Shown here: positions 1 to 64,000 of the stretch, one piece after another
Layout: the number at the start of each line of letters is the position of its first letter
Position numbering within the stretch: position 1 is the first letter of the stretch
DNA from: Escherichia phage vB_EcoM_Lh1B
DNA length: 64,000 nt
Reading direction: 5' to 3' (one strand)
Sequence record: OK428535.1
The notes under the pieces: generated by a model
What the model saw: only the letters and a program-made list of their open reading frames with translations
Database searches by the model: none
Told to the model about the DNA's origin: nothing
Made by a program: the position numbers and the translations under genes

Positions 1-984
1 TATTAAGATCTTAAAACGCGTGCAGGCGCGCGCGTGATCCTTATTAAGAGATCGTGATCGGACGGAAGTCCTAGTTTGGGTACCCTGTGTATTTTTTACG
101 TGGTTTCCCTATCGTGTGTTCAGACCACCACTCGATGTCCAAAAACCCATAGCTTCGGTGGTCGCCTCCCTGGTCGGTAGACTCTGACAAGTCGACCCAC
201 AACACCAACCCGTCCGGGGACGGATTTTTATTCCAACGACAAGCTCCACGAAAATCCCCGCAGAGGGACTCACTGCTGTGTGACTCACCGGCTCCTGGAC
301 GCCTACGCCTCGAGCCGGTAATTTTTTGATTACGTGAGTTTGTTGTTATATGCGAATAGCGATTGACCGCGCCAATGGTCCAATCACTTTTAAACCCTGT
401 ACGCTAGGGCTCCAAGTCCTGGGATTGTTACCCAGGACGCTTTTTCGAAAATACCTACCGTGGTGTCTTCGACAAAGCGCAATCTAACACTGCGTGATTT
501 ATTATGTTCTGGAAAACTTTCGCCGTGGAACAGAACCGGTGAGCGTCGGCGGGGATTCCGACAATCACCACCCATTCAGGTACTCGGTAAATAACCGACC
601 TGCCGACGGTGCTACGTCGGGCGTAGTTCGGTTTGCGAGAGTGTCGAGAAAGTCGACTGCGCACCCATGACAAAATCCGAGTTGACCGTGGCAGCGCCAG
701 AGGACTGGGCAGCGGAGAGACGTCGTTGAACTTACCTCCGATAGTTATCGCTGATTCCGCTCTGGCGTCGGGCCAAAACTGATTCGAATTCGGCGTTGCG
801 TCGAAAAGGGGTCTGCGTGTAGAACCGCAGACTTGGGGGATGACTCCAGACGGAGGTGGTCATATCTTGCCGGCTCGGAACAGACGAGAGGGGTGGGTAC
901 TCCCGTTGAGAAACGACGGTACCTGGCTGATTAAAATTTACAGATTCTGCGTGAGGTATGATAAACCAAACGGAGAATTAAATC

Positions 985-1560
985 ATGAACTTGTATCGCA
1001 TCGGGTTTTACCGGAACGAGGTACCAGAATCGGTTTTGGTTGTCTTAGCCGAAAACGAGGAGCAGGCCAAATCCTTCTGGCCGGTTAGCGCAGAGCGTAC
1101 AGCGGTTGCGTGCTGCTACGACGGTCCAGTTGCCGCAACGGATGTCGCTGCAGGCGTAGTCCTGAAGATGGGCCGATGGGAAGATTACTCCCATCCCGGT
1201 TTGGAGTTTGTTTCCGAACCTGCCAGACATTCCTGGGAATTTCCCTCAGGCAACACCGAGACGTATTTCGGATTTCAGGTTAAACAACCTTCGACGCTCA
1301 AACTGTACCTGGTGTACAGCGACGCCGCTACCGAAGACTACGTCGATTCCGGAATCATCGTCGGGGCAACAACCCCTGCTGCGGCATTCGCACATTGGGA
1401 CGGTGATAAACCCGGAATCGTTTCGGTCTGTGAGCTACCACTTGAAGCCGGTTTGGTTACGAACATCAAGTGTGAGCAAGGCCAGGAGCTGACTTGGATC
1501 CGCCAGGATTACCTGACGGAAACGACATTCGAGTACACACCGAGGAAGGTGACCCAATGA
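985..1560 (+). CDS. hypothetical protein
   Basis: 191-aa ORF, ATG 8 nt after GGAGA; N-terminal ~40 aa resemble the N-terminus of ORF 2283..2525 (MNLY..., ...VAAPTEQA...). Confidence 0.5.
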   Translation: MNLYRIGFYRNEVPESVLVVLAENEEQAKSFWPVSAERTAVACCYDGPVAATDVAAGVVLKMGRWEDYSHPGLEFVSEPARHSWEFPSGNTETYFGFQVKQPSTLKLYLVYSDAATEDYVDSGIIVGATTPAAAFAHWDGDKPGIVSVCELPLEAGLVTNIKCEQGQELTWIRQDYLTETTFEYTPRKVTQ

Positions 1561-2048
1561 CCACGATAGCGTTCGATGGAAAAGTCTTAGCTGCTGACGG
1601 CCAGTTAACCCGTGGGTCGAATATCTGCAACCTGAATACCCAGAAGTTATTCGTCTGTCCTCCTGACGAGGAGTGGTGGATTACCGGTGAACGAATTGTG
1701 GTGTTCGGGGTAAGCGGCGACATCACAGGACAATTGGCCCTGCTGGAAACGGTCCGCTTGAGACCCGGCTACAAGGGGTTAACACAAAGCTCGCAGTTAC
1801 CTGCGAAGATGGATTTTACTTTCCTGATGCTTTTGGCCTCAGGAAAAGCGATAGTCGGTGGGAAGCGTGAAGACGACGTGTCGTTGTGGTGGAGTGAAGC
1901 CACACCACCTCTGGCAACCGGAAGCGGTTACGAGTATGCGTTGGGTGCGATGAAGATGGGCGCGAATGCGGTTCGTGCTGTTGAGATTGCGTCCGAATGC
2001 GATATCTACACCGGTGGTGAGATTAGCACTTACGAACTACGGAGGTGA
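1557..2048 (+). CDS. hypothetical protein
   Basis: ATG overlaps upstream stop (ATGA), GAGGAAGG upstream; 164 aa (MTTIAFDG...). Confidence 0.45.
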   Translation: MTTIAFDGKVLAADGQLTRGSNICNLNTQKLFVCPPDEEWWITGERIVVFGVSGDITGQLALLETVRLRPGYKGLTQSSQLPAKMDFTFLMLLASGKAIVGGKREDDVSLWWSEATPPLATGSGYEYALGAMKMGANAVRAVEIASECDIYTGGEISTYELRR

Positions 2049-2140
2049 ATCATGCGGGAGTCAGAAGCACGCAAGCTTGACCCCATCAATCGCCTGCGAT
2101 AACGGGGTAGCGCATCCGTATAAACACGTTAAAGAATTCT

Positions 2141-2216
2141 AGGAAAGTGACGCAATTGGTAGCGTACCGGTCTCCAAAACCGGCTGTTTAGAGTTCGAGT
2201 CTCTACTTTCCTGCCA
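2141..2216 (+). tRNA. tRNA-Trp (anticodon CCA), 3' CCA encoded
   Basis: Hand-folded cloverleaf: 7-bp acceptor AGGAAAG/CTTTCCT, D-stem ACGC/GCGT, anticodon stem CCGGT/ACCGG with loop CTCCAAA, T-arm TAGAG-TTCGAGT-CTCTA, discriminator G then CCA. Confidence 0.85.
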
Positions 2217-2282
2217 CATTTAGCCAACAAGGCCATGATTCAAAGCAGAATGACACCGAATGTCTAACTGCGGAGAATAATC

Positions 2283-2525
2283 ATGAACTTGTATTTGCTA
2301 GAACGAACTGACGATATCGGGTATGATGAATTTGATTCCATAATCGTGGCGGCTCCTACGGAGCAAGCTGCGTGTGCAATTCCTCCCGACTGTGGTCATT
2401 GGATGGACTGCCGCTGGTTACCGAAAGAGCGCTGGGATGAAGGGCTTACCCTGACCGTTACTCTTATCGGTACTACGCACTATCCTGCTGGGACCGTCGT
2501 TCATGAATCGTTCAATGCTGGCTAA
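2283..2525 (+). CDS. hypothetical protein
   Basis: 80-aa ORF, ATG 8 nt after GGAGA; N-terminus resembles ORF 985..1560. Confidence 0.45.
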   Translation: MNLYLLERTDDIGYDEFDSIIVAAPTEQAACAIPPDCGHWMDCRWLPKERWDEGLTLTVTLIGTTHYPAGTVVHESFNAG

Positions 2526-3300
2526 ACAGTGGGCTTCGGCCCACTAACCCTATTCGAGCCGTGATACTTACTCAGATTGTGCGGGTTGATGTCCCGCATG
2601 AGCCGGTAGCAGCTCAGACCTACGGTAGACCAATAAATCCGTAGCAGCCAGGTACACAAAGCACCAGGTCGCTTGTACAGGATGCTGGGTATCTGACCGG
2701 TCATAACCTCATTCGATACGAGACACGTTTATGCATGAAATACTCCAGTACATCAGGATGTTGATTTCCAACGTCCGGTTCTGGGTATTCAATCATGTTT
2801 GGTTTACAGGCGATGGGTTTTCCCGCAAGGGCCCCACTTACAGACTGGCGTCTCCACGACAACCGTCCCTAGGGGACAGGCAAGCACCGGCCCATTAAGC
2901 CGCCACGCTACGCCTGTAAATCCACAATCTGATAACCGAATGGGATTGAGTTCCCAGTGTTAGGGTGACTATGTGTCACCGTAGGCGCGGTACCTCATAC
3001 GGCCGGTACGCCACGAATGTACGTGATAGCGGGTGGTGCTTGGAGACGCTAAGACCTGACCTTGCGGCCAGGCTCAGAAGAAGAAGTCCATCACCCGCAT
3101 TCAGAAATGAATTTAGGTTAATTATTGGAAGTGATGAAATCGTTTACGTGATAACTTAGTAGTATGCAACGAACAATACCAGAGTGACTTTACGAGGTTA
3201 CTGTGGTATATGTCGGTGCTCCGGGCAACGTGTTGCCGTAGATAAGCCCGAGGGAGCTGAGTGCACTAACACACACCGGGATGCACCGGCACCTTACAAT

Positions 3301-3370
3301 GGCTTTGTAGCTCAGGTAGGTAGAGCAACCTCTTCGAGGAAGGTCGCCGGTTCGAGTCCGGTCAAAGCAA
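3301..3370 (+). tRNA. tRNA-like element, non-canonical (possible pseudo-tRNA)
   Basis: Canonical D-arm GCTC-AGGTAGGTA-GAGC and T-arm GCCGG-TTCGAGT-CCGGT, 6-bp acceptor; the segment between them is too short for a standard anticodon arm plus variable loop. Confidence 0.4.
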
Positions 3371-3371
3371 G

Positions 3372-3447
3372 AGCAGCGAAGTTAGAGGAATTAACACCCG
3401 ACTCATAATCGGATATTTCGACGGTTCGAATCCGTGCCGTTTGCTCG
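3372..3447 (+). tRNA. tRNA-like fragment with Met-type anticodon loop (CTCATAA)
   Basis: Stem-loop CCGA-CTCATAA-TCGG and T-arm ACGG-TTCGAAT-CCGT are visible, but I could not close an acceptor stem. Confidence 0.25.
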
Positions 3448-3828
3448 CCCCATTTGTGTTATCCTTATCCCGAAGGCATTCGAAATAAGACGCGTATCCA
3501 CACACGGGTCAAGGGTAACACGAACCACTTCCGCGGTCACCGTGTCCATTGCCGCCTACCTGCATGGGCTGTCCTCCGACACGGTGACTTCGGGCCAACT
3601 TACAGGCCAGGGCCGTTTGGGTTTTTCTTACGCATCCATCCAGAGCCACCTCGCGCCCTAGTCTGTTACCCCTTTTCTGTTCCTGGTTTGCCAACTAAAT
3701 CAATTAAGCCTGGTGCGTTGCCCTGGGAACAGAAAAACTTATTCGGTTACACACCGAACCCACCCACGAGGGATATGTCGTGGACTACCAATAGAAGCAG
3801 CAATAGTAGAAGTAAGAAGGAAAGCAAC

Positions 3829-4650
3829 ATGTTTACAGTTAAACGTGTAATTGATGGTGACCGCATTATTACCGAACATGAAAAAGTTCGTATCGGTGAC
3901 CGTAAGTCTCGTGTATTCCGCGAGGCGTTAAAGATGCTCGAGAACGAGCGCTTCGACATCGTTGTCGATGATGAAAAGTTAGCCCTTAATCCGGGGTTAA
4001 AACGCGTTGCCCCTGATGTGGCTGATCCGAACACCATGCATTTGTCTGACTACTGCAGCTGGTCGCACAGATTATATAAAAGTCAGGTTTATGCACACAC
4101 GTATTTGCGGCAGCTTTTCCCCAACCTTATTATCCCCGATTTGGAAACGGTCGAGGTGTTTAACTGCAACGCACGCGAGTTTATTAGCTACGTGCTAGAT
4201 AATAAGGGCAATGCTATCTTGGTATTGGACACAAATTCCCGCATACCTGATGCTGTGGCTAGCATACGTGGTGAAATCATCGGTTACGGTACTCCCCCAG
4301 AGAAATTAGGCTGGTACAAACCATCTCCTGATAGCGACATGGCGATCATTGTCTACACTCAGGAAGAACTGCAACAAGTCGAATTAGAGCCTGGTCCATC
4401 TATCGAGTTCACTGATGTCCAGGAGCAGTCGCAGTGGATTAACGGTGAGTCTGTTGTTACTGTTTTAAAAGGCGCTCGCCCTGGCGACCGGTCAGTCGAT
4501 GAACTGATTGGCGCAATGTGCATCGAAGAAGAATCTGGATACGATCCTGATAACCAGATCAGTACCGGTGCGTTGTACGAACTGTTTTATAAAGGCGACG
4601 AAGTCTACGTGGTTAACTCTCACGGTAAGACTACCGACGTCCTTCGCTGA
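3829..4650 (+). CDS. hypothetical protein
   Basis: ATG at 3829 with AAGGAA 8 nt upstream; the track ORF 3454..4650 extends 5' over the tRNA-like region and is probably not translated there. Confidence 0.5.
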   Translation: MFTVKRVIDGDRIITEHEKVRIGDRKSRVFREALKMLENERFDIVVDDEKLALNPGLKRVAPDVADPNTMHLSDYCSWSHRLYKSQVYAHTYLRQLFPNLIIPDLETVEVFNCNAREFISYVLDNKGNAILVLDTNSRIPDAVASIRGEIIGYGTPPEKLGWYKPSPDSDMAIIVYTQEELQQVELEPGPSIEFTDVQEQSQWINGESVVTVLKGARPGDRSVDELIGAMCIEEESGYDPDNQISTGALYELFYKGDEVYVVNSHGKTTDVLR

Positions 4651-4740
4651 ATTAGCTAACGCCCAGTAGCTATGTTCCTGACGATTAGCCCTCGTCTGAC
4701 CTTGTAAGACCTTGTAGATTTACATGCCAACACCAGGGAA

Positions 4741-4784
4741 GTCCTCACTCTTCGGAGTGAGGACAACTCTTTTATTTTTTTTTG
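4741..4784 (+). terminator. rho-independent terminator
   Basis: Hairpin GTCCTCACT-CTTCGG-AGTGAGGAC followed by T-rich run. Confidence 0.7.
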
Positions 4785-4800
4785 TATCCCAAATATTCAC

Positions 4801-4827
4801 AGATAGATATTACCTAAGTGAGATGAG
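4801..4827 (+). promoter_or_regulatory. promoter-like motif AGATAGATATTACCTAAGTGAGATGAG
   Basis: Member of a recurrent motif family (see findings); sits between a terminator and the ATG at 4875. Confidence 0.5.
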
Positions 4828-4874
4828 AAAGCCTCATCTGAATTTCCCCAACTCGACTATAAAAGGTAAGCATC

Positions 4875-5825
4875 ATGTACAGACCAAGTAATCCTAGTGC
4901 TATTGAAGGATTAAACCAGGATGGCTTCAGCCTCGCAGAAGCAACCCGCATTCGACCTTTCTTACCTCGCAGATTCTTCCCTTTCGGTTCGTTATACAGA
5001 ACGAATTTCGACGCTTGGGAAGCGATACGTGCTGTAAAAGATGCACTACAGTACAAGAACTTCGAATTCCGATTTGTTTTCAAATGGGGCAACGGCGAAT
5101 TGCTCCACCACTTCGGATTCCAACAGAACGAGTTCATTGAGTATACCTCACCTACGTACCACACCAGGTTCTTAAGTATCGAATTCGTTCGCCATTTCGG
5201 CGATGCACTCTTTACGGAACGGGCTACAGATGAAAACCACGGACGTAGGCTGATGTTAACGAACGGCGCACTGCGCATCAAGATGAATCGTTTACGGGAA
5301 GCGTATAACCAGCTTATCAATCCTGAACCGGTAATGTTTCCAACTGTAGCTGATTTGAACATTACACCGCTCCAGTTGCCTGTGGATGTGGATAGACCGA
5401 TTCTGGCAATCCACGCTCTCCAGGCAGGCTATGCAAACTGGTATAAAGAGCACAGTCTCCCGAACACCAGATTGAACATCGCACCGTTTGAGTTGTGCCT
5501 GTTCTTAACGTTACGCAAACAGCTCGAGCCAGAAAACTTAGACTTACGTTATCTGGCTAAAACAGATAGCGGTAATTACTACCCAACGACCTGGATGCTG
5601 GCGGCTGTACTACCCGGCGGTGAAATTATCGGTAACCCAGTCACCGATGTTCAACAGTTACCATCACCGTTAGCACCACCGAAAGATTCAATCTATCCGT
5701 ACGCTTCGTGGTACGCGAGCAGTATTGGCGTGAGATGGTTAATGTTACACGTTCCTGAAGAGGTCTATAATTTATTCCCGCATGAGCAATGGCTCCGTGC
5801 GTATGAAAATCGGTTTGGTTACTAG
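4875..5825 (+). CDS. hypothetical protein
   Basis: 316-aa ORF downstream of promoter-like motif. Confidence 0.55.
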   Translation: MYRPSNPSAIEGLNQDGFSLAEATRIRPFLPRRFFPFGSLYRTNFDAWEAIRAVKDALQYKNFEFRFVFKWGNGELLHHFGFQQNEFIEYTSPTYHTRFLSIEFVRHFGDALFTERATDENHGRRLMLTNGALRIKMNRLREAYNQLINPEPVMFPTVADLNITPLQLPVDVDRPILAIHALQAGYANWYKEHSLPNTRLNIAPFELCLFLTLRKQLEPENLDLRYLAKTDSGNYYPTTWMLAAVLPGGEIIGNPVTDVQQLPSPLAPPKDSIYPYASWYASSIGVRWLMLHVPEEVYNLFPHEQWLRAYENRFGY

Positions 5826-5835
5826 TCGATGCTTT

Positions 5836-5871
5836 TGGGGGAACTTCGGTTCCCTCTTTTTTTTCTTTTTT
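5836..5871 (+). terminator. rho-independent terminator
   Basis: Hairpin GGGAAC-TTCG-GTTCCC then TTTTTTTTCTTTTTT. Confidence 0.7.
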
Positions 5872-5907
5872 CACGACTGCCTCAGAATCTTAATGGAGGA
5901 AGTTACC

Positions 5908-6324
5908 ATGATTACGCAGTGCTCATACCAGACGCAAGATTTATTTAAAGCATTGGAAGAAAATAAGCTACCCACGACTTTAAGACCGCAGTGCAGTTAT
6001 TCAAGAATGCTTGCAAGTGAGGTCTTTCCGGTGCTAATGCAGTTGCCTCAATTCCAACCGTGGCTCGACTCGCTAGATGTGGTAGATGTTGTGGCTATCT
6101 ACACTGGGTCAGACACACCAACAATAAATACAAGCGAGTGTTTATCCCGTAGCGAATCGTCGGCGATAAATGAAATGCCGCAGCTAATGCCTTCTTTATT
6201 CGATTCGATGTGCGCTGCAGTTATGCAGAAACGACTACCTTATGAGGAAGTATTCGCCATTGTGTTAGACAGCATCCACGCAATGAATTATAAACACTAT
6301 AAAACCCTCGGAACCTTACACTGA
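5908..6324 (+). CDS. hypothetical protein
   Basis: ATG at 5908 preceded by GGAGGA 7 nt upstream; the longer track ORF start at 5782 lies inside the terminator. Confidence 0.45.
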   Translation: MITQCSYQTQDLFKALEENKLPTTLRPQCSYSRMLASEVFPVLMQLPQFQPWLDSLDVVDVVAIYTGSDTPTINTSECLSRSESSAINEMPQLMPSLFDSMCAAVMQKRLPYEEVFAIVLDSIHAMNYKHYKTLGTLH

Positions 6325-6391
6325 CTTTTTTACGGCAGGCACCTATCTTGTAGGGAGTCTGTGCTGTAATAGATTCCAAAGGAGATGCTCG

Positions 6392-6781
6392 ATGAAAAAC
6401 AAACTGCGTCCGCTGGACGTGATTATGGCGCATCCGGATACCCTCAAGAAAATTAAAGTGGTCAATGAACTTGACCGTGGTCTCCTGGATACTATTCAAT
6501 GGGGTTTTACTTTCCACCCCGATGAAGAGAACAACACGCGTCAATTAGATGTCTGCGACGGCGTAGAAATTGATTGGTCTTCTAACGAAGGCTTCAACGA
6601 TGTCGTCGATTATGTCAAACAAGCCACCGTTCCACCTGTGTTTCCCGTAGCTGGTTTAGCGGAACACACAATTTCTCTCCGCCGACTGGTTAACGCTCAA
6701 CCAGAAATCGTGCGTGAAGGCGAGGCGTGGACGTCAGGCATTACCCATCATCTTAAGGATGTGCTGGGTGTTGCCGGTTAA
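6392..6781 (+). CDS. hypothetical protein
   Basis: 129-aa ORF, AGGAG upstream. Confidence 0.5.
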   Translation: MKNKLRPLDVIMAHPDTLKKIKVVNELDRGLLDTIQWGFTFHPDEENNTRQLDVCDGVEIDWSSNEGFNDVVDYVKQATVPPVFPVAGLAEHTISLRRLVNAQPEIVREGEAWTSGITHHLKDVLGVAG

Positions 6782-6783
6782 AA

Positions 6784-6832
6784 AAGAAGAAGTACCTCTA
6801 CTCACGTAGAGGTACGGAATCTTTCTTTTTTT
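6784..6832. terminator. bidirectional terminator between convergent genes
   Basis: Hairpin GTACCTCTAC-TCAC-GTAGAGGTAC flanked by an A-run upstream and a T-run downstream. Confidence 0.65.
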
Positions 6833-6833
6833 G

Positions 6834-7646
6834 TTACGACTTGAAGCGTCCACCGTTCATGTAGTTCCAACGGTTTCCGATGTTGTCGTTGTGGACCAGA
6901 CAACGTTGCATTTTCGGCAAGGTGTCTTCGAACATTTGACCCGCGTCCGAGTAACCTTCAATAACGTTTCTGAAGGCACCGAACTCCATACCATTTTCCA
7001 GTTTACCGGAGTCCATGTCGAAGATCATGGTGTTGTAAATATATTGCTTAACAGCCATGACTGCCAGCTCACCTACAACCGGATAGAATGCTGGTTTGAT
7101 TTCGTTCATCTCCTGGGATAGTTCGTACTTCACCACGAGTTTGGTAGAGTAAACGAACATGCCTGGGTCTTTGATACGGATGGTATTCGGGCCGAGTACC
7201 TCGACCTCTGGTGAGGCGATACGTGGCATCGCCGACTGACTATCAACCACTTGTTGGGTGGATGCTAATACGCCAGAGGTGGCACCGTCCAGATATGAAC
7301 CTGCGGGAGGCATGGTGTACGCCTGTCCGGCAACGGGTGTTACAGAAATGTGGGCATCCAGAATAGGACGACCGCCTGTTTTGATGTCGTCGAGATAATA
7401 CACGCGACTGAAATAATCTTGCGTGTCGTTATCCCAAGGGACACCTTGCAAATCTACTTCTTGATACTGCCCCATTCTGGAGATTTCAGGGACCAGAATC
7501 TCACGAATAACACGTTGTTGGATTTCGTTATCTACAGAGCTTGCAATTCCCAGTAACTTGAGGTTTTCTGGAACAAAAGCCGCCTGTAGAATCGGGGCAG
7601 GAATATGCTGTCTGATTTTACGCAGACAGTAGTCGATAACATTCAT
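6834..7646 (-). CDS. hypothetical protein
   Basis: Minus-strand ORF; start chosen at the ATG (MNVIDY...) with AGGAG 7 nt upstream; track ORF extends to 7898. Confidence 0.5.
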   Translation of the reverse strand: MNVIDYCLRKIRQHIPAPILQAAFVPENLKLLGIASSVDNEIQQRVIREILVPEISRMGQYQEVDLQGVPWDNDTQDYFSRVYYLDDIKTGGRPILDAHISVTPVAGQAYTMPPAGSYLDGATSGVLASTQQVVDSQSAMPRIASPEVEVLGPNTIRIKDPGMFVYSTKLVVKYELSQEMNEIKPAFYPVVGELAVMAVKQYIYNTMIFDMDSGKLENGMEFGAFRNVIEGYSDAGQMFEDTLPKMQRCLVHNDNIGNRWNYMNGGRFKS

Positions 7647-7765
7647 TCTAAGGCTCCTATGAAGCTCGTAGGACAACTCATACCATCGGGTAATGCTATC
7701 CCATTGCCTGACATTAAAATACGTTTTACGACCTTTATGTGCGCACCATACTCGAAGAAATTTTG

Positions 7766-7784
7766 CATAGATATTATCTTCGTG
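7766..7784 (+). promoter_or_regulatory. promoter-like motif CATAGATATTATCTTCGTG
   Basis: Motif family copy 26 nt upstream of the ATG at 7810. Confidence 0.45.
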
Positions 7785-7809
7785 AATTATCCTTAAGGAG
7801 CATTTCTCG

Positions 7810-8130
7810 ATGACGCGCATGTTCTTTAATTTCTCTCCAGGGACAAATGAACAGATTGTGCCTGCGGACATGTTACTGTGCGCGATACAAGAAGTCATTT
7901 ATCCCGGCACGCATGAGTTTCCACGCGAGTGGACACGCATTGCCGAAAGTTATTTTGGCACGGAAGCGTGGTTTGTTATTTCGGCGTTGGGCCGAAACCA
8001 TAGCTATCCCTTTCATTACAAAAATGGAGTTGTGCAAACGTGGTCAGAATATACCTCGAACCAGCTGCGGTTCATTCTAGCTTCTGGGGGCCTGTCGATG
8101 CTTCCCAGTACGCTACCGCTCTGCGGATGA
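7810..8130 (+). CDS. hypothetical protein
   Basis: 106-aa ORF with strong TAAGGAG site. Confidence 0.45.
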   Translation: MTRMFFNFSPGTNEQIVPADMLLCAIQEVIYPGTHEFPREWTRIAESYFGTEAWFVISALGRNHSYPFHYKNGVVQTWSEYTSNQLRFILASGGLSMLPSTLPLCG

Positions 8131-8690
8131 GCCAAAAAGAACGCGAGATGTTAACTGTACAACTGTTACACACTGCGCTCGAAGATATCTTTTACTCCGT
8201 TCCGGAAATGCCTAATGCACGTATGGAACCTTTGCTGGAACCTTATACTGACGCTTTTAATCTCACGATGATGTTGGTGGCTGACCAGATCATACTTCCA
8301 CCGAAAACAGTTCCTGTGGAACGTACACACGTTTCCAGTGGCGGTTTGGGTACTCCGGTTAATAAGACGAAAGAGACCGTAGCGATTTTACGTTCTACCG
8401 AATATCTTATCGGATTAGCATTCGAAGACTGTTACAACAGTTTCCTGGACAGTATCCATGCGCTTGTGGAGAATGCTGTGAAAGCCGCCAAACACCCGTT
8501 TAATCGTTATGCGACGATTAAACTGGAACCACACATAACCCGTCGTGGGCAGGTGCAATCTCTGGAGTTACAAAATGGAGAAGACATCAGATTCATCCAC
8601 TACCGCCAATGCTTCCCAAACAAACGATATCGTCCGTCTGGTACTGATCGATCACATTGCCTCGACGGCATACGTCAGGATATTGAATGA
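8126..8690 (+). CDS. hypothetical protein
   Basis: ATGA overlap with upstream stop (MSQKEREML...); 3' end overlaps next ORF by >100 nt, so one frame may be wrong. Confidence 0.4.
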
Positions 8691-9012
8691 CCCCAGCGAC
8701 ATCATGTTCAGCATGTATGATGTTAACACGGGGTTGAAGCATATCATTCTCTGTATGCTCGAATACATGATTCCGACATTTACAGAACACGGTGCGTGGG
8801 ACACAGAAACAGTCTCACTGATTGTTAGGTGTTATCGTCCCAGAAGTCATTCGCGGGAAATCCACACCATCGCGTCACACGTTCATCGTGCTATCTGTGA
8901 GGAAATGGGCATTCCTCCGAAAGGGTATCGGTATCATTATAATCAAGCAGACAGAATTCTCCGTTTCATTCCACGTAAGGTAACAGATGTCTATGATGAC
9001 GGTTTATACTGA
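8575..9012 (+). CDS. hypothetical protein
   Basis: ATG at 8575 after GGAG; long overlap with preceding ORF. Confidence 0.35.
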   Translation: MEKTSDSSTTANASQTNDIVRLVLIDHIASTAYVRILNDPSDIMFSMYDVNTGLKHIILCMLEYMIPTFTEHGAWDTETVSLIVRCYRPRSHSREIHTIASHVHRAICEEMGIPPKGYRYHYNQADRILRFIPRKVTDVYDDGLY

Positions 9013-9394
9013 GTTCGTGCGATTGACTTGCCGACTCACCGCACTCGTCAAAGAGAATCTCGGCATCGATTACCAGGATGCTGCGGTAGAGCTTGACGAC
9101 TATATCGAGCAAATTGTTCGGTTGCATGTTCTGCGGAAAAAATATGGCGTTATCGATAGCATGATACGCCAGTTCTTTATGGAGTATGTTCACGATAACC
9201 CAATCATTACTCCAACCACGTCGGCAAAATACTGGGCTCTTTGTCGATTTGAGTTGTTGATACGGGACACCGATTGCATCTGGCAAGCAATCGACGAGGA
9301 CATGACTTATTTACCACAATCCGACTTCCTCCTTTGGCATGTAGGAGATGGTGTCTGGAAAATGTTAACTACAGGGGTTACTTACAATGATTGA
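8987..9394 (+). CDS. hypothetical protein
   Basis: 135-aa ORF, AAGGT upstream. Confidence 0.45.
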   Translation: MSMMTVYTEFVRLTCRLTALVKENLGIDYQDAAVELDDYIEQIVRLHVLRKKYGVIDSMIRQFFMEYVHDNPIITPTTSAKYWALCRFELLIRDTDCIWQAIDEDMTYLPQSDFLLWHVGDGVWKMLTTGVTYND

Positions 9395-9896
9395 GCGATC
9401 TCATTTTTATATCCCCGGCTATCAGTTATTGGCTGGGCCGTTAACGGAGTTTTCGCCAAACGATGTGCTCCGCGAAGTGAATGACGATTTGAACTCGATA
9501 ATCAATACCGCCATGAGCTTCGTGGAACGTGGAACCATTGGTAGTGAGTTAAAGTTTATGATGAACAATACCTTTGGGTTTGTTTCTCGTACACTGAATG
9601 CGCACGGCGTTGTGTTGGAAAATGTGCAAGTAATCACTTACGGCACCGCAATTCAAAACATCGGTCGTGCGTATATGACCGCCGTATCGCAGTCTCCTTA
9701 TTGGTTTACTCACTACGGTCGTTGGGTCGGTGCACAATACACAACGCGCAATCCGGCGGATGTCGAATTCTTATTAGACTATAACGGTGGTGATAAATTC
9801 CCACAGTTTGCCAGCCAAGAAGCGTACGAGCGAATCACCCCACAACTTCTGCCTGTTATCGATTTGCTTATCGGTAATCTCGGAGGTCGTGTATGA
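9387..9896 (+). CDS. hypothetical protein
   Basis: 169-aa ORF in a coupled gene series. Confidence 0.5.
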   Translation: MIERSHFYIPGYQLLAGPLTEFSPNDVLREVNDDLNSIINTAMSFVERGTIGSELKFMMNNTFGFVSRTLNAHGVVLENVQVITYGTAIQNIGRAYMTAVSQSPYWFTHYGRWVGAQYTTRNPADVEFLLDYNGGDKFPQFASQEAYERITPQLLPVIDLLIGNLGGRV

Positions 9897-10381
9897 GTGT
9901 TCTGTTTGATGTGGCGGATATTGCGAACCAATATAGCGCGACTCGGTTTTACGAGCATGTTCGTGAAGCGGCATTGCGTGTACTGGAAGCCAGTAACCTG
10001 GAGATTGATGAAACACAGATACGTGATTTTTATCAACGTTTTGCGTTTGCGTATATCATCGGTGTGAAAACTCGTGACCCTTCGACGATGGTTGATTTGT
10101 TACAGGAAGACACGCTTGAACCTCTGGGCAATTGGGAGTTGGTGTCCGATGGTCTGTCCGTTGACCAGTTCGCTAAGGAAACGTCTGTCGATACGACGTT
10201 TCTGGCAGCACAAGGTTCGCCCGAACAACATCAAGCCGCCTTCGGCGCTGCGGTAAGTTTGCTGGCCGAAGAGTTAACAAACTTAACTGGTTTTGCTGGA
10301 CTGATAGAGTCGCTGTATCCGGGGCGATATCAAACGTATGTAGGTGATAGTTTTAACGATGTGGTGTTAATCTGCGAATGA
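9893..10381 (+). CDS. hypothetical protein
   Basis: ATGA overlap, GGAGG upstream. Confidence 0.5.
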   Translation: MSVLFDVADIANQYSATRFYEHVREAALRVLEASNLEIDETQIRDFYQRFAFAYIIGVKTRDPSTMVDLLQEDTLEPLGNWELVSDGLSVDQFAKETSVDTTFLAAQGSPEQHQAAFGAAVSLLAEELTNLTGFAGLIESLYPGRYQTYVGDSFNDVVLICE

Positions 10382-10809
10382 AACTGTACATGACCATAGG
10401 CGAAGTCTTCAAATATGAGTCGTTGTTGGCACGGGCCGAGATTGCTGATACTAGCGAGATCGAGCCCGCTGTCGCTTATTTGTTTCTGGCCAGTTACGCC
10501 GAATTAACGGTACGTTCTATTGTTAATGGGCTAGGTAAGGGTAAGAACTTTCTTACTTTTATTCCCCCGGACCCTGCGTTGATACTGGAACAGTTGCGCG
10601 GGCTGTGGGGTACTGAAAAGGTGCTGCCTCTAAACTGCTACAGCATGAGCAGTGGGATTAAGGATGATGTTCGGTTCTATGAAATCCTTTCCGTGATAGA
10701 ACGTGTGTGGGGCATGGCTGGCTTGACTCCAGAAGACGGAGCAAAAAAGACAAAGGTTTCACTCCTTATGAATGAAATTGGCAACGCACTCATCTGTGTT
10801 GAATGTTAA
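10378..10809 (+). CDS. hypothetical protein
   Basis: ATGA overlap with upstream stop. Confidence 0.5.
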   Translation: MKLYMTIGEVFKYESLLARAEIADTSEIEPAVAYLFLASYAELTVRSIVNGLGKGKNFLTFIPPDPALILEQLRGLWGTEKVLPLNCYSMSSGIKDDVRFYEILSVIERVWGMAGLTPEDGAKKTKVSLLMNEIGNALICVEC

Positions 10810-10818
10810 GGAGTACGA

Positions 10819-11418
10819 ATGATCTACAAGGTGATCGCCAACCACTTGATTAATGTGGACTTGGGGGTCGTGGGGTATCTTCCGGACGGTATGCGGTTTT
10901 TGGATTTGGTGGTTGACACCGTGGTCCGCCTACCGCGTATCACCGTGGAGATACCCGTAAAAGAATTGGACCAGGACGAGATACACGAACTTATACGTGA
11001 AACGCTGACTAGCTATACGTACGAGTTTCGCTGCATGTTGCCTCGCACCGACCTTACGTTCTTGCACGACTTCTTTACGTTACTGACTGACGAGTACCGT
11101 CGGTGGAAGTTTAATGTTGCAATGGAAGCCAGCACTGAGTCACATTTTAACGGGCTGACACCATTGTTAGATTTAGCGTTGGTGTACAAAGAGCAAGACA
11201 GTTCACACTGGGCTACGCTCAAGCACTACACGTTGGATCTAATGGCGACCGCCGTAACGGAGGCAGTTATGGCGCATTATGTTGAGCCGGTGAAGATGTT
11301 CTTAGAGGCGCATAATGGCGCTATCCGTACGTTGGTTCTCAAGGTGGACTTCCCGAAAACACCAGTGACCAATGCTTTGGATATGAGGCTGCTTATTGAT
11401 GTTCCTGAGGAGGAATAA
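10819..11418 (+). CDS. hypothetical protein
   Basis: 199-aa ORF behind conserved TTAAGGAGTA site. Confidence 0.55.
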   Translation: MIYKVIANHLINVDLGVVGYLPDGMRFLDLVVDTVVRLPRITVEIPVKELDQDEIHELIRETLTSYTYEFRCMLPRTDLTFLHDFFTLLTDEYRRWKFNVAMEASTESHFNGLTPLLDLALVYKEQDSSHWATLKHYTLDLMATAVTEAVMAHYVEPVKMFLEAHNGAIRTLVLKVDFPKTPVTNALDMRLLIDVPEEE

Positions 11419-11828
11419 TGTTCGATTTACGCACACTGGTCGCTGGGCAAAAAGTTAACATTGTTTACGACACCCCTTTGAAAGGGCAAGAGACGCGTGT
11501 AATTATTCTGGCAACCGGCGTTGGCTACGAGATGGCCAAAAGTTATATGGATGTGATGGCGGAGCAGAAGAATATCTACTCGTCCATCGTTTCCCAGCCA
11601 GAAGATAATGTGAACAAATACACGTATCTGATTTTCAAAGGTGTTGACGGCAAACCAAAAGTCGCTGCCGATGCCTGGATTCGTGATGTTCAGATTATCG
11701 AAAACACGAAGGTGCGCTTCACCGTCACCCTGGATAACAAACAGGAGATTGACGACCTTAAACGCGCCCTGGCTGCCAATGGTTTCAATGACGTCGATTT
11801 TGAAATCGTTGAGAGTATTGCCGGTTAA
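11418..11828 (+). CDS. hypothetical protein
   Basis: TAATG overlap, GAGGAGG upstream. Confidence 0.55.
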   Translation: MFDLRTLVAGQKVNIVYDTPLKGQETRVIILATGVGYEMAKSYMDVMAEQKNIYSSIVSQPEDNVNKYTYLIFKGVDGKPKVAADAWIRDVQIIENTKVRFTVTLDNKQEIDDLKRALAANGFNDVDFEIVESIAG

Positions 11829-11834
11829 AGTAAG

Positions 11835-11871
11835 CCCACACTTCGGAGTGGGTTATTTTTTTTTCTTTTTT
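11835..11871 (+). terminator. rho-independent terminator
   Basis: Hairpin CCCACAC-TTCGG-AGTGGG then TTTTTTTTTCTTTTTT. Confidence 0.7.
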
Positions 11872-11919
11872 CACGTATCCCGCAAGTCTTATAGCTGAGT
11901 AAAAACCAAGGGGCCAGAC

Positions 11920-14211
11920 ATGGACTACAATTCACCATTTCGTCTTAGTCAAGACGAGTATCATCGCGACATTGACGTTATCGATGCGTACTACGAACAA
12001 CTGGCGCTCTACATTCATACCGTCACCAACGGGAAATATTCTTTGGAGTTCTGTCGACAGCAGGTCGAAGAAATGTTCCAACCTGGTGGTGAGTTAGTAC
12101 ACGAATTCCCCGTGTGTAAGATGTGGGTGCGCAATCAAAAGACCGGCGATCGCGAAGAAAAATACACCACGGTAGATAAACTGTTCCGTACAGTGATTGA
12201 TAAGCAGATTATCTCTGCACCGTCGCTGACCTTTTATCTGCCTGAGCACGTCAAGCGCTCTAAGCTTGCTGAATTTACCGCAGAGAACGTGCGTAAGCGT
12301 GCGGTTGTTAAGAAAGAGATGTACGCAGCAGGTGCTGCGGGTAATGAAGTTCTGCGTATTAACAAAAAGAACGAACAGAACGCTGTTAAGACGTTGAACA
12401 ACGGGATGTCGGGTGCATTCTCATCACCGTACACGGTAATCTTTAACCAGTCTTCGCACTCTGTATTGACGTCAACCTGCCGTACGGCTACATCGTTCGG
12501 TAACGCGGGCAACGAACGTCTACTGGGCGGTAATCGTCACTACGACACGCCGTCCCGTGTTATCGACCACTTACTGTCTATTGGTACACTGACTAACTTT
12601 GCGGAGTTCAAGAAGTGTATGGAACTCTATAACCTCCACTACCCAACAGTGGACGAGGTTATGGAAGTGGTTATGTACTCTGCAGAGTTTTACTTCCGTA
12701 ACGACGAAGGGCTGGAGTTCATTCGTCACTACGTCGGTAATTGTAGCCCGCTGGTACGTGCAGCGTTTGTCTACATGGGTGACTTCTACCACCTGGCGAA
12801 ATACAACGATGAATTCATGCGCGGATTTATCGGTGCGCTGATTGCCGAGGAGATGGAAGACGAGATCACCGATTGGGATGCTGCTGAGCGCTCTATCGAC
12901 GGTGACATGCAGATCATTATCTCGCAGTTCCGTACTGATATCGTGCCGTTAGGTAAGTCGTTCTCTGACGTTAAACTCAAAGACGAAAACACGAACAAAG
13001 CGGAACCGTGGGATAAGCAGGAAAAATACAAAGAGCTGATTCGCTCAGCTGTGTATCTGCAGAAAACCATCGGTAAGTACGCGTGCTTGATTCGTAATAT
13101 CCTGACTACCAAAAACCTGCCGATTAACATTGCCAGGATGCCTGACGTGGTTCGTCGTGTCGGTGTGGTATCTGATACCGACTCCACGATGATGACTGCA
13201 CAGTGGTGGGCACAGTGGTATACCGGTCAACATTACGGTCGTGAAGCTACGCGCGTATCGGATGCGATGATTTATATTGCAACCCAGCACTTACGTCATC
13301 TGATGGCGAGCATGTCGGCGAACATTGGCGTGGCGAAAGAGCGTCTGTTTTTGTACGCAATGAAGAACGAATTTAAGTTCGACTCCTTTGCGTTAACCAC
13401 AAAAGCAAAACACTACTTCTCCATCATCACTGGCCAGGAAGGACAATTGAAGTCCGACCCTGAGTTAGAAGTTAAAGGTGTGTCTTTACGTACGTCGAAC
13501 ATACCGCCTGTGGTCATGAAAGAGTTCAAACGCACGATTAAAGAACTCTGTGAGATTGTAGCGCGCGGCGATAAGATTAAGATTCTGCCTCTGCTGGAAA
13601 AGGTTGCTGCAATTGAGCACGTTGTGGTGGACTCTATTCGTGCTGGTAAAGCAGGCTACCTGAAAACAACCAACGTCAAAGACCGTAGTGCGTACTCTGA
13701 AGATGATGAAAAGAGCTACCACTACCACCGCATGTACAACGCCATCTTTGGACCGAAGTACGGCTACCTGGACGAACCGCCTTATGACGCCGTGAAACTT
13801 CCGGTAAACCTGGAGAACAAAACAGCCGTTAAAGAGTGGCTGGAAAACATTAAAGACCCGATGATTAAGACCACTGCAACACGGTGGTTCGAAGAGAACA
13901 ACTATCGCACCTATCGTACTCTGATACTGCCAGAGTTCTTGGTGGAAAACTTCGGTATTCCTCCGGAGCTGATTGATGCTGCAGACACACGTCGAAGCGC
14001 ATTCTCCACAGTAGAACCTTACTATCACATCCTGGAATGTCTGGGTGTGTTCATGATGGACAAGAATAGAACTCGTCTGCTTTCGGATTACTACGGCGAG
14101 TCCGTAGACTCCGTCAAGGAAGAATTAGGTAGCGGCGAGTACGTTAAGAAATCTGAACGTGATGGAGAGGAAGAAGATGGGGAAGAAGATGGGGAAGAAG
14201 CGGAGGAGTAA
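11920..14211 (+). CDS. large protein; candidate polymerase-domain half of a split family-B DNA polymerase (tentative)
   Basis: 763-aa ORF; SDTDS (nt 13171..13185, motif C-like), motif B-like helix ~45 aa upstream (KELIRSAVYLQKTIG), KAKHY (KKRY-like) ~75 aa downstream; acidic C-terminal tail. Confidence 0.55.
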   Translation: MDYNSPFRLSQDEYHRDIDVIDAYYEQLALYIHTVTNGKYSLEFCRQQVEEMFQPGGELVHEFPVCKMWVRNQKTGDREEKYTTVDKLFRTVIDKQIISAPSLTFYLPEHVKRSKLAEFTAENVRKRAVVKKEMYAAGAAGNEVLRINKKNEQNAVKTLNNGMSGAFSSPYTVIFNQSSHSVLTSTCRTATSFGNAGNERLLGGNRHYDTPSRVIDHLLSIGTLTNFAEFKKCMELYNLHYPTVDEVMEVVMYSAEFYFRNDEGLEFIRHYVGNCSPLVRAAFVYMGDFYHLAKYNDEFMRGFIGALIAEEMEDEITDWDAAERSIDGDMQIIISQFRTDIVPLGKSFSDVKLKDENTNKAEPWDKQEKYKELIRSAVYLQKTIGKYACLIRNILTTKNLPINIARMPDVVRRVGVVSDTDSTMMTAQWWAQWYTGQHYGREATRVSDAMIYIATQHLRHLMASMSANIGVAKERLFLYAMKNEFKFDSFALTTKAKHYFSIITGQEGQLKSDPELEVKGVSLRTSNIPPVVMKEFKRTIKELCEIVARGDKIKILPLLEKVAAIEHVVVDSIRAGKAGYLKTTNVKDRSAYSEDDEKSYHYHRMYNAIFGPKYGYLDEPPYDAVKLPVNLENKTAVKEWLENIKDPMIKTTATRWFEENNYRTYRTLILPEFLVENFGIPPELIDAADTRRSAFSTVEPYYHILECLGVFMMDKNRTRLLSDYYGESVDSVKEELGSGEYVKKSERDGEEEDGEEDGEEAEE

Positions 14212-14315
14212 GAATAAGTCACGATCGTGTGTACCACAAACAATAACCGTTACGGGGGTGGACCCAGCACCGGTACCGACGGCGTTACTCAATCTTTGGT
14301 TATCTTATCTAAAGG

Positions 14316-14597
14316 ATGAACATTATGTCGAAACGAAACAGTAAAGCAAATAACTGGGGCTGGCGACAGCTCTATTTGCACAGCCAGCCTAACCTGGTAC
14401 GGCAGCATGTGTTGTCTTTGCCAACGCAGTTTCAAACACTGGCATCGTGTGAAGGTTCAGTGTCGCCACGCGACGATCGTTGGAAAACCATGAAACCGGT
14501 TGTGTCTATTGACAAGCAATTTGACAATCCTCTCGACGGTTGGTTTGCAGCAATAGGCGGTTTAAACGTGCTGGTGGAAGGGTATGTATCGAAATAG
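14316..14597 (+). CDS. hypothetical small protein
   Basis: 93-aa ORF; start ambiguous (14316 or 14325). Confidence 0.3.
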   Translation: MNIMSKRNSKANNWGWRQLYLHSQPNLVRQHVLSLPTQFQTLASCEGSVSPRDDRWKTMKPVVSIDKQFDNPLDGWFAAIGGLNVLVEGYVSK

Positions 14598-14781
14598 CGG
14601 GAAGTCCACAGAGATGATAACCGCAATCCGTCGCGACCTCGAAGAACGGGGTTGCGTGGATATTGAGTTACATCAGGCAGGCGAAACGGTGCATATCACG
14701 GCATTGGATGCCAAACGGAAACGTAGTATCACTGTGTGGGGTAAACCGTACGCAAGTGATTTCATGGAGACGATAAAATGA
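14584..14781 (+). CDS. hypothetical small protein
   Basis: 65-aa ORF with GGAAGG upstream. Confidence 0.3.
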   Translation: MYRNSGKSTEMITAIRRDLEERGCVDIELHQAGETVHITALDAKRKRSITVWGKPYASDFMETIK

Positions 14782-15449
14782 GTGATGAACAAGATTTGAA
14801 GTTACCAATGTCAATACCCGAATTGACTTATCTCACCGTCAACCGAGACGATCTCATTAATCAAGTAAGCAAACGCGTAGAGAAAGCCTTTGCTCAGAGT
14901 GGTTATAGTGAAGCGATTCGTAATTTCCGTACACCACTGGCACAATCAGTTACACAACCGCATGGTAAAGGCACTCAGTTATTAGTCGCTGTTCACCCGA
15001 CCTCACCTCTGGCAAAACAGCTGCTTACTGAAATGAACTGGCACTATAAGTGTGTTGAAGAAGTTCAGTCAGCTAATATCGAATGGGCTATGTCGCACAA
15101 GTCTCGCGAAGTGGCGTTAGTCGAATACCTGCGAAAACTACCTTGGGTTGGTGATTCTGCTGTTCTCCGCGATGGCGTAGGTGGGCCGGAAGTCTGGTCA
15201 CCTAATGCGGTGATTGATGTCGATTTCGTGGTTATCGATCCGGGTAGCAATACGCATGTCGTTCGTTTTACGGATGCGAATGTCGCTTCTGTGTGTAAAC
15301 AGTTGGGTATTGCCTACTATCAATGCGGGAAGAAAAAGAAGTCGTCGAGTGTTGAAATTGAGGTGGCGTTTACTGCGGTACAAACCCTAGATCCCGCTGC
15401 GGTTGAACATGCTTTAAACTTCCTCAAGAACCACCCAGACAGCAAATAA
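14778..15449 (+). CDS. hypothetical protein
   Basis: 223-aa ORF, ATGA overlap, GGAGA upstream. Confidence 0.5.
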   Translation: MSDEQDLKLPMSIPELTYLTVNRDDLINQVSKRVEKAFAQSGYSEAIRNFRTPLAQSVTQPHGKGTQLLVAVHPTSPLAKQLLTEMNWHYKCVEEVQSANIEWAMSHKSREVALVEYLRKLPWVGDSAVLRDGVGGPEVWSPNAVIDVDFVVIDPGSNTHVVRFTDANVASVCKQLGIAYYQCGKKKKSSSVEIEVAFTAVQTLDPAAVEHALNFLKNHPDSK

Positions 15450-15451
15450 AA

Positions 15452-15484
15452 AAAGAACTACACACCGAAGTGTGTAGTTTTTGT
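15452..15484. terminator. bidirectional terminator between convergent genes
   Basis: Hairpin AACTACACAC-CGAA-GTGTGTAGTT with A-run before and T-run after. Confidence 0.65.
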
Positions 15485-15531
15485 ATATAGTATGAATACT
15501 CGAAAGAGTGTTCGCGAGGAGAGAGTAAGTC

Positions 15532-16599
15532 TTATTTTTCTTCTAGCTCTGTCGTCAACGGGATAATCAAATCCCGTTGGATAAAGTTATAGAAGGATTT
15601 AGTCAGACGTGTGAGGACTTTAGAGTCCACATAACGCGCCAAATCAACCAACATCGTACGTTTATGCTTTTCCATATTCCCCTGGTTGTATTGAAGACAA
15701 AACAGTGCCCAGTACCAGTTCACCATGTTCTGGTGCCAGGTGTTCTGCAGTGTTTGACCTGGTTCTCGAAAGACAATCAGTTCCAGTGCTGTGTGGCCTT
15801 CTTCATCAGGGTGTTGGAAGAACAATGGGATGTTGTTTAAGACTTGTCCCGGTAACGGGTTGGCAGCCAGTAGTTTACTACGGATGCCTTTTGCGTGCTT
15901 CACAGCTAAAGCTTGAAGCGGCGGAACAGGAATGACACGTAATGTTTCATCCGGTTCAATCTCTTTCCCGAAGGCTATCGCACGATGTATATTTACAAAG
16001 GCGATATCCATGTAGCTCGGCAACATGCGAGAGATCACATGTCGTTGGAGATACACAGGTGTGGCAATAGGTTCGGTACCGCGACTGTAGTGCTGCTGAC
16101 CTTTGACATATTGCCAAAGCAAAGCAACCAGGTTGATTTCGATCACCGTAACACCTCGGGGCCGTCCGTCACCGAACTTCCAATTGAGGTTGGTATACTC
16201 ATGGTAGAGGTAACGTGCGGGGGTGTAGTCGCGGAACGAAAGGTCTGGATTTACTGGGCGGGCTACGAGAGAGATTACCTCATCTTGGCCCTGGATAAAC
16301 TTGCTATTAAAGATTTGACCGTACTCACCAACAGACGTCAAGCGTAAGGCGTTACCGATCTGAACAAGTTTGCGACGGCAAGCCCATTCGATGTCTTCGT
16401 ACTCTGGTTCACCGGCATAGCCGATGGCAGACAACACCTCTTGCAACAAATGGCCATTACCAGCACTGCGATTAAGCTGTTCGTAGTAGTTGCGTATACG
16501 CTGGCTGTTGTTTTTTACGTGAGCCGCTAATGTTATAGCGGAGGGGTCCGTGCTGTGACCCTTTATGGCCACTTGGTTTAACTCGGCTTGGCTGAACAT
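15532..16599 (-). CDS. hypothetical protein
   Basis: Minus-strand ORF; start at ATG (MFSQAEL...) with AAGGAG 7 nt upstream. Confidence 0.5.
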   Translation of the reverse strand: MFSQAELNQVAIKGHSTDPSAITLAAHVKNNSQRIRNYYEQLNRSAGNGHLLQEVLSAIGYAGEPEYEDIEWACRRKLVQIGNALRLTSVGEYGQIFNSKFIQGQDEVISLVARPVNPDLSFRDYTPARYLYHEYTNLNWKFGDGRPRGVTVIEINLVALLWQYVKGQQHYSRGTEPIATPVYLQRHVISRMLPSYMDIAFVNIHRAIAFGKEIEPDETLRVIPVPPLQALAVKHAKGIRSKLLAANPLPGQVLNNIPLFFQHPDEEGHTALELIVFREPGQTLQNTWHQNMVNWYWALFCLQYNQGNMEKHKRTMLVDLARYVDSKVLTRLTKSFYNFIQRDLIIPLTTELEEK

Positions 16600-16651
16600 G
16601 GCAGACTCCTTAGATTCCACATAGGAAGTCAGTCACAGTCAAAAATATCTC

Positions 16652-16673
16652 AGATTGATATTATCTATGTGAC
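16652..16673 (+). promoter_or_regulatory. promoter-like motif AGATTGATATTATCTATGTGAC
   Basis: Motif family copy ~140 nt upstream of the ATG at 16806 (distal of two). Confidence 0.45.
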
Positions 16674-16747
16674 AGTTCCTGAGAAATGTCTGGACTATGT
16701 GCCTTGTAAGTAAGCGACGGCGTACTTGCATTCCATGAAATTACAGG

Positions 16748-16764
16748 CAGATATTATCTCTGCG
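16748..16764 (+). promoter_or_regulatory. promoter-like motif CAGATATTATCTCTGCG
   Basis: Motif family copy 44 nt upstream of the ATG at 16806 (proximal of two). Confidence 0.45.
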
Positions 16765-16805
16765 AACCGAACTATGATTGCAATCACTATTAAGGAATAT
16801 TTAAA

Positions 16806-18659
16806 ATGGTAAAAATCGTTGACTCTAACAACAACGCTCAGCAGAACAACACTCAGACTCAAGACACCGCACCACTGGGCGGTCTGGGCAACGAGACTGT
16901 AAAAGTGCAAACTGCTGTGCCGGGTACTTCTACTGTCAGCCAATTCGATAACGCATTTGGCATCCGCAACATCAGCACCTATGCAATGCACTTCGTCAAC
17001 CTCCTGGACGAGCTGAAGAAAAGCAACGAATACCTCAACGCTTTCCGCTGGGGCACCATCGCCGGCGTGGGTAACGAAATGGGTTCCGCGGCGTATGTCG
17101 CAGGCCAATGGCAGGGCCACTGGCTGTATGGTATCATCTTCTTTGAACGCGGTCAGTCTCTGCGTCTGAAAGAAACTACCAACAACGGCCAGGAAGACTA
17201 CTACACCATCACTGAACTGTTCAACAAAGACGTGCTGGCAGTAGTACAGAAAAACATCATGGAAGCGCATGGTCTGACCAATGCGAACTTCATGATCATC
17301 AACTCCGTACCAGACCTGGGTAAAGTTCTGGATGCTGAGTGGGCACGTACTCTGATGGGTCAGATGATGATGGGCATCTTCGGTCGTATCGCAGGCTACC
17401 TGGGTACGCTGAACCTGCGTAAGCATGACCGTTATCAGGCTGCAGTAATGCCGCTGGAAGATGGTGCGGTTGTGGATGCTAACGGCCACGCACAACGTGC
17501 TGATTTCGCAATCACCGTTGAGCACAGCCCAAGCAACGTATCCGACGCCACTCCGACTCTGCTGGACACCAATCAGGTACAGGTGTATCCGCGTGTATCC
17601 GGTACTGGTTTCGTCAACATGCGTTTCACCGGTCAGAAGCCTGTCGTTAACGGCGTCTACGACCTGAAACAGCTGCAGGCTGAAATCGTAGTAAGTCTGG
17701 TCGATTCTCAAACTGAAGGTGCAATGGCACCGTATGAACGTCAACTGCTGCTGCTGGCTGCATTTGCAGAAATCGCGGCAATCGGTGGCTGGCGTGACCT
17801 GTTTGTGAAACGTCTGAACAAACAAGATCGCAAGTTCTCCCGTGTGGCAGAATACCTGTCCTGGGGTGCTGACGCTCGTCCTGATGTATCCAAAATCGAC
17901 GGTAGCCGTGAAGCTATCGAAGGTTGCCTGGATATGTTCGCACCGCGTGAAGCAGCACTGGTAGTTAGCCATCGTGCCGGTAACGGTCTGGGTGGTCTGT
18001 CTACTATGCTGTCTGAAATTGCGGTCGGTTACGACAACTCTCTGAAACAGCTGCTCGCTATTCTGAATTCCATGTCCCCGCGTGATCAGAACGGCGAAGT
18101 TGTTGCAGCGACCAGCTTCACTGCAGTATTTGCTTCTGCACTGAAAGCACAGCTGGGCGATGCCTTCAATGGTACCATCCATTGCAGCCACATCGTGAAA
18201 GCAGCCGTACCGACTGTTTCCGGTGTTTACACCGGTACTGCACAGAAACGTAGCTTCCAGGATATGGACCTGATTTCCGTTGTTACCAAACTGGGTGATA
18301 ACGCGAACGACGTCTATAGCTACCTGAACGCACAGTCCTACAGCCACCGTGAACTGAACGAGCGTCAACAGCGTATCTACATGCTGAAACTGGCCGCTTC
18401 TCTGTTCGCATCCAAAGCACCGCAAGCTACCGGTGAATCTCTGGATATGGCTATCAACCCGATCTTCGGTAAATGCCTGCTGGACTTCGTCCGTAACAAC
18501 TGCACCTGGTCTATGACTGGTGTAAATGCCTACAACACGATGGCGACCTCTCTGTTCTTCAACAACGGTGGGGAAGACTTCACGCTGTCTGGCAACGGCC
18601 TGTCTGCAAGCGGTTCCGATTTCGGTCTGGGCGTGTCTCTGAGCAACTTCAAACTGTAA
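16806..18659 (+). CDS. abundant early protein; candidate phage-nucleus shell (chimallin-like) or major structural protein
   Basis: 617-aa ORF with strongly E. coli-optimal codons (CTG, CGT, GGT, AAC, ATC, TTC), unlike neighbours; TAAGGAA site; two upstream promoter-like motifs; next to RNAP beta-prime-like gene. Confidence 0.7.
   Translation: MVKIVDSNNNAQQNNTQTQDTAPLGGLGNETVKVQTAVPGTSTVSQFDNAFGIRNISTYAMHFVNLLDELKKSNEYLNAFRWGTIAGVGNEMGSAAYVAGQWQGHWLYGIIFFERGQSLRLKETTNNGQEDYYTITELFNKDVLAVVQKNIMEAHGLTNANFMIINSVPDLGKVLDAEWARTLMGQMMMGIFGRIAGYLGTLNLRKHDRYQAAVMPLEDGAVVDANGHAQRADFAITVEHSPSNVSDATPTLLDTNQVQVYPRVSGTGFVNMRFTGQKPVVNGVYDLKQLQAEIVVSLVDSQTEGAMAPYERQLLLLAAFAEIAAIGGWRDLFVKRLNKQDRKFSRVAEYLSWGADARPDVSKIDGSREAIEGCLDMFAPREAALVVSHRAGNGLGGLSTMLSEIAVGYDNSLKQLLAILNSMSPRDQNGEVVAATSFTAVFASALKAQLGDAFNGTIHCSHIVKAAVPTVSGVYTGTAQKRSFQDMDLISVVTKLGDNANDVYSYLNAQSYSHRELNERQQRIYMLKLAASLFASKAPQATGESLDMAINPIFGKCLLDFVRNNCTWSMTGVNAYNTMATSLFFNNGGEDFTLSGNGLSASGSDFGLGVSLSNFKL
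17676..17733 (+). repeat. copy A of ~58-bp direct repeat (inside CDS 16806..18659)
   Basis: caggctgaaatcgtagtaagtctggtcgattctcaaactgaaggtgcaatggcaccg; about 90 percent identical to 18677..18732. Confidence 0.8.
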
Positions 18660-18676
18660 TCGAATCGGTTACTGAG

Positions 18677-18732
18677 CAGGCTGAAATCGTAGTAAGTCTA
18701 TCGATTCCAAACTTGAAGGTGCAATGGCACCG
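18677..18732 (+). repeat. copy B of ~58-bp direct repeat (intergenic, includes ATG of next gene)
   Basis: caggctgaaatcgtagtaagtctatcgattccaaacttgaaggtgcaatggcaccg; ends in the first three codons of ORF 18724. Confidence 0.8.
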
Positions 18733-20250
18733 ATTGACAGAATGAGAAAGGTACCAAAATTCTACGGAATATCCGGCCGGTTGGTTAGTCAGGATAACTA
18801 TTTGTCCGATTTGCAAATAGAAGCTGCTGCCAAAGGTATTAAACCACCCACTATTATTAACGATGTCGCCGTTAACGGGGATGCGATCGAGGTTGCTGAA
18901 CTTATCGATCGCATGGTACAGAACAGAATCGTTGACGAAGAACTGAACTCTGCACCGATTTGTAGTTTGGATTGTCCGGCACCGATCGCGCATCGTTACA
19001 ATCTCGGTTGTAAGTGTCCGACGTGTGGCTATGTTGTAACTGAACATCGAATTGAATCCGATGTCTGGTTACGTGCACCTGATGAAATGGGTAACTTCGT
19101 CAACCCACGATTCTGGGCAATGTTCAATGCTTTCTTTAATAGCAAGTTGAAGAAGTTTGAACGTAACAAGGTCACTATCGAACGCGGTAATGACTTGATG
19201 ATGTGGATGATTGACCCGTATTACCGTATAGAAGAACCAGACGGTAAACGCGCACATGCTGTGAAACGTGTATTGGAAGAACATGGTTTCGTTCGTGGCT
19301 TGCGCAATCTGGTTGATAACCACGTTAGTATCTTTAACATCCTTACCACGCCAGAAGCCTGGAAGGAAATCTTCGCACCTAATCGGCATAACGCCGCTGA
19401 AGGTGAACGCTTACGTTTACAATGGAAGGAGCTATTCGAAACGCAACGTCACGCATTCTTTCCAAGACATTTACCGCTAATCTCCTCTAAACTTATCGTT
19501 ACTGAGGAAGGTCGTCGTGGTGTCATGGTAGACCCAGTGTTCACGGGTGCTATTGACGCGGTGAAAAATATCGCGTTGCTCTATACGCGGCGTAAAGCGA
19601 TCGAACCACGTTTTCTGATTAGTCGTGCTTTGAAGGCGAACCGTCAGCTAACGTACTTCCACATGGACTTCCGTCGTGAGTCTATGGAAGGTAAACCGGG
19701 TGACTATCGTGCGAAATTGGGTTCTACCCATATCCCGTTCGGTGGTCGTGCAACCATCTCACCTATCTCAGAACCACACGATGCCTGGAAGTTAAAAGCA
19801 CCGTGGCGTTGGATGGTTGGGTTGATGTCGACCCACATCGAGAACAAACTGCTACGACGGGGTTATTCGTCGCGGCAATGTGAGCGTATCGTTGCAAAAG
19901 CGGCAATGCAGTATGACCCGCTTGTAGACGAAATCTTTAAAGAACTGATTCGTGAATCCCCAGGCGGTCTTGGGATCATGGTCATACCGTTACGTAACCC
20001 AACGCTGGTACAGTTGTCTATTCAAACGCTGTACATCGATGAAGTTGTTACCGATGTTAACCAGTGTTCGCTGCGTATCTCTGACCGTGTGATCAAGATG
20101 GCTAACGGTTCGAAAAGAGCCCCATCGGACGGGAAACCTCTGATGCGTATTCTCCTGAAATGCTGGGAAACCCTAAAGCGTATCTACCAGAAATGGGGAC
20201 GAAAGTCTGAAACAACAGATACGATGGCCTACGCTAAACAATACTGCTAA
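18724..20250 (+). CDS. multisubunit RNA polymerase beta-prime-like subunit, N-terminal fragment
   Basis: Zinc-ribbon CSLDC...CKCPTCGYVVT (cf. beta-prime CxC...CxxCGVEVT); ELIRESP and RNPTLVQLSIQT match beta-prime EVIREHP / RAPTLHRLGIQA. Confidence 0.65.
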   Translation: MAPIDRMRKVPKFYGISGRLVSQDNYLSDLQIEAAAKGIKPPTIINDVAVNGDAIEVAELIDRMVQNRIVDEELNSAPICSLDCPAPIAHRYNLGCKCPTCGYVVTEHRIESDVWLRAPDEMGNFVNPRFWAMFNAFFNSKLKKFERNKVTIERGNDLMMWMIDPYYRIEEPDGKRAHAVKRVLEEHGFVRGLRNLVDNHVSIFNILTTPEAWKEIFAPNRHNAAEGERLRLQWKELFETQRHAFFPRHLPLISSKLIVTEEGRRGVMVDPVFTGAIDAVKNIALLYTRRKAIEPRFLISRALKANRQLTYFHMDFRRESMEGKPGDYRAKLGSTHIPFGGRATISPISEPHDAWKLKAPWRWMVGLMSTHIENKLLRRGYSSRQCERIVAKAAMQYDPLVDEIFKELIRESPGGLGIMVIPLRNPTLVQLSIQTLYIDEVVTDVNQCSLRISDRVIKMANGSKRAPSDGKPLMRILLKCWETLKRIYQKWGRKSETTDTMAYAKQYC

Positions 20251-20453
20251 CGGTTGTGATAATGGGTAATCAGCAGCGAAGCCTCGTGAGAGGAACGTTC
20301 AACGACTATCGCTGAAATGCGAGTAGGGGTCCCAGTGGACTTCGAAGTGGGAGAACACCTAAGGCGATAGCTATGGTGAAGATATAGTCTGTGCCTTATC
20401 GAGAGATAAGGAGGGTGTCTTAGCACACCTGCTGTATACGGAAACGGTATACG

Positions 20454-20693
20454 ATGGACAAACAGGATTTCGATGGTGACCAGTTCCAGGTACGTTTGCC
20501 AGTCGATGAAACTGAGATGAAGTTGGCGCTCCAATTCCGTCCAGATAACGGCTTTATGTCTTCTACTGATGTGGACCGCGTAGAACACGGCATGGTTTTA
20601 CATAACGAGCTAATCAGTATGCAGAACCAGTTCCTTATTGAAGCAGATGAGGATGATGAAGAAGGCATTCCGTTGGAAGCGGTGATGGGCTAA
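20454..20693 (+). CDS. hypothetical small acidic protein
   Basis: 79-aa ORF, weak ribosome-binding site. Confidence 0.3.
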   Translation: MDKQDFDGDQFQVRLPVDETEMKLALQFRPDNGFMSSTDVDRVEHGMVLHNELISMQNQFLIEADEDDEEGIPLEAVMG

Positions 20694-20706
20694 TAGGAGT
20701 ATTGTA

Positions 20707-21288
20707 ATGTGGCTACAAGGTAGCACGGTGTGGACGAAACAGACCGAAGGTAGCGGGGCACTCAGCGTATTCAAAGAATCGTTTTCGCTGTCTAGCCTGG
20801 CACCCGATCTCGTTGACCGTGTAAAAGAACATTGTCAGGACTTAATCTCACTGGAGCGTTTCCGTGAAACATTCAGTACCGCACGTAAATTACGTTATAG
20901 CGATGCGGTAGAGATGGTAAGACAGATCGAAGAGTTGGGTGAATTCCAGTTCGCCAATGCTGCTTTACAGCCATTCCTCGTTGCCATGCCGGAATATCGT
21001 AAGTTGTATAATGACGGTATGGCGACTGGTTATGAGAACGGCTTTTCGCGGTTGGATGTGTTCAAAGGCAATGCGTATATGCGTACCGATGACCACTTCC
21101 GCGAAGCAACATCGGGCATTTCGACGAAGTACGACGAAGATAAGATTTGGCAATGGGCTACCAATGAAGATCGTGCAGTACGACTGAGTCGAATCGATAA
21201 AGTGGATATTCAACTTAACTGGGCACGCATGTCAGCTTTCGACTGGGAAGATGATGATCCCTGTTCGGAACTTGGCGCTACGTGTTAA
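20707..21288 (+). CDS. hypothetical protein
   Basis: 193-aa ORF, AGGAG upstream. Confidence 0.5.
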   Translation: MWLQGSTVWTKQTEGSGALSVFKESFSLSSLAPDLVDRVKEHCQDLISLERFRETFSTARKLRYSDAVEMVRQIEELGEFQFANAALQPFLVAMPEYRKLYNDGMATGYENGFSRLDVFKGNAYMRTDDHFREATSGISTKYDEDKIWQWATNEDRAVRLSRIDKVDIQLNWARMSAFDWEDDDPCSELGATC

Positions 21289-21293
21289 AAAAG

Positions 21294-21320
21294 ATGGGGA
21301 TTCGGCCCCCCTTTTTTTCT
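21294..21320 (+). terminator. rho-independent terminator
   Basis: Hairpin GGGGA-TTCG-GCCCC then CCTTTTTTT. Confidence 0.6.
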
Positions 21321-21370
21321 TCACTGGGGGCTGTATGCAGCATCCTACCTTGAATTTGACAGGAGCTAAC

Positions 21371-21757
21371 ATGATTGCGGTAGGAACCTTATCCACACGT
21401 GGCTGGGCACGTACACCCCAGGAAAAGGCGCGTGAGTTGATGAACCATTACACCGAGTCTGGCTATAGCCAATCGGTGGTATATCGTGGGAACATTAAAT
21501 CACTTGCGTATACGCAAGCTGTGTTTGCACAAGATCCCGACGGGATGGTTGCCCAGATTAAAATGGATTTGGAGAACCTCTACGGGAACGTATTTCCTGC
21601 TGGCGTTGAAGTTGAAACCAGCTGGGAGTTTTTAAAAGATTCAGATGTGCGTTACCGCATCTTCATTAGTGTCCGTGTGCAAGAAGTTGTAGACGGTGAA
21701 TGGTACGATGTTGAGCGGTACGTGGATACCGAGTCGAGTGCGATTGAGGATATGTAA
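21371..21757 (+). CDS. hypothetical protein
   Basis: ATG at 21371 with AGGAG 6 nt upstream; track ORF start 21251 lies in the terminator. Confidence 0.45.
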   Translation: MIAVGTLSTRGWARTPQEKARELMNHYTESGYSQSVVYRGNIKSLAYTQAVFAQDPDGMVAQIKMDLENLYGNVFPAGVEVETSWEFLKDSDVRYRIFISVRVQEVVDGEWYDVERYVDTESSAIEDM

Positions 21758-22431
21758 TGAGCCAGGAACCTACATTTAACGGTGTACCGTTAAGTCAGAT
21801 GAATGAGCAGATGCGCTTTGAGTATAACAAACTCAAAGAGATTGAAAACGATTTGGCGGAAAGCCAGAACGTCTGTAGTGTCTTCACCGAAGCACAGTTC
21901 CGTCGACAGGGCTTACCACTGCTGTCCGGGATGCTTGATGGTACTTTTAACGAAGAGACCTGGACGGCTTACGTAGGAAGTCCATTTGTACCCCTACAGA
22001 TTGTGGACGATGCTGATAACAGCAAACTGCTATTTACCATCCCTGCTCTGCTGAACACCGGCCGCTCGTTAATCACCGTTGACGGCGAACCCTCCCTCTC
22101 CGATGAGACTGAGTACATCCGTCGTCAGGTTGATGTGATTGCAACCGTCGGTGAAACCCAGATGTACAAGATGATCGATTACACCTTAACCGGGATCGAA
22201 AATATGTCTCTGGCTGAAAATTCAGTTCGTGCGAAGTACATTATTGACTTGCTGAACTGGATTTTCCGACGCTACGGTGTGGGTGGTCAATTGCCATATC
22301 CGGAAGGGTTGGTTGAATACGTCGATAAAATTACCGGCGGTAAAAACACGGCGACAGCTGCAGAGACTTCGGTGCAAGCCCCAGCTCAAACGCAGCCAAT
22401 CGTAGGGATCGGTGATGGAGAAGATTACTAA
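21757..22431 (+). CDS. hypothetical protein
   Basis: TAATG overlap, GAGGA upstream. Confidence 0.5.
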   Translation: MSQEPTFNGVPLSQMNEQMRFEYNKLKEIENDLAESQNVCSVFTEAQFRRQGLPLLSGMLDGTFNEETWTAYVGSPFVPLQIVDDADNSKLLFTIPALLNTGRSLITVDGEPSLSDETEYIRRQVDVIATVGETQMYKMIDYTLTGIENMSLAENSVRAKYIIDLLNWIFRRYGVGGQLPYPEGLVEYVDKITGGKNTATAAETSVQAPAQTQPIVGIGDGEDY

Positions 22432-23563
22432 ACCTCCTAAGAAACCAGAAGGCGTTAAGCGCCTTTTGAACACTAACGATATCCATTTGTTGCATAAGCG
22501 TGTGCCTACTTGGCACATCGTGGATGTGATACGTGAGGTACTCATTAGCTGCGAAAATACGCTTGACGCCTTTTATATAGCAGGGGATTTATTTGATGAT
22601 TCCCGACATCTTCGCCAGGAAGATTCTCAAGAAGCTGTGGGCTTCTTGACGTGGTTGCTCCAGTGGTCTAAGGCCACTAATACCGCAGTTCGCATCGTTG
22701 AGGGAACACCATCCCATGACCATGGCCAGTCCAAAATAGTTGAGTCGCTGAACATCAGTATAGGCGCAGACTGTTTGTATTTGGCAGGGATCGGGATATT
22801 TTACGATCCGGCTCTCGATGCGATGGTAGGTTGGGTGCAGGACGAATATAAAGCTGCTGGCGTCGATGAAATTAATGCTGCTGCCACTGAGGCAGAAATG
22901 GCAGAACTGATGGCGACACGAGGCTTGGAGAAGTTAGACTTTATCTTCATGCACGGCTGCTTCCAGTTTCAACTCCCTGTCGAGTCCCCTCGTTCTTTCC
23001 ACGAGGAGTTCTGGTTGCCGAGAGTCAAGCACCTGATATTTATCGGGCATGACCATCGACCCAAGGAATTAGACAAGATAAGAGTTGTAGGTAGTCCTGA
23101 GCGACTATCTCAAGGTGAAGAGGAGGACAAAGGCGTAGCTCTTGTCGATTTCACCGATACGGTTGCCAGGGATTATTTCCTGGTTAACCCACGCGCGTGC
23201 CCGCAGAAAAAGATTCGGGCACAGGAAGACTTTGATGCGCAGTTAGCAGCTTGTCTTTCTGCATTAGAATACATCGACAATCATCCCTCGTCCGCTATTG
23301 GGCGATTTGAGGTCGAGTATTACGCAGGCTCACCGATGGCCGAATACGTCAGTCGGTGGAAAAAAGAATACACGTTCCACATTTCTGGAGAGCGTGTGCG
23401 CTCCTCTGAAGAGGAGGAGTTGTTAGTGAAGAGTTTTTCGAACGAAGCCCCAGTGTACGAAAAACCTACTCCTGAGAACTTCGAACGGTTGGTTCTCGAA
23501 GAGCTAACATCAGTGAAGTACGACCCTGATGTTGTTACTGCAATCATTAGGAAAATAGAATGA
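22415..23563 (+). CDS. calcineurin-like metallophosphoesterase, SbcD/Mre11-type nuclease candidate
   Basis: Ordered motifs NDIHL (DxH), AGDLFDD (GDxxD), GTPSHDH, FMHGCF, GHDH. Confidence 0.6.
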   Translation: MEKITKPPKKPEGVKRLLNTNDIHLLHKRVPTWHIVDVIREVLISCENTLDAFYIAGDLFDDSRHLRQEDSQEAVGFLTWLLQWSKATNTAVRIVEGTPSHDHGQSKIVESLNISIGADCLYLAGIGIFYDPALDAMVGWVQDEYKAAGVDEINAAATEAEMAELMATRGLEKLDFIFMHGCFQFQLPVESPRSFHEEFWLPRVKHLIFIGHDHRPKELDKIRVVGSPERLSQGEEEDKGVALVDFTDTVARDYFLVNPRACPQKKIRAQEDFDAQLAACLSALEYIDNHPSSAIGRFEVEYYAGSPMAEYVSRWKKEYTFHISGERVRSSEEEELLVKSFSNEAPVYEKPTPENFERLVLEELTSVKYDPDVVTAIIRKIE

Positions 23564-24396
23564 ATCCAATCAGTGTTGATCGCACTTTCGGGTTCTATTC
23601 AGTGTCAATCGCCAGTTCGCTGGCGTTTGAAGGTCTGCTGCATACCGGCGAATACGCCGACTGGAAAGGCGAATTGCCTATCCATTCCTATCAGGAAATA
23701 TACCTGAATCTCCGGACATTGTTCCGTAACGCCTTCTATGCGTTTGAAGAGAATAGAGAACGGTTAACACCCGACGTGATGCTAACATCGATTGAAGAAG
23801 ATATTAATAATCTTACGGCTACCGCGAGAGCGGTAGCCCCTTCGGTGTTATGCGTTCCGTACCTTTGTAGCTATCGTAGCGCTAACAAAGTGTTTCCCGA
23901 AGCCTCGTTCAAAAACATTGCAGGCGGTCAGGATAAGATGACGCCAAACCAGCTGCACTATAATGCACTGGAACACGACACCTTAAAAATGTACGGTGAG
24001 AAACACGAAAATGACTTCCGTCAATTCGATGTTTTCCCAGAGGGTAGCCGCGACACACTGTTACTGACCCACATGCCAGCTGATCTCCTGGCACGTAAAG
24101 ATTTCCCTAAACTGGGTTTGTTGGAATCGCACACCGGTAAAGTGAAAACACAACTGGAGTGGTACACCAAACTTAACGGGAAACCCCAACATATTCCGTT
24201 TAACAAAGCGTTCCTGACGTTGTTTGGCGACGGGATAATGTTTTCACCCCTCGATCGCAAAACGCGTGGGGTGGTGTTAAAAACCGCAGAGAAGTACAGC
24301 TGGAAACAGGATACCACAATGGACCGTATTTATAACTGTCTAAAACTGGTGAATGAGCCATTTGTAATTGAACTGCTCCGCAGGCTTATGAAGTAA
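23560..24396 (+). CDS. hypothetical protein
   Basis: 278-aa ORF, ATGA overlap with phosphoesterase gene. Confidence 0.5.
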   Translation: MNPISVDRTFGFYSVSIASSLAFEGLLHTGEYADWKGELPIHSYQEIYLNLRTLFRNAFYAFEENRERLTPDVMLTSIEEDINNLTATARAVAPSVLCVPYLCSYRSANKVFPEASFKNIAGGQDKMTPNQLHYNALEHDTLKMYGEKHENDFRQFDVFPEGSRDTLLLTHMPADLLARKDFPKLGLLESHTGKVKTQLEWYTKLNGKPQHIPFNKAFLTLFGDGIMFSPLDRKTRGVVLKTAEKYSWKQDTTMDRIYNCLKLVNEPFVIELLRRLMK

Positions 24397-24461
24397 GTTA
24401 AAATTTACGTTAGTGGGAAATCATGTGTGAACCACTAGACTGCTTTTCCGAAAAGGATGAA

Positions 24462-25115
24462 ATGATGATTAACCAAGAAATTTTCAAAGACAAATGGCTT
24501 TACCCGCAGACCGAACCGGATCAGCAAAACCGTACGCGTAAACTCAACATCGAACCGAATGATTTCAACGGCGATGTTGAAACTATGAAGTTTAGCTACT
24601 CCTTTGGTAAGGGCGAAGGTCTCTATTTCTCTGCGCCAATTACGGTTTGTCGTACCATTATCGAAGCTCTGCAGGATTGTCTGCGTAAGAGCGAAAAGAG
24701 TATGCTGAAGTTTACTAACGAAAACGGCAACAAACCGCCCGTTAGTCTGATTGTTGGCCGTGAAGACAACCTGGTACCGTTCATCGCTATTGCCGGTGAA
24801 ATCCAGGGCGTTGGTGCCCGCCAGAAGAAGTTCTACTTCTCCTACCCGAAAGGCTTCCGTATTTTCCGCGACGGTCAGCAGGTTTCTGATTTAGAACTTG
24901 CCGAGCGCTGCGCACGTGCGTTTATCACTAACTTCGAGAAGTTCTTACAGAACCTGGAAGAGAAATATAAGCCGCGTGAATTCCAGCAAGGGGGTGGTAG
25001 CTTCGGTCGTGGCGGATACGGCGGTGGCCAGGGTGGCGGTCAGCGTAGCGGCGGTTATCAACAGCAACAATCTGCACCTCCAGCAACCACTGATTCTTAC
25101 GACGAATTCCTCTAA
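24462..25115 (+). CDS. nucleic-acid-binding-like protein with Gly/Arg-rich tail (SSB-like, tentative)
   Basis: C-terminus QQGGGSFGRGGYGGGQGGGQRSGGYQQQQSAPP...DSYDEFL (Gly-rich linker, acidic/hydrophobic tip); optimal codon usage; start may instead be 24423. Confidence 0.5.
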   Translation: MMINQEIFKDKWLYPQTEPDQQNRTRKLNIEPNDFNGDVETMKFSYSFGKGEGLYFSAPITVCRTIIEALQDCLRKSEKSMLKFTNENGNKPPVSLIVGREDNLVPFIAIAGEIQGVGARQKKFYFSYPKGFRIFRDGQQVSDLELAERCARAFITNFEKFLQNLEEKYKPREFQQGGGSFGRGGYGGGQGGGQRSGGYQQQQSAPPATTDSYDEFL

Positions 25116-25200
25116 GAAACAAAATAAAAAATACGCCCAAGGGAAACCTTGGGCTATTAACGCTTATGCGTGGTCCTGCAACACACACTGTAAGAAGATT

Positions 25201-25221
25201 TAGATAGATATTATCTCAGTG
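25201..25221 (+). promoter_or_regulatory. promoter-like motif TAGATAGATATTATCTCAGTG
   Basis: Motif family copy 30 nt upstream of the ATG at 25251. Confidence 0.5.
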
Positions 25222-25250
25222 CAATCGACTATTCGCGGAGTTCAACTATA

Positions 25251-26885
25251 ATGAAAATTATGAAGATTAAAGACCGGATGACAATCGAGCATCATGGTCA
25301 AGAGGTCACATTTATTGGCTTACGTTATCGGAAGGATAACAACGCACCCGACTACATCACTGTTAAAGGTAAACAGATTGCACGCGACAACATTCTCTTC
25401 ATGGAATTACAACGCGTGTGGGATTATTTAACGCCAGACGAACAAGATGAACTGTTCATGGCGTATCTGATGCTGGACGAGCTGGCAAACGAATCGACGG
25501 AAACGCAGCGTAAGCACATGCCGAAGATTGTGCAGACGATTGCGAAGTTCCACAAGGCCGAAGTGTATCGTAAGCTGTATCCCATCGATAAGCTGTGGAT
25601 TCCGCAGAACATGGAAGATACGCACGATGAAATGAACAGTAATTATCCGGAAGCGATGACGTACATTCGTCCGGACTATTACGAGTTGTTGATACTGGTC
25701 CTGATGATTAAACCGTATATTCCGGTGTTCCTCACCATGGGGACGTTCCCGATAGGTAAGAACTTGCCAATCGAAACACATCGGAAAATGGTGTACAATC
25801 TGACATACTGTCTGGAGATGCTTCAAGACACAGAAGTCATGTCTTTACCTGCTATTCCGAAACTGCGTGGGTTCCTACAGACAGTGATGGAAAAGGTAGA
25901 AAAAGAACTGGCAAACAAAGGTACGAACAGCACCAGTTTGTCGGTACTAGCTACGGTGCGGGGCTATGGCACGGATATGATGGAAGATTATATCCTGGCG
26001 TATGCTATTATTAAATTGTTGGCTGTCCGTGAAGTCGGTGGTGAATTACCGGTTGAAATCATGGTTAACAACAATATCGTCACCGGCATGTATTTTCTGG
26101 TTAAACAAGAGATTGAAACAGGTTTTGCAAACAAAATCTCTAACCAGCCGGTGCTGTTAAAAGCGCATCCGGAAAGTGTGGTATTCAATGGCGAAAAGGG
26201 TAAGATAAACGCCATGGATTTGGTGCAGGCACGTTCTCCTGCACAGATGAAAGAATACGTCCGTACCGAGTACGTATTTAAAGAATACCGCTCTTTCTTG
26301 AAAACAATGCGTCTGGATAATGCCGCTCCAGCAGATGTTAAGTTATTGATTGATTCGCAACTGGCAACACATGACGGTCCTGTCTATACGTTGCACGAAT
26401 GGTTAGTCGCATTAGCACTCCATCGTAGCGTGCATTATAAGACGTATACTGAATGTGGACCAGAAGCGTTTCGCTACGGTATGGCGTTGGCACAGGCAAC
26501 TTATCTCAATTATGGAATGTATGACGTTGCGCAACTGTTAAGTTGCAATATGGTGCGTTCTGAGATGTCTGCCGGTTATGCAGCCGACCCAATTCGATCT
26601 GAACTCAAAGCAGATTTAGATAGATATTATCTTCAGGAGTATCGCAACCCGCGTAATCTCGAACCGCAATCTACACCACGGGAATCACTGACCTTGTTAC
26701 ACAAGGATCACATCAACCCGTATCTGTTCCATCTCAGGGCTACACCAGAAGCAGCTGCGCTGCTGAAGTGTGAGACGGATCAGCCAAACTATATACCTCA
26801 CTTGTCACTGCACAATAGCCTGGCGGAGTTTATGGTGTTGAATGCACGTCGCAAGTTAGAAGAAGTTGAATGGTTTAATTCTTAA
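25251..26885 (+). CDS. hypothetical protein
   Basis: 544-aa ORF; contains an intragenic promoter-like motif near its 3' end. Confidence 0.6.
   Translation: MKIMKIKDRMTIEHHGQEVTFIGLRYRKDNNAPDYITVKGKQIARDNILFMELQRVWDYLTPDEQDELFMAYLMLDELANESTETQRKHMPKIVQTIAKFHKAEVYRKLYPIDKLWIPQNMEDTHDEMNSNYPEAMTYIRPDYYELLILVLMIKPYIPVFLTMGTFPIGKNLPIETHRKMVYNLTYCLEMLQDTEVMSLPAIPKLRGFLQTVMEKVEKELANKGTNSTSLSVLATVRGYGTDMMEDYILAYAIIKLLAVREVGGELPVEIMVNNNIVTGMYFLVKQEIETGFANKISNQPVLLKAHPESVVFNGEKGKINAMDLVQARSPAQMKEYVRTEYVFKEYRSFLKTMRLDNAAPADVKLLIDSQLATHDGPVYTLHEWLVALALHRSVHYKTYTECGPEAFRYGMALAQATYLNYGMYDVAQLLSCNMVRSEMSAGYAADPIRSELKADLDRYYLQEYRNPRNLEPQSTPRESLTLLHKDHINPYLFHLRATPEAAALLKCETDQPNYIPHLSLHNSLAEFMVLNARRKLEEVEWFNS
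26617..26637 (+). promoter_or_regulatory. intragenic promoter-like motif TAGATAGATATTATCTTCAGG
   Basis: Motif family copy inside CDS 25251..26885, ~265 nt upstream of the next ATG. Confidence 0.4.
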
Positions 26886-26897
26886 GGAGTATTTAAA

Positions 26898-28598
26898 ATG
26901 CAGCTTGTAAATCTACTGATGTATCCGGTCTACGATGTTCCAGAGCAAGTTCGTCGCCGCATCGGCTTTAACGCATCGACGGGTGCACTGGATGACTTAG
27001 CAGCAGCGGTTGAACTGGGCGGGGAAAAAGCTGTGGGAACACAGCAGTATCAAGAAGCATTATCTGCCATCGTGGGCTTCGATGGCACCCAGAATGGTTT
27101 TGAGCGTCCATTCATCAACGTGTCCGATGATGACAATCGTCCTGTACAGTTCCAATGGGAATCACGTGATACCGGTATCTTTAACTTCGTGGCGGTGTTT
27201 ATTGCTAAACCTCTGAATGCAACACGCACTCAGGAAACGCAATACATCGTATCCGGTTATACCAGTCAGGCAGAAACCAGCCTGGGTAGCTTGCTGCCGG
27301 ACGATATGGTGTTGTACATTAACGACATCTACGGCTTACAGGCAACGTATACACACGATGCCCTGGGCGGCAAAACATTGAACCCAGACTCATTCCGTCT
27401 ACTGGATAACTACGTTTTATCGAAAGCGCTGTCTGTTGAAGGTCAAACAGAAAGTACGGTAGATATCATTTCGATCGCGAAAGCGGCGGATATGGTAAAA
27501 CGTATTGAAATGAATAGCGGTGAGAAGTTCGTCCCAACGAGCGACTCTGTGCTATCCGCAACCAGTAGCTCTGCACCACAGTTGATGGTATCCCAACTCC
27601 AGCGTCCAGAAAACTACGTATCTGCCATCAGTAATGCGTATCTGGCAAGCTCTGGGGTAGATACCGAACTCGGTAGCGTGGAAAGCTTCTTTGCAGGTAA
27701 TAACTCCATCGGCGTTGAATCTGAATTGAAGCAACGTGGTGTTATCCGTAACTACAGCAACCACGAACTGATTGCTGCGATGCGTCAAGCACTCCAGAAC
27801 GGGATGTCTGATGTATCTGGCGGCTGGAAAGCAACCAGTAAGGCGACGTTCCGTTTGGCTGATTTGCGTAATGCGATTGTCAACCCAATGCGGTTGGATG
27901 AATGTATCCGTGAATCGCTGGCGCTGGCAAGTCGCCGTGGGTTGGGTGCAGGGCTGGTTAACCAAACCGACCACTGGATTGGACGTAATGGCTTCTCCAC
28001 GCAGGGTAGTCTAGTTGCGTATGATCTGGCTATGTCTATCGGGCCGATTATGTCACGTAACCTGATTGGTGAAGTGAGCTTTGTCTTTGATAACCGCAAC
28101 ACAGATATCATGATAGAGCCTACGCTGGAAGTTATTCCTAACTCAGTCAGCAGCATCACGCACCATCAGTTACCTGCTGCATTAGGTCGTCGTTTCTTGC
28201 AGAACATGAAAGAAGCGATGGTTCAGGTTACTAAACATAACCATATTCGCTGCCACATGCTGGTCACCGCATTGTTGGGGACCGTTACTCGTATTGAAAT
28301 CCGTGTCGACGACGAACCGCTGGAATATTACACCTACGCGTCGTTTATGCAATTCCGTCTCCATACCGGCAACACCACCGATCTCAAATACGTTGGTGAG
28401 CTGGCACAGAACACCGCAACGCTGTTGAAAGCCGTGGAAGAAGGTTATACAGAATTCGAGAAAGGCCAAGGCCGGGGTCGAATGCTATCTAACATTCCAA
28501 CTAACACAGGTGGCTTAGATCCTCTTGGAGGTCTTGACCTGGGTGGTGGCTTAGCCGGTTTAGGCGGAAACGGACTCGGCAACGGTCTCATTGATTAA
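26898..28598 (+). CDS. hypothetical protein with Gly/Leu-rich C-terminal tail
   Basis: 566-aa ORF behind CTTAAGGAGTATTTAAAATG; tail GGLDPLGGLDLGGGLAGLGGNGLGNGLID. Confidence 0.6.
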   Translation: MQLVNLLMYPVYDVPEQVRRRIGFNASTGALDDLAAAVELGGEKAVGTQQYQEALSAIVGFDGTQNGFERPFINVSDDDNRPVQFQWESRDTGIFNFVAVFIAKPLNATRTQETQYIVSGYTSQAETSLGSLLPDDMVLYINDIYGLQATYTHDALGGKTLNPDSFRLLDNYVLSKALSVEGQTESTVDIISIAKAADMVKRIEMNSGEKFVPTSDSVLSATSSSAPQLMVSQLQRPENYVSAISNAYLASSGVDTELGSVESFFAGNNSIGVESELKQRGVIRNYSNHELIAAMRQALQNGMSDVSGGWKATSKATFRLADLRNAIVNPMRLDECIRESLALASRRGLGAGLVNQTDHWIGRNGFSTQGSLVAYDLAMSIGPIMSRNLIGEVSFVFDNRNTDIMIEPTLEVIPNSVSSITHHQLPAALGRRFLQNMKEAMVQVTKHNHIRCHMLVTALLGTVTRIEIRVDDEPLEYYTYASFMQFRLHTGNTTDLKYVGELAQNTATLLKAVEEGYTEFEKGQGRGRMLSNIPTNTGGLDPLGGLDLGGGLAGLGGNGLGNGLID

Positions 28599-28610
28599 GG
28601 ATTATTAACC

Positions 28611-29978
28611 ATGAAATTGATTGAATTCTACCGTTCGTTTCTGACCTCGCTCGGATACGGATTCGAAGGTGACATGCTGACTATCGATGATGGTCATCCG
28701 GCAATGTTCACCTACAACAAAGTGAAGCGCCGCTTGGTGCTTCCAACTGCAGCGATGATTAAGCGTGGGTTGGAAGATGACGAAGGTAGTGAATGTCATG
28801 CGTTCCACCCGCTGTGTGAATCGGTGCTGGCTGGCGAATCTGGAACGATTCGTTTCCTGAAGAAAGCCATCAACGCGAACCTCTTCCTGAAAAGCTTCGA
28901 GTTAATCGATGCGATTTTGGAAACAGCAGCCGAAGGAAAAAATATCCGTCTGGCAGCGTACAAGAAGTTTTTAAGCGATGTGGTTTGTGCTGACCTGAAA
29001 GATCCAACGATGGATAAGAAACTGGTTCAGAGCTGGCACGCAGTGAAGAACTACGTTTACGGGTTGCTGGAAGAAGATAAAAAGACAAAGATCACCAGTA
29101 TCTTCATCTCCAGCGATATGACCATTGAAGGTATCAAATATATCCGTGTGGCGAACTACAAACACATGTTTGAAGAAGAGTCACTGGATGGTACGGCAAC
29201 ATTCTTCGGTGCCAAGCTCCAGCGTAAGCAGGATAAGGTCATTATCTTTAACCTGCTAACTGCAGTGTTTGGTTGGTATCCTTCGGTTACTGGTTCTAAC
29301 GATCCGCGTCCGTACTTCGGTTCTTTGGCACGCGGTTGGGCACAATACGTGACCAACTACAATCAAGTGGTTCGTGGTCTGCGTGACCACACTCCACTGC
29401 GTCCGTTAGAAGAAGAATGGATTGGCCAACTGGATAACATGAGCGTTTATGATAACGTTATCCAAACTCTGCCGTATAATACCGGCCCACGCACCGATCA
29501 GGCAACAGACACCACCGCAACGGATTTCCGTATCGGGCGTACACCTGCCGGCACAAAGCCGGTCGTTGCTTTAGCTTCTCAACAAGCTCCGCAGGAAAAT
29601 CTTGATCTCAACGATCCGGTAAACTATTTCCGTGCGAAGAAAGCGCAACAGGCGTCTTCAGCTAATAGCTTCAATGCGTTAGCACCGAAGATTCAGGAAG
29701 CGCTGCGTGAGAACAACGGCCATTTACCGAAAGGGACAATTAAAGAACTGTCTCTCGGTGAAGCGCTGCGTGGTAATGCGGTGACGAAAGAAAGTGGTCT
29801 GGGTTCTGGTTTGCTGGTAAGTAGTAATAATCTCTTGGGGGGTAGCACGCAGTTGGGCGGCGGTAGCACCAACCTCTTAGGAGGGAGTAGTGACGTGTTA
29901 GGTGGTCTGGGTGGTTTAGGTGGCGGAAGTAGCAGCAGTTTAGGCAACCTACCATTCTCATCAGCTAATTTACGTTAA
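28611..29978 (+). CDS. hypothetical protein with Gly/Ser-rich C-terminal tail
   Basis: 455-aa ORF; tail LGGSTQLGGGSTNLLGGSSDVLGGLGGLGGGSSSSLGNL. Confidence 0.6.
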   Translation: MKLIEFYRSFLTSLGYGFEGDMLTIDDGHPAMFTYNKVKRRLVLPTAAMIKRGLEDDEGSECHAFHPLCESVLAGESGTIRFLKKAINANLFLKSFELIDAILETAAEGKNIRLAAYKKFLSDVVCADLKDPTMDKKLVQSWHAVKNYVYGLLEEDKKTKITSIFISSDMTIEGIKYIRVANYKHMFEEESLDGTATFFGAKLQRKQDKVIIFNLLTAVFGWYPSVTGSNDPRPYFGSLARGWAQYVTNYNQVVRGLRDHTPLRPLEEEWIGQLDNMSVYDNVIQTLPYNTGPRTDQATDTTATDFRIGRTPAGTKPVVALASQQAPQENLDLNDPVNYFRAKKAQQASSANSFNALAPKIQEALRENNGHLPKGTIKELSLGEALRGNAVTKESGLGSGLLVSSNNLLGGSTQLGGGSTNLLGGSSDVLGGLGGLGGGSSSSLGNLPFSSANLR

Positions 29979-29985
29979 GCGTTAG

Positions 29986-30015
29986 AAAGAAGGGACTGGG
30001 CGTCCCTTCTTTTTT
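29986..30015. terminator. bidirectional terminator
   Basis: Hairpin GAAGGGAC-TGGG-CGTCCCTTC with A-run before and T-run after. Confidence 0.65.
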
Positions 30016-30339
30016 TCAAGATTCTACGATAGTCGATAAGATGTTACTTACCACACCGACACTAGGAACCAATAAGGTCCTTATCTCTGGCGTGAAATCA
30101 AACGGAGTAGAAATTCCGTTCATTAACATCATCGGATAAATAATACTATTATCGTACTGTTTGAGACGACAGTACGCGTAGAAACTGTGTACCTCTGGGT
30201 AGGCATATTTTGGGTCAACAACTTCTTCTGTAGTATCTGGGTGTTTGCGAAGGAAGTCTGTATAGTCATGCAACACCTTATACTTGGTCGAATCAGGCGA
30301 AGGTATCATTTCGGATAAGGTAGCAAATTTATCTAGCAT
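30016..30339 (-). CDS. hypothetical protein
   Basis: 107-aa minus-strand ORF, AAGGAGAG upstream. Confidence 0.5.
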   Translation of the reverse strand: MLDKFATLSEMIPSPDSTKYKVLHDYTDFLRKHPDTTEEVVDPKYAYPEVHSFYAYCRLKQYDNSIIYPMMLMNGISTPFDFTPEIRTLLVPSVGVVSNILSTIVES

Positions 30340-30360
30340 CGTCTCTCCTTAAAATAAAAC

Positions 30361-30375
30361 AGATAGATATTATCT
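30361..30375 (+). promoter_or_regulatory. promoter-like motif AGATAGATATTATCT
   Basis: Motif family copy 30 nt upstream of the RNAP beta-like gene. Confidence 0.5.
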
Positions 30376-30405
30376 TACCGAGGTAACCAAAAGGAGCATT
30401 TACGA

Positions 30406-32643
30406 ATGAAAACACCAGTCGAACTCATGTCAAGCGTTGCTGACCGTGAGGTGAATATCACTGGCGTATCTGGGGCACGTGCCTCAATGGTGGGTGGACA
30501 TATGAAGTCGGCGGTACCACTGGACAATCCAGATCCGACTATCCATTTTACCGGCGCTGATGTGAACTACCACGATTATTGTTTTAACGATATCGTGGAA
30601 GACAGTGGTACCGTGTGCAGTTACACAACCAAAGAAGGTGTTACTCGTGCAGCTGTTTTTGCACGCTATGGTCGTGAAGGGGATCACGATCCGCTCCAAC
30701 ATGTTATCTTCTTCACGCGCGCAGATTTAACCAACCAGCGCAAAGTGATGATTGATGTAATCGATATCAAGTATTACACCAACCACGATAACATTTTCTC
30801 GTCTAAGAAAGAGGCTACTGGGAAACTTCAGGCGTTGCTGCGCGGGCAGACTCAGCACCTGGAAAAAGATGAAATGCTTACCGTGCTGCCGGCACAGAAA
30901 GACGGTGAGTTTGTCGATGGGGTCAACCTGCACACCGTGACAATGTCGCACCCGGACATTATCGAGGACTCGTACACCATCTCCGAAACTGCAGCGAAGG
31001 CGATGCACGCTTATGGTTTGCGTGCAATTGACTTTACCCTCCGTGACGACGAGTACCTGCTTGACACGTATGGGACAACGGGTATTGATGGCGTTCGTCG
31101 ACCACAGTACCTACCCAATAAAGGACAGGCAATTCGTGATGATGGGTTGGTTATTGCCGCGCGCCGTTTCGATAAGCTATGGGCAGCCATTGACTCGCAC
31201 GTAGGTGAAACACAACATATCTCTCCGCACTTCGACCGTTGTGAGTATGTTGATGCTGACCCTGAGCATTACAAAGCGCGTCAGGCTGGCGACTTTGAAA
31301 AGATGGAACGTACTGGTTCTCGTGTCGTTGATATTCAGGTATGGCGGGACGAAACCAAATGCGATCGTGGTGTTAACAATATCGCATGTACCGAAGAGAA
31401 CAAACGCGAGTTAGATCACTACGCGAACGCTTTGAAACGTTTTTACAATGATATCGTGCGGTTCTATTTTGCGATGTCCAAGGACAAGAATATTGTCTGG
31501 TCACCGAAAGCGTTTGAGATTCTTGACAAGGCGTTCTGTTCTGAGACGTATGAAGTCTATAACGACTTCCGTGAAGAGATTGGTCGTGAATACGATGAAG
31601 CCATGCGTAAAGGTGAGTATAACCGTTCTGCTGATAAGAACGTGTTGAACAAACTGGCGCAGCCGGTTCAGCGTGGTCTCTGGGACCCAATTGGTAGCTA
31701 CACGATACGCATCGTGGTACGTTATCCAATCCCAGTTACCGTCTCATCGAAAATCACCGACCGTTCAGGTACAAAAGGTATCGTGGGCGCAGTGCGGCCT
31801 GATGAAGAAATGCCGATTAACGAGTTCGGAGAACGTGTGCATGTCATTCGTTCCATGAACGCCGTAATTCGTCGTTCGACTTATGCTGCGCTGTTCCACA
31901 TGTATTGGTCTGCTGCATCCGAGCAGTTGAAGATGCGGTTGAAACCATTACTTGCTGCCAACCAGGTTGATGAAGCCTGGGAAATCCTGATGGACTATAT
32001 CGATCGCTATAACCCACGCTGGACATTCTATCTCAATGCCAGTCACCCAGATACTGAGTCACGTCTGGAACTCTTTAAAGAGATTTACGACTTCACGATT
32101 CGTATCTGGCTTCCCCACGAATTGAATGCCACCCAGGTAGAAATCTGCCGTGCTCTAGGCGAGTATGCACCACGCAAGTCTAAGCTACTGATTACTAACT
32201 ATCAGGGTGAGAAAGAGTGGACGAAGAACCAGTTCTACGTCGGCATGGTAGAGACTCTGCGCCTGGATAAAACCGGTCGTGAGTTCTCCAGTATCTCATC
32301 GATGTACACGAACTATTTGGGTTGTATTGATGCATCCAACCAAGGACGTGGTTCATATCCGATTAACCTGAAAGGGTTGAAGTGGGGTGGTCCTTCCGAG
32401 CAGCGTCTTACCGACGGCTTTGGTCCGGGCAACTTCCCCGAAACTCATGACCGCGCTAATAACCCTGCGGTACACCGTGCGATCGTAACGGGGTTGTATA
32501 ACTCGCCAACACCAACCAATCCGGGGGTGCTGGTCGATCGTAAGAAACTGCCAATGGGAGATTCGCAGATTGACAGGATGATACGTAACATCCATCGCTG
32601 TGAAGGTTTTGAATTAGTGCGTCCAATTCGGGAGGATAAATAA
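30406..32643 (+). CDS. multisubunit RNA polymerase beta-like subunit (C-terminal portion)
   Basis: KITDRSGTKGIVGAVRPDEEMPINEFGERVHVI...SMNAV parallels beta [33 protein letters not shown]...SRMNIG. Confidence 0.7.
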   Translation: MKTPVELMSSVADREVNITGVSGARASMVGGHMKSAVPLDNPDPTIHFTGADVNYHDYCFNDIVEDSGTVCSYTTKEGVTRAAVFARYGREGDHDPLQHVIFFTRADLTNQRKVMIDVIDIKYYTNHDNIFSSKKEATGKLQALLRGQTQHLEKDEMLTVLPAQKDGEFVDGVNLHTVTMSHPDIIEDSYTISETAAKAMHAYGLRAIDFTLRDDEYLLDTYGTTGIDGVRRPQYLPNKGQAIRDDGLVIAARRFDKLWAAIDSHVGETQHISPHFDRCEYVDADPEHYKARQAGDFEKMERTGSRVVDIQVWRDETKCDRGVNNIACTEENKRELDHYANALKRFYNDIVRFYFAMSKDKNIVWSPKAFEILDKAFCSETYEVYNDFREEIGREYDEAMRKGEYNRSADKNVLNKLAQPVQRGLWDPIGSYTIRIVVRYPIPVTVSSKITDRSGTKGIVGAVRPDEEMPINEFGERVHVIRSMNAVIRRSTYAALFHMYWSAASEQLKMRLKPLLAANQVDEAWEILMDYIDRYNPRWTFYLNASHPDTESRLELFKEIYDFTIRIWLPHELNATQVEICRALGEYAPRKSKLLITNYQGEKEWTKNQFYVGMVETLRLDKTGREFSSISSMYTNYLGCIDASNQGRGSYPINLKGLKWGGPSEQRLTDGFGPGNFPETHDRANNPAVHRAIVTGLYNSPTPTNPGVLVDRKKLPMGDSQIDRMIRNIHRCEGFELVRPIREDK

Positions 32644-34748
32644 TGGCGGGTCGTTCTGTACACGTGCGTGATTTGCGTATGCTTAACTCTGATCAGGTGT
32701 GGAAACTACGCGGGCGTTATTACGTGACATTCGACGATGGTAAGTCGTTGGAAATGTCTAGTCGCCACATCAAACTCAGCTGGCCGTATTGGGGTGTGTC
32801 GCGTCTGTATCCGCAGGTGCCCACTCCATCGACCATGGCGTATCGTCCAGGTCAGGTAGCAACAGATGACCTGCATCTGGACTTTATGTCGGAAGCAGCG
32901 GTACTGGCCCGTAAAGCAGGTGTCGACCTTGCTGAAACGCGTTATATCCTGAGTCAACATGTCTACGCCGATGCGTTCAACATGACAGTGAAGAACTTGC
33001 TGTCGTATTGTACGACAATCGACTTTGACACGATGATGGAGATCTACGACCACCCGAACTTCGAACTCATCCGTCAGTGGGAAGTGCAATACCCTACTGG
33101 CTACGATGAAGATGGTCAGGATATGGTTGAAGAAGCGTACAAGCTTATCGAGAAAATCTTCAAAGACCCTGCGCTACGGTATAACCCGGTCGTGATGTCG
33201 GTACTGGACGGTACTGTGAAGATGAACCAGGTACTGCAAGCCTTCGTGCGTGGTAAAACGTCAGAAATTGACTCACGTGTATACACCAATCAGGTGTGGG
33301 AAGGCTTCTTTACCGGAATGCACTCGGTTATTTCGCGTTTGAAAGAATCCGGTGCAACATCACGTTCCCACTTGTACAACACTGACAAGATTGCCGAAGC
33401 AGAATACGCCTCACGTAAACTGCAGCTGGCAGCAAACGTACTGATGTATTTCACGTACGACGACTGCGGTACAACTCACGCACACCGCTACACGTTTAAG
33501 GATACGCAGCTGGATGAGCGTGCCTATAAAGCGATGGTGGGGATGCGTTATCGTTTAGAAGGCGATAATGGTCCGTGGTTGAGATTTGAGAAAGGTGGAT
33601 ACGCAGACCTGGTTGGTAAACCGCTGGTCTTCCGTAGTGCAATGACCTGTAAAGAGATGGCGAATCAGTCCATCTGTGCGACCTGCATGGGGGATTTGAT
33701 TTATAACCTCTCTGAAGGCACGTCACCGGGTCACCTGGCATCCACTTCCATCTCAGAAAAGGGTACACAGGGAATTCTCTCCACCAAGCACCTTGACTTC
33801 TTGCGTTATCTGCTCAACCTGGTACTCACGCCGAGAATGCGTGAGTACATGACCGAATACAAACATAACTCTCTGAAAGGGTTGTGCTTGCTACCAAAAC
33901 CACAGCGTGGTAATTGGTCAGAATACGAGTTGGTCGTTACCGACAAAGTTTATTCGGAGCTGAGCCAGATTGCGTATCATGAAGATCTCGATGCAATCGA
34001 TGAAACAGCATTGCCGGAAATCACCGACTTGACATTCCAGCGTCGTTTAGAAGATGGGCAAATCATCGCTGCAGATTCTATCGATGTGCGAATGGGTGTT
34101 TGTGGGAACTTCTCTAAACCGTTCTTGCATTACTTCTTGAAACAACGTGCGAACATTCGTATCGAGAAGAAGACGGTTCAGATTCCTTTGAAAGGATGGA
34201 ACCCGAAACACCCGGTACTGGTCTACACCAACCGTTCTGAATCGATGGCAGAATTCGTGGCAGGGTTAGAAACCAAGCTACGTTCAATCGCAGCCGATAA
34301 GAACGAAGACATTGTGGAAATCATCAACACAGCCTCGACTGTGAAGTTGAACAAGAAACAAGGTCGTGTGAAACCGGTAACGTTGGTTGAAATGGGTGGT
34401 GCTACAGAGAAACAGTGTACTTATGCGTTGATGGATACGTTTAAGTACATCCAGCGTAAGCTGAGCGGTATACCGATGACGCACATTGCGATTATGTTGG
34501 CGATATCTCGTGTAGAGTCACCAACCAATCCGTTCCCGGCAGTAGGATTTGACAGTGAGGATTCTACTAATGCCACCGGGAAACGGTTTGTCGATCACAA
34601 CACGCTCATTAGTTTGCGCTCGGCAATTCCGATGTTGTTGTTTGAAGGACAGCAGGGGAATATCGATCGCGTTGGTTTTTATACCGAGTACAAAATCCCG
34701 GCATCGTTGTACGATGACCTAGGAGCCGCTGTGGTAATTGAGTTGTAA
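32643..34748 (+). CDS. multisubunit RNA polymerase beta-prime-like subunit (C-terminal portion)
   Basis: CATCMGDL (cf. CAHCYGRDL) and trigger-loop-like TSISEKGTQGILSTKH (cf. QSIGEPGTQLTMRTFH); TAATG coupling to beta-like gene. Confidence 0.65.
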   Translation: MAGRSVHVRDLRMLNSDQVWKLRGRYYVTFDDGKSLEMSSRHIKLSWPYWGVSRLYPQVPTPSTMAYRPGQVATDDLHLDFMSEAAVLARKAGVDLAETRYILSQHVYADAFNMTVKNLLSYCTTIDFDTMMEIYDHPNFELIRQWEVQYPTGYDEDGQDMVEEAYKLIEKIFKDPALRYNPVVMSVLDGTVKMNQVLQAFVRGKTSEIDSRVYTNQVWEGFFTGMHSVISRLKESGATSRSHLYNTDKIAEAEYASRKLQLAANVLMYFTYDDCGTTHAHRYTFKDTQLDERAYKAMVGMRYRLEGDNGPWLRFEKGGYADLVGKPLVFRSAMTCKEMANQSICATCMGDLIYNLSEGTSPGHLASTSISEKGTQGILSTKHLDFLRYLLNLVLTPRMREYMTEYKHNSLKGLCLLPKPQRGNWSEYELVVTDKVYSELSQIAYHEDLDAIDETALPEITDLTFQRRLEDGQIIAADSIDVRMGVCGNFSKPFLHYFLKQRANIRIEKKTVQIPLKGWNPKHPVLVYTNRSESMAEFVAGLETKLRSIAADKNEDIVEIINTASTVKLNKKQGRVKPVTLVEMGGATEKQCTYALMDTFKYIQRKLSGIPMTHIAIMLAISRVESPTNPFPAVGFDSEDSTNATGKRFVDHNTLISLRSAIPMLLFEGQQGNIDRVGFYTEYKIPASLYDDLGAAVVIEL

Positions 34749-34751
34749 ACC

Positions 34752-34778
34752 GAGGGGCCTTGCGCCCCTCTTTTTTTG
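34752..34778 (+). terminator. rho-independent terminator
   Basis: Hairpin GAGGGGC-CTTG-CGCCCCTC then TTTTTTT. Confidence 0.7.
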
Positions 34779-34794
34779 GGCGAAGAGGGGCAGC

Positions 34795-37539
34795 ATGGTA
34801 GAAATTCAAATGACTTACACGAGTATGGGGGTACGGGTTGAAGTCCCCATCCGCCAGGCTGAAAGGGCCATACTCGCGTGGGCCGAAGAGAATATGCACG
34901 CCCCAAAGATGGGCAAGCAACATGGACGAATAACCACGGAACGCGGCGATGCGTACTACGCCCACATTCCGTCTTTAAGGACATTCATTTTCCATAAAGT
35001 GTTCGCTGAGAAGATTAAACATATCCTCCAACGGGCAGCAATTGAATACGCTTTTCAGTACAAGCTTACAGAGCACCATCCTGAACGAGGAACACCTTAC
35101 AGCTGTACATTTGATAACTACGGTTTCTCGATGGTAGAAAGCGATCCGGAGTCGCGGTTCTATTATCAGAACGAGGTTGTGGATGCAGCATCCGATCCAA
35201 ACCGACCACAGACAATCTTTGCCATTCAGACAGGGAGAGGAAAATGCTGTGCTCATGGTACGCGTGTGCGTGTACCGGGTGGTTGGAAGAACATTGAGGA
35301 TATACAGCTAGGTGATTACGTTACGGGGCGTGACGGAAAACCAGCAATGGTCTCTGGAGTGTTCCCACAGGGTGTGGTTGACCTGTATCAGGTGACGTTT
35401 TGGGATGGTAGGAGTGTTGACGTATGTGGCGAGCACTTGTGGCAAAGCTACTACGTTAATACCACCGAGAATCGTCGCTGGGGTGTACGTGATACCCTAG
35501 AGATGAAACGTTTAATTTCGATGCCTAATCCACGGGTATACATCCCATTACCAGAACCAGAGGAAATGCCAGCTAAGGATTTTGTCATTCATCCGTATTT
35601 ACTCGGTATCCTCTTGGGTGATGGCTCCCTATCGATGCCTGGTGTTTTATACACCAAAGGCGATGTGGAGATTCGTGACCGTGTTGCTGAGGTCATGCCC
35701 GCTGGACATGCAATCCATGATTCATCGTACAGCGATGGGATAACGAAGTGCATCTCTTGTCCCGGCGGTGTTAACCTTGTCCGCAGAGAGCTTGAGCGGT
35801 TAGGGTTAATTGGCTGCAGGTCTTGGGAAAAGTTCATACCTGGAGATTACTTCGAAACGTCCATCGAACAACGGTGGGAGTTGTTGCGTGGCTTGATGGA
35901 TACTGACGGTACTGTGGATAAGGATGGTGGTACGCCTTCTTTCTGTTCCACCAGTAAAGAATTGGCTTTAGGTGTTCAGGAACTTGTGCGGTCTTTAGGA
36001 GGGATTGCAACACTACGCGAGAAACGTCCGTTCTTCACACACAACGGCGAACGTCGTGAAGGTCGTTTGGCTTATAACGTCTCCATCCGCCACAAAACAC
36101 CATCGAAACTGTTCCACCTTCCAAGGAAGAAAGAACTGTGTCGTGATAACGGACAATACACCGATATACTGAAACTCCGTGTTAAGTCTATCGAACCCAT
36201 TGGTCGTGATCTTGCCACGTGTATTCGTGTCGAGAACGACGATGCGTTGTTTGTGGTGGACAAGTGGATCGTTACGCACAACACCAAGACCTGTATGAAG
36301 TCGATGGTTAAACGGGGAACCCGTACCGCATTGATTCACCGTCCGTCATACGTTCCCAAATGGCTGTTTGACGTCTGTGATGATGAAACAGGACTTCGTA
36401 TACTTCGTGACGAGGTGTTAGTTTGTACAGGCGTACAGGCGATTTACGACGCACTGGAGATGGGTAAGTCGGGAGAGCTAGATAGACGCGGTATTAAGGT
36501 AATAATCCTCCCCACGGTCTCTCTACAGCGTTTCCTGAAGGAGTACATTAACACTGCTGCGACTAACCCTGTGGACCTGGATACGTTTTATGATGTTCTG
36601 GGTGTGGGTCTGGTGGCGATGGATGAGGTGCACGAGCATTTTCACCTCGTTTACATGGCTGGTATAATGTTGAACCCGCCGGCATCGATAGAGATGTCTG
36701 CAACTCTTAAACCGGGTAGCAGTAAAGCCTTTATCGCGGAGCGGTATTTAGAACGTTTCCCAATGGAGTACCGAATCAGTATTCCAATCATTCCGGTGGT
36801 TGACGTGAAAGCGTTGTACTATCGACTGGATGATAAGAAGTTCGCGTGGTGGGCGTCGAAGATGACGCCGTATAACCACAAACTCTTCGAAGGGAAGCTG
36901 ATTAAAGAGAACTTGCATTTAGAATACGCGAACATGATCTGGGATGTGGTTGAGAAATCGTTCCTTAAACGGTATCAACCCGGCCAGAAGTGTTTGCTGC
37001 TATTTGCCACGGTTGCAATGTGTGAGTTCTTTACCGAGTATGTGAAAGATAAGTTATCGCGTGACCCTGTATTCCATCCACTGATGGTGGCGAAATATAA
37101 TGCAGGCGATTCGTATGACGACTTTATCCAAGCAGACTTCTCTATCTCCACACCGGGGAAAGCGGGGACTGCGGTCGATAAACCTGGGTTGGTGCACATG
37201 TACATTTCAACCCCGGTAGAAGACCAGCAACTGAACGAACAGATGGCCGGTCGTCCACGTAAGATTCTCCACAACGAGTGGGGTGAAATAGACCCAACGG
37301 TGTGGTTATTCCATGCGTATAACGTACCGAAGCATTGCAATTACTTGAATGCCCGCCAGAAATCACTCAAGGATGTCGTATTGTCGTTCCGTATCGCGAC
37401 ATCCCCCTACGTTGTAAGGAAATCACATGCTCACTCCGCCGCGTCCAGCAGAGCCACTGCCGCCCTACATCGGAATGACTTTAGCAAGTTTTCTCGAAAA
37501 CATTCTAAAGGCGTATCCCGGCGTAGAAGACGTCGCTAA
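34795..37539 (+). CDS. DExH-box SF2 helicase interrupted by an intein
   Basis: Extein motifs: I AIQTGRGK|T (split by intein), II VAMDEVHEH, III SAT, VI QMAGRPRK; start at ATG 34795 after GAGGGG; 3' end uncertain (overlaps ORF 37427). Confidence 0.75.
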   Translation: MVEIQMTYTSMGVRVEVPIRQAERAILAWAEENMHAPKMGKQHGRITTERGDAYYAHIPSLRTFIFHKVFAEKIKHILQRAAIEYAFQYKLTEHHPERGTPYSCTFDNYGFSMVESDPESRFYYQNEVVDAASDPNRPQTIFAIQTGRGKCCAHGTRVRVPGGWKNIEDIQLGDYVTGRDGKPAMVSGVFPQGVVDLYQVTFWDGRSVDVCGEHLWQSYYVNTTENRRWGVRDTLEMKRLISMPNPRVYIPLPEPEEMPAKDFVIHPYLLGILLGDGSLSMPGVLYTKGDVEIRDRVAEVMPAGHAIHDSSYSDGITKCISCPGGVNLVRRELERLGLIGCRSWEKFIPGDYFETSIEQRWELLRGLMDTDGTVDKDGGTPSFCSTSKELALGVQELVRSLGGIATLREKRPFFTHNGERREGRLAYNVSIRHKTPSKLFHLPRKKELCRDNGQYTDILKLRVKSIEPIGRDLATCIRVENDDALFVVDKWIVTHNTKTCMKSMVKRGTRTALIHRPSYVPKWLFDVCDDETGLRILRDEVLVCTGVQAIYDALEMGKSGELDRRGIKVIILPTVSLQRFLKEYINTAATNPVDLDTFYDVLGVGLVAMDEVHEHFHLVYMAGIMLNPPASIEMSATLKPGSSKAFIAERYLERFPMEYRISIPIIPVVDVKALYYRLDDKKFAWWASKMTPYNHKLFEGKLIKENLHLEYANMIWDVVEKSFLKRYQPGQKCLLLFATVAMCEFFTEYVKDKLSRDPVFHPLMVAKYNAGDSYDDFIQADFSISTPGKAGTAVDKPGLVHMYISTPVEDQQLNEQMAGRPRKILHNEWGEIDPTVWLFHAYNVPKHCNYLNARQKSLKDVVLSFRIATSPYVVRKSHAHSAASSRATAALHRNDFSKFSRKHSKGVSRRRRRR
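35245..36282 (+). mobile_element. intein with LAGLIDADG homing-endonuclease domain, inserted in helicase P-loop
   Basis: Starts with Cys directly after the Walker-A lysine (CCAHGTRVRV...), ends ...VVDKWIVTHN followed by Thr; two LAGLIDADG motifs (YLLGILLGDGS, ELLRGLMDTDGTV); 346 aa. Confidence 0.75.
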
Positions 37540-37810
37540 GAAACTCTGCACCGACGCCACTATCAACCAGGCGTTTCATTACTACATGGTCACTGAACAT
37601 TACAGCGGCCTGTTCCTTAACCAACGCGGGTTGACGTATTACGTCACCCGCACGTCAAGTATCCGTAACACTTCGTCGTACGAGTTATATACGTACGTGT
37701 TGTGGAATGAGAACCCGGCCGGTAGTGTCGATCAGAATCCAAAGATGGCTTATCGTCTTTACTCTGAAAAATGGCACGATTGGGTGACTGTTCCACACGA
37801 TGCAAGTTAA
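37427..37810 (+). CDS. hypothetical protein
   Basis: 127-aa ORF, AAGGAAA upstream; overlaps end of helicase ORF by ~110 nt. Confidence 0.4.
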   Translation: MLTPPRPAEPLPPYIGMTLASFLENILKAYPGVEDVAKKLCTDATINQAFHYYMVTEHYSGLFLNQRGLTYYVTRTSSIRNTSSYELYTYVLWNENPAGSVDQNPKMAYRLYSEKWHDWVTVPHDAS

Positions 37811-37870
37811 TCACGTTTTGGGTGTATATTGTTTATACCCCCAACCCCTAATTGCAAAAGGATTATTACG

Positions 37871-38491
37871 ATGAGTCGTCGCAAAAAGAAACCCGCTTAT
37901 AACCCACGTAAAGACGCACGCGATTTCGTCAAGGCGATGATGCAGTCTGTGTTGAAAAAACAAGCTGTGTTTATCGAAAGTACCGAATTCCTGTCAGGCA
38001 AAATTGATCGGGAGCGTGAAGTAACTGAAGCCATTGCGCACGAAGAGCTGAAAGCTTTCACGTTGAAAGCGCTGGATGAAGCACAAGCGGCATTCCTCGG
38101 CATGTGCCAACAAGGCAAAGAGCTGTTCGGTAAACTGATTGTTGAGGCAGATGCTAAGGCTGTGCCGGTGTTTGACATGCTGAACGATAACAGCAAAACC
38201 TGGAAAGAGGTTAAAGACCAGTTCCACGTCGACCACACCGAGCTGTCTTTGATTGACCAGCGGGCGAATATGCTCGCGATGGATATCCAGGGCACCAGTA
38301 TCGAAATCTTCTCTACGTATAACGCGAAAGTGAAGTTCGTGAAGCAGGCGCTGAATAACGGGCATACCGTGGAACAAGCCGAAGTTCTGTTGGCCGAAGC
38401 TCTGGCTAATAATTCGAAAGAACTCCCTAAAAACGCCATCGTCGATCACAACGACGTTGTAGTAGAAACCGAGGAAGCGGCACATGTCTGA
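37871..38491 (+). CDS. hypothetical protein
   Basis: ATG at 37871 with AAAGGA upstream (MSRRKKKPAY...). Confidence 0.5.
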   Translation: MSRRKKKPAYNPRKDARDFVKAMMQSVLKKQAVFIESTEFLSGKIDREREVTEAIAHEELKAFTLKALDEAQAAFLGMCQQGKELFGKLIVEADAKAVPVFDMLNDNSKTWKEVKDQFHVDHTELSLIDQRANMLAMDIQGTSIEIFSTYNAKVKFVKQALNNGHTVEQAEVLLAEALANNSKELPKNAIVDHNDVVVETEEAAHV

Positions 38492-40454
38492 GATCCAAGA
38501 TCAGCGTCCGGGTAATGCCCGTCNCCCTAATCCCGATCAGCCAGCCCCTGTGGCGGCTGCTACCCAACAAGAGATGATTCTTCCGACCGTGCCTGATGAC
38601 GCGAATCCGGATGCAATCATCATGNCTATTAAACANNNNNACCCCNATTTTNNTTTTGCCCGTGCAGAAGAAGTTTATCACCAACATTATCATCAGCCGG
38701 AGCCTAAGCTCGAGCGTCCGACGTTTGTAGAAGAAGCTTTGCCCGAACCTGCTGCACCGGTACAGCCTGTATCCCAGACCTTCTCTGAACAGGTGCATGA
38801 GCATATTCATCACACCCCAGAACCGGNGGNAGAGAAANCGCCNGNGGNANAACCNNCNCCCCNNCNAAAAACNCCGGNNGGGGGNGNCCCNNNNAACCCG
38901 GGGNNAAAAAAAAAGNAAAACNCNNCNCCNAAGGTTCCGGAANAANAACAGGNCCNNGNGANTNACTTNGGTAANACCCATTTAGCTGAAACCGCCGAAA
39001 TGGGTGAAGATGAAGCTGATCGTATCCTGACACAGTCGAAGATGTTGATTGGTCTGAAACAAGACCCTAACATCATTGCAGACTCTCTGCAAAAGTTCCT
39101 CGGTAACATTAAACGTTCACCGAAAGACGGTCGGCTGCTGTTCGAAAGCCCTGAACAACAACAGGTTTACGACGACATCTATCGTGCTTTGAACATGACA
39201 CCGCCACGTCTACAGGACGGCGTACCGGCATTCGCTGGTGCACTGGACCGTGGTGACACCGCTTGGGAACAGCGTGTGATGTTGCCGGACGGTAAGGCAT
39301 CTGGTGCTATTGCACCGCGTGACAATATGCACACTGGCGCGCTGGCTGCTTTGCGTCGTGTACGTAAGTCGGGTATTCCGAACATGGTTTGGCTGCCGGC
39401 CACAGGTATCTACGTGNGCTTCCNCGCACCACATGAACGCGACCTTTGTGACTTCGACATGCGTCTAACACTGGAAACTGCGACCATCGGTATGCAGACC
39501 TACGGATTGATGCTGTCGTCGTCTTCTGGCGTGTACATGCGTCACATGGTTGAATTCGCACTTCAGTTTGTTACCGAAGCAACCATCGATTGTGCAGGTA
39601 ACGATCTGCGTACGGTGCTGTTGGATACCATTGATCTGGCTGACTACTGGCTGGTTATTCTGGGTCCGTTGCAGGCGAAGTGGCCGTCTGGTATTCCATG
39701 GACGCTGATGTGTGGCGAAGACGGTTGCACTCAGCAGGAAGATGTGAAGCTGAATATCGCACGTTGTATCCGTTTTGGTTCCGGTCTGTTTAGCGACCTG
39801 CAGAAANAACNGTGGGNACGTCAGCGCGGTACTGAGCGTCCAGTGATTTCTATTGCTGAACAGCGCGAATATATCGCGGCGCATCAGGTTGACCCATCCT
39901 CGGTATTTGAATACCACGACGTGCGTGTTGAATTTGGCCGTTCTACCCTGGGTAGCTTCTTTGACTCCACCGAGAAGTGGATTGAAGACGTTAACGCGTC
40001 AACTACGGCAGCGCTGTCTGAATTTGCTACCGAGCGTGAACGTGAATCCCATATGCGTTTAACTGCGGAAGCCCGTCGCTTAACGCGCTACGCTCACATG
40101 GTGAAATCTATCACTGTTAATGAGCAACGTGAAGTAAACGGTGAAATGCAGGTTATCCCACAAACTGAAACCGACACAGCGAAAATCGTTGAGATGCTGG
40201 AAGAGCTGTCTTCCGACCGTATCTACGTTGGTCAGTTTGAAAACGCGATTGCTGAATACAACGAACGTACACGTTTAGCGGTATTCGGTTACATGGGTAA
40301 ACGCTGCCCGGCGTGCGGTAAAACACACGGCGAGAAAGACGGTCTGTATCGCGGTATTGTTACCATCTCACCGGACAGGGTTTTTTTCGTGCTCTCTCGA
40401 GTGGTGTCCGAGATTCAGAAATTCTTGCTGGATCAATACGCCGATATTGGCTAG
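38484..40454 (+). CDS. hypothetical protein; Pro/Glu/Lys-rich low-complexity N-region, C-terminal CPACG zinc-ribbon-like motif
   Basis: 656-aa ORF; frame through 38521..38990 is provisional because of many N calls. Confidence 0.45.
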   Translation: MSEIQDQRPGNARXPNPDQPAPVAAATQQEMILPTVPDDANPDAIIMXIKXXXPXFXFARAEEVYHQHYHQPEPKLERPTFVEEALPEPAAPVQPVSQTFSEQVHEHIHHTPEPXXEKXXXXXXXPXXKXPXGXXXXNPGXKKKXNXXXKVPEXXQXXXXXXGXTHLAETAEMGEDEADRILTQSKMLIGLKQDPNIIADSLQKFLGNIKRSPKDGRLLFESPEQQQVYDDIYRALNMTPPRLQDGVPAFAGALDRGDTAWEQRVMLPDGKASGAIAPRDNMHTGALAALRRVRKSGIPNMVWLPATGIYVXFXAPHERDLCDFDMRLTLETATIGMQTYGLMLSSSSGVYMRHMVEFALQFVTEATIDCAGNDLRTVLLDTIDLADYWLVILGPLQAKWPSGIPWTLMCGEDGCTQQEDVKLNIARCIRFGSGLFSDLQKXXWXRQRGTERPVISIAEQREYIAAHQVDPSSVFEYHDVRVEFGRSTLGSFFDSTEKWIEDVNASTTAALSEFATERERESHMRLTAEARRLTRYAHMVKSITVNEQREVNGEMQVIPQTETDTAKIVEMLEELSSDRIYVGQFENAIAEYNERTRLAVFGYMGKRCPACGKTHGEKDGLYRGIVTISPDRVFFVLSRVVSEIQKFLLDQYADIG

Positions 40455-40498
40455 ACCAGGAAGACGTTCCGTCCGAGCAAATCATTACAACGCTCAAG

Positions 40499-40870
40499 AT
40501 GGATACCACCTCTCTCTTCAAGCAGCGTAGCACACGTCCTATTACGTATCAGGAAGCCCATAACGAGCTTCTGGAAGCGTATGACCGTACACTGGCTCTT
40601 AATACCGGCGACCATCAGGTAGGGTTGTCAGATTTTGAAAACCCGGTATACGGTAGTCTTTACGATATCTGGTACGCCACTTACTTACGTGAAGAGGTCG
40701 GTGAAAACTACCGGATGTCGATAGACGAGTTCCTCGACCGTCCCCNCTGGCAGATACTNCTNATGCNCGACAATGCCCGTCGCCCCAATGNGTTTTTCCC
40801 CAAANCCGGGGAATACGCGGCGGGTAAACGCGGGCAAAAGGAGCCGGATAAATATATGACGGGATATTAA
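40499..40870 (+). CDS. hypothetical protein
   Basis: 123-aa ORF, weak ribosome-binding site, contains N calls. Confidence 0.3.
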   Translation: MDTTSLFKQRSTRPITYQEAHNELLEAYDRTLALNTGDHQVGLSDFENPVYGSLYDIWYATYLREEVGENYRMSIDEFLDRPXWQIXXMXDNARRPNXFFPKXGEYAAGKRGQKEPDKYMTGY

Positions 40871-40879
40871 AANAAATTN

Positions 40880-40908
40880 GGGGNTTCGGCCCCGTTTTCT
40901 TTTTTTTA
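40880..40908 (+). terminator. rho-independent terminator
   Basis: Hairpin GGGGnTTCGGCCCC then T-run (contains N). Confidence 0.55.
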
Positions 40909-40950
40909 TTCGCCTTGGTATGAATGCCCTTTTCACTATGGAACAGAGCC

Positions 40951-41808
40951 ATGATTGATATTTATACCGACTATGCGGCTGTATTGACAGTCAACCGTCA
41001 CGAAGGTCGTGCAGCACCGATGCTAGATTTAGTGACGCTCGGTATGGATTACGGTTACGATGTGGCGTTATCCGATGTTTATAGCAACCCGTTGTCTGAC
41101 CCTGCGGACGAAACTGTTCGTCTGGAATCCATTATCGTGAAGGTAGCGGTTGGGTTAGGCAACCGCCTCGGTATCGGACTTAATCCACAAATCGTCTTCC
41201 AGAAACCGAAAGAAACCGTACGTATCCTTCACGGTGTGTTGGAAGCCTTCGAAGAGTTCGAAGACAGTGATGCCCTTTACGGGATTGTCTCCTCTGGTGA
41301 GACACCAGAGTATATCCTGGAGAACATGTGTCGTTATGTTTACGGTGACGAAAACCTGCACTTCGAAGACCTGATTACTGTTGTCAGCCCACGCGTGCTT
41401 ACCGTGATGGAAAACTTCTTAGCGGCAGAGTCGTTGGAAAGCCAGAAAAGAAATGGCGATGATGAGCGCCAAGAGCGTATCGTCACTTACTTGCGGTTGT
41501 TCCCTGAGAACCCGTCAGCGTTTGTCTTTATGAATCTGCCTGCTGAACCAGACTTAACAGTGGTGCAACAATCGTTAGAATTTCGCGTAGAAGACATTAG
41601 CGAAATTGATTTGCTGACGATGTATGCGGTAGGTTTATCGATTATTCCTCATGCGGAGTTTGACGGGGCTTACGGTGACTTAGAAAAGAACCTTGCCTTG
41701 TTGAACGTCGACAACGTCCCGCCTGGAGAAATCTTGCGGAAAGGATTGGAAGCGTTGAAAGTCATATACGCTAGTGGGGTCGCGGAGGTAGATGATGAAC
41801 AAGATTGA
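40951..41808 (+). CDS. hypothetical acidic protein
   Basis: ORF; start ambiguous between 40924 and 40951. Confidence 0.45.
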   Translation: MIDIYTDYAAVLTVNRHEGRAAPMLDLVTLGMDYGYDVALSDVYSNPLSDPADETVRLESIIVKVAVGLGNRLGIGLNPQIVFQKPKETVRILHGVLEAFEEFEDSDALYGIVSSGETPEYILENMCRYVYGDENLHFEDLITVVSPRVLTVMENFLAAESLESQKRNGDDERQERIVTYLRLFPENPSAFVFMNLPAEPDLTVVQQSLEFRVEDISEIDLLTMYAVGLSIIPHAEFDGAYGDLEKNLALLNVDNVPPGEILRKGLEALKVIYASGVAEVDDEQD

Positions 41809-43090
41809 TTATCTGGTTGCTGCGTGTAAAGCAGAAGCTTGGCGTAGACTGGTGTGGCGTATTGCGGTTTTCAACGTGGCCATCTTTAATGAAAAAGGTG
41901 AGCCACCTGAGCAATACGACCTGAACTACATTGACGGCTTACCCCACTACTGGGAAAACGAAGAAACCAAGTGGGTGCCGATTGAAGGGTGCAAAAAAGA
42001 TGAAGAGCTGTTCGTGCCGGAAGAGCAGTTTGAATTGCGTCCTGAGATGTACCCAGGTTTAGCTGGTCCCATTCCAACTACTGTGGGTCGCTATGTCTTT
42101 AACTGGATTGCTATCTACTATGCTTTCGGTACCCGTCTCCCGTATCTGGCAGAGTCTCGTGACCCGCTAGCCTACCGTAAAGAGATGTATGAGCGTTGTG
42201 TGGAATATGATGACACCGATCCAGACAACGAAGACGCGATTCGACCGTACATGATAGGACGCTTTGTAGGGGGTCTGCACGAGCTTGCTCCGTTGTGTCG
42301 TGGGATTGCCCCAACAGGAACTATTAGAAGCCTTACAACGCATCCTGACGCGTATAAGGTACGAGATGCGTTGCTGTTGAAGCACAAAGACGAACTGGAT
42401 AACCCTGCGGTTATCGTTATGATTGAAAAAGCTCTCGACGAACTTGATAAAGAGTGGTTGAGTGGCGACCAGTCCGTTGAGTTCTACAGCTCTCCTAAAG
42501 CGCGTATGCGTCGCCGTAAGCTGATGCTGATGTACGGTATTCAGACCGCTTTTAAAGAAGGTGCAGATTTTACCTTAATCCCAACGAGCCTGATGGAAGT
42601 TGATCAGACCGGGATGAAGTATCTGGTAGAGAAATTCAATGATACGCGAGAAGGTTCCTTCATGCGTGGTGCAGAAACTGCCAAGGGCGGGGAGCAAGTA
42701 CGTATCATCCAGATGATTTTCCAGAACCACAAAATCGTGCCTGGGGATTGCGGGACAAAACTGACACATGCACTTGTAATTAACCAGTATAACTACAAGC
42801 GTTATGTTGGCATGAACGCGATGATTAACGGTAAAGTTACCCAACTTACTGAAGAGTATTTGAAAACGCAATTTGGTAAAGTTGTTCGACTCCGCCGACC
42901 CATCTTATGTCAGCAAGGTCACGTAGACTGTTGNGCGGCGTGCGCCTCTGCACACAAAGCAGAAGAGCCACGGGCAATCGCTGCGGATATCTCTTCCGGC
43001 TTCTCGAACGTTATGACCACTGCAATGGGTGCGATGCACGGTCGCGAAACCGTGGTTAAAGAGTACATCCCTAAATTCCACATCACCTAA
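41792..43090 (+). CDS. hypothetical protein
   Basis: 432-aa ORF, GGAGG upstream. Confidence 0.5.
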   Translation: MMNKIDYLVAACKAEAWRRLVWRIAVFNVAIFNEKGEPPEQYDLNYIDGLPHYWENEETKWVPIEGCKKDEELFVPEEQFELRPEMYPGLAGPIPTTVGRYVFNWIAIYYAFGTRLPYLAESRDPLAYRKEMYERCVEYDDTDPDNEDAIRPYMIGRFVGGLHELAPLCRGIAPTGTIRSLTTHPDAYKVRDALLLKHKDELDNPAVIVMIEKALDELDKEWLSGDQSVEFYSSPKARMRRRKLMLMYGIQTAFKEGADFTLIPTSLMEVDQTGMKYLVEKFNDTREGSFMRGAETAKGGEQVRIIQMIFQNHKIVPGDCGTKLTHALVINQYNYKRYVGMNAMINGKVTQLTEEYLKTQFGKVVRLRRPILCQQGHVDCXAACASAHKAEEPRAIAADISSGFSNVMTTAMGAMHGRETVVKEYIPKFHIT

Positions 43091-43103
43091 GGATTGTTTC
43101 CTC

Positions 43104-43604
43104 ATGACTAAGAAAGACACTACTACCCTTGACCCGCGTACAGAAGGCGTGGTCCGTGATAGCGCTTCTTACAGCAACGACGACCAATATCATGTTAAAC
43201 TGATCACCACAATGCTTGATGAAGCAGGTAACAATGCCGGCCCACGTAAAGCATCTGGTACCCAGGCTGAGAAAGATGCGTATAATAAGCTGCATCACTC
43301 TTTCCGTGAGCTGTTTAAACTGCGCGGTCAGGCCTTCCTGGACGGTTTCTACGCCTTTGTAGAAGCGGCTAATAAGCACCGTAACGGTATTTTCTACGCA
43401 CCGGCTGCTAATAACCGTATCAGTGAGAACTTCCCGAATCGTGACGAGCGTGAAGTCTTCGTTATCTTTATTAACATGCTGATTCGTTACGCACGTTGCG
43501 CCGATAAAGGCCGTTTCCGTGATACCAACGATGTTGACCGTCTGGCTCGTCGCCTGAACGACCCGGACCTGCGTTCGCTGGTTATGCACGCCTTTGGCGG
43601 TTAA
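43104..43604 (+). CDS. hypothetical protein, probably highly expressed
   Basis: ATG at 43104 after TAAGGA; CGT/CTG-rich optimal codons; followed by strong terminator. Confidence 0.55.
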   Translation: MTKKDTTTLDPRTEGVVRDSASYSNDDQYHVKLITTMLDEAGNNAGPRKASGTQAEKDAYNKLHHSFRELFKLRGQAFLDGFYAFVEAANKHRNGIFYAPAANNRISENFPNRDEREVFVIFINMLIRYARCADKGRFRDTNDVDRLARRLNDPDLRSLVMHAFGG

Positions 43605-43607
43605 ATA

Positions 43608-43652
43608 AAAGTACCTCTCTACCCTAGGGTAGAGAGGCCTTTCTTTTTTTGT
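43608..43652. terminator. bidirectional terminator between convergent genes
   Basis: Hairpin CCTCTCTACCC-TA-GGGTAGAGAGG with A-run before and T-run after. Confidence 0.7.
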
Positions 43653-43653
43653 T

Positions 43654-45438
43654 TTAGAACCCGCAGATGTACTCCATAGGCTCTGTCACTACTTCCCCTT
43701 GCTTACGTAAGAACGTAGACAGGACAGTGTCTTTGTCCGGTAAGCAGAAGAAGTCTGTCGCTATTTCCATGGCATTAACTCGCCCAGCAGTTAAGTTGAC
43801 GCCCGTGCGACGTCGAATCTCTTCACTAACCCCATTGATGGACAGTAGTTCGATGAGTGTGGTCTCACGAGATTGGTTCATCATGTTTGTGGCCGAAGGG
43901 TAGGCCTGGGTTAAGTCCGCATCCGCAGTTTGTCCACGGAACGCAGAGTAATATTCGTCAATCTCCTCCAGAATGTTATTCAGACCGTTCTCAGCATTCA
44001 TACATGCTGTCAGGGTAACAATCCAACCGTCTGTACCGATAACCTCTTCATCGTAATCGTTACGCATTGCAGACCCTACGGAACCGATGACGTATCCTTT
44101 GTCATACAGATAATAGGTAAAGGCCACGCAGATACGTTTTGGTAGCGACGGGAAGATATCGTACATCGAGAAACCTGCCAGAATGGATATTGCCGAAGAC
44201 AAGTCGTTCGTTTTCTTATCCAACAACACGATTAACAAGTTATCCATCATGTTGTATACGGCATATTCGGCAGGGTAGTCCCGTTGTGCTTTTATGTGCC
44301 ATTGCAGGTTATCTTCATACGGCAGTCCAGGAATGTCGAGTTTGTGTAAACCGAGTTCGGTGTACAGTATGGCAGATAACTTGTACGAAGGACGTTGCCC
44401 TTCGTGGACACGCAACGAACGGAATAACACCATGGCATCCACACAGTAGAAAGACGCAGTACAGTAGAGTACGTGCCACTGTTGTGACGGTGCTTTGGTG
44501 AGTGACTTGGATTCCGTCTTTTTGTTCGCCTGGTCTTCTTTAAACCACAGACGACGGTATTTCTCCGGCACATCCGGATGGTTAAAGACGCCCAGTGGAT
44601 CGATACCTTCTTTCTGCAAGGTTTCCAACATGCGTGAAATATCGAACTGGTGGTTCCATGCGACCAGCAAATCAGGAAGACGCGGATGAATCTCTTCGAA
44701 CATCCTGACGATGCACTGCCCTGCCGTAGCGCAGGTATAGGTGAAGATTTTATAACCNCTGATAATGTCTTTGGTCTTTGTCNCCTTTTCGCCGGTCTTT
44801 TTGTCTTTNTCNTCGNATTCGNTTTTGNTTAAGAGTTCCTGCGCTTTTTTGANAATGACTTCTTCCGCGTTTTTACCGATGCGGTCCATGTAGTTCTTAG
44901 CACCAAAGAAATGGATTTCGTCGTCTAAGATAAATGACACGATCCACGGTTCCTTCGTGCCGTCCATTTCGTTGGTCTCCACGTCGTATACGCAAAGACG
45001 GTTAGGGCTGATGTTGTTCGGCCAGCGCTTTAAATATTTCTGTTTAATCCAGCTGGTAATCGGTAAGTCGGCCCAATAAACGTACGGGCTAGTACAGACA
45101 CGACGCAGGTTCTTTTTCGGGTCAGGGAAACGTGCACCTAAACCCATCTGCAACGTCTTCGCCATCTGCGCATCAGTAGTCCAGAGTTCTTGACATTTTC
45201 CTTTTTCTTCGAACTCTTTTTTCTCCTGGTGGTTACGATATTCTTCACGGGTAACGTACACCGGACGCTTTAAATTCTCACGCATTACCAAGCGCGGGAT
45301 AAGCCTGCCATCCTTAGTATGGATGACCTCTTTGATGAGGACAAAGTCATTTTCTTTTTCTTCGTCCGTCGCATAAGCGACGTGTTTGCACTCTTTAGCG
45401 ATGACATCCTCGGGTGCGTAATAGGTATTGATTTCCAT
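43654..45438 (-). CDS. family-B DNA polymerase, N-terminal fragment (3'-5' exonuclease domain plus motif A)
   Basis: Exo I YDVETN, Exo II WNHQFD, Exo III YNMMD with typical spacing; motif A DLTQAYPS (cf. T4/RB69 DLTSLYPS); ORF ends ~85 aa after motif A; some N calls. Confidence 0.65.
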   Translation of the reverse strand: MEINTYYAPEDVIAKECKHVAYATDEEKENDFVLIKEVIHTKDGRLIPRLVMRENLKRPVYVTREEYRNHQEKKEFEEKGKCQELWTTDAQMAKTLQMGLGARFPDPKKNLRRVCTSPYVYWADLPITSWIKQKYLKRWPNNISPNRLCVYDVETNEMDGTKEPWIVSFILDDEIHFFGAKNYMDRIGKNAEEVIXKKAQELLXKXEXXXKDKKTGEKXTKTKDIIXGYKIFTYTCATAGQCIVRMFEEIHPRLPDLLVAWNHQFDISRMLETLQKEGIDPLGVFNHPDVPEKYRRLWFKEDQANKKTESKSLTKAPSQQWHVLYCTASFYCVDAMVLFRSLRVHEGQRPSYKLSAILYTELGLHKLDIPGLPYEDNLQWHIKAQRDYPAEYAVYNMMDNLLIVLLDKKTNDLSSAISILAGFSMYDIFPSLPKRICVAFTYYLYDKGYVIGSVGSAMRNDYDEEVIGTDGWIVTLTACMNAENGLNNILEEIDEYYSAFRGQTADADLTQAYPSATNMMNQSRETTLIELLSINGVSEEIRRRTGVNLTAGRVNAMEIATDFFCLPDKDTVLSTFLRKQGEVVTEPMEYICGF

Positions 45439-45508
45439 GGTCTACTCTCAAATATGGTGTCTGCTATACTGATTTGTGGGTAACGTATTTTCTAAAAGGA
45501 ACGTCTAA

Positions 45509-46861
45509 ATGGGACACNGGNAAAANNANANAANCCCNTTGGCNNNCGNNAAANCCGNGGCCNCNGAANCCNNNGNNTTCNAAAAAAAAAAAAAANNCCC
45601 CTNTTTGGNGGNAGNGGNANGNANGTTNCGTGNTGCGGGNGACTTCTCGCCAGNGGGTTATCAGAGTTCTGGTATTGCTGCCTGGGTCTTTGACAACAAC
45701 GGTATTACAGTCCTGCCTCGTAACGGGTCCGACTTAGGTGTGGCGGACGTTGTGTTTGCGGGTGTGGAGCCGCCGAAGCTCGATGCGAACAACCCAATCA
45801 TCGCCGACCTGCAACGCAAGATGGTGCAGGGTAACACCGACCTGGATGTCTACAGTAAGTTCTTAAAAGAGAACGAACTGAACGGCGAGTTCGACGATAA
45901 AAATGCGAAGCTTTCAGGCGAACTCAGCAAGGTGCCGTCCCCACTTTGGCTGACCCCGAAACTACTGACCAGTATCGACTTAACGGATTTAGAAGTCGCG
46001 GCGATTATTCTACATGAAGTCGGCCACGTCTATTACTATTTCCGTACCTTGATGCGTACGGTGGTAACGAACCTGATTGCGGATGCTGCAGCGAACCGCA
46101 TGATGCAAACCGAAGACCCGACAGTGCGTTTGAAAGTCGTAAAAGACGTTGAACGTATGCTGAACACCAAAGTGAATCAGCCGGAAACTATCTGCAAAGA
46201 GATGTCTAAAGAGAACATCTACATGCATCTGGTGACGGACATTCTGCTTGAGCGTCCATTTGTTACCGGTTCGGAAGGGTTCGCTAACCGTACCTGGGAA
46301 CGTGCTGCAGATGACTTCGCAGCTCGCTTTGGTGCAGCCCCGTACCTGGCGTCAGCCCTGTACAAAATCGAAACGTCCCAATTCTATCTCTGCCGGAACG
46401 CGTCGTACATGAACTACGGTGTGCATCTGATGCTGGAAATGCTTAACGTTTCGCTGCTGATTGTGGCTTCGACTAATCCAGTTGGCCTGTTCTTCACGAC
46501 TATCTCGGTGGCGTTCGGTCTGATTGTGAACGACCCACGCAACACCATCTACGATCCGCCGCAGGAACGTTTTGAGACGATGCGTCGTAACTTAGTGGAA
46601 GAGCTGAACACCTTAAAAGGTAGCACCACGAAAGAAGCGAACGAACATCGTAAACGTATTCTGCAGGGCATTGCGTCTATCGACGAATTACTGAAAACCG
46701 TGAAAGACAAAGACAACGTCTTTAGCTTCATCATGAAAACGCTGACCCCTGGCGGTCGCCGTGAGCGCGCTGGTGTGGATTATCAGCGTACGATGGAGCG
46801 NTATCTTTCTAATGACCTGCGTGTGGCTTCATCAAAGCTAAGCCGGGCTACCGTTTCTTAA
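45509..46861 (+). CDS. M48-like (HtpX/Ste24-type) zinc metalloprotease candidate with C-terminal hydrophobic segments
   Basis: HEVGH ~95 aa before ERAADDFAA (ExxADxxA third-ligand motif); hydrophobic stretch LLIVASTNPVGLFFTTISVAFGLIV; true start uncertain because N calls fill 45518..45653. Confidence 0.5.
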   Translation: MGHXXXXXXXLXXXKXXAXEXXXFXKKKKXPXLXXXXXXXRXAXDFSPXGYQSSGIAAWVFDNNGITVLPRNGSDLGVADVVFAGVEPPKLDANNPIIADLQRKMVQGNTDLDVYSKFLKENELNGEFDDKNAKLSGELSKVPSPLWLTPKLLTSIDLTDLEVAAIILHEVGHVYYYFRTLMRTVVTNLIADAAANRMMQTEDPTVRLKVVKDVERMLNTKVNQPETICKEMSKENIYMHLVTDILLERPFVTGSEGFANRTWERAADDFAARFGAAPYLASALYKIETSQFYLCRNASYMNYGVHLMLEMLNVSLLIVASTNPVGLFFTTISVAFGLIVNDPRNTIYDPPQERFETMRRNLVEELNTLKGSTTKEANEHRKRILQGIASIDELLKTVKDKDNVFSFIMKTLTPGGRRERAGVDYQRTMEXYLSNDLRVASSKLSRATVS

Positions 46862-46876
46862 GTAAGGGTACTTAAC

Positions 46877-47320
46877 ATGACGCATAAAGTTTCTTTAAAT
46901 AACCTGGTACTGGATTTCAAACGTACCAACGAAGGGAAAGGTGTACACGCCCAGCGTGCTTTGACCGGTCTGGTTGCTTTCTCACTGGCGTATAACGCGG
47001 TATTGGCTGACAATGGCCAATATGGCGCTGCAGAGGCCGCTGGGACGTTTTTACGTCCGGTAATGCGTAATATCGTCTCTGACGTTAACGAGCTGTACTG
47101 TGTTGATTTAGGCGTGATTGAGGACATGACCGTGGGTCTGTACTGCAATCGTTACTGCAACGTGTATGGCGGCGCTAAAGCTCTGGAAAGTTTCTCAGTT
47201 CGTGAGATTTTCAACCAGGCACTCGGGGAAGATATCTGGGAAACCGTCGGTCTGTGGATTAGCCGCTTTATGGAAGTGGTTGGTTTCTACATGGCAGAAC
47301 TGAAAGGGCAGATTTCATGA
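46877..47320 (+). CDS. hypothetical protein
   Basis: 147-aa ORF, AAGGG upstream. Confidence 0.5.
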   Translation: MTHKVSLNNLVLDFKRTNEGKGVHAQRALTGLVAFSLAYNAVLADNGQYGAAEAAGTFLRPVMRNIVSDVNELYCVDLGVIEDMTVGLYCNRYCNVYGGAKALESFSVREIFNQALGEDIWETVGLWISRFMEVVGFYMAELKGQIS

Positions 47321-49050
47321 GCATGGAAATGACAGGTAACGCCACCCACCCCAAATGGCGTTTGGGGGAGATCGGTGAAGTCCTGCGTTCACGTATGGCC
47401 GAGCGTATTGATTCTGNCANCCANCTCAATCTGTACATGCAACGCAACGAAGCCGACTTAATCTACGGCTCTCGACTGATTCTGCAAATAGACGCGATTC
47501 TTGATGAGGTGCGACGCGCTGGCCTATCGAAAGATGTCGCTGTCGCTGTTGAATCTTCCCGCCCAGGCACAATTCCCGAAGCTGTCCGCAAAATCCTGAC
47601 CTCTAACTATACCCGCACGCACCAGAAAGAGACTATTGTTGCGCTCGAGTCCTGGGCAAATGCAGGTAAAGTGGGATTGGTTGTGTTAATCATGACCGCG
47701 ATTATCAAAATCATCGGTTGGATTATCAGCAACGGTAACGGGTTTGCTGGTAATGGCGAATTCGACGGCGAAGGTTACGCTGAGAAAGTCGGCGAAAAAG
47801 CAGAGAGTTTCTCCCAGACCGAAAACACTATCATCGGTCAGCTGAAAATCAGCGCAGTGAAAGATGCATACATCGAAGCCTCTAAGGGTCTGAAAGGTCG
47901 TGACCTGGAAAACCTGAACTTGGCTATCGCGATGGCCGACGAAGTGTTTACGAACATGAACGCGGAAGAGTATCTGAACGACTTGAGCAGCGCGCTGGGC
48001 CGTTCGCCGTTCACTGAATTGTTCAAAGGTTACACTAAGAAACGCCAATCGAGCCAGCAGGTTATTCACGACCTGTTAGATACCCTGTTACAACACAACG
48101 TAACTTACGGTATCTATCCGATTGAGGTGGGTAAGAAAGCCTGGCAGGCATTGCCGAAGTCTGCACGTGAAGCCGGTGTACGTATTCCGAACCTGTTGAA
48201 CTTCCAACAGATGTCGAATGTTGCCAGCGAACTTATCGGCTACTTTGGCTCCCTCCAAAGTGCCTTTAAAGCAATGATCGACCCAAGCGTTGCCGAGGGT
48301 TTTAAGAATCAGCAAGGTTCAACCACTACCCATAACGGTAAGCAGGTCAATAAAGCAGCACACGACACCGCGCTTATCTTCGGCCAGGCGTTAGCGCAGC
48401 TGAACACCACGATGAACTTCATCATCAGCGACGTTTCCCGCAAAGGATTCGAATACGCTACTGCACCTTTGGTCGTTATCCCAGAAAACAAAGTTCGCGG
48501 TTTAGTGGGTCATGACGATGGTGTGGACTTCGTGCCTGGTAAGGTATTGGTTAATGCACAAGCATCGGCGTTCTTGGGACGTGAATGCTTAGAGCAAATG
48601 CGCCAAGCGGGCACGTTATCGGTTGGCGACGAACGTGAGCTGCTGGCCGTGGTAGTAACGCTAGGTAAACAAGGTTTTACTAACGACACCGCCGCGACTA
48701 ACCTGAACCGTTACAGTGCACTGGATAAGGCGGTTAATAACACGATTAAAGTGTTGGAGCAGTTCCAGAAAGCAACCAAGGATAACGCTGAATACGTTAA
48801 CCTGATTAGCGAAGTCATTATGAACGAGCTTAATCAACCTTCTGGTCTGCGCACCGACGGTCGTGAACTCTCGATGGTGTTATTCTCCCCAGACGGTGAT
48901 GAAGACCTCTTCGTCGGCTTGCGTCGTAACCTGTCGTTGGTGCGTCGTTGTTGCGGTGCTGCCGCTACACTGCAGACGATACTGAACCTGGCCAAACGTA
49001 ACCCGTTGGTGAAAGGCAATAATCGCAAAAACATGCTTGACGGCGAATAA
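47317..49050 (+). CDS. hypothetical protein with one predicted transmembrane helix
   Basis: 577-aa ORF, ATGA overlap; hydrophobic segment KVGLVVLIMTAIIKIIGWIIS. Confidence 0.55.
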   Translation: MSMEMTGNATHPKWRLGEIGEVLRSRMAERIDSXXXLNLYMQRNEADLIYGSRLILQIDAILDEVRRAGLSKDVAVAVESSRPGTIPEAVRKILTSNYTRTHQKETIVALESWANAGKVGLVVLIMTAIIKIIGWIISNGNGFAGNGEFDGEGYAEKVGEKAESFSQTENTIIGQLKISAVKDAYIEASKGLKGRDLENLNLAIAMADEVFTNMNAEEYLNDLSSALGRSPFTELFKGYTKKRQSSQQVIHDLLDTLLQHNVTYGIYPIEVGKKAWQALPKSAREAGVRIPNLLNFQQMSNVASELIGYFGSLQSAFKAMIDPSVAEGFKNQQGSTTTHNGKQVNKAAHDTALIFGQALAQLNTTMNFIISDVSRKGFEYATAPLVVIPENKVRGLVGHDDGVDFVPGKVLVNAQASAFLGRECLEQMRQAGTLSVGDERELLAVVVTLGKQGFTNDTAATNLNRYSALDKAVNNTIKVLEQFQKATKDNAEYVNLISEVIMNELNQPSGLRTDGRELSMVLFSPDGDEDLFVGLRRNLSLVRRCCGAAATLQTILNLAKRNPLVKGNNRKNMLDGE

Positions 49051-49052
49051 AA

Positions 49053-49098
49053 TAAAAGGCTACCCTCTCCTTCGGGAGAGGGTAGTGCTTTTTTTATT
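49053..49098. terminator. bidirectional terminator between convergent operons
   Basis: Hairpin CTACCCTCTCC-TTCG-GGAGAGGGTAG with A-run before and T-run after. Confidence 0.7.
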
Positions 49099-52054
49099 CT
49101 TTTTCGGTATCGTGACGGTTGTACGACAGTACGATGTCATCTTTCAAACCGATGTCGCCGTTGGCTTCAATATCGAGTTTCTTACCAATTGTAGCTCGCG
49201 CTGCTTCGGTAATGACAGTGAACAGTCGCAGGTCTTTATCTGGCCCCATGTCGTCGAGTTCAACACCGATAATGGCATCGTTAAGCGTATTGCGTAACGC
49301 ATTACCGATCTCGGTTGCTGAAACGGTCAGATGTGTTGACAGATAGTCGTTAATGACTTGCGAAGTCCGTTTCCGGATTTGTGCCAGAAGCTCGCTGTTT
49401 GCTCGGTTCGCTGCCGTGAGGTAATATTTGACAGTGAACTGGTTTTCAGCAGGCAACGGTGACACAACTCCGTCTTCGGTACGTACATCGATATAACCCA
49501 TCGTGGTAATAGGAACAAAGAAGCCTTCAGTTTGCTCCAACAGCAGCGGTTTCAGATTCGGTAGTACCACCGTAACGTAGTTGATGATATTGTCAATCAC
49601 GCTATCAAGGTACGCTTTAACCGCTTTCGAGGTTGCGAACTTATAACGGGCATCGAAGACAGCCATTTCACTACGGAACTTAATACTGCGCGGCTTCGCA
49701 ATAATAGGCTGACCGTTCCCGTCGAAGATTTGTTCCCCAACGTGGTGTGCGATTTCTTGCTCACCGGTGGCCGGGTCTATTTTCGGATCGCCTTTGCGAT
49801 GCAGGTACGTGATTTGCAACGGTGGAACAGCATCAGGGTCGTACGTGTACTCAGGTGTTACGCCATCGTCTTTGGTTTTAATAACATCCTTTTCCCAATA
49901 CGCCAGAACGTCCTCCTGGTAGTATTCGTAGTTGATGCTGTCCGTTACTGCACGTGCTTTTCGCCNGTAATAGGACATGGCTTTACCCAGCTCGATTTTG
50001 AAAATCTCATGAGTAATCCCAATACCATCACGCGCAGGTGGTACAATCATTGTATCCATTTCAGCACGTTCGTAATTACCGGGGTAGTAACCCGTACAGC
50101 CGTAGAACACGTTATACTCGGTTAACAACGGTGCAGGTGTGTCCACATCCACTTCGGTGGTGATTCGGGTGTTGTTGATAATCAGCTCATCGTTACGGTC
50201 AACGTCGAGATTGGTTTTCAACAAGAATTCCCATACACGCTCCGAACCTTGACGACCCACTAAGGTGCCGTTGATGTACNCCAACTTACCGTNNGNGTTA
50301 CGCGGCGAGAAGGAAATCTGCGCAAAGACTTGGTCATCACTTAACGCCTGGTATGGCGGTTCTGATTTAGTCACAGTGCGCAGGATATAACCTTCGGCCG
50401 TTTTCTCAATCTGATAATCTGCAGTGACAACACTCAGCTCCGTTGTCACGTTGGTGCTAACGAAACGTTTTGAGTTCAACTGCGGTTTATCGAGTTGGTA
50501 AATACGAACATCGCAAGATTTGTTGTTAATGTCCACCACGTAATGGAACGGCGTGAACAGGTAACGGTTAGTGTTACCCGCGTTAACCAAATCTTCTTTA
50601 CGCATGGTCTTCGCAAGGATGGTCATCTCCGCATCGATTTGTAGACTGGTATCCGTAAAGCGATACAGCGTATCTGGCTCAATTGTCAAACGGTTGCCGT
50701 TAATACGGACCGTCGGCAGTTTCACCAGTTCATCCCAGCTAAAGTACAGCGGGGCGGTGATGGTCCCGATAGGGGAACTCACTTTAGATAACGTGGATTC
50801 CGGCATCGGCGCGGTCAGGAAGTAAGTACGCCCAGTTACGTAATCGTTCGGCTTAGACAAGGTCAGGCCGTAATCCGATACCGTGGCTTCTAACTGTTTC
50901 TCTGTTACTGGCAGTTTGCGAATCCCCACTGCATTGTTTACCANACGGTCACGCAACTCATCAAACGAAAGTTGTGTACGGCCCCCGGTGGCGTAACTGC
51001 CTTCTTCCGCAACCAGCATTTTGATGGAGAATGATTTCAACGGGTTGATGTATCCCGCATCGTATTCACCGTTCAAGTCTCGCAATGAGAAGGTGTACTC
51101 GTCCGCCGGGAATGCAGAAACGTCGAGGTCGAGTGGCCCGATGGTCGTATATACGTCCATGCGGATTTCACCACTTACCAGGTTCTTCGCCATGTAGATA
51201 GACGGTATCGTACAACGAATGGACTGGTTAACGACTTGAATCAGCGCCGTAGGCGTGTTTGGATCGTAAACGTCACGACTGTGCGTGTGGTGGATTTCTG
51301 TCCAGGTGTTTGAATTGGACGGTTTATTCCACACCCGTGCGTAGAAGAACTTGTTGGTGAACGTGCGCGTCATCACAAACGTGTTCTGCCCCAACAACGT
51401 ATCGTTCTCGTCCTTTACACTGTACTGCATCACCGGAATACGGATAGCCAGTATCTGCGACGGTGTGCTAGGAACACTTGTCAACTCCCAGTCCAACGCG
51501 TTAGTGGTTACGGGCGATATCGGTGACTGAGTTTCGGTAATCCACAAGACCTGGAAGGCTGGATTATCAACGGTACCATACGGCAGCACTCGAATTTCGA
51601 TAGGATACTGGATGGCAAAGTTGTAACCTGAAACAGTAAAGACGGTATCCCGTGGAATCACGACTTTACGAATACCTGCCACGTTTAACGGCATCGCCTT
51701 CGCTAATAGAGAGTCGACATCTAGAAGCAGCAGTAAGGTCGCTTGTGATGGCTGGGCAAAAACATCGACATAATCCACGTCAGACATGTGGCGGAACAGA
51801 TCGTCGTGAGTTTGTGCCATAGAGGGGAACATTTTCGGAATGGTGTCCCGATCGCCCTGGATAATAGTGTGGCCCATCGTAATTCCGACCTCGGTCATGT
51901 AGACCACCGGGTCGGTCGGGTCACGTAGCAGAATTTGCCCGTCGGCGTCCTGCACGTCTTGGAGCTGGTTCAGCATTAATGACTGCATTGCCGATGGGTT
52001 ATGTGCCATCAGCAGCAAGTCTTTCGATAATGCGTCGTACGTTTTCGTAGTCAT
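49094..52054 (-). CDS. large hypothetical protein (possibly structural)
   Basis: 986-aa minus-strand ORF, 1-nt TAATG coupling with upstream ORF. Confidence 0.6.
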   Translation of the reverse strand: MTTKTYDALSKDLLLMAHNPSAMQSLMLNQLQDVQDADGQILLRDPTDPVVYMTEVGITMGHTIIQGDRDTIPKMFPSMAQTHDDLFRHMSDVDYVDVFAQPSQATLLLLLDVDSLLAKAMPLNVAGIRKVVIPRDTVFTVSGYNFAIQYPIEIRVLPYGTVDNPAFQVLWITETQSPISPVTTNALDWELTSVPSTPSQILAIRIPVMQYSVKDENDTLLGQNTFVMTRTFTNKFFYARVWNKPSNSNTWTEIHHTHSRDVYDPNTPTALIQVVNQSIRCTIPSIYMAKNLVSGEIRMDVYTTIGPLDLDVSAFPADEYTFSLRDLNGEYDAGYINPLKSFSIKMLVAEEGSYATGGRTQLSFDELRDRXVNNAVGIRKLPVTEKQLEATVSDYGLTLSKPNDYVTGRTYFLTAPMPESTLSKVSSPIGTITAPLYFSWDELVKLPTVRINGNRLTIEPDTLYRFTDTSLQIDAEMTILAKTMRKEDLVNAGNTNRYLFTPFHYVVDINNKSCDVRIYQLDKPQLNSKRFVSTNVTTELSVVTADYQIEKTAEGYILRTVTKSEPPYQALSDDQVFAQISFSPRNXXGKLXYINGTLVGRQGSERVWEFLLKTNLDVDRNDELIINNTRITTEVDVDTPAPLLTEYNVFYGCTGYYPGNYERAEMDTMIVPPARDGIGITHEIFKIELGKAMSYYXRKARAVTDSINYEYYQEDVLAYWEKDVIKTKDDGVTPEYTYDPDAVPPLQITYLHRKGDPKIDPATGEQEIAHHVGEQIFDGNGQPIIAKPRSIKFRSEMAVFDARYKFATSKAVKAYLDSVIDNIINYVTVVLPNLKPLLLEQTEGFFVPITTMGYIDVRTEDGVVSPLPAENQFTVKYYLTAANRANSELLAQIRKRTSQVINDYLSTHLTVSATEIGNALRNTLNDAIIGVELDDMGPDKDLRLFTVITEAARATIGKKLDIEANGDIGLKDDIVLSYNRHDTEKE

Positions 52055-53316
52055 TACAGTAAGCCCGCTCGTTTAAGGATGAATTGGTAATCTGCCTGAT
52101 AAACATACCAGGTCAGTTTACGACGCAGGGAGTCGATGTGCGGATAGCCGTAGTAGTTGAACAGCGGTAGTAGCTGTGGTGCAATCGGCACAAGCTGGTC
52201 TTCAGCAATCGGGATAAAGTTGCCCGCTGCAACACTCCCTGGTTGCGGCATCATATCCGGGTTAAACATAGACACCGTCAAGTTGAACATCTCCATGTAC
52301 AATGGGTCATCGAAGCGCGCCCCGATACATTGCCAGTTGAGGTTAATTGTGGTGTCGTCATTTAATTGAGGCTTGGTGTTATCGACATTCGCCATTTGAC
52401 CGGCGTTATCGTTCATCGGCCAACAAACACACGCTGTCCAGAAACGAGTGATGTTTCCGAGCGCGTCGTATTTAAACCCGTACATCCTCGACTGGTAGTC
52501 AATGCGGCGTTGGATGGAGTTACGCATCTTCGGTTTGAACTTACCCATCTTAATGCCGGACATATACTCCAGCCACACGCCCATCATTCGCATGATAGGG
52601 TTGCCGTATGGGTTGTTCAGCGACATCGACATACTGTACTGGTTATTGATTTCATGTGTGGAGTCAACCATACCCCACTGTTCGCGCATTAAACCTTCTT
52701 CAGACATCCAGTTATCGACAGACTGGTCAGGCATCCCCGAGAGGCTCAGCATCTGCGTACTCAGCAATGGTATGAATGCCTGAAGATTGTCAAACATAAT
52801 GTCCTTCATGAATGGCGTGCCCAAACGGTTCTTTCTTCGCCCATCTTCCATCGGTGAATCAGAGAACCCCAATTCAAAATCTGGGTCTAACGCTGCCAGA
52901 ATGGAATAGTCGAGTGACGATTTCGGCTGAGAAGCCATGTTCGACATCTTGCGCGAGTTGGCAATGTTGTCAAAGCACAAGTTGAAGTCAGGGCGGGTAA
53001 TGAAGGTTAGGCCACCGTACTCACGGTTAACAGGCGTCGGGTTCGACGCCATCATATGGTTGAACCCCATGTAGGGGTTGGTCACACGCTGCGCAGCCAG
53101 ACCCAAACCTAACGTAAGACGGATACGGTCATTCCAACCCGATAACTCATCATTAACGTTGTACGCCGTGGTGGGTTTCGCATCGGACAGTCGACGGTCA
53201 AAGTAGTCGGCGACCGATGGTACTGCATCGATATTATTCGGGTTTTGATACGAATTGTCGTAGTCGGTATTCGGGTCATACCCCGGATCGTTCTTATCGG
53301 TCTCGTTACTCATCAT
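52054..53316 (-). CDS. hypothetical protein
   Basis: 420-aa minus-strand ORF, GGAG upstream. Confidence 0.6.
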   Translation of the reverse strand: MMSNETDKNDPGYDPNTDYDNSYQNPNNIDAVPSVADYFDRRLSDAKPTTAYNVNDELSGWNDRIRLTLGLGLAAQRVTNPYMGFNHMMASNPTPVNREYGGLTFITRPDFNLCFDNIANSRKMSNMASQPKSSLDYSILAALDPDFELGFSDSPMEDGRRKNRLGTPFMKDIMFDNLQAFIPLLSTQMLSLSGMPDQSVDNWMSEEGLMREQWGMVDSTHEINNQYSMSMSLNNPYGNPIMRMMGVWLEYMSGIKMGKFKPKMRNSIQRRIDYQSRMYGFKYDALGNITRFWTACVCWPMNDNAGQMANVDNTKPQLNDDTTINLNWQCIGARFDDPLYMEMFNLTVSMFNPDMMPQPGSVAAGNFIPIAEDQLVPIAPQLLPLFNYYGYPHIDSLRRKLTWYVYQADYQFILKRAGLL

Positions 53317-53338
53317 TAACTCCGGAGTTTAGTTAAAA

Positions 53339-54457
53339 ATGGCAGAAAAAACATTTGAGACATCGCTCGTCTCCTTTCTTTCTAAGTTTCCCATGCTGCT
53401 TCGCCAGCGGGCGGAATCGACGGAAGAATTCAACTCTGTGCTGTACAACGAGCACACCACGNTGGTTGAANAAAGTCTGTTGGGCTTAGATTACCTGCCA
53501 GGTATTCTGGAGAAAATCCAAATCCTGCTCGCGGGCAACCAACTTACCGCCATCTCAATTCTGGTAGGTGTTCCTGAGGTTGATATCCTTGGTACGCTTG
53601 ACCAGGTTAGCACCCGTCGTAATGCCCTCGATGCGGCTGCACGTTCGGGTTCTCGCTTAGCGTCTTTCGCAATCGGCGAGTCCTCCCGTCACGCGCTGCC
53701 GTCATACGATAAAATCGGGCTTGCGGTCGGTGAATCCCGTCGCCAGAAATCCGATAACAAAGTAGCGACTGAATCGTCCGCAGGTTCTGTGCTGCCGAAC
53801 AACACGCTGAAGCTCCTGCATGATCAAGAAGGTCTGTCCAACGGTAAACTGTTCTCTGTTACCTTCGAACGTGACGGTAATAAAGTCGAGCTGCCAATGC
53901 GTCTACGTCTTGATGTGAAGTCTCTGCCGACCGANGAAATGAAAACGNTCATTGCGTTCAGCGATCAAACCAAAACCTTCTGGGAACGTGTGCTGCGTGC
54001 GAAGGTCGGTTCTCTCAGCTACGCGAAAGATATCGCGCTGTGTAATGACCTCATTGAAGAATACCGTAAGAACCGCTTCCGTGATAAGTCCGGTTATTAC
54101 CGTAAGATGATGGAAAAGAAAAACGCCAACTGGCTGTCTGGCCTGCTGACGCTGAGCCCATCCATCAACAACGCGTCTTCGGTTATGGTGGTTTCTCAAG
54201 AAACTATCGACGATCTGACTGCTCAGCTGGGCGGTGACTTCGATGATTACAATATCCGCCAGCGTGTGTTCAAAGACACCCTGACTGTTTACTACGTGGT
54301 TGTCGACCAGACCTGGAACCGTGTAACCATTTATACGCGTGGCCAGACCGGGTCTCAAGAACTCGACAAATCAGACTTTAGCAAGGCGAAGTCCGGTAGC
54401 GGCGATGTAAACAAAATCATCGATGCCTATCGCGTCGGCGCGAATCCGGTACTGTAA
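53339..54457 (+). CDS. hypothetical protein, probably abundant
   Basis: 372-aa ORF with optimal codon usage; diverges from minus operon across a 22-bp palindromic spacer. Confidence 0.6.
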   Translation: MAEKTFETSLVSFLSKFPMLLRQRAESTEEFNSVLYNEHTTXVEXSLLGLDYLPGILEKIQILLAGNQLTAISILVGVPEVDILGTLDQVSTRRNALDAAARSGSRLASFAIGESSRHALPSYDKIGLAVGESRRQKSDNKVATESSAGSVLPNNTLKLLHDQEGLSNGKLFSVTFERDGNKVELPMRLRLDVKSLPTXEMKTXIAFSDQTKTFWERVLRAKVGSLSYAKDIALCNDLIEEYRKNRFRDKSGYYRKMMEKKNANWLSGLLTLSPSINNASSVMVVSQETIDDLTAQLGGDFDDYNIRQRVFKDTLTVYYVVVDQTWNRVTIYTRGQTGSQELDKSDFSKAKSGSGDVNKIIDAYRVGANPVL

Positions 54458-54467
54458 GGGGAAAAGA

Positions 54468-55400
54468 ATGCCGATTCCGAATATGTTGGCGATGTTGCTG
54501 CCGAGCTTCGAAGCCACGAACTTAAAAAACCAACTGTCATCTAACTGCGACTCGATTGCTGCGTTAGAGCCACAGTTCCAGAACCTCCAGGAACTGGTGG
54601 GAAGTGTCCAGGGTAAGCCATTTAAAGCGAAGCCTGTTGCAGACCTTTCTACTGAAATCGTTAAGTACCTGCATAGCTCCGGTTTGGAAGTTAAAGGGTT
54701 ACGTAACGCAAGTATGCTGGAGTACGTCATCGCGTCTATGCAGAACGTACAGGCGCTGCGACCTTTCCTGGAGCAGTGTATCGACCGCGACATCGGGAAG
54801 ACGTTGGTGACATCATCTCTAACGTTCAACAAACAAACCGTGTTGCAGTTGCTGGATATGATCGAATTCTTCGTCGGTTACGCTAGCACCCTGATTAACT
54901 ACATCACGGCCGAAGAGATTGCCGCTGTACAAGACTCGAACATTGCAGTGAAGGGAATCGGTCCGAAAGACCTTCAGTATCTGCAAACCCGTAAGACGTC
55001 TTTCTGTATTGCGGTGCGCGTCCTGGCAACCCCCATTACCAAACTGAAAGCAGACTACGCTGAGATACCTGAAGCGGTGTTTGACGAAGAGACATATAGC
55101 CAATTGGTTCAGCAGTTCGGTTCGAACACCACTGATCCACTGGGTATGTCCTCCGTTCCGTTCCCGCTGTCAATTGTCTACCGCGTGCGTCTGAATATTG
55201 CAGAATGGCAAATGGATCGTTATGACGAGTGCGTGGAAGCCGCGAAAGCGACTGAGCTGCGTATTCTGTTGTACAAGAAACAACAGGCTGCCGGTGAAGG
55301 GGACGTGCACATTGAGAAACTCATCGAAGCACACGAAAAGCGCTTGATGGAACTCAAGTACAAACGTGAACGTCTGGAGAAAAAATACGGTCTGGTTTAA
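54468..55400 (+). CDS. hypothetical protein
   Basis: ATG at 54468 after AAGGGGAAAAG (MPIPNML...). Confidence 0.5.
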   Translation: MPIPNMLAMLLPSFEATNLKNQLSSNCDSIAALEPQFQNLQELVGSVQGKPFKAKPVADLSTEIVKYLHSSGLEVKGLRNASMLEYVIASMQNVQALRPFLEQCIDRDIGKTLVTSSLTFNKQTVLQLLDMIEFFVGYASTLINYITAEEIAAVQDSNIAVKGIGPKDLQYLQTRKTSFCIAVRVLATPITKLKADYAEIPEAVFDEETYSQLVQQFGSNTTDPLGMSSVPFPLSIVYRVRLNIAEWQMDRYDECVEAAKATELRILLYKKQQAAGEGDVHIEKLIEAHEKRLMELKYKRERLEKKYGLV

Positions 55401-55423
55401 GGCCGTATTATCAGGAGAGTCTC

Positions 55424-55981
55424 ATGTTTGACAATGACCAGAATTTTAACCTCGCCGAGAAGTTGATTAAAAACTACATGGCGAAACTGACCCAAAACCC
55501 CGTGCTGGTTCATGACGACGAACTGATACATGAAACCCTGGAAGCTGCAGCCGTTGTGCTGCCGTATTTCCGCATGATGGGCGCTGACTCTGTCCAACAA
55601 GTATTATATGACGAATATCCGCAGGTCGGTTTTACGTTTAATACGTTTTATAACGAATCTGCATCGTTCATACTTGACGGTAAACGCCGTACAGTGTCAA
55701 CAGGACAGTGGTCCGTTCTTCTGGTATCGTACATGAACGATATCCACTCTACTAAGCAAGTAGAGCGAACCGGTTCCCTGGGCTCACGACTTCTTGCTGC
55801 GGCTTACGGTCGTAGTGGGCAAGTTCGCCATATGGGAACTGCGCATCAGACGTACACGCCTGACCGGCGTCTATTATCTTATGCAGACCACGAACTGCTG
55901 GCACGTTGGTTGACACGTCCGAACGGGTTATCCGATATGATCTCGTCGTTAGCAGTGTTTTTAAAAATCGCACGTCCCTAA
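55424..55981 (+). CDS. hypothetical protein
   Basis: 185-aa ORF, AGGAGAG upstream. Confidence 0.5.
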   Translation: MFDNDQNFNLAEKLIKNYMAKLTQNPVLVHDDELIHETLEAAAVVLPYFRMMGADSVQQVLYDEYPQVGFTFNTFYNESASFILDGKRRTVSTGQWSVLLVSYMNDIHSTKQVERTGSLGSRLLAAAYGRSGQVRHMGTAHQTYTPDRRLLSYADHELLARWLTRPNGLSDMISSLAVFLKIARP

Positions 55982-56037
55982 GGGGGCCCCTTATCTAGGG
56001 GCGTGTAATTGGGTTATAACCAAAGGAACCGAAACAA

Positions 56038-57315
56038 ATGGCAAACTTTGTAAAAAGTAAACTCGCCCGCGAGTCCGTTGAAGCTACCGGCGACGTAATC
56101 GACGGTCTGAGCAACGTTGAACCGGCAGAAGAGAACATCGACGTTCAGCTGGCAGAAGTTGCGTCTATCGACGGTCAGCTGGAACAGCTCGATGGTGACC
56201 AGGAAACCCTGGCTGCTGATACCGAGTGTACCGAAGCTGCTATCGACGCTGCTGACGAAAAAATCGAAAACGGTGAAGAGATGCCTGAAGAAGCCATCGC
56301 TCACACCGAAGTGGCGCAGGAATCTATCCGTAAACGTTGGGCTATCGATCGTACCAAACTGGCACGCGAATCTTATCGCCGTGGCCGTGGCATGACCAAA
56401 GCAGCTCAGGAAGGCTGGAAAGAAACCCTGAAAGATCTGTTCAAGCGCTTCGTTGAACTGTGTAAAGCAGTTATCGCGAAAGCGAAAGAGCTGAAACTGA
56501 AATACATCAACGTTGGTAAGTCTGCACAGAAACGTGCGAAAGCTTACCAAGAGATGCTGCGTAAGCTCGGTAAGCAGAAGAAAGAAAACATCTCTGGCGG
56601 CTTTATTAGCAAACTGTCTATCGAAGGCGACTTCGATGTGGCCAACTCCATCGCTATCGCGAAAGAGCTGACCGGCGGTAAAGCGAAAGACGCTATCAAC
56701 AAGCTGTCCTCTCAGGCGTCCGAATCTGCTGTAGCGATCACCAAAACCGCAGAAGGTACTGCAACGGCTGCTAAAGGCGCTGTTGATGTTGCCCTGTTCG
56801 GTACCGCTGCTAAGAAACTGCGCACCCTGCCGCAGTTCGAAGATGGCGAAGGCGGTCAGAAAGTTCTGGCACTGCCAGGCAACGCCTATGTGCAGATCGG
56901 TAGCAAAACTCTGGCCGGCGGCCAGGACTTCACTGCGGTGGCGTTCCTGTCAACTGGCGACTCTACCGACACGAAAGAGATTGCTACCCCGGCAATTACC
57001 GCACTGGCGTCTGCAGCAACCGCTCTTGATGCGATCGGTAAAGGCTTCGAGAAAGTGCTGCAGGACTTCCGCTCCTATGACGCCGATGTTGAGAAACTGG
57101 AGCAGGCTGCTAGCAAAGCTGCTGCTGCCCTGGATAAATCCAACGACGAAGGCGAGTGGGAAGCACTGCGTAATGCACGTACTGCAGCCGACCAGGCTGT
57201 GCGTAACTACCAGACTCTGAACCGTGCCGTGGCGCATGTTGGTAACACTGTTATCAGCGGCCTGAACGGTTACATCGGTGCTGGTATCGGCGCGTACGAA
57301 AAGTCTAAAGCTTAA
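56038..57315 (+). CDS. acidic alpha-helical protein, paralog A (probably abundant)
   Basis: 425 aa; starts MANFVKSKLARESVE, contains AQESIRKRWA and LGKQKKE..SGGFI, ends GAGIGAYEKSKA; optimal codons. Confidence 0.65.
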   Translation: MANFVKSKLARESVEATGDVIDGLSNVEPAEENIDVQLAEVASIDGQLEQLDGDQETLAADTECTEAAIDAADEKIENGEEMPEEAIAHTEVAQESIRKRWAIDRTKLARESYRRGRGMTKAAQEGWKETLKDLFKRFVELCKAVIAKAKELKLKYINVGKSAQKRAKAYQEMLRKLGKQKKENISGGFISKLSIEGDFDVANSIAIAKELTGGKAKDAINKLSSQASESAVAITKTAEGTATAAKGAVDVALFGTAAKKLRTLPQFEDGEGGQKVLALPGNAYVQIGSKTLAGGQDFTAVAFLSTGDSTDTKEIATPAITALASAATALDAIGKGFEKVLQDFRSYDADVEKLEQAASKAAAALDKSNDEGEWEALRNARTAADQAVRNYQTLNRAVAHVGNTVISGLNGYIGAGIGAYEKSKA

Positions 57316-57392
57316 TCCGCTTTACGTACCAAACGTCGGTTGACATATCATTACAAACGGCACGCGTCTTATCGCCTAGCGGACCGAAAAAG

Positions 57393-58652
57393 ATGGCTAA
57401 CTTTGTAAAAAGTAAACTCGCGCGTGAATCTGTCGAAGGCACAGGTACTGTCGTTCCGGACGGTATCGAGCTGCCGGCTGAGTCCGTAGAAGGTACTCTG
57501 GCTGACATCGAGCACGACACTAAACCGATCGACCAGCTGGATGCTGAAGCAGATGTGCTGGCAGAAGACGGCGACGAAACCGACGCGCAGCTGGATGCAG
57601 TTGATGCTGCTGAAGCTGCTGCTGACGGTGAAGGTGAAGATGGCGAAGAGCCAATGGAAGTGGAAGAAGATATGCCTGACGAAGCTGCTGAGCAGCTGGA
57701 CGTTGCGCAGGAATCTATCCGTAAACGTTGGGCATTCGACCACCGCGTAAGCGTTGCGCAGGAATCTTACGGTGCACGTAAGCGCCGCCAGGTTGCTCGT
57801 GAAAGCCTGTGGGACGACATCAAAGCGTTCCTGCAGCGCATCTACGACTGGCTGAAAGAACAAGGCCGTAAGGTTAAAGACCGTTGGCTGAAGTTCAGCA
57901 ACCAGGGTAAATCCATTCAGGCGCGTGCTAAGAAATATGACGCTGCTCTGCGTGGCCTGGGCAAGCAGAAGAAAGACACCGTTAGCGGTGGGTTCATTAA
58001 GAACCTGACCACCGGTGGTAAGTTCGTCGGTGACGACATCAACGTCCTGAAAGAGCTTCTGTCTTCTATCGGCAGCATCTACGGTGAGCAGGATGCAGTT
58101 GTTGCAGCCGCTACCACTATGGTTGGCGCAGTTGAGGCTGGCAAACGGGTTGGCGGTTTCGCAGCAGCGGTTAACAAAGCAACTGCAGGTAAAGCGGGCG
58201 AAGTTCAGCTGCTGGGCAACCAGATCGGTAAAGCCGAAGTGAAAGTGAACGGGGATGACCTGGAAGCTTCCTTCAATGTTATCGACGCCGAAGGTAGCGT
58301 AGAGCAGTCTGTTTCTACTCCGTCTCTCACGACTCTGTCTTCCCTGGTTGCGTTCTTCAACCAGCTGGGTAAAGCAGTCGAAGAGAACGTGAAAGCATAC
58401 CACAAAAATAACCAGGCTCAAGAGCGTTACGAGCAGGCTATTGAGAAACTGCTGAAACGTATCGACGGCGTGAAGATCGACGACAACGCAGAACTGACTT
58501 CCAACGTCCGTGTTGCACGTCGTGCAATCACCGTTGCGAACCAGTACATCTCCTGGACCGAACGTTGCGTTGCANCCGGCCANAAAAACCTGATCGCCGG
58601 CGTTAACGGCTACATCNGCGAGGGTATCGGTGCGTACGAAAAGTATAAGTAA
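57393..58652 (+). CDS. acidic alpha-helical protein, paralog B (probably abundant)
   Basis: 419 aa; same N-terminus, internal blocks and C-terminal GIGAYEKYK as paralog A. Confidence 0.65.
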   Translation: MANFVKSKLARESVEGTGTVVPDGIELPAESVEGTLADIEHDTKPIDQLDAEADVLAEDGDETDAQLDAVDAAEAAADGEGEDGEEPMEVEEDMPDEAAEQLDVAQESIRKRWAFDHRVSVAQESYGARKRRQVARESLWDDIKAFLQRIYDWLKEQGRKVKDRWLKFSNQGKSIQARAKKYDAALRGLGKQKKDTVSGGFIKNLTTGGKFVGDDINVLKELLSSIGSIYGEQDAVVAAATTMVGAVEAGKRVGGFAAAVNKATAGKAGEVQLLGNQIGKAEVKVNGDDLEASFNVIDAEGSVEQSVSTPSLTTLSSLVAFFNQLGKAVEENVKAYHKNNQAQERYEQAIEKLLKRIDGVKIDDNAELTSNVRVARRAITVANQYISWTERCVAXGXKNLIAGVNGYIXEGIGAYEKYK

Positions 58653-58663
58653 TTAGACTGGCG

Positions 58664-58703
58664 AATCCCCCACTTCGGTGGGGGATTTACCTTTTCTTTT
58701 TTT
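58664..58703 (+). terminator. rho-independent terminator
   Basis: Hairpin AATCCCCCAC-TTCG-GTGGGGGATT then T-run. Confidence 0.7.
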
Positions 58704-58725
58704 GTCTCCGATTACAANAATTTTC

Positions 58726-58750
58726 AGATATATATTACCTAGGTGAGATT
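58726..58750 (+). promoter_or_regulatory. promoter-like motif AGATATATATTACCTAGGTGAGATT
   Basis: Near-identical to the copy at 4801; 40 nt upstream of ATG 58789. Confidence 0.5.
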
Positions 58751-58788
58751 GCATTGGTAATCTTTTAACCGACTATCACTTAAGGAAT

Positions 58789-59550
58789 ATGAAAATGAAA
58801 ACTATCAATCTGCTTACTCTGGCTAATGGCTCTATCGAACGTAGCGAAGATGACGGTGCTATCCTGCAAGCAACCAACGGCTTTAAAATTATACTGTCCC
58901 CAATTCAATTCACCGGCTTACAAGTCTGGCTGCGCGAAATCAACAAACGCAAACTACCGCGCCGTATGGCGGTTGGCGACCTGCTCTTTACACTGGATAA
59001 CGTTGACGGTGTTAAACCGGAACTGTACGAAGTTCAGTACAAAGCCGCAGTCGATACACTGCGCCTGAAGAAAGGGGAAGAAATCAAATTCATTCCGGTG
59101 ACCTATAATGGTAACAATTACCTGCAGATGGAAGACACTCCGTTCGCTGCGCACGTCACTGACACTGCTGTTGAATTGGTCATTGCCTTTGGTCTGGTTG
59201 CGACTCCGGCGGTACTGGAAATCAGCGAAGACCCACTGCAAGATTTCGGTACGCTGTTCGATACCATGCTGGGTGGCATGAAGCTCGGGAATATCACCAA
59301 GGTCATCCGCCGTATTCCGATTCTGAATGCGCAGCCGAAAGTGATGACCCTGGCAGAAAGCATGATGGAACACCCGGAGCTGACTGCTGAAGAAATTCAG
59401 GCGCAAGAAGACGCAATTGAAGAAGAACGTCAGAACGCCCAGCGTGAAGCCATGAAGCCGTTCCGTGGTTTCCTGGATGCTATCTTCGACTGTGCGAACT
59501 CGCTGATGAAACCAGTTGAAGTGAAAACCGCTGAAGAACCAGCAGCGTGA
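58789..59550 (+). CDS. hypothetical protein
   Basis: 253-aa ORF behind TTAAGGAATA site. Confidence 0.5.
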   Translation: MKMKTINLLTLANGSIERSEDDGAILQATNGFKIILSPIQFTGLQVWLREINKRKLPRRMAVGDLLFTLDNVDGVKPELYEVQYKAAVDTLRLKKGEEIKFIPVTYNGNNYLQMEDTPFAAHVTDTAVELVIAFGLVATPAVLEISEDPLQDFGTLFDTMLGGMKLGNITKVIRRIPILNAQPKVMTLAESMMEHPELTAEEIQAQEDAIEEERQNAQREAMKPFRGFLDAIFDCANSLMKPVEVKTAEEPAA

Positions 59551-59608
59551 ATATCACGTTACCCTCAAACCCTATGCAATCGACCATTAATCTTAAGGAG
59601 TATTTATA

Positions 59609-60154
59609 ATGAAACGTGTCAATCTTAAAGATATTATTAGCGTAAGTAACGATAAATCATCGCCCCTTTGGGATGAGGTTACTACGCTGCAATTTAGTAC
59701 CAGTGTCATGGCAATCCCACGTCCAGTTATGATTGGTCTGGGCGTATTCATTTTAGAATGCGACCGTCGTTCAGCAGGCACGCACATTCTAACGTACGGT
59801 GGGTACGAGTTTGTCGTCGAAAGCGAACTTAACAAACATTGCTCAGAGGGCATCATCGGTCTTTGGAAATACTTAATCGATGCGGGATTGTCCGACATGT
59901 CTAAAGTCTGTAGTCACGATTACGGTAAGTTGGAACATTTTGTTCGTCGTAACGGTGAGCGTGTTCCGGTGACGATTGATGGTTACCAGACCAAAATGGT
60001 CACCGCGCCTTACAGCGCTGAGGGGATACGTGCAACGCTTTACATTCGCCAGACGCTCGTACGTGATGACCTGTTAGACGAAGCAGAGCAAACTCTACAT
60101 GGTCGTGTTGTGAACCTCGCACCGTCTTACGACGCGCAGCGTATGGTTCAATGA
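59609..60154 (+). CDS. hypothetical protein
   Basis: 181-aa ORF behind CTTAAGGAGTATTTATAATG. Confidence 0.55.
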   Translation: MKRVNLKDIISVSNDKSSPLWDEVTTLQFSTSVMAIPRPVMIGLGVFILECDRRSAGTHILTYGGYEFVVESELNKHCSEGIIGLWKYLIDAGLSDMSKVCSHDYGKLEHFVRRNGERVPVTIDGYQTKMVTAPYSAEGIRATLYIRQTLVRDDLLDEAEQTLHGRVVNLAPSYDAQRMVQ

Positions 60155-60160
60155 TTTAAT

Positions 60161-60190
60161 AAGGTGGCCTAACAAGCCACCTTCTTTTTT
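60161..60190 (+). terminator. rho-independent terminator
   Basis: Hairpin AAGGTGGC-CTAACAA-GCCACCTT then TTTTTT. Confidence 0.7.
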
Positions 60191-60198
60191 GGGATTGT

Positions 60199-60573
60199 GT
60201 GATGACTGATAAATTTAAATTTGAGATGACGCCAGAAACCGCAAACGTAGAACCGCAGATTCGCCTCCGTGTACGAGATGACGAATACTGTCTAGCGATA
60301 GTTGAAGAAGACCTGGCAGAGGCCTTGTTGCTGCTCGGCGACAGAGAATGGCTTGGCACGCTAACTATTAGGCTTAAGAGGCCGTTGGTTGGTAGTGGGA
60401 TGTTTGCAGGTTGCTGTACGAACAGTCTGTTGGTCGAAGTGGATGCCAGAACGGTATCACTGTCGGTGATTCTGGACTATCCGGTGACATTCTCGTATAG
60501 CCGTCTTGAATTTAGTCGTTATTTACGTCGCGCAATGAAAGAATTATCTAAAGCACGTAGGAGCAAACCATGA
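60199..60573 (+). CDS. hypothetical protein
   Basis: 124-aa ORF, coupled (ATGA) to the DHFR gene. Confidence 0.45.
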   Translation: MMTDKFKFEMTPETANVEPQIRLRVRDDEYCLAIVEEDLAEALLLLGDREWLGTLTIRLKRPLVGSGMFAGCCTNSLLVEVDARTVSLSVILDYPVTFSYSRLEFSRYLRRAMKELSKARRSKP

Positions 60574-61121
60574 AACTCTCTATTATCGTCGCGATGGACC
60601 GCAACAACGCCATCGGTAAAAACAACGAACTGCCGTGGCGTCTGCCTGCCGACCTGGCTAACTTTAAGGCAATCACCACAGGGAAGAACGTTATCATGGG
60701 CAGTAAGACCTGGGAATCGTTAGGTTGTCGTCCTTTGCCTAACCGCGGCAACTTAATTGTTACTCGTAACCCAGAAGGGTATATCAGTGGCCGGGAAGAA
60801 CACACGGACATGCGTTTGGTGACGTTTCACACGAGTATTGATTTAGCCATCAAAGCTCTGGAACGTATCGAGAAAGATACCGGGAAAGAGCAAGAGGTGA
60901 TGATTATTGGCGGCGCATCAATTTATCAACAAACCCTCGCTCGTGCGGATCGTATTTATCTATCGCGTATTGACATTGCTGTTGAAGGTGCAGATGCTTT
61001 CTTCCCAGAAATTGACAGAGATGTTTTTCAAGTCGATTACACCATGACCCATTTACCCGACGGCCAGAAACACACGCACCGTTGGACGTATCAAATTTTA
61101 AATCGTATCGCTGGAGTTTAA
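60570..61121 (+). CDS. folA: dihydrofolate reductase
   Basis: MKLSIIVAMDRNNAIGKNNELPWRLPADLANFKAITTGKNVIMGSKTWESLG..RPLPNRGNLIVTRN matches the DHFR N-terminal fold signature (cf. E. coli FolA ...[42 protein letters not shown]...). Confidence 0.9.
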   Translation: MKLSIIVAMDRNNAIGKNNELPWRLPADLANFKAITTGKNVIMGSKTWESLGCRPLPNRGNLIVTRNPEGYISGREEHTDMRLVTFHTSIDLAIKALERIEKDTGKEQEVMIIGGASIYQQTLARADRIYLSRIDIAVEGADAFFPEIDRDVFQVDYTMTHLPDGQKHTHRWTYQILNRIAGV

Positions 61122-61122
61122 A

Positions 61123-61452
61123 ATGGAAAAGAAATCTGTTAAAGGTTACGTGATGGAAGTAACCCCAAAAGCGGCTGAACTGGCGAGAGAATATACCGGA
61201 TGTATCGTGCCACTGACCTCAATCGTGGTGTGTGAGGGTTCCTTCTATCTCATCTTCGGCAGTAATGAGCCGGTCTATGCGTACATCGATGACCCTGATC
61301 AAGTTACAGCCCTCTCTATTGCGATGGGTAAAATGGTATCAGACAAGATGATTGAATTCGTTGTCGGGAAAACGATGGACATTATCCGCAATCCGGTTGG
61401 ACACAGCGGAATAAAATGTAAGAAGTGGCAGCTAGCTTGGCTGGCACATTAA
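61123..61452 (+). CDS. hypothetical protein
   Basis: 109-aa ORF, GGAG upstream. Confidence 0.5.
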   Translation: MEKKSVKGYVMEVTPKAAELAREYTGCIVPLTSIVVCEGSFYLIFGSNEPVYAYIDDPDQVTALSIAMGKMVSDKMIEFVVGKTMDIIRNPVGHSGIKCKKWQLAWLAH

Positions 61453-61479
61453 ACGGTTATCTTCTTAAGGAGTATTAAA

Positions 61480-62070
61480 ATGCTTAGTGAACGTGCGCCC
61501 CGTTTAGAAGCGGCGGTATTGAAAATTGAACGTGTGAATATCAAATTGTTATCGAACGATGTTGGTCGGGCATCGTACAGTGACTTATGGAGTATCCCCG
61601 CACCACCGCGTACGTTGGTGGTGAACTGGTTAACGAATCGTTTGGGCTCATGCGATGTTAAAGCCAAGGATGTCGTACTAACGCTACCTGACGGCAAAAC
61701 AACTACCGGCGATGTGTTGATTGCCAGTGGTTCTAAATTGCGTATGGGCGATATTCGCTTGGGTGAGTCCTATCTTCCGGACGGTATGCGACCTATGCCG
61801 ATTGGCGAGGTAGAAAACCGAATTCTGGAAAAAGAAAGAGTGCTGGCGTTCATACGCCGCCCGCCGGATAGCACGGTGTCGTTTAAGCAACGTAAACCGG
61901 CTGCAGACAACACACCCGTTGTCGAGTGGCTCGAAAAGTATTTTGGCGAATATGGCATCAGTCCTGATGAGGTCATTCTCATCAACGGCCACGCCATGAT
62001 GCCGTTTAAGCCCAGCCCGTATTACACGATGGGACAACTGCGCGCTTCCTTCAAAGGGAAAGCACGCTAA
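61480..62070 (+). CDS. hypothetical protein
   Basis: 196-aa ORF behind CTTAAGGAGTATTAAAATG. Confidence 0.55.
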   Translation: MLSERAPRLEAAVLKIERVNIKLLSNDVGRASYSDLWSIPAPPRTLVVNWLTNRLGSCDVKAKDVVLTLPDGKTTTGDVLIASGSKLRMGDIRLGESYLPDGMRPMPIGEVENRILEKERVLAFIRRPPDSTVSFKQRKPAADNTPVVEWLEKYFGEYGISPDEVILINGHAMMPFKPSPYYTMGQLRASFKGKAR

Positions 62071-62074
62071 AGTG

Positions 62075-62103
62075 TGGGGGACTTCGGTCCCCTTTCTTTT
62101 TTT
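62075..62103 (+). terminator. rho-independent terminator
   Basis: Hairpin GGGGGAC-TTCG-GTCCCC then T-run. Confidence 0.7.
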
Positions 62104-62144
62104 GCGTTTTAGGCCAGTGATATGACTACAACGAGGGACAGCTA

Positions 62145-63647
62145 ATGCAACAGTATTTTGAAATTCCATCGTTGGACAAGACCATGCGCAAAGCTGTGGT
62201 CGACGGCGTCGTAGAACGTGTGCTAAACGAATCTGGTATTGAACGTGCCAGTGTTGTTTTCACGGATAGCTTCAACACCGCCCATCAGCCAGGCTCTACG
62301 CTCGGCGATGAGACACCGGTGGACTATTCAGCACCGAACCGTGTCTACGTCGAAGTGGAAGAAGAACGTGATGAACGCGCACGCATTAACCGTCAAGTTG
62401 GGTTAGCGGCAGAGATTCCATTCTTCCATAACCCCGAAGACCAAGTACGCGCCGCTCCTGTCCGCGTAATGTATAACGTGACTATCACGCTACGGCGTGT
62501 CGGCCCATCGCGTGACGAATTGTTACGTTGGGCGAACCGCCTGGATTCACTTATCGACATGGGTCGCTATTCAACCATGACGGAATCCGAAGCGTACTAC
62601 TTGATTCCAAAACCTGCGCTTAAGCTATTGAACGAATGCTATATCGCCGCAGGGACCCGTGTGCCGAAATACGATGACTTTAAAGATTATCTAAAGGCGC
62701 ACTTCACACCCGACGTTTTCACCACAGGTAATGTTGCCGGTGGTCAGAATGTCTTAGCGGTACGCTACGCACCAACCCGTATCGAGACGGTTTACGATGT
62801 TATCTCTCCTACCTGGGATAACGACGAAAACCGTTACGAGACCAGCTTCGTTATACGCTTCTCATATCAGCGACCCGAAGAGGTGGTGATTACCTACCCG
62901 TACATTATCAACCAGACACCGTTGCCTGATGAATGGTGGCCTGAGATAGACCCACCGTTTGTGAGTAATGAAGAGGGCGTGCAACGTCACCAACAGCAAA
63001 AGAACCTTGACGGCACTTGGTGGATTAATGAATCTCGCCAGTTCTTACGCCTACCGTATCTGCTGTCACCGACAGAACAGTTTGAACGTACACACTCGCC
63101 GCTAAAAGCAAAGCTTCTGCATGTGTTCGGCACCGATGTAGCATTCGGTGAAGAAAACATGACCGATCCTGAAGTTTGTAGCATTGACGACCTGCCGTAT
63201 GTTTGGAACGCTGAGGTGGTTCCTTATATCGAACACTGCCGCACGATAGACCCGACAGGTCAGACGGGCATTATCCGTATGGAGTTGTTCGAGAACGGTC
63301 AAATCATTGAACCACGTTTCTACCATTGGGAAAACGGTGTCTTCTCGCTACGTAACCGTGAAGTTCATGTCGAGAAAGCGTACTACTTAACAGAGTCGGC
63401 AATACACGACTGGCGTAATCTGGACTTATGGCCACTGCATCTTTATCCAAAAGCGGCAAAAGTGCTTATTGAGTGGTTATTCCCAGATTGGGATTGCCCG
63501 GATTGGTGGTGGGATAAACCTGTGTTACCACCAAGTGTGATTGATGAAATCACGAAGTTCTATCGCCGTGTCCTGTTGACGCAATTTAATACCACGATTA
63601 TAGCCATCAGAGGAGCCGATAATGCTCAAGGCGAACAAGAGGGGTGA
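62145..63647 (+). CDS. hypothetical protein
   Basis: 500-aa ORF, GAGGGA upstream. Confidence 0.55.
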   Translation: MQQYFEIPSLDKTMRKAVVDGVVERVLNESGIERASVVFTDSFNTAHQPGSTLGDETPVDYSAPNRVYVEVEEERDERARINRQVGLAAEIPFFHNPEDQVRAAPVRVMYNVTITLRRVGPSRDELLRWANRLDSLIDMGRYSTMTESEAYYLIPKPALKLLNECYIAAGTRVPKYDDFKDYLKAHFTPDVFTTGNVAGGQNVLAVRYAPTRIETVYDVISPTWDNDENRYETSFVIRFSYQRPEEVVITYPYIINQTPLPDEWWPEIDPPFVSNEEGVQRHQQQKNLDGTWWINESRQFLRLPYLLSPTEQFERTHSPLKAKLLHVFGTDVAFGEENMTDPEVCSIDDLPYVWNAEVVPYIEHCRTIDPTGQTGIIRMELFENGQIIEPRFYHWENGVFSLRNREVHVEKAYYLTESAIHDWRNLDLWPLHLYPKAAKVLIEWLFPDWDCPDWWWDKPVLPPSVIDEITKFYRRVLLTQFNTTIIAIRGADNAQGEQEG

Positions 63648-64000
63648 TACTAAATTCGTTCCTGTTGAACCNNAAATTCCGATTAACAATAAACCGCAGG
63701 NCGGGGTNAAAGAAGCCAGCAACTTGGTAACGATTCCAACCCGCACCACGGTAACGGACTTCGACAGGATTCCGAAACAGTATCTCCTGCAATACAACGA
63801 AGGTTCTGAATGGCCGGTTGATTTTTATCACGCGTTGTCGGGTCGCAACGATCCGAAGACGATGTTCGATACTCAGAATGACAGCCCTACGCAACAGCTG
63901 CTTAAGATTGTTAATCTGTCATTACGTGTTAACGCACCGCTCGACCGTACGCAGGACGAACAACGTAAGACTTTCGAACTGACCGGGACGTCGACCCTGG
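63621..64000 (+). CDS. hypothetical protein, 3'-truncated by window end
   Basis: ATG at 63621 with GAGGAG 9 nt upstream; frame open to the end of the window (contains N calls); not in the supplied ORF track. Confidence 0.4.

Follow-up and report, generated by a model that had tools for sequence, protein, structure and literature searches.

The open reading frame at positions 16806-18659 of the 64,000-nt stretch of Escherichia phage vB_EcoM_Lh1B analysed here (record OK428535.1; hereafter the window) almost certainly codes for chimallin (ChmA), the protein from which the phage nucleus is mainly built, in an SPN3US-like jumbo phage (genus Seoulvirus). With chimallin, jumbo phages can build a compartment that resembles a nucleus and evade defences that target DNA, among them restriction enzymes and CRISPR-Cas. 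An earlier annotation made without database searches (the sequence-only reading) had proposed a chimallin-like shell protein at this position, and the predicted fold, the profile-profile comparison, the gene order and the literature on the SPN3US and Asesino orthologues all agree with it. The identification as such is already known, because Laughlin et al. (2022) listed the near-identical SPN3US protein. The gene runs as follows:

16806-18659, + strand, including the stop codon: chmA, chimallin (phage nucleus shell protein), 617 aa, ATG start

The coordinates first proposed for this frame are exact, and it is uninterrupted from its ATG. The start codon lies at the equivalent position in all 27 aligned family members, 24 of which begin with MVK. 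A 576-aa antisense frame (16695-18425) is without a PHROG match and was taken as a shadow of the strongly biased sense frame.

By DNA and protein comparison with a phage collection, the window belongs to the SPN3US-like jumbo phages, genus Seoulvirus, a group with genomes of about 240 kb; as a separate observation, the window shows mosaic relationships. The chmA DNA is 99.9% identical to that of Salmonella phage SPLA5c and 99.0% to that of SPN3US, and the protein is 100% identical to proteins of several SPFM and SPLA Salmonella phages. The SPN3US orthologue (99.5% amino acid identity, equal length, equal neighbours) carries three names: SPN3US_0022 by its GenBank tag (‘gp22’), ACQ60_gp244 by its RefSeq tag, and YP_009153316.1. 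Laughlin et al. named SPN3US gp244 as a diverged chimallin homologue, and their Supplementary Table 7 gives YP_009153316.1, the orthologue of the window's frame (PMC9365700). The ‘gp244’ of the SPN3US genetics papers is a different and unrelated protein, the 240-aa C-terminal subunit of the vRNAP beta' (PMC5105663), and this clash between gp22 and gp244 can mislead readers. The sequence records themselves offer little guidance: nearly all of the 63 matching phage records read ‘hypothetical protein’, the rest bear unrelated labels, and a function is given in none.

How, then, is a protein so diverged from the canonical chimallins recognised as one of them? The fold is the most direct evidence. 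An AlphaFold2 model built on the 27-member family alignment (mean pLDDT 73.9, pTM 0.77) has a well-predicted core at about residues 57-578, flanked by disordered segments at 1-56 and 579-617. Foldseek searches of this model against the PDB returned nine significant matches, all nine of them chimallins (E 2.3e-21 to 7.3e-17, TM 0.56-0.68), over 557-610 aligned columns at an identity of only 12-14%. Among them are structures from Goslar (7SQV, 7SQT and 7SQU), from 201phi2-1 (7SQQ, 7SQR, 7SQS and 8IGG) and of phiPA3 PhuN (8FNE). The tenth PDB match had an E-value of 0.05 and a probability of 0.10, and no structure other than a chimallin scored below E 0.05. Comparison with chimallin and HK97 capsid structures was the check that the sequence-only reading had named for its own proposal, and among the 50 matches listed the model finds the chimallins and no capsid. 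In BFVD, the named matches at E <= 1e-16 are all jumbo-phage proteins of about 590-690 aa, from Noxifer, RP12, RSF1, Eowyn, D3 and pTD1. The protein thus shares with the canonical chimallins (Goslar gp189, 201phi2-1 gp105, phiPA3 gp53 and phiKZ gp54; PF25677; 7SQQ-7SQV, 8IGG, 8FNE) a two-domain fold over about 560-610 columns with flexible N- and C-terminal segments. It is slightly shorter, at 617 aa against 626-631 aa, and only 12-14% identical to them in the structural alignments.

Profile-profile comparison detects the same relationship. With hhalign, the 27-member family profile and one made from six canonical chimallins aligned with 93.4% probability (E 2.5e-7) over 414 colinear columns, pairing NGHxQRADF with VGNPVRSDI and KRSxQDMD with xHDIRDLD. 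Against the single chimallins of Goslar, 201phi2-1 and phiKZ, the family profile aligned colinearly but insignificantly (probability 0.6-2%); it was the addition of three more canonical sequences that raised the probability to 93%. Less sensitive comparisons miss the link. Neither phmmer with the window protein nor the 27-sequence profile found any match among all PDB sequences; the Pfam search of the window protein gave only a sub-threshold FliC_D2 hit (E 0.055), and its PHROG, phrog_8316, is of unknown function and without structural annotation. Pfam does hold a chimallin model, PF25677 (‘Chimallin_Phikzvirus’, the Phikzvirus chimallin family). Version PF25677.1 matched neither the window protein nor three other clade members (E <= 0.1 for the window protein, E <= 10 for four clade members), while precomputed matches of the later PF25677.3 are present on 10 of the 27 clade members. 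PF25677 was evidently derived from sequences of the phiKZ-like branch, so the miss by PF25677.1 reflects its reach and not an exclusion of the protein from the family.

The gene order around chmA tells the same story. The upstream neighbours are:

11920-14211, + strand: divergent family B DNA polymerase (Pfam PF20286), upstream syntenic anchor as in Goslar
15532-16620, - strand: divergently transcribed 362-aa gene, PHROG 3938, unknown function, at the equal position in Goslar, Asesino and SPN3US

Downstream lies the gene for the N-terminal subunit of the beta' of the non-virion RNAP (nvRNAP; PHROG 2987, E 5e-155, with the DFDGD motif). From the DNA polymerase through the minus-strand gene (about 360 codons) and chmA to the nvRNAP beta' gene, the order is identical in the window and in Goslar, where RefSeq names the product of the gene at the position of chmA ‘nuclear shell protein’. 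The canonical chimallin genes also lie beside an nvRNAP beta' gene, and the window has this arrangement of the Chimalliviridae too. The sequence-only reading had pointed to such an arrangement in phiKZ, and rightly: PHIKZ054 (‘nuclear shell protein’) directly precedes PHIKZ055 (‘RNA polymerase beta subunit’). In Asesino gp39 is followed by gp40, the shell gene again adjoining the beta' gene, and in 201phi2-1 one small gene separates the two.

In Erwinia phage Asesino, formation of the nucleus shell by the protein has been demonstrated by experiment (PMC11724907). Its ChmA (gp39) is 64% identical to the window protein over the full length, and the flanking genes, the tandem promoter motifs and the ribosome-binding site are common to both; Asesino differs in its host (Erwinia), its genus (Erskinevirus) and its low-complexity N-terminal linker. 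A GFP fusion of gp39 forms a ring around DAPI-bright phage DNA, and every member of the chimallivirus clade of Asesino is without the PhuZ tubulin (PMC11724907). SPN3US lysates contain large tetragonal (p4) protein sheets of unproven composition (PMC7552025), which Laughlin et al. attribute to chimallin, reading their 67 A repeat as a periodicity of 13.5 nm (PMC9365700). The corresponding value is 11.5 nm in Goslar and 201phi2-1; the geometry of the lattice may therefore differ in SPN3US, and lattice formation by the SPN3US protein is at this stage a proposal.

The two disordered ends of the model are worth a closer look:

16806-16973, + strand: N-terminal segment, codons 1-56, with a conserved MVKxV tip followed by a variable N/Q/S/T-rich linker
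18540-18656, + strand: C-terminal tail, codons 579-617, with the motifs SLFFNNGGExFxLSGNG and SDFGLGV..F.L

The N-terminus had been described as rich in Asn and Gln, and indeed 11 of its first 45 residues are N or Q, with 10 more S or T. In the model the segment is disordered (pLDDT about 25-30), and nowhere in the family is conservation lower: the MVKxV tip is conserved (majority fraction 0.80), residues 6-45 are variable (0.33). The C-terminal tail is also modelled as disordered (pLDDT 24-34), yet its conservation is near that of the core (majority fraction 0.65 versus 0.69), and F584, G588 and G596 are invariant. In assembled ChmA, tetramers tile a square lattice in which the N-terminal segment (NTS) binds within the tetramer and the C-terminal segments bind neighbours; deletion of the terminal segments abolishes assembly (PMC12908238). 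By analogy, we propose that the N-terminal segment is the counterpart of the chimallin NTS and would bind within the tetramer, and that the C-terminal tail is the counterpart of CTS1/CTS2 and would link neighbouring tetramers. A tail predicted to be disordered and nevertheless conserved is what would be expected of a lattice-linking peptide.

The expression signals of chmA suggest a gene expressed early and in quantity. They comprise:

16657-16666, + strand: distal promoter motif GATATTATCT (extended: cagattGATATTATCTatGTG), kept upstream of Asesino gp39
16750-16759, + strand: proximal promoter motif GATATTATCT, 47 nt before the ATG, kept in Asesino
16792-16796, + strand: Shine-Dalgarno AAGGA, 9-nt spacer to the ATG, conserved in Asesino

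The tandem promoter-like motifs of the sequence-only reading are present as two exact copies, 93 nt apart. Across the window GATATTATCT has 16 matches with at most one mismatch, where 2.4 are expected, and none of 100 shuffles reaches 16. The six exact copies are all + strand; four of these are followed, within about 150 nt, by the start of a frame on that strand, and the consensus of the extended motif is aGATAGATATTATCTnnGTG. In Asesino both copies are found upstream of the orthologue at equal positions and with equal spacing, at a protein identity of 64%, and a related motif, TTATATTACCTAGGTG, stands upstream of the chmA of Goslar. According to a review of jumbo-phage RNAPs, the early operons of each such phage are preceded by a conserved AT-rich motif, about 10 nt long, which defines promoters for its virion RNAP (PMC7598289). 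As the review describes such motifs, GATATTATCT is by analogy probably an early promoter, and from the motif by itself we infer early expression of chmA. A sigma-70 interpretation of the upstream motifs was discarded: a sigma-70 scan around chmA gave chance-level results (two found, 2.1 expected), and the motifs are phage-specific. An intrinsic-terminator scan around chmA was likewise at chance level; the 64-nt spacer downstream of chmA has a GC hairpin with a T-run in SPN3US, whereas the window is without it. The ribosome-binding site had been called near-consensus; AAGGA is there, 9 nt before the ATG, and the description is somewhat generous.

The claim that this gene has the strongest codon bias in the window stands. 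With a list of E. coli optimal codons, chmA has an Fop of 0.793 (z = 2.9) and ranks first among the 56 frames that reach 100 aa or more; it also has the lowest ENC of the 56, 34.4. The lead in Fop is narrow. Two internal-head-protein paralogues at 56038-57315 and 57393-58652 follow with 0.785 and 0.780; both belong to PHROG 2497, and RefSeq annotates their SPN3US counterparts ‘internal head protein’. Two of the three most codon-biased genes of the window are thus counterparts of internal head proteins.

These observations can be put together with the solved chimallin assemblies in the following model. The two tandem phage-specific AT-rich motifs would drive transcription of chmA early in infection, read in all likelihood by the injected virion RNAP. 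Translation would be very efficient, as suggested by the top codon bias in the window and by the reported abundance of SPN3US gp22 in infected cells (PMC7552025). The folded two-domain core (about residues 57-578) would form tetramers, and these would tile a square lattice through N-terminal contacts within tetramers and C-terminal contacts between them, as the solved assemblies do. As established for the family, the closed shell would then enclose the replicating phage DNA together with the nvRNAP encoded next door, and would exclude host nucleases and ribosomes.

Is there another way of reading these data? The sequence-only reading had kept open that the frame encodes a major structural protein of the virion, capsid or tail sheath. 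What speaks for this is generic, a large and highly codon-biased phage gene. Among the 50 Foldseek PDB matches listed there is no HK97-fold, capsid, sheath or other virion structure; the major capsid protein of SPN3US is gp75 and its sheath is gp256 (PMC5105663), and no gp22 was detected in wild-type phage after purification (PMC7411985). The fold search and the published proteomics effectively refute this alternative, and we give it next to no chance.

The sole serious alternative to chimallin comes from the SPN3US group, which proposed a scaffold role for gp22 before chimallin was defined (PMC7411985). A gp22-type protein would then be the scaffold or core of the prohead, filling the procapsid and being removed on head maturation. 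In favour of this proposal, in infections with SPN3US protease mutants, gp22 co-purified with proheads through two gradients with spectral counts comparable to those of the major capsid protein, and it is absent from mature virions (PMC7411985). Strong codon bias and high abundance would also suit a scaffold. Against it, tetragonal sheets are present in the same protease-mutant lysates and could co-sediment with proheads (PMC7552025). In this phage family the shell is also where capsids dock (PMC9365700), a further explanation of the co-purification. Moreover, the predicted fold is that of a chimallin and not of a helical scaffold, and the 64%-identical Asesino protein rings DNA and is not at capsids (PMC11724907). 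A scaffold is therefore unlikely, and we would be very surprised to see it hold; chimallin is the reading that we retain.

Could the two sets of data be reconciled? The prohead protease may also act on the shell protein of the SPN3US clade, at the sites where capsids dock, an idea that we regard as unlikely. S/A/G-X-E motifs occur in both disordered tails, as G28-N-E30 and as G588-G-E590 at the junction of core and C-terminal tail, and the phiKZ chimallin is reportedly cut at the equivalent junction. In SPN3US with a mutated protease, gp22 accumulates together with proheads (PMC7411985). In most of the members with about 50% identity, mostly from Erwinia phages, the glutamate of NNGGE is replaced by Q, so that the motif is not family-wide and the idea is weak. 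If true, it would bring the older scaffold data into line with a chimallin identity, and if cleavage locally opens the lattice or frees filled capsids, head maturation would be linked to remodelling of the shell.

Recognising a chimallin gene marks a phage as nucleus-forming, which bears on the choice of phages for therapy, and it guides the reading of the genome as to which proteins act inside and which outside the compartment. The practical value here lies in annotation, as Pfam model PF25677.1 does not reach this branch of the chimallins and the records are without a functional label. Further value lies in side observations, namely the promoter motif, the mosaic relationships of the window and a group I intron in the neighbouring beta' gene.

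The intron changes how that neighbour is to be read. The next gene had been described as a beta'-like N-terminal fragment; it does encode a beta'-type N-terminal RNAP subunit, and the 508-aa frame on which the description was based is exon 1 reading on into the intron. The Asesino orthologue, gp40, is called nvRNAP beta'1 (PMC11724907). The parts of the gene are:

18724-20109, + strand: nvRNAP beta' N-terminal subunit, exon 1 (PHROG 2987; alignment with SPN3US gp23)
20110-20465, + strand: group I intron of 356 nt, ORF-less (Rfam RF00028, 69.4 bits, E 1.9e-17)
20466-20696, + strand: nvRNAP beta' N-terminal subunit, exon 2 (alignment with SPN3US gp23)

The beta' gene of SPN3US is without the intron. 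In the window it sits inside the DFDGD catalytic motif, and its predicted splicing would restore KMANG-DFDGD.

The gene for the N-terminal β′ subunit of the non-virion RNAP (nvRNAP), located directly 3′ of the chimallin (phage nucleus shell protein) gene chmA, is split by a group I intron.

18724-20109 and 20466-20696 (+), exons of the nvRNAP β′ N-terminal subunit gene
20110-20465 (+), group I intron of 356 nt, ORF-less (Rfam RF00028, 69.4 bits)

The intron interrupts the catalytic motif of the subunit, DFDGD, and the predicted splicing restores ...KMANG/DFDGDQ (the slash marks the junction); the last base of the 5′ exon is T and the last base of the intron is G. The 508-aa ORF at 18724-20250 is exon 1 with read-through into the intron. 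Is this insertion found in other phages? The nvRNAP β′ gene of the Salmonella phage SPN3US lacks it. For the related phage SPLA5c, the protein comparison matches this gene in two pieces that together span ~1.95 kb as against 1.6 kb, which suggests that SPLA5c carries the same insertion. Among other nucleus-forming phages, the corresponding RNAP gene of Goslar carries a group I intron and an HNH endonuclease at its end, and that of phiKZ is followed immediately by an HNH endonuclease gene.

The junction with chmA also differs from that of SPN3US.

18660-18723, spacer between chmA and the nvRNAP β′ gene

The corresponding SPN3US spacer is unrelated to this one and carries a terminator-like element, a GC-rich hairpin with a T-run after it, whereas no such terminator was found in 18660-18723. 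Compared with SPN3US, the RNAP gene here has an additional upstream ATG at 18724.

How might early transcription be initiated? A phage-specific promoter-like motif, aGATAGATATTATCTnnGTG, is far commoner in the window than expected by chance (16 matches compared with 2.4 expected).

4806, 7770, 16657, 16750, 25207, 26623 and 30366 (all +), copies of aGATAGATATTATCTnnGTG

Most copies precede a + strand start codon by 30-60 nt, and those at 7770 and 26623 fall within predicted ORFs. The motif is kept 5′ of gp39, the chimallin gene of the Erwinia phage Asesino, and Goslar has a similar upstream element. aGATAGATATTATCTnnGTG is probably the early promoter recognised by the virion RNAP (vRNAP) in this phage group.

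The opposite strand of chmA contains a long reading frame.

16695-18425 (-), antisense ORF of 576 codons with a TTG start, overlapping chmA

A PHROG search with this ORF gave zero matches; the strong sense-strand codon bias of chmA most likely created it as a shadow ORF. Comparison with the literature requires care over names: Laughlin et al. (PMC9365700) call the chimallin homologue of SPN3US 'gp244' (RefSeq tag ACQ60_gp244), but in the SPN3US genetics papers this protein is gp22, and gp244 is the 240-aa C-terminal subunit of vRNAP β′. The same label denotes two different proteins.

Codon bias almost as high as that of chmA is seen in a pair of genes further downstream.

56038-57315 and 57393-58652, tandem pair of paralogues encoding internal head proteins (PHROG 2497)

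The related phage SPFM4 matches this region with 98.5% identity, SPLA5c and SPN3US with only 92%, whereas the closest relative of chmA is SPLA5c, which indicates that Seoulvirus genomes are mosaic. A tRNA and a tRNA-like element were also located.

2141-2216, tRNA-Trp (CCA) (ARAGORN and Rfam)
3301-3370, second tRNA-like element (Rfam only, 40.9 bits)

Escherichia phage vB_EcoM_EC001 (MN445185.1) has coordinates identical to the window at 16806 and 56038, with identities of just 99.1% and 92.5% at these loci, respectively; the two sequences therefore share a start point and differ by many substitutions, with zero net indels across ~58 kb.

Follow-up and report, generated by a model that had tools for sequence, protein, structure and literature searches.

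A segment copied from inside chmA over the downstream terminator appears private to one reference-registered jumbo-phage sequence

The window, by which we mean the whole stretch of 64,000 nucleotides that was analyzed, carries a near-duplicate of an internal segment of the chimallin gene chmA directly in front of a gene for a subunit of the non-virion RNA polymerase (RNAP). We consider it highly probable, at roughly 85%, that this second copy (copy B) is a private, one-off sequence anomaly rather than a genetic element, and that it has no conserved function. According to the explanation that we favor, an exact copy of about 60 nt from the interior of chmA, bearing an ATC allele, would have replaced the terminator and the GAGG site in a source sequence, and that sequence would then have been forced into the coordinates of phage EC001, giving rise to the indels, the stray A at 18733, and the in-frame ATG at 18724 that the window displays. 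The features of the locus are as follows:

16806..18659, + strand: chmA, chimallin (phage nuclear shell protein), 617 aa, assigned from a fold model, Foldseek, and phrog_8316
17675..17734, + strand: copy A, the donor, an unremarkable part of the chmA coding sequence (residues 290-310, ..QAEIVVSLVDSQTEGAMAPY..)
18676..18733, + strand: copy B, which repeats copy A ectopically where relatives have the terminator hairpin, the U-tract, and the GAGG Shine-Dalgarno site; private to the window
18724..18741, + strand: six codons (MAPIDR) that seem to extend the RNAP ORF at its N-terminus, an artifact of a dropped base
18742..18744, + strand: actual start codon of the gene for the RNAP subunit; the relatives all have GTG, and only the window has ATG
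18742..20693, + strand: gene for the non-virion RNAP beta-prime N-terminal subunit, a homolog of phiKZ gp55, assigned from PDB 7ogp and phrog_2987
18742-~20109 (exon 1), ~20110-20465 (group I intron), and 20466-20693 (exon 2), + strand: parts of that gene, from Rfam RF00028 and intronless relatives

The window comes from an SPN3US-like jumbo phage that belongs to the genus Seoulvirus, with 97.5-98.8% identity to Salmonella phages 1252, SPLA5c, and SPN3US and to Escherichia phage EC001. The 617-aa protein upstream of copy B has no Pfam match and no PDB sequence match (phmmer vs PDB), and a PF25677 match listed by a protein search was not recovered in a Pfam run on ChmA homologs. Because phmmer against the PDB came back empty, a fold search was needed: with an AlphaFold2 model (pLDDT 73.9, pTM 0.77) as the query, the top nine Foldseek matches in the PDB are all chimallin/PhuN structures, from Goslar, 201phi2-1, and PhiPA3 (E 2e-21 to 7e-17, TM 0.56-0.68). 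As the model matches only structures of this kind, we take the protein to be the nuclear-shell protein ChmA; it also matches phrog_8316 (E 1e-302) and is 100% identical to a cluster found in hundreds of public assemblies. The chimallin of SPN3US has been named 'gp244' (Laughlin et al. 2022, PMC9365700), and the GenBank locus tag of chmA in that genome is SPN3US_0022. The downstream protein matches PDB 7ogp chain A (PHIKZ055; E 1.5e-32) as well as phrog_2987. Its gene is interrupted by a group I intron, matched by Rfam RF00028 at 20090-20411 with 69.4 bits; positions 20109-20464 are absent from SPFM6 and SPFM12, and across the junction the protein of the intronless SPN3US reads ..IKMANG followed directly by DFDGDQFQ...

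The two copies lie where the earlier note had placed them, the second just after the upstream stop codon. Aligned to each other, copy A (17675-17732) and copy B (18676-18732) have 54 matches, one mismatch, and three one-base indels, with exact stretches of 24 nt at the left end and 19 nt at the right end. When the window was shuffled 20 times with its composition preserved, the longest exact direct repeat measured 14-18 nt, so 24 and 19 collinear bases are not a chance similarity. We also agree with the description of copy B as a nucleotide-level copy and not a protein repeat. Copy A is contained in the ORF at 16806-18659, and copy B begins 17 nt past the TAA stop (18657-18659) of that ORF, between flanks that are the native ones; its left junction joins GGTTACTGAG to CAGGCTGAAATC, with GGTTACTGAGCAGGCTGAAATCG as the junction k-mer. 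A tandem or segmental duplication of a 1-kb segment was rejected, since the similarity stops at both borders of the 58 nt.

The donor is located 1001 nt upstream of copy B in the same orientation, a start-to-start offset that is suspiciously round, and a second example of such a copy was not found in this genome within the window. The 6000-nt spacing of another repeat (5857/11857) was also considered as an anomaly and dismissed as a coincidence between natural terminator T-runs that EC001 has as well. In both copies, GAAGGTGCA precedes an ATG: the one at 17724 is Met307, in frame with the chmA ORF, and the one at 18724 opens an ORF of 508 aa in the window. The copies also differ in allele, with GTC at codon 17699-17701 of the resident copy A, where EC001 and eight of ten contigs have ATC, and with ATC in copy B.

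Copy B was found in none of the relatives read at this locus, which number roughly 30 (roughly a dozen genomes from GenBank plus 20 independent contigs). In an alignment of seven GenBank genomes, including those of 1252, SPN3US, EC001, SaP7, STsAS, and Erwinia phage pEa_SNUABM_29, every genome has a terminator at the copy B site, although 1252, SPN3US, EC001, and SaP7 are 98-99% identical to the window. The same terminator version is present in 10 of 10 independent contigs that encode an identical 502-aa RNAP subunit, in 10 of 10 that encode an identical ChmA, and in three SPFM records, which were read after their reversed 60-nt lines had been put back in order. The idea that the copy is conserved within the SPN3US species was therefore dropped, as even phage 1252, at 98.8% identity, lacks it. 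A 301-nt query across copy B retrieved no record above about 88% identity from a phage collection, and the copy-B core and, likewise, its left junction were absent from IMG/VR contigs, JGI metagenome contigs, and GTDB genomes, whereas a positive control search with the terminator version found SPN3US. The earlier note had proposed looking for both copies in related phages, and had held that relatives without copy B in an unchanged gene order would speak against its proposal; as far as conservation goes, this is the picture obtained, since all relatives read have the same gene order and lack copy B. On the genomes and contigs compared, copy B is private to the sequence behind this window.

In place of copy B, all aligned relatives have a native segment of 57 nt, TAGTTAGGAAACGGACGGGGGCTAACGCCTCCGTCCTTCCCTCTTTTTTTGTTGAGG, followed by TTGACAGAGTGAGAAAGG, within which the GTG corresponds to position 18742 of the window. 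This segment comprises a hairpin, a U7 tract, and a GAGG Shine-Dalgarno site, after which comes the GTG start. The hairpin, GGACGGGGGC-UAAC-GCCUCCGUCC, has a GC-rich stem of 10 bp, extendable by GGAA/UUCC (10-14 bp with the extension), and is followed by CUC-U7; the fold energy of the hairpin stretch is -37.2 kcal/mol (z = -3.9). STsAS and pEa_SNUABM_29, which are 79%-identical relatives, show a compensatory G:C to A:T change in the stem. A simple terminator scanner did not call the native hairpin, because of a bulge and a 3-8 nt offset of the T-run. Taken as a whole, the displaced segment looks like a conserved and functional intrinsic terminator. A promoter-like motif, AGATNGATATTATC, with 10 matches against 1.0 expected by chance, is present twice upstream of chmA and not at all between chmA and the RNAP gene, which suggests that the RNAP gene is probably reliant on readthrough in any case. 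The hairpin of natural phages would probably attenuate readthrough into the RNAP gene.

The finer details of copy B can be reproduced by projecting an exact copy onto a reference. We took a 60-nt copy of 17675-17734 with the ATC allele, as in EC001 and most relatives, placed it over the terminator so that it replaced the native 18676-18733, aligned the product to the native sequence, and wrote it in reference coordinates, with insertions dropped and deletions filled from the reference. The output matches the window base for base, the sole residual difference being position 18742, the edited start codon. Three bases drop out in the process (the G that follows GTCT and one T each from TTCTC and CCGTA), and a single deletion is filled, by the reference T at 18714. 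This result is stable across several linear-gap scorings (e.g., 1/-2/-3/-3), and only 2 of 28-64 co-optimal alignments give the window; the reconstruction was not obtained with affine read-mapper scorings (bwa-, bowtie2-, GATK-, and EMBOSS-like) and needs gap-permissive or linear gap costs. As a null control, copies damaged at random by three deletions and one insertion were run through the same search space, and 10 of 200,000 proved reproducible by projection. A randomly mutated or planted copy was rejected on the basis of the projection fit against this null.

Because the projection reproduces copy B exactly, the three indels, the ~90% identity, the stray A at 18733, the 57-for-57 replacement, and the in-frame ATG at 18724 are projection artifacts. 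The small indels that had been read as breaking the frame are thus present in the window, but they stem from the writing of the copy onto reference coordinates. The exact 60-nt copy, which in context reads …GGTTACTGAG CAGGCTGAAATCGTAGTAAGTCTGATCGATTCTCAAACTGAAGGTGCAATGGCACCGTA TTGACAGAGTG…, is a reconstruction and not a directly observed sequence. Read from the copy-B ATG after de-projection, it gives GAAGGTG-N2-ATG GCA CCG TAT TGA, a 4-codon mini-ORF (MAPY plus stop) that runs in a different frame from the RNAP gene and whose stop lies 4 nt before the native GTG. The proposal that copy B supplies an SD-like GAAGGTG and the first codons, ATG GCA CCG, of ORF 18724 holds for the processed window, but not for the reconstruction, where that ATG is out of frame and the native start is the GTG at 18742. 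No record of the 508-aa RNAP product was found, and the 502-aa product occurs in 52 blocks of the assembly index. The duplication of a 60-nt flat-file line, a layout fault akin to that of the line-reversed SPFM records, was suggested by the reconstruction being exactly 60 nt long, but was rejected as a source of copy B, given that the offset of 1001 is not a multiple of 60 and that the replaced native block is 58 nt long.

The window as a whole bears the marks of the same treatment. Over its entire length, bases 1 to 64000, it stays in register with EC001 (MN445185), with 1371 substitutions and 0 indels, whereas other relatives need gaps, the closest natural contigs requiring 6-9 gap openings in the first 1 kb alone. 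Most of the substitutions look natural, with 585 of 747 coding differences from EC001 at third codon positions and with alleles common to other isolates at 100 of 140 polymorphic sites near the locus. Contigs that encode the widespread proteins of the window are only 99.1-99.5% identical to it.

Nine starts are annotated as GTG or TTG in EC001, and each of them reads ATG in the window and nowhere else, the idiosyncratic EC001 calls at 2971, 8575, and 21254 included. Another of the nine, at 20454, falls inside the group I intron, 12 nt before exon 2, and is not a real start codon; selection cannot explain an ATG at such a position, and annotation-aware editing must have happened. In addition, there are more than 130 Ns together with smeared or garbled stretches in hypervariable regions, as well as an independent projection scar at 845-868, where the natural lineage has 27 nt and EC001 has 24 nt, and where the window compresses lineage-type bases into 24. 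Rather than a raw natural sequence, the window is one that has been forced into EC001 coordinates and whose annotated non-ATG starts have been rewritten to ATG. Two private clusters of differences (842-859 and 1673-1709) were considered as copied patches and discarded, as they have no source elsewhere in the window and the former is the projection scar just described. For quality control, a natural relative needs to be consulted before start codons, short changes of frame, or dense clusters of mismatches in the window are taken for biology.

As to how the underlying copy was made, we lean slightly toward a single template switch at the terminator hairpin, which would have taken place during replication or repair in the isolate. 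Strong hairpins are classic sites of polymerase stalling. The junction homologies are only 1 nt each, with G at 18676/17675 on the left and T at 18734/17735 on the right. A switch of this kind would suit a window built from the reads of a real isolate. An origin in the production of the sequence, during assembly, finishing, or editing, may fall somewhat short of even odds, and the evident editing of the window makes an error of this kind credible. The mismatch between ATC and GTC, together with the near-round offset, seems to point to a production error or to a more complex history, since a recent intragenomic copy with ATC in copy B and GTC in copy A would need an extra event, be it recombination, a mixed sample, or a co-infecting donor. 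The earlier suggestion of a recombination scar therefore survives in modified form only, as a one-off templated insertion-deletion over the terminator, if the copy is real. In that event, the chmA terminator and the native ribosome-binding site would have been lost, and a 4-codon leader ORF (MAPY plus stop) ending 4 nt before the GTG would have been gained. Biologically, this would be minor, at best a single-isolate structural mutation of a known kind.

A copy that is both real and selected would have more interesting consequences, although we regard it as unlikely. With the terminator lost, the RNAP beta-prime gene would be transcribed together with chmA, which is expressed very strongly, while the copied SD and ATG would create a short leader ORF from which ribosomes reach the GTG by termination-reinitiation; the essential nvRNAP beta-prime gene under chmA readthrough would then amount to a natural experiment re-balancing shell and polymerase expression in a nucleus-forming phage. 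Such rewiring is consistent with a replaced segment that is exactly the terminator plus the ribosome-binding site, with a de-projected mini-ORF that ends 4 nt before the GTG, and with the position of the AGATNGATATTATC motifs, two upstream of chmA and none between the genes. It is difficult to reconcile with an arrangement that is seen in one sequence only, and in 0 of roughly 30 relatives, where the terminator and SD are conserved down to a compensatory stem change, and the one sequence in question is unreliable. An old, diverged duplication, or an inserted copy that was randomly mutated, appears less probable again. At face value, three indels and one substitution in 58 nt would suit it, the 7% difference being true divergence or noise; but every difference sits at a gap of the alignment to the native terminator, so the differences are not random, and the 'inserted' T is identical to the reference base. 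Projection can reproduce random damage in just 5 in 100,000 cases, and an old duplication would be common to the 98-99% identical relatives, where it is absent.

The two functional roles that the earlier note had offered find even less room. In a shared translation-initiation module, the same SD and ATG would drive both the RNAP gene and a start at Met307, the latter giving a C-terminal chimallin isoform of roughly 311 aa; to this end, GAAGGTGCAATGGCACCG is identical in both copies and the ATG at 17724 is in frame with chmA. However, the relatives manage without copy B and use the GTG at 18742 with a GAGG SD, the copy-B ATG, once de-projected, does not share the RNAP reading frame, and in both copies the SD and ATG lie within a small GGUGC/GCACC hairpin. 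In the predicted chimallin fold, residues 290-309 occupy a central position (strand 290-298, start of helix 309-326). Although the protein segment that copy A encodes is conserved, with the consensus LKQLQ.E.VVSL.DSQ..G...P.ERQ, the Met307 column among 27 ChmA family representatives holds 13 Arg, 5 Met, 5 Lys, 2 Leu, and 2 Ser, so that 22 of the 27 have Arg, Lys, Leu, or Ser, and phages of 77-79% identity have Leu. Judged from this alignment, internal initiation at Met307 is not a family trait, and we see very little prospect for a shared module. We would give almost no credence to an RNA element, in which one regulator would recognize both copies, or the copies would pair and so tie the two messages together, although two near-identical 58-nt stretches would indeed lie on one would-be transcript once the terminator is gone. 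Direct repeats are not complementary and cannot pair with each other, which refutes the pairing variant outright; the copies fold no better than shuffled sequence (z = 0.0 for copy A and -1.4 for copy B), and Rfam returned no family match at either of them. No relative has a second copy, and hence there is no conservation or covariation in support of such an element.

With regard to known systems, the window most resembles a reference-registered consensus or pseudo-genome, a type of sequence that takes up substitutions, omits insertions, keeps the reference where bases are deleted, and sets uncertain sites to N, and which it matches in its EC001-identical length over 64 kb, its Ns and smears, the scar at 845-868, and a copy B that projection reproduces. 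It differs in its rewritten starts, as pipelines of this kind normally leave GTG and TTG starts alone. The underlying copy is comparable to the products of template switching (templated insertion-deletions of the FoSTeS/MMBIR type), with a donor about 1 kb away on the same molecule and in the same orientation, local sequence replaced rather than added to, an exact reconstructed copy, 1-nt junction homologies, and a strong hairpin at the replaced site. In the present case, the event would be read from a processed consensus, the donor allele differs from the resident one, and there is no second example in the genome.

Nested in-frame internal initiation does occur in phage genes, as in lambda C/Nu3, and here, too, an SD-like motif and an in-frame ATG are found inside a long, highly expressed ORF. 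In contrast to lambda C/Nu3, the Met in question is not conserved, its product is putative, and the twin cassette on the next gene is absent from other genomes. The gene order itself corresponds to the phiKZ gp54-gp55 pair, a chimallin fold followed by a phiKZ gp55 homolog, and the natural representatives of this chmA-nvRNAP pair in nucleus-forming jumbo phages show nothing unusual. The genuine features of the locus are the group I intron just before the catalytic DFDGD motif and the conserved hairpin with U7 between chmA and the RNAP gene, which in the Seoulvirus group occupies an 82-nt spacer between the two genes.

The window (1-64000) has the same length and register as positions 1-64000 of the Escherichia phage EC001 (MN445185), from which it differs by 1371 substitutions and not a single indel. 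Despite this shared register, its alleles are mostly those of other lineages, and it carries projection scars, the marks of sequence forced into EC001 coordinates by dropping insertions and filling deletions from the reference (for example, at 845-868). Given the register without indels and these scars, small oddities of frame or length anywhere in the window are suspect.

The start codons bear a further mark of processing. At all nine coding sequences annotated in EC001 with a GTG or TTG start, the window reads ATG:

2971, 8575, 11920, 14325, 18742: ATG for GTG or TTG (EC001 annotation)
20454: the same, within an intron
21254: the same, immediately following a real ATG
60570, 61123: the same

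All natural relatives checked keep GTG or TTG (seven sites inside the first 50 kb). This uniform replacement, extending even to 20454 and 21254, indicates that the nucleotide sequence of the window was edited following the annotation.

In its hypervariable stretches, the window has over 130 Ns, along with smeared base calls that resemble homopolymers, as in 'NAAAAAAAAAAAAAANNCCCC' versus 'CAAGATAAAAAGAAACTCGCC' in EC001. These stretches are low-confidence consensus regions:

38524-38975, 39417-39817, 40746-40884, 44758-44853, 45518-45654: N-containing or smeared
onward to 63708: scattered stretches of the same kind

Some public records of relatives have faults of their own. In LR535901, LR535905, and LR535911 (SPFM1, SPFM6, and SPFM12 in GenBank/ENA), the 60-nt lines stand in reversed order, each line itself reading forward, which is a deposition error. 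As a consequence, BLAST yields hundreds of 60-nt pieces, and the gene annotations of these three records are meaningless. Other SPFM records, matching in 40 pieces, probably share the line reversal.

The intron that holds position 20454 lies in the nvRNAP beta-prime subunit gene:

20090-20465: region of the group I intron (RF00028, Rfam match 20090-20411, 69.4 bits, E 1e-16; exon junction at about 20109/20466)

The catalytic DFDGD motif of the subunit directly follows it on the 3' side (IKMANG/DFDGDQFQ). EC001 and phage 1252 share the intron with the window, whereas SPN3US, SPFM6, and SPFM12 lack it. In public annotations the gene appears split, with "beta subunit 1" and "beta subunit 2" given as separate ORFs. 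In L029, a related contig, a truncated RNAP ORF is followed by an ORF with a faint NUMOD1, which may represent an endonuclease-bearing variant.

A conserved motif, AGATNGATATTATC, matches 10 times (1.0 expected by chance), upstream of genes, and is likely a phage promoter element:

16652-16665 and 16745-16758: tandem pair upstream of chmA, common to the window, STsAS, and pEa29
4801, 7765, 25202, 26618, 30361, 58726: other matches

The adjoining genes 56038-57315 and 57393-58652 resemble each other at their 5' ends (56014-56348 and 57369-57739), where stretches of 78-90% identity take in the ribosome-binding site and the start. The two genes look like a tandem paralogue pair.

Opposite chmA lies one further reading frame:

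16695-18425, minus strand: 576-aa ORF

Most likely this frame is no gene but a side effect of the strong codon bias of chmA. In SPN3US, the chimallin-fold gene has the GenBank locus tag SPN3US_0022 (15768-17621), a numbering scheme different from that of "gp244," the name given to SPN3US chimallin by Laughlin et al. 2022 (PMC9365700).

What the first reader, a model, noticed from the sequence alone, without database searches (positions are those of the whole stretch)
25201..25221. Dispersed, partly palindromic promoter-like motif AGAT(A)GATATTA(T/C)CT-N2-3-GTG, at least 8 copies
The same ~20-nt AT-rich element recurs at 4801, 7766, 16652, 16748, 25201, 26617, 30361 and 58726, always in plus orientation and mostly 26-60 nt upstream of a start codon, often right after a terminator. 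Its core AGATA...TATCT is an inverted repeat, so it could be a promoter for a phage-encoded RNA polymerase, a dimeric regulator site, or both. From memory, early promoters of phiKZ-like phages carry an AT-rich TATATTAC-type element, which the 4801 and 58726 copies contain literally. The genes it precedes (abundant 617-aa protein, RNAP beta-like gene, others) would then form one temporal class.
Basis: partly seen in the sequence, partly recalled or inferred. Interest (0 to 1): 0.65.

Follow-up and report, generated by a model that had tools for sequence, protein, structure and literature searches.

The report
Early promoters of a giant phage
The repeated AT-rich motif is real and is almost certainly the early promoter read by the RNA polymerase that this SPN3US-like giant (nucleus-forming) phage carries in its virion; it is the local version of the known phiKZ early promoter, so it is a clean but ordinary result.

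Summary
The window has exactly eight copies, all on the + strand, at the stated positions. A 20-nt consensus with up to 3 mismatches finds 8, against 0.06 expected.

The window is the left 64 kb of an SPN3US-like Chimalliviridae phage. Complete SPN3US has 23 copies, all on the + strand. Twenty-one are intergenic in a genome that is 93.6% coding, mostly 26-94 nt upstream of + strand genes.

The element spans about 35 nt and is asymmetric: A(-29), T-run, CAGATA, (G/T)ATATTA(T/C), six bases, then an invariant G. That G is the predicted start site.

The copies sit at orthologous positions in five other genera. phiKZ has the same architecture (TATATTAC-6N-G) in front of orthologous genes, where it is the mapped early promoter of the virion RNA polymerase.

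All five non-virion RNA polymerase subunit genes, and the nuclear-shell gene chmA, lie first or second behind a copy. No virion-polymerase gene does.

The palindrome is not conserved: 62% of copies are perfect here, 0% in CR5 and phiKZ. The dimeric-regulator reading is therefore unsupported.

No transcription start has been mapped in this clade. This is a new member of a known kind, of low-to-moderate interest.

The parts
4791..4820 (+). Early-promoter copy 1 (A-29 to predicted +1 G at 4820), TATTAC variant. It precedes the 316-aa gene at 4875 (SPN3US gp5 homologue, function unknown).
   Evidence: 0 mismatches. Orthologous copies occur in SPAsTU, Asesino, Huxley and Kwan. A strong terminator at 4741-4764 lies just upstream.
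7755..7784 (+). Early-promoter copy 2, predicted +1 at 7784. It lies in a divergent region behind a - strand gene and heads the operon that starts at 7810 (gp9 to gp20 homologues; the CR5 record annotates its large gene in this block, CR5_020, as DNA polymerase).
   Evidence: Orthologues in all 5 other genera. phiKZ has a matching site after PHIKZ042.
16642..16671 (+). Early-promoter copy 3, the distal chmA promoter P1. Predicted +1 at 16671, leader 135 nt.
   Evidence: Conserved in the 6-phage alignment A1.
16735..16764 (+). Early-promoter copy 4, the proximal chmA promoter P2. Predicted +1 at 16764, leader 42 nt.
   Evidence: phiKZ has an orthologous TATATTAC site 80 nt before PHIKZ054.
16806..18659 (+). 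chmA, the 617-aa nuclear-shell protein (chimallin), and first gene of this early operon.
   Evidence: 64% identical to Asesino gp039, which was shown by GFP tagging to form the nuclear shell (PMC11724907). No direct sequence hit to PDB chimallins or to Pfam.
18724..20693 (+). Non-virion RNAP beta'-N subunit gene (PHIKZ055 / SPN3US gp23 homologue), second gene behind the chmA promoters. Here it is interrupted by a group I intron (about 20103-20452).
   Evidence: PDB 7ogp_A PHIKZ055, E 1.5e-32. Rfam RF00028, 69.4 bits. 350-nt insertion relative to SPN3US.
25192..25221 (+). Early-promoter copy 5, the focal copy of the finding. Predicted +1 at 25221, 30 nt before the ATG at 25251.
   Evidence: 0 mismatches. 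Orthologues in 5 genera. phiKZ has an orthologous site before PHIKZ068.
25251..26885 (+). Homologue of PHIKZ068, the sigma-like promoter-specificity subunit of the non-virion RNAP (SPN3US gp30).
   Evidence: PDB 7ogp_B PHIKZ068, E 2e-6, residues 47-435 aligned to 41-413. Syntenic with phiKZ 068-069-070.
26608..26637 (+). Early-promoter copy 6. It is embedded in the coding sequence of the gp68-like gene. Predicted +1 at 26637, 261 nt before the next gene (26898, gp31 homologue).
   Evidence: Conserved in all 5 other genera. The codons GAT-AGA-TAT-TAT are fixed. Third-position identity is 0.88 inside the motif and 0.58 outside.
30351..30380 (+). Early-promoter copy 7, predicted +1 at 30380, 26 nt before the ATG at 30406. 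It lies in a divergent region behind a - strand gene.
   Evidence: Conserved in alignment A2 of 6 phages.
30406..34748 (+). Non-virion RNAP beta (30406-32643) and beta'-C (32643-34748) subunit genes (SPN3US gp34 and gp35). The operon is closed by a terminator at 34752-34770.
   Evidence: PDB 7ogp_C PHIKZ071, E 1.9e-29, and AR9 nvRNAP 7s00_C. PHROG RNA polymerase beta subunit. Terminator. gp35 is nvRNAP beta'-C according to PMC5105663.
58716..58745 (+). Early-promoter copy 8, TATATTACCT variant. Predicted +1 at 58745, 44 nt before the ATG at 58789 (gp55 homologue, function unknown).
   Evidence: 0 mismatches. A strong terminator at 58663-58688 lies just upstream.
4741..4764 (+). Intrinsic terminator (10-bp stem, UUCG loop, T-run) that ends the preceding unit just upstream of copy 1.
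58663..58688 (+). Intrinsic terminator (11-bp stem, UUCG loop) just upstream of copy 8.

Best explanation
The motif is the early-class promoter of an SPN3US-like chimallivirus. It is read by the multisubunit RNA polymerase packaged in the virion (vRNAP; in SPN3US gp42, gp218, gp240, gp241 and gp244) and ejected into the cell with the DNA.

The element is about 35 nt long and directional. Numbered from the predicted start site, it consists of:
- an invariant A at -29 within an A-rich patch;
- a T-run at -23 to -21;
- CAGATA at -20 to -15;
- the AT-rich core (G/T)ATATTA(T/C) at -14 to -7;
- six weakly conserved bases;
- an invariant G, the predicted +1, usually followed by A.

Transcripts would carry 26-55 nt leaders. 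Two copies give longer leaders of 135 and 261 nt. Transcripts would run to UUCG-loop intrinsic terminators.

In this window the eight promoters would switch on chmA, four of the five subunits of the second (non-virion) polymerase, a replication-gene block and several small genes of unknown function. The virion enzyme would thereby bootstrap the enzyme that transcribes middle and late genes.

What is shown: the motif, its statistics, its conservation, its relation to genes, and its sequence and positional homology to phiKZ early promoters. What is inferred: that vRNAP binds it, the exact start site, and early timing.
For: 1. Non-random and directional. The window has 8 copies against 0.06 expected, all on the + strand. 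SPN3US has 23 sites at 31.6 bits or more, against a next best of 13.8, and all are on the + strand although 22% of coding bases are on the - strand. Twenty-one of 23 are intergenic where only 6.4% of the genome is intergenic (binomial P about 1e-23). The predicted leaders are mostly 26-94 nt.

2. Phylogenetic footprint. All seven left-end sites recur at orthologous positions in SPAsTU, Asesino, Huxley and Kwan, and six of them in CR5; these represent five genera whose ChmA is 44-78% identical. A-29, A-13, T-12, T-10, A-8 and G+1 are invariant in 57 of 57 sites.

3. Homology to an experimentally defined class. phiKZ carries aaaaaTTT-nAGATy-TATATTAC-6N-G on the + strand in front of PHIKZ054 (chmA), PHIKZ068, PHIKZ043 and PHIKZ121-123. 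These are the orthologues of the genes behind the copies here. The SPN3US matrix recovers four phiKZ sites above every shuffle. Published work assigns this AT-rich element to phiKZ early, vRNAP-dependent, rifampicin-resistant transcription, and places an early-motif start site at PHIKZ054 (PMC8244752; PMC10914365; PMC7598289). AR9 early promoters are AAATATATATTAT-(6N)-G+1, and the phiKZ and phiR1-37 start sites lie 6 nt downstream of the element (PMC5312081). That is the same spacing as the invariant G here. Conservation at -10, -20 and -30 is also described for phiKZ and 201phi2-1 (PMC11512511).

4. Regulon logic. All five nvRNAP subunit genes (gp23, gp30, gp34, gp35 and gp77 homologues) are the first or second gene behind a copy. 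None of the five vRNAP genes has a copy in its upstream intergenic region. The nvRNAP cannot make itself, so these genes need a pre-existing polymerase.

5. The vRNAP subunits are head-associated in SPN3US according to mass spectrometry (PMC5105663).

6. Not a sigma-70 promoter. No sigma-70-type hit coincides with any copy, and such hits are not enriched overall.

7. Selection at the DNA level. The intragenic copy keeps fixed synonymous codons across six phages.
Against: - No 5'-end mapping, time-course RNA data or in vitro transcription exists for SPN3US-like phages in the literature I could search. Function and start site therefore rest on analogy.
- The start site could be off by 1-2 nt.
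- The core TATTAT at -12 to -7 also resembles a bacterial -10 hexamer, so some contribution from host RNAP is not strictly excluded.
- Rifampicin independence has been shown for phiKZ and AR9, not for this clade.
- Two sites have long leaders: the copy inside the gp68-like gene (261 nt in the window and in SPN3US) and the distal post-capsid copy in SPN3US (233 nt). Their role is less clear.
- In 201phi2-1, not all nvRNAP genes are near early promoters, so the regulon argument is not universal.
Confidence: 0.85

Rival explanations
1. The motif is a host sigma-70 promoter, as phage T4 early promoters are. In this reading TATTAT at -12 to -7 is the -10 hexamer, and the A/T-rich upstream part acts as an UP element.
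For: TATTAT matches TATAAT at 5 of 6 positions. It sits at the canonical distance from a conserved purine start. The upstream region is A/T-rich.
Against: - No -35 element is present. Positions -36 to -30 are weakly conserved and unlike TTGACA.
- None of the sigma-70-type hits of the scanner coincides with a copy, and such hits are at or below the shuffle expectation.
- 3 of 8 window copies, 7 of 23 SPN3US copies and nearly all phiKZ copies have C at -7, where sigma-70 needs T.
- The strongly conserved CAGATA at -20 to -15 and A-29 have no sigma-70 counterpart.
- The homologous phiKZ element works without host RNAP (PMC7598289; PMC5312081).
Confidence: 0.05
2. The palindromic core AGATA-T-TATCT is an operator for a dimeric phage regulator. 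Such a regulator could act alone or on top of promoter function, for example to shut off early genes.
For: 5 of 8 window copies and 10 of 23 SPN3US copies are perfect 5+1+5 palindromes. In SPN3US every nvRNAP operon has a perfect one. An HTH protein gene (gp101) lies behind one copy.
Against: - Perfect palindromes fall to 14% in Kwan and 0% in CR5 and phiKZ at orthologous sites, while the asymmetric positions stay invariant.
- The inner pairs follow trivially from the ATATTAT core.
- The reverse strand scores at most 24.5 bits with the 34-nt matrix and at most 13.8 with the 50-nt matrix, against 31.6-52 for the true sites.
- Strand bias is 23 to 0.
- No regulator is identified.
Confidence: 0.07
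3. The motif is a middle or late promoter read by the non-virion RNA polymerase.
For: It is a phage-specific motif found upstream of many genes. In phiKZ, chmA also has a middle promoter.
Against: - It precedes all five nvRNAP subunit genes, which cannot depend on their own product for first expression.
- It matches the phiKZ early motif. It does not match the middle motif (TACT centred at -22) or the late motif (TATG at the start site).
- It is absent in front of structural and vRNAP genes.
Confidence: 0.03

Closest known systems
phiKZ early promoters (virion-RNAP class; Ceyssens et al. 2014; Wicke et al. 2020, PMC8244752; Putzeys et al. 2024, PMC10914365)
   Same: - Same architecture: A-rich at about -30, a T-run, nAGATn at -20 to -15, an AT-rich core at -14 to -7 (TATATTAC in phiKZ; GATATTAT or TATATTAC here), six bases, then a conserved G.
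- Same orientation relative to the genes.
- Same orthologous locations: before chmA, before the gp68-type subunit gene, after the conserved - strand gene (PHIKZ042 / gp8), and after the major capsid gene before the gp123-type subunit gene.
- The SPN3US matrix finds the phiKZ sites.
- Similar copy number: 23 in SPN3US against 28-32 in phiKZ.
   Different: - The consensus differs at -14 (G versus T), -7 (T versus C) and -6/-5 (CT here).
- CAGATA is more strongly conserved here.
- chmA here has two tandem early-type copies, whereas phiKZ has one early plus one middle promoter.
- One copy here is embedded in the gp68-like coding sequence. No counterpart was seen in phiKZ.
- No start-site mapping or timing data exist for this clade.
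AR9 early promoters, AAATATATATTAT-(6N)-G+1 (Lavysh et al. 2017, PMC5312081)
   Same: Both have an extended AT-rich core ending in ATATTAT, exactly six bases, then G as the start site. Both are found upstream of early operons of a phage with two multisubunit RNAPs.
   Different: AR9 has a uracil-containing genome, lies outside Chimalliviridae and forms no nucleus. It has no CAGATA element. The similarity is limited to the core and the spacing.
Bioinformatically predicted early motifs of 'each jumbo phage encoding RNAPs' (Lavysh et al. 2016, Virology; cited in PMC7598289)
   Same: That work reportedly found a conserved AT-rich motif of about 10 nt, centred near -10, upstream of presumed early operons in every such phage. 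It may well include SPN3US.
   Different: I could not read that paper. I therefore cannot say whether this exact consensus, the 23-site list, the -20/-30 parts or the intragenic copy were reported.
Bacterial sigma-70 -10 element (TATAAT at -12 to -7)
   Same: It shares the position and AT-rich character of the core, including A at the second position.
   Different: The motif here has no -35 element, often has C at -7, and carries additional conserved -20 and -29 positions. The phiKZ homologue is independent of host RNAP.

Membership tests
Chimalliviridae / phiKZ-type vRNAP early promoter | Highly conserved AT-rich core of about 10 nt, with sequence similarity to the phiKZ/AR9 core (TATATTAC / ATATATTAT) | tested here: met
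   The core is (G/T)ATATTA(T/C). Three of 8 window copies contain ATATTAC, and one of them (58726) the full TATATTAC. The SPN3US matrix recovers phiKZ sites above all shuffles.
Chimalliviridae / phiKZ-type vRNAP early promoter | Additional conservation in the -20 and -30 regions (described for phiKZ and 201phi2-1) | tested here: met
   CAGATA at -20 to -15, a T-run at -23 to -21, and A-29 invariant in 57 of 57 sites. The published description is in PMC11512511.
Chimalliviridae / phiKZ-type vRNAP early promoter | Co-directional with, and shortly upstream of, operon-leading genes; intergenic | tested here: met
   23 of 23 copies on the + strand, 21 of 23 intergenic, leaders 26-94 nt for most.
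Chimalliviridae / phiKZ-type vRNAP early promoter | Drives early genes, including the non-virion RNAP subunit genes, but not virion-RNAP or structural genes | tested here: met
   All five nvRNAP subunit homologues are first or second behind a copy. No copy lies in the upstream intergenic region of the vRNAP genes gp42, gp218, gp240, gp241 or gp244, and none precedes a - strand gene. Met at the level of gene content only; timing was not measured.
Chimalliviridae / phiKZ-type vRNAP early promoter | The phage packages a multisubunit RNAP in the virion | tested here: met
   The window is about 98% identical to SPN3US. Its vRNAP subunits were detected in heads by mass spectrometry (PMC5105663). The gp42 homologue is at window 41792-43090.
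Chimalliviridae / phiKZ-type vRNAP early promoter | Transcription starts about 6-7 nt downstream of the core, at a conserved purine | not testable with these tools
   An invariant G lies exactly 6N after the core in 57 of 57 clade sites and in the 7 phiKZ sites examined. This is consistent, but no 5'-end data are available.
Chimalliviridae / phiKZ-type vRNAP early promoter | Transcripts appear immediately after infection, are rifampicin-resistant and do not depend on new protein synthesis | not testable with these tools
   Shown for phiKZ and AR9 only. No data were found for SPN3US-like phages.
Sigma-70 promoter | -35 TTGACA-like and -10 TATAAT-like hexamers spaced 16-18 nt apart, with T at -7 | tested here: not met
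   No scanner hit overlaps a copy. There is no conserved -35. C at -7 occurs in 3 of 8 window copies and 7 of 23 SPN3US copies.
Palindromic operator of a dimeric regulator | Two-fold symmetric conservation, so that both half-sites are conserved and the site reads alike on both strands | tested here: not met
   Outer arm pairs are complementary in only 0-57% of sites in the other genera. Perfect palindromes fall from 62% to 0%. The invariant positions are asymmetric. The reverse strand scores far lower.

The most novel reading that the evidence does not exclude
In the Seoulvirus lineage, the early promoter in front of the core genes has acquired a second function. These genes are chmA, every nvRNAP operon and the replication block. 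Their perfectly palindromic AGATA-T-TATCT variant would double as an operator for a phage-encoded dimeric regulator, for example the HTH protein gp101, whose own gene sits behind a non-palindromic TATATTAC-type copy. Early transcription would then split into two differently timed sub-classes, or be shut off once the nucleus forms. A related possibility is that the conserved promoter embedded in the sigma-like subunit gene sets the ratio between that subunit and the downstream gp31-like and gp32-like proteins.
Probability: 0.07. Interest if true: 0.5.

Novelty: new member of a known kind. Interest (0 to 1): 0.25.

Why it matters
The result gives a concrete, testable map of early transcription for the SPN3US / Erwinia jumbo-phage clade. 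It lists 8 predicted start sites in this window and 23 in SPN3US. No transcription start data exist for this clade, although SPN3US is a genetic model system.

It also shows that the virion-polymerase promoter has kept both its architecture and its genomic positions between enterobacterial and Pseudomonas chimalliviruses. This holds even though the ChmA proteins have diverged beyond BLAST recognition. The invariant positions (A-29, A-13, T-12, T-10, A-8, G+1) narrow down which bases the still uncharacterised vRNAP must read.

Practically, the motif can be used to annotate early genes, which are candidates for host takeover and anti-defence functions. It can also be used to design early-expression cassettes for engineering these phages. 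It does not reveal a new kind of system.

Tried and rejected
- Sigma-70 reading. I scanned 60 kb of the window. No hit coincided with a copy and there was no enrichment. Rejected.
- Palindrome / dimer site. I quantified arm complementarity across 8 phage sets. It is not conserved. Rejected as the primary function.
- Hidden weaker or reverse-strand copies. Matrix scans of the window and of SPN3US gave a clean gap. Only one extra candidate appeared, with an indel, at SPN3US 167511.
- Direct identification of the 617-aa protein as chimallin. phmmer against PDB up to E=10, Pfam, and BLASTP against PHIKZ054 all found nothing. Identity was established instead through 64% identity to the experimentally characterised Asesino gp039.
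- Primary papers and tables. Ceyssens 2014 and Lavysh 2016 are not held. The supplementary start-site tables of the phiKZ dRNA-seq and ONT-cappable-seq papers are not held. I therefore derived the phiKZ motif positions from the phiKZ sequence myself.
- Conserved block between the two chmA promoters as a possible dispersed middle-promoter motif. It occurs only once in SPN3US, so it is not a repeated element.
- Literature search for any promoter or transcriptome work on SPN3US-like phages. None was found.

Full report
WHAT THE WINDOW IS. A 3.7-kb piece of the window is 97.5-98.8% identical to Salmonella phage SPN3US and its relatives (phage 1252, SPLA5c, E. coli phage EC001 and others). These are roughly 240-kb jumbo phages of the genus Seoulvirus. 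Gene order matches the left end of SPN3US. The phage belongs to the nucleus-forming, two-RNA-polymerase group, Chimalliviridae.

THE OBSERVATION.
- The 20-nt consensus AGATAKATATTAYCTNNGTG with up to three mismatches finds exactly those eight, all on the + strand. The expectation from dinucleotide-preserving shuffles is 0.06.
- A weight matrix built on the eight copies separates them (36.6-42.6 bits) from everything else. The next best hits, at 20.4 bits or less, are reverse-strand shadows of true copies.

GENOME-WIDE PICTURE. I assembled the SPN3US genome from five annotated pieces and scanned it.
- With a 50-nt matrix, 23 sites score 31.6-51.8 bits. The next best scores 13.8, and shuffled genomes reach at most 15.1.
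- All 23 sites are on the + strand, although 33 of 264 genes and 22% of coding bases are on the - strand.
- 21 of 23 are intergenic in a genome that is 93.6% coding (binomial P about 1e-23).
- The distance from the conserved downstream G to the next + strand start codon is 26-94 nt for 20 of 23 sites.
- 7 of 23 sites follow a strong UUCG-loop terminator. In the window this applies to 2 of 8.

ANATOMY. Numbering is from the conserved G as +1, pooling 57 sites from six phages.
- Invariant (100%): A-29, A-13, T-12, T-10, A-8 and G+1.
- Conserved at 77-96%: CAGATA at -20 to -15, and T-9.
- -14 is G (72%) or T.
- -7 is T (84%) or C.
- A at +2 is found in 82%.
- The 5+1+5 palindrome AGATA-T-TATCT spans -15 to -5.

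CONSERVATION. ChmA homologues identify relatives with 44-78% protein identity. I fetched the syntenic left ends of SPAsTU, Asesino, Huxley, Kwan and CR5, which represent five genera.
- The SPN3US matrix finds the motif at every orthologous position: before the gp5, gp9, chmA (twice), gp30 and gp34 homologues, and inside the gp30 homologue. The one exception is the gp5 site in CR5.
- Alignments of the chmA and gp34 upstream regions show the motif as conserved islands.
- The intragenic copy (window 26617) encodes D-R-Y-Y with the codons GAT-AGA-TAT-TAT fixed, although neighbouring Arg and Tyr codons vary. Third-position identity is 0.88 inside the motif and 0.58 outside. This indicates selection on the DNA itself.

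THE PALINDROME. Perfect palindromes make up 62% of copies in the window and 43% in SPN3US, SPAsTU and Asesino. The figure is 29% in Huxley, 14% in Kwan, and 0% in CR5 and phiKZ. The outer pairs decay, while the inner pairs follow trivially from ATATTAT. Together with the 23:0 strand bias and the asymmetric invariant positions, this argues against a two-fold symmetric protein site as the conserved function.

WHAT THE GENES ARE.
- The 617-aa protein is 64% identical to Asesino gp039, which forms the nuclear shell when GFP-tagged (PMC11724907). It has no detectable sequence similarity to phiKZ or PDB chimallins. This agrees with the reported identity of about 10% (PMC9365700).
- The gene after it matches PHIKZ055, the nvRNAP beta'-N subunit (E 1.5e-32).
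- The gene 30 nt downstream of the focal copy matches PHIKZ068, the sigma-like nvRNAP subunit (E 2e-6).
- The gene behind copy 30361 matches PHIKZ071, the nvRNAP beta subunit (E 1.9e-29). It is followed by the beta'-C subunit gene and a terminator at 34752-34770.
- Outside the window, two copies follow the major capsid gene of SPN3US. They precede gp76-gp77, and gp77 is the PHIKZ123 homologue (E 1e-22; PMC5105663).
- All five nvRNAP subunit genes are therefore the first or second gene behind a copy. None of the five virion-RNAP genes (gp42, gp218, gp240, gp241, gp244) has a copy in its upstream intergenic region.
- Most other downstream genes are small and of unknown function, which is typical of early genes.

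COMPARISON WITH phiKZ. I fetched two phiKZ segments.
- TATATTAC occurs 8 times on the + strand and never on the - strand in 50 kb. It is embedded in aaaaaTTT-nAGATy-TATATTAC-6N-G.
- These sites lie before PHIKZ054 (chmA), before PHIKZ068, after the - strand gene PHIKZ042, and after the major head gene before PHIKZ121-123. They are the orthologues of four positions in the SPN3US clade.
- The SPN3US-derived matrix picks out four phiKZ sites above every shuffle, all on the + strand.
- The literature assigns this AT-rich element to early, vRNAP-dependent, host-RNAP-independent transcription. It also reports an early-motif primary start site at PHIKZ054.
- AR9 early promoters are AAATATATATTAT-(6N)-G+1, and the phiKZ and phiR1-37 start sites lie 6 nt after the element. 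This is exactly the spacing of the invariant G here.
- On that basis I predict start sites at window 4820, 7784, 16671, 16764, 25221, 26637, 30380 and 58745.

MECHANISM. The most likely mechanism is that the virion-packaged multisubunit RNAP, which is head-associated in SPN3US, recognises this directional element of about 35 nt and initiates at the G. It would then transcribe chmA, the nvRNAP subunits, a replication block and small takeover genes, up to UUCG-loop terminators. The motif, its statistics, its conservation, the gene content and the homology to phiKZ are shown. Binding by vRNAP, the start site and the timing are inferred. I give this 0.85.

RIVALS.
- Host sigma-70 promoter (0.05). 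There is no -35, C is frequent at -7, and no scanner hits coincide with a copy.
- Dimeric regulator site, alone or superimposed on the promoter (0.07). The palindrome is not conserved.
- nvRNAP middle or late promoter (0.03). This reading is circular for the nvRNAP genes, and the motif does not match the middle or late consensus.

NOVELTY. The kind is known. A review states that such a motif can be found bioinformatically in every RNAP-encoding jumbo phage, citing Lavysh et al. 2016, which I could not read. I found no paper describing the motif, start sites or transcriptome of SPN3US-like phages. I rate the finding a new member of a known kind, with modest extras:
- complete coverage of the nvRNAP genes;
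- tandem early copies before chmA and before gp76;
- a conserved promoter embedded in the sigma-like subunit gene;
- positional orthology with phiKZ.
Interest is 0.25.

Noticed in passing
window 20090-20452 (+): A group I intron (Rfam RF00028, 69.4 bits, E 1.6e-15) interrupts the nvRNAP beta'-N subunit gene (18724-20250, continuing at 20453-20693). SPN3US lacks these 350 nt. In the first search, many relatives stop aligning at window 20102, while EC001, 1252, SPLA5c, SPLA3 and JN03 align through. The intron is therefore a presence/absence polymorphism in an essential polymerase gene. The phiKZ orthologue is also split (PDB name 'PHIKZ055 ... PHIKZ056.1').
   Followed up: partly
window 26608-26637, inside the gene 25251-26885: One promoter copy lies inside the coding sequence of the sigma-like nvRNAP subunit gene. 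Synonymous codons are frozen (GAT-AGA-TAT-TAT) in six phages from five genera. It would give a 261-nt leader ahead of the next gene. No counterpart was seen in phiKZ.
   Followed up: partly
window about 16700-16740, between the two chmA promoter copies: A block (AAGCGACGGC-TACTTGCATTCC) is conserved across five genera. It can pair with upstream GTAAGTA to form a hairpin in the leader of the distal transcript. It occurs only once in SPN3US, so it is not a dispersed motif. Its function is unknown.
   Followed up: partly
window 25135-25154: A GC-rich hairpin sits between two + strand genes. Its T-run is on the - strand only (the + strand has an A-run before it). It lies about 50 nt upstream of the focal promoter copy. 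It may be a bidirectional or antisense terminator.
   Followed up: no
window 4741, 5837, 11833, 15479(-), 49059, 58663, 62076: Many intrinsic terminators share a CTTCGG (UUCG tetraloop) hairpin design, so they form a family of their own. This resembles the conserved terminator motif reported for phiKZ.
   Followed up: no
window 38524-38858: 133 N characters lie scattered within the gene at 38484-40454, and there is one N at about 58718. This shows that the window comes from a draft-quality sequence.
   Followed up: no
window 2141-2213 and 3301-3370 (+): Two tRNA genes (Rfam). In SPN3US the corresponding genes are tRNA-Trp and an 'OTHER' tRNA. No promoter copy lies in front of them.
   Followed up: no
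SPN3US (L001-L005) sites 56299, 65418, 94244, 113991, 165692, 223282; window 58726: A sub-class of copies is nearly identical over about 30 nt (TTTCAGATATATATTAC[CT]TAGGTGAGAGTTA). These precede small accessory genes, including an HTH protein (gp101). The GATATTATCT variant precedes the conserved core genes. Whether the two variants differ in strength or timing is unknown.
   Followed up: partly
literature (PMC9365700 versus PMC7411985 / PMC11724907): The chimallin structure paper names the SPN3US chimallin 'gp244'. In the GenBank record, gp244 is the small vRNAP beta'-C protein, and the ChmA orthologue by synteny and by identity to Asesino gp039 is gp22. An earlier SPN3US paper proposed the abundant gp22 as a head scaffold protein.
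   Followed up: no

Follow-up and report, generated by a model that had tools for sequence, protein, structure and literature searches.

An early-promoter-like element conserved inside the gp30-type polymerase subunit gene of SPN3US-like jumbo phages

Why should a gene for an RNA polymerase subunit carry, within its coding frame, a copy of a promoter-like motif whose other copies stand between genes? We examined this question in a 64,000-nt stretch of DNA from Escherichia phage vB_EcoM_Lh1B (OK428535.1; the whole stretch is called the window below), which is 99.6% identical to the SPN3US-type Salmonella jumbo phages (Seoulvirus), relatives of phiKZ. Read directly from the sequence, the 21-mer TAGATAGATATTATCTTCAGG is found at 26617-26637 on the + strand, in frame within the 544-aa ORF 25251-26885, and encodes ...K ADLDRYYLQEY... 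(KADLDRYYLQEY). The position and translation given earlier by a sequence-only reading of this DNA were exact. The same reading had put the copy ~265 nt upstream of the next gene; the place is right, and the distance from the motif end to the next ATG (ORF 26898) was measured at 261 nt.

The host gene (25251..26885, + strand) corresponds to SPN3US gp30. A tblastn search starting from it reached PHIKZ068, PHROG 3209 is common to this ORF and phiKZ gp68, and phmmer matched the PHIKZ068 chains of the phiKZ non-virion RNA polymerase (nvRNAP; 7OGP/7OGR/8QUE, E=2e-6). Judged by these matches, the gene is a homologue of phiKZ gp68, the fifth nvRNAP subunit. Pfam gave no match for any of the five proteins examined, and a PDB sequence search gave none for the downstream protein or for the 617-aa protein at 16806-18659. 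Gene neighbours were assigned by shared PHROGs. A gp67 homologue is present in the neighbourhood (PHROG common to phiKZ gp67). Downstream on the + strand are a homologue of phiKZ gp69 with a Gly-rich C-terminal tail (26898..28598; PHROG 3141) and a homologue of phiKZ gp70 with a Gly/Ser-rich tail (28611..29978; PHROG 3520); the latter is the last gene before a convergent - strand ORF in the ORF map (30016-30339). The phiKZ gp69 protein is Imp1, a nuclear import factor (bioRxiv 10.1101/2024.03.27.586873). The imp1-like and gp70-like products are the "Gly-tailed proteins" to which the sequence-only reading had tentatively assigned a transcript of their own. The gene order gp67-gp68-gp69-gp70 followed by the nvRNAP genes is conserved and is identical in all aligned phages. 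The gap between the gp68 and gp69 homologues is 11-40 nt in relatives and 12 nt in the window; so short a gap means that a promoter serving the downstream genes can only be placed inside the upstream ORF. The intragenic motif has the same orientation (+ strand) as the downstream genes.

The recurring unit is a 13-nt core, ATAGATATTATCT, with degenerate flanks, and the window was therefore scanned with k-mers, with the core and with a position weight matrix (PWM). Allowing up to 3 mismatches, the 21-mer found only itself in the window, and no match to it appeared in any of 100 dinucleotide-preserving shuffles. The core at up to 2 mismatches gave eight + strand copies in the window and two palindromic echoes on the - strand; these 10 matches on both strands compare with 1.06 expected, and 0/100 shuffles reached 10. 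The other seven + strand copies are all intergenic, each 27-60 nt ahead of a + strand start codon. They were found at 4803..4815 (ATAGATATTACCT, upstream of ORF 4875-5825), at 7767..7779 (upstream of ORF 7810-8130), in tandem at 16654-16666 and 16747-16759 (upstream of ORF 16806-18659), at 25204..25216 (upstream of the gp30-type gene itself), at 30363..30375 (upstream of the nvRNAP beta-like gene 30406-32643) and at 58728..58740 (upstream of ORF 58789-59550). The copy at 58728 belongs to the ATATATATTACCT subclass, includes the phiKZ core TATATTAC and has its SPN3US equivalent at 56296. The copies at 25204 and 26620 share an extended 21-nt match (25196-25216 = 26612-26632). A promoter of the same class is present 1.4 kb upstream of the intragenic site, which makes it less evident why a second should be needed.

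For a genome-wide motif count, the SPN3US genome was joined from five pieces. It contains 22 intergenic copies and a single intragenic copy, and all 23 are on the + strand; the intergenic copies stand just upstream of + strand genes, nvRNAP subunit genes included. The consensus of the SPN3US motif is AAaanaTttCAGATAGATATTATCTangtGA. Core position 4 can be either G or T (ATAGAT and ATATAT subclasses), and the SPN3US copies of the ATATATATTACCT subclass have the phiKZ core itself. We built a 47-nt PWM from the 22 intergenic SPN3US copies and scored the intragenic site with it. The site scored 27.6 bits, compared with a leave-one-out range of 20.0-49.0 bits for the 22 intergenic copies, and among 480,734 positions no unrelated one scored 20 bits or more.

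Next, we compared the motif with known jumbo-phage promoters. In every jumbo phage that encodes RNA polymerases, ~10 AT-rich nt centred near -10 precede the early operons (PMC7598289), and wherever transcripts have been mapped, such motifs have been confirmed as early promoters (PMC7598289; PMC8244752; PMC11512511). The early promoters of phiKZ and 201phi2-1 have conserved -10, -20 and -30 regions (PMC11512511; PMC8244752). For phage N1M2 the predicted early promoter is TBYAWWWWWTTTCARRYAKATATTATYWAAGTGWA; the consensus of N1M2 and OBP includes TTTCARRYAKATATTATYWAAGTG, that of 201phi2-1 reads ...TATATTACDWHDGTG and that of phiKZ reads TATATTAC (PMC7058600). The SPN3US consensus fits the predicted early promoters of N1M2 and OBP and is related to those of 201phi2-1 and phiKZ. 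By analogy with phiKZ, 201phi2-1 and AR9, we infer that the SPN3US motif is probably the promoter of the virion RNA polymerase (vRNAP). The 23 SPN3US copies would then serve as vRNAP promoter candidates of high confidence in this phage group; the literature search found no mapped transcript 5' ends and no protein time course for SPN3US-like phages.

The core also contains TATTAT, a 5/6 match to TATAAT, which could be taken as the -10 box of a host sigma-70 promoter used by the bacterial RNA polymerase. We consider this very improbable. A sigma-70 promoter scan of positions 20000-32000 called none of the copies at 25204, 26620 and 30363, the aligned copies have no TTGACA-like hexamer at the right spacing, and the conserved positions extend outside the sigma-70 elements. 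The motif moreover recurs in phages that infect Salmonella, Erwinia, Cronobacter and Klebsiella, it is similar to the motif of Pseudomonas phages, and transcription in phiKZ-type phages is independent of host RNA polymerase (PMC7598289).

The intragenic element can be divided into parts. The early-promoter-like element, supported by its sequence, the PWM and nucleotide invariance across four genera, covers 26607..26637 on the + strand and spans codons 453-463 of ORF 25251-26885. It consists of the -30 AAA (26607-26609), the -20 region GATTTAG (26613-26619), the 13-nt core (26620-26632) and, after the core, TCAGG, which ends at the predicted start G 26637 (+/-2). The start was placed there from a core centred near -10 (PMC7598289) and from the GTG with which the published consensus ends (PMC7058600); G26637 is 5 nt past the core and is aligned with the last G of this GTG. 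The core itself is intact (13/13 positions) and scores above the median of the copies (22.2 vs 20.2 bits). The flanks are the weakest among all 23 genomic copies by PWM: the upstream flank scores 6.8 bits vs a minimum of 9.1 in the other copies, and the downstream flank scores -1.3 vs a minimum of 0.1, with TTTAG in place of TTTCAG upstream and AGG in place of GTG downstream. The description of the site as a "full-consensus copy" in the sequence-only reading is accurate for the core and too generous for the flanks. Weak flanks are what one expects of a site that must also encode protein.

We then aligned the host gene from nine phages: the window type, SPAsTU and pEa_SNUABM_29 (Seoulvirus), phiEaH2 (Erskinevirus; 58% protein identity to the host gene), ChrisDB and Huxley (Machinavirus; 50%), Wellington (47%), and Phobos and CR5 (Derbicusvirus; 37-39%). 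Seoulvirus, Erskinevirus, Machinavirus and Wellingtonvirus, represented by seven phages at 47-84% protein identity, all have the sequence GAT AGA TAT TAT C, and the codons flanking the motif have diverged among these seven non-Derbicus phages. Of 133 degenerate columns that are invariant in amino acid, 15 are also invariant in codon, and four of the 15 are the adjacent motif codons (permutation P=7e-4). At 13 nt, GATAGATATTATC is longer than any other invariant nucleotide run in the 1.6-kb gene; the mean for the longest run under shuffled codon columns is 6.2 nt (P=2.5e-4). Synonymous identity in a 10-codon sliding window peaks at the motif (0.85-0.92 vs a gene mean of 0.46-0.49) and is back to 0.39-0.51 on its 3' side; this fall indicates a constrained element of ~36-40 nt. 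Two positions away from the core are invariant in all nine phages: the -30 AAA, which is a Lys codon, and the predicted start, which is the G at core +5, even though the residue encoded there varies (E/A/D). An IMG/VR protein-alignment scan gave 13 loci, four of them metagenomic, and all keep the motif site; apart from the metagenomic relatives, four in number and from the genera already sampled, the scan added only a single distant contig, and every close relative keeps the motif.

Could the protein alone account for such a run, the residues DRYY having to be encoded in this way and the resemblance to the motif being due to chance? D, R, Y and Y are indeed conserved as amino acids in 7/9 aligned phages. 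Their codons behave differently from codons for the same residues elsewhere in the gene, where codon-invariant columns number 0/8 for Arg, 0/3 for Asp and 1/12 for Tyr; the Arg codon used in the motif, AGA, makes up only 4% of the Arg codons in the large genes of the window. Both P values given above also speak against chance combined with codon constraint, as do the absence of the 21-mer from the shuffled sequences and the variation of distant homologues at D, R and the first Y, and we regard this explanation as extremely improbable. The comparison of synonymous sites in related phages that the sequence-only reading had proposed thus came out strongly in favour of a constrained site, on account of the longest invariant run, the peak of synonymous identity, the rare Arg codon and the variation in homologues that have no motif. 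We concluded that the DNA is under purifying selection beyond its coding needs; this conclusion does not specify the function of the DNA.

Conservation also bears on whether the site is only a cryptic or very weak promoter copy that is kept by short-patch gene conversion or mild selection. The flanks, the weakest of all copies, would suit such an origin, as would the 21 nt that the site shares with the promoter lying 1.4 kb upstream and the unusually long predicted leader (~260 nt, vs 27-60 nt between the other copies and their start codons). Gene conversion alone, however, would not preserve the site down to 47-58% protein identity and across four genera while the flanking codons diverged. 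In Machinavirus and Wellingtonvirus, furthermore, conservation is higher at the intragenic copy than at the intergenic promoter that precedes the gene (ATAGATGTTATCT and ATAGATTTTATCG). A cryptic copy is therefore quite unlikely in our estimate.

The two Derbicusvirus phages differ at the motif. In Phobos and CR5 the Arg residue is replaced by Ile (AGA to ATA), and the site reads ACATATATTATC or AAATATATTATC. The intergenic promoters of Derbicusvirus have ATATATGTTATC twice and ACATATATTATC once, and the intragenic site fits them. At the level of sequence, the Arg-to-Ile replacement reads as a residue change under which the site stayed compatible with the promoter. A stricter interpretation, covariation or a compensatory switch, was dropped because both G and T occur at core position 4 among the SPN3US copies themselves. 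More distant homologues have no motif and read DELYP (phiKZ), NEQYP (Eowyn) and SDTYP (a Vibrio phage) at the same place. This variation indicates that the protein needs only Y-P at the motif spot; only homologues that carry the promoter motif have D, R and the first Y fixed. The element thus appears either to have arisen inside an existing coding region in an ancestor of the enterobacterial clade or to have been lost elsewhere.

Selection on the DNA could also be due to a signal at which no transcript starts, the other possibility named in the sequence-only reading. Such a signal might be the site of a phage DNA-binding protein or a place for polymerase binding, pausing or a block to read-through coming from the promoter upstream. 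The intragenic core, AGATA-T-TATCT, is a perfect 5+1+5 inverted repeat, reverse-strand echoes of it appeared in the scans, and the conservation leaves the function unspecified. The palindrome, however, is not itself conserved: 6/22 copies belong to the ATATATATTAC[CT]T subclass, in which arm complementarity is 3/5, and the Derbicusvirus consensus ATATATGTTATC is asymmetric. The flanks are asymmetric as well (TTTCAG upstream and GTGA downstream), and 23/23 copies are oriented with the downstream gene. The motif matches the early-promoter consensus, and starts have been mapped in the phiKZ and 201phi2-1 relatives. A signal of this kind is unlikely, though we give it some weight. A palindromic operator for a dimeric protein was considered separately and rejected, because neither the ATATATATTACYT subclass nor the Derbicusvirus consensus keeps the symmetry and because the copies are co-oriented.

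Other explanations of the gene's 3' region were examined as well. A gene-fusion relic was rejected, since the alignment with phiKZ gp68 runs on through the C-terminal region and takes in the orthologous ...YP... segment. Production of an N-terminally truncated protein is implausible because the sole in-frame ATG leaves ~18 residues. On the 3' side of the motif, alternative frames contain ORFs of only 22-34 aa, and no overlapping gene was found; for the RNA of this part, Rfam had no match and the fold z-score was -0.64.

Taken together, the sequence evidence and the analogy with mapped relatives indicate that 26607-26637 is probably a functional internal early promoter, read by the vRNAP, for the gp69 and gp70 homologues. 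The internal promoter for the downstream Gly-tailed proteins that the sequence-only reading had put forward is in this way supported and can be strongly inferred, given the match to the early-promoter consensus and four codons invariant in four genera. The virion-packaged, injected multisubunit vRNAP would recognize the intragenic site in the same way as the 22 intergenic copies, through the AT-rich core near -10, the TTTCAG-like -20 element and the A-rich -30 element. Transcription would proceed from about G26637, and the leader of ~260 nt would be the tail of the gp30-type ORF. The transcript would then run through the Imp1/gp69-like gene and the gp70-like gene as far as the convergent ORF 30016-30339. 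The downstream pair would be fed by the promoter at 25204 and by the internal promoter, the polymerase subunit gene by the promoter at 25204 only. Both the start site and the effect on expression are predictions.

A wider interpretation, to which we give about an even chance, is that a vRNAP promoter has been built into the gene for the specificity subunit of the second polymerase in five genera of enterobacterial nucleus-forming jumbo phages (Seoulvirus, Erskinevirus, Machinavirus, Wellingtonvirus and Derbicusvirus). The promoter would dictate the residues D-R-Y and the rare AGA codon and would make imp1 and its neighbour a separate early unit. Import machinery could in this way be expressed independently of the polymerase subunit, and probably at a level above it, an arrangement that the Pseudomonas phiKZ lineage would lack. 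If the promoter is active, the operon map of gp67-gp70 (Imp6 / nvRNAP subunit / Imp1 / gp70) in SPN3US-like phages would have to be redrawn, with the nuclear import factor transcribed separately from the polymerase subunit. The locus would also be a case of dual coding, in which a promoter of ~30 nt constrains the codons, and even the amino acids, of an essential polymerase-subunit gene across five genera. This might be relevant for recoding, knockdown and engineering of the locus, where synonymous changes at codons 457-461 would be "silent" in name only.

Early-promoter motifs of jumbo phages and promoters inside phage ORFs are already known, and the present site would not surprise a specialist. 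The literature searched contained no account of the intragenic site or of the SPN3US motif string. The nearest comparison is with N1M2 and OBP, whose predicted early-promoter sequence, TTTCARRYAKATATTATYWAAGTG, is nearly the same (PMC7058600). The early promoters of phiKZ and related phages resemble the SPN3US motif in their -10/-20/-30 architecture, in their restriction to one strand and in their position ahead of early operons, including those of nvRNAP subunit genes. In contrast to them, the present copy is inside a coding sequence, ~260 nt from the next start codon, and in phiKZ itself the motif is absent from the orthologous place in gp68.

Phage AR9 offers a second comparison: 13 of its late promoters, found by transcription start site mapping, are inside ORFs (PMC5312081). 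Both cases concern phage-specific promoters of a multisubunit phage RNA polymerase that are located within ORFs. The AR9 promoters are late, are served by the non-virion enzyme and have an unrelated consensus (AACA-N6-TA/G; PMC5312081), whereas the present motif is of the early class. The authors of the AR9 work suggested that internal promoters yield N-terminally truncated proteins (PMC5312081). The present site has no plausible in-frame restart, and its likely targets are therefore the downstream genes. In the compact genome of phage T7, several promoters of the T7 RNA polymerase are likewise located within genes. The T7 enzyme is a single-subunit polymerase and its promoter sequence is unrelated, as opposed to the multisubunit virion enzyme proposed here. 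The two systems are alike in that genes are packed with no intergenic room, and the promoter overlaps the preceding ORF as dual-coded DNA.

Among the early-promoter copies, which are predicted promoters of the virion RNA polymerase, the intragenic copy most resembles in sequence the one that precedes its host gene, the gp30-type ORF encoding a homologue of phiKZ gp68; no other two copies are as similar. In the window the two share 21 identical nt (AGATTTAGATAGATATTATCT; 26612-26632 in the intragenic copy and 25196-25216 in the promoter), and SPN3US shows one mismatch among these positions. In many intergenic copies a short hairpin follows directly on the 3' side, where the transcript is predicted to start (about 4820-4840 and about 58745-58765 in the window; SPN3US 94241, 113988, 165689, and 223279), as exemplified by GAGATGAG-aaagc-CTCATCT and GAGAGTTAA-ccat-TAACTCT. 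The intragenic copy, unlike these, carries no hairpin at its predicted start.

The start of the gp30-type gene itself is annotated differently in SPN3US, where both GenBank and RefSeq place it at 23886 (535 aa), equivalent to window position 25278 and 27 nt downstream of 25251. The ATG at 25251 is preceded by GGAG and is the start used in all relatives; the 544-aa form is probably the correct one. Conservation of an early-type promoter upstream of this gene appears to be family-wide, including phages that lack the internal copy, since TATATTAC is found upstream of the gp68 homologue in both phiKZ (L015, 4405-4412) and Eowyn (L033, upstream of 2459) and TAGATATATTTCATAGTAGTGAG upstream of that of a Vibrio phage (L032, upstream of 2474).

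A recurrent box, AATCGACTAT(T), is present in leaders that follow early-promoter copies, located 15-30 nt upstream of the ribosome-binding site on the + strand (window 4851, 25223, 58767, and 59578), with further instances in SPN3US (65415, 94241, 113988, and 223279). Conservation of the box upstream of the gp30 homologue covers Seoulvirus and Erskinevirus but does not extend to Machinavirus or Wellingtonvirus. Because its count across the window is not significant (7 vs. 3.6 expected at ≤1 mismatch), only its positioning is suggestive. One possibility is that the box acts as a second (middle) promoter, another that it is a signal in the leader.

Two tandem early-promoter cores (16654-16666 and 16747-16759, + strand), spaced 93 nt apart, lie upstream of ORF 16806-18659, which corresponds to SPN3US gp22 (617 aa). 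The ORF is flanked by an nvRNAP subunit gene on one side and by a gene annotated as DNA polymerase in CR5 and Huxley on the other. By synteny, this position matches the locus reported for the nuclear-shell protein chimallin; as the product gave no match in a PDB sequence search or in Pfam, the ORF is an unconfirmed candidate for the chimallin gene.

In the gp67-gp70-like cluster, each of the three genes that do not encode a polymerase subunit (24423-25115, 26898-28598, and 28611-29978) has a product with a low-complexity Gly-rich C-terminal tail, for example ...GGLDPLGGLDLGGGLAGLGGNGLGNGLID. The tails of the three phiKZ homologues are instead N/G-, Q/P-, and M/Q/G-rich; the nuclear-import-associated gp67/gp69/gp70-like proteins thus seem to share a conserved disordered tail whose composition appears to be lineage-specific.
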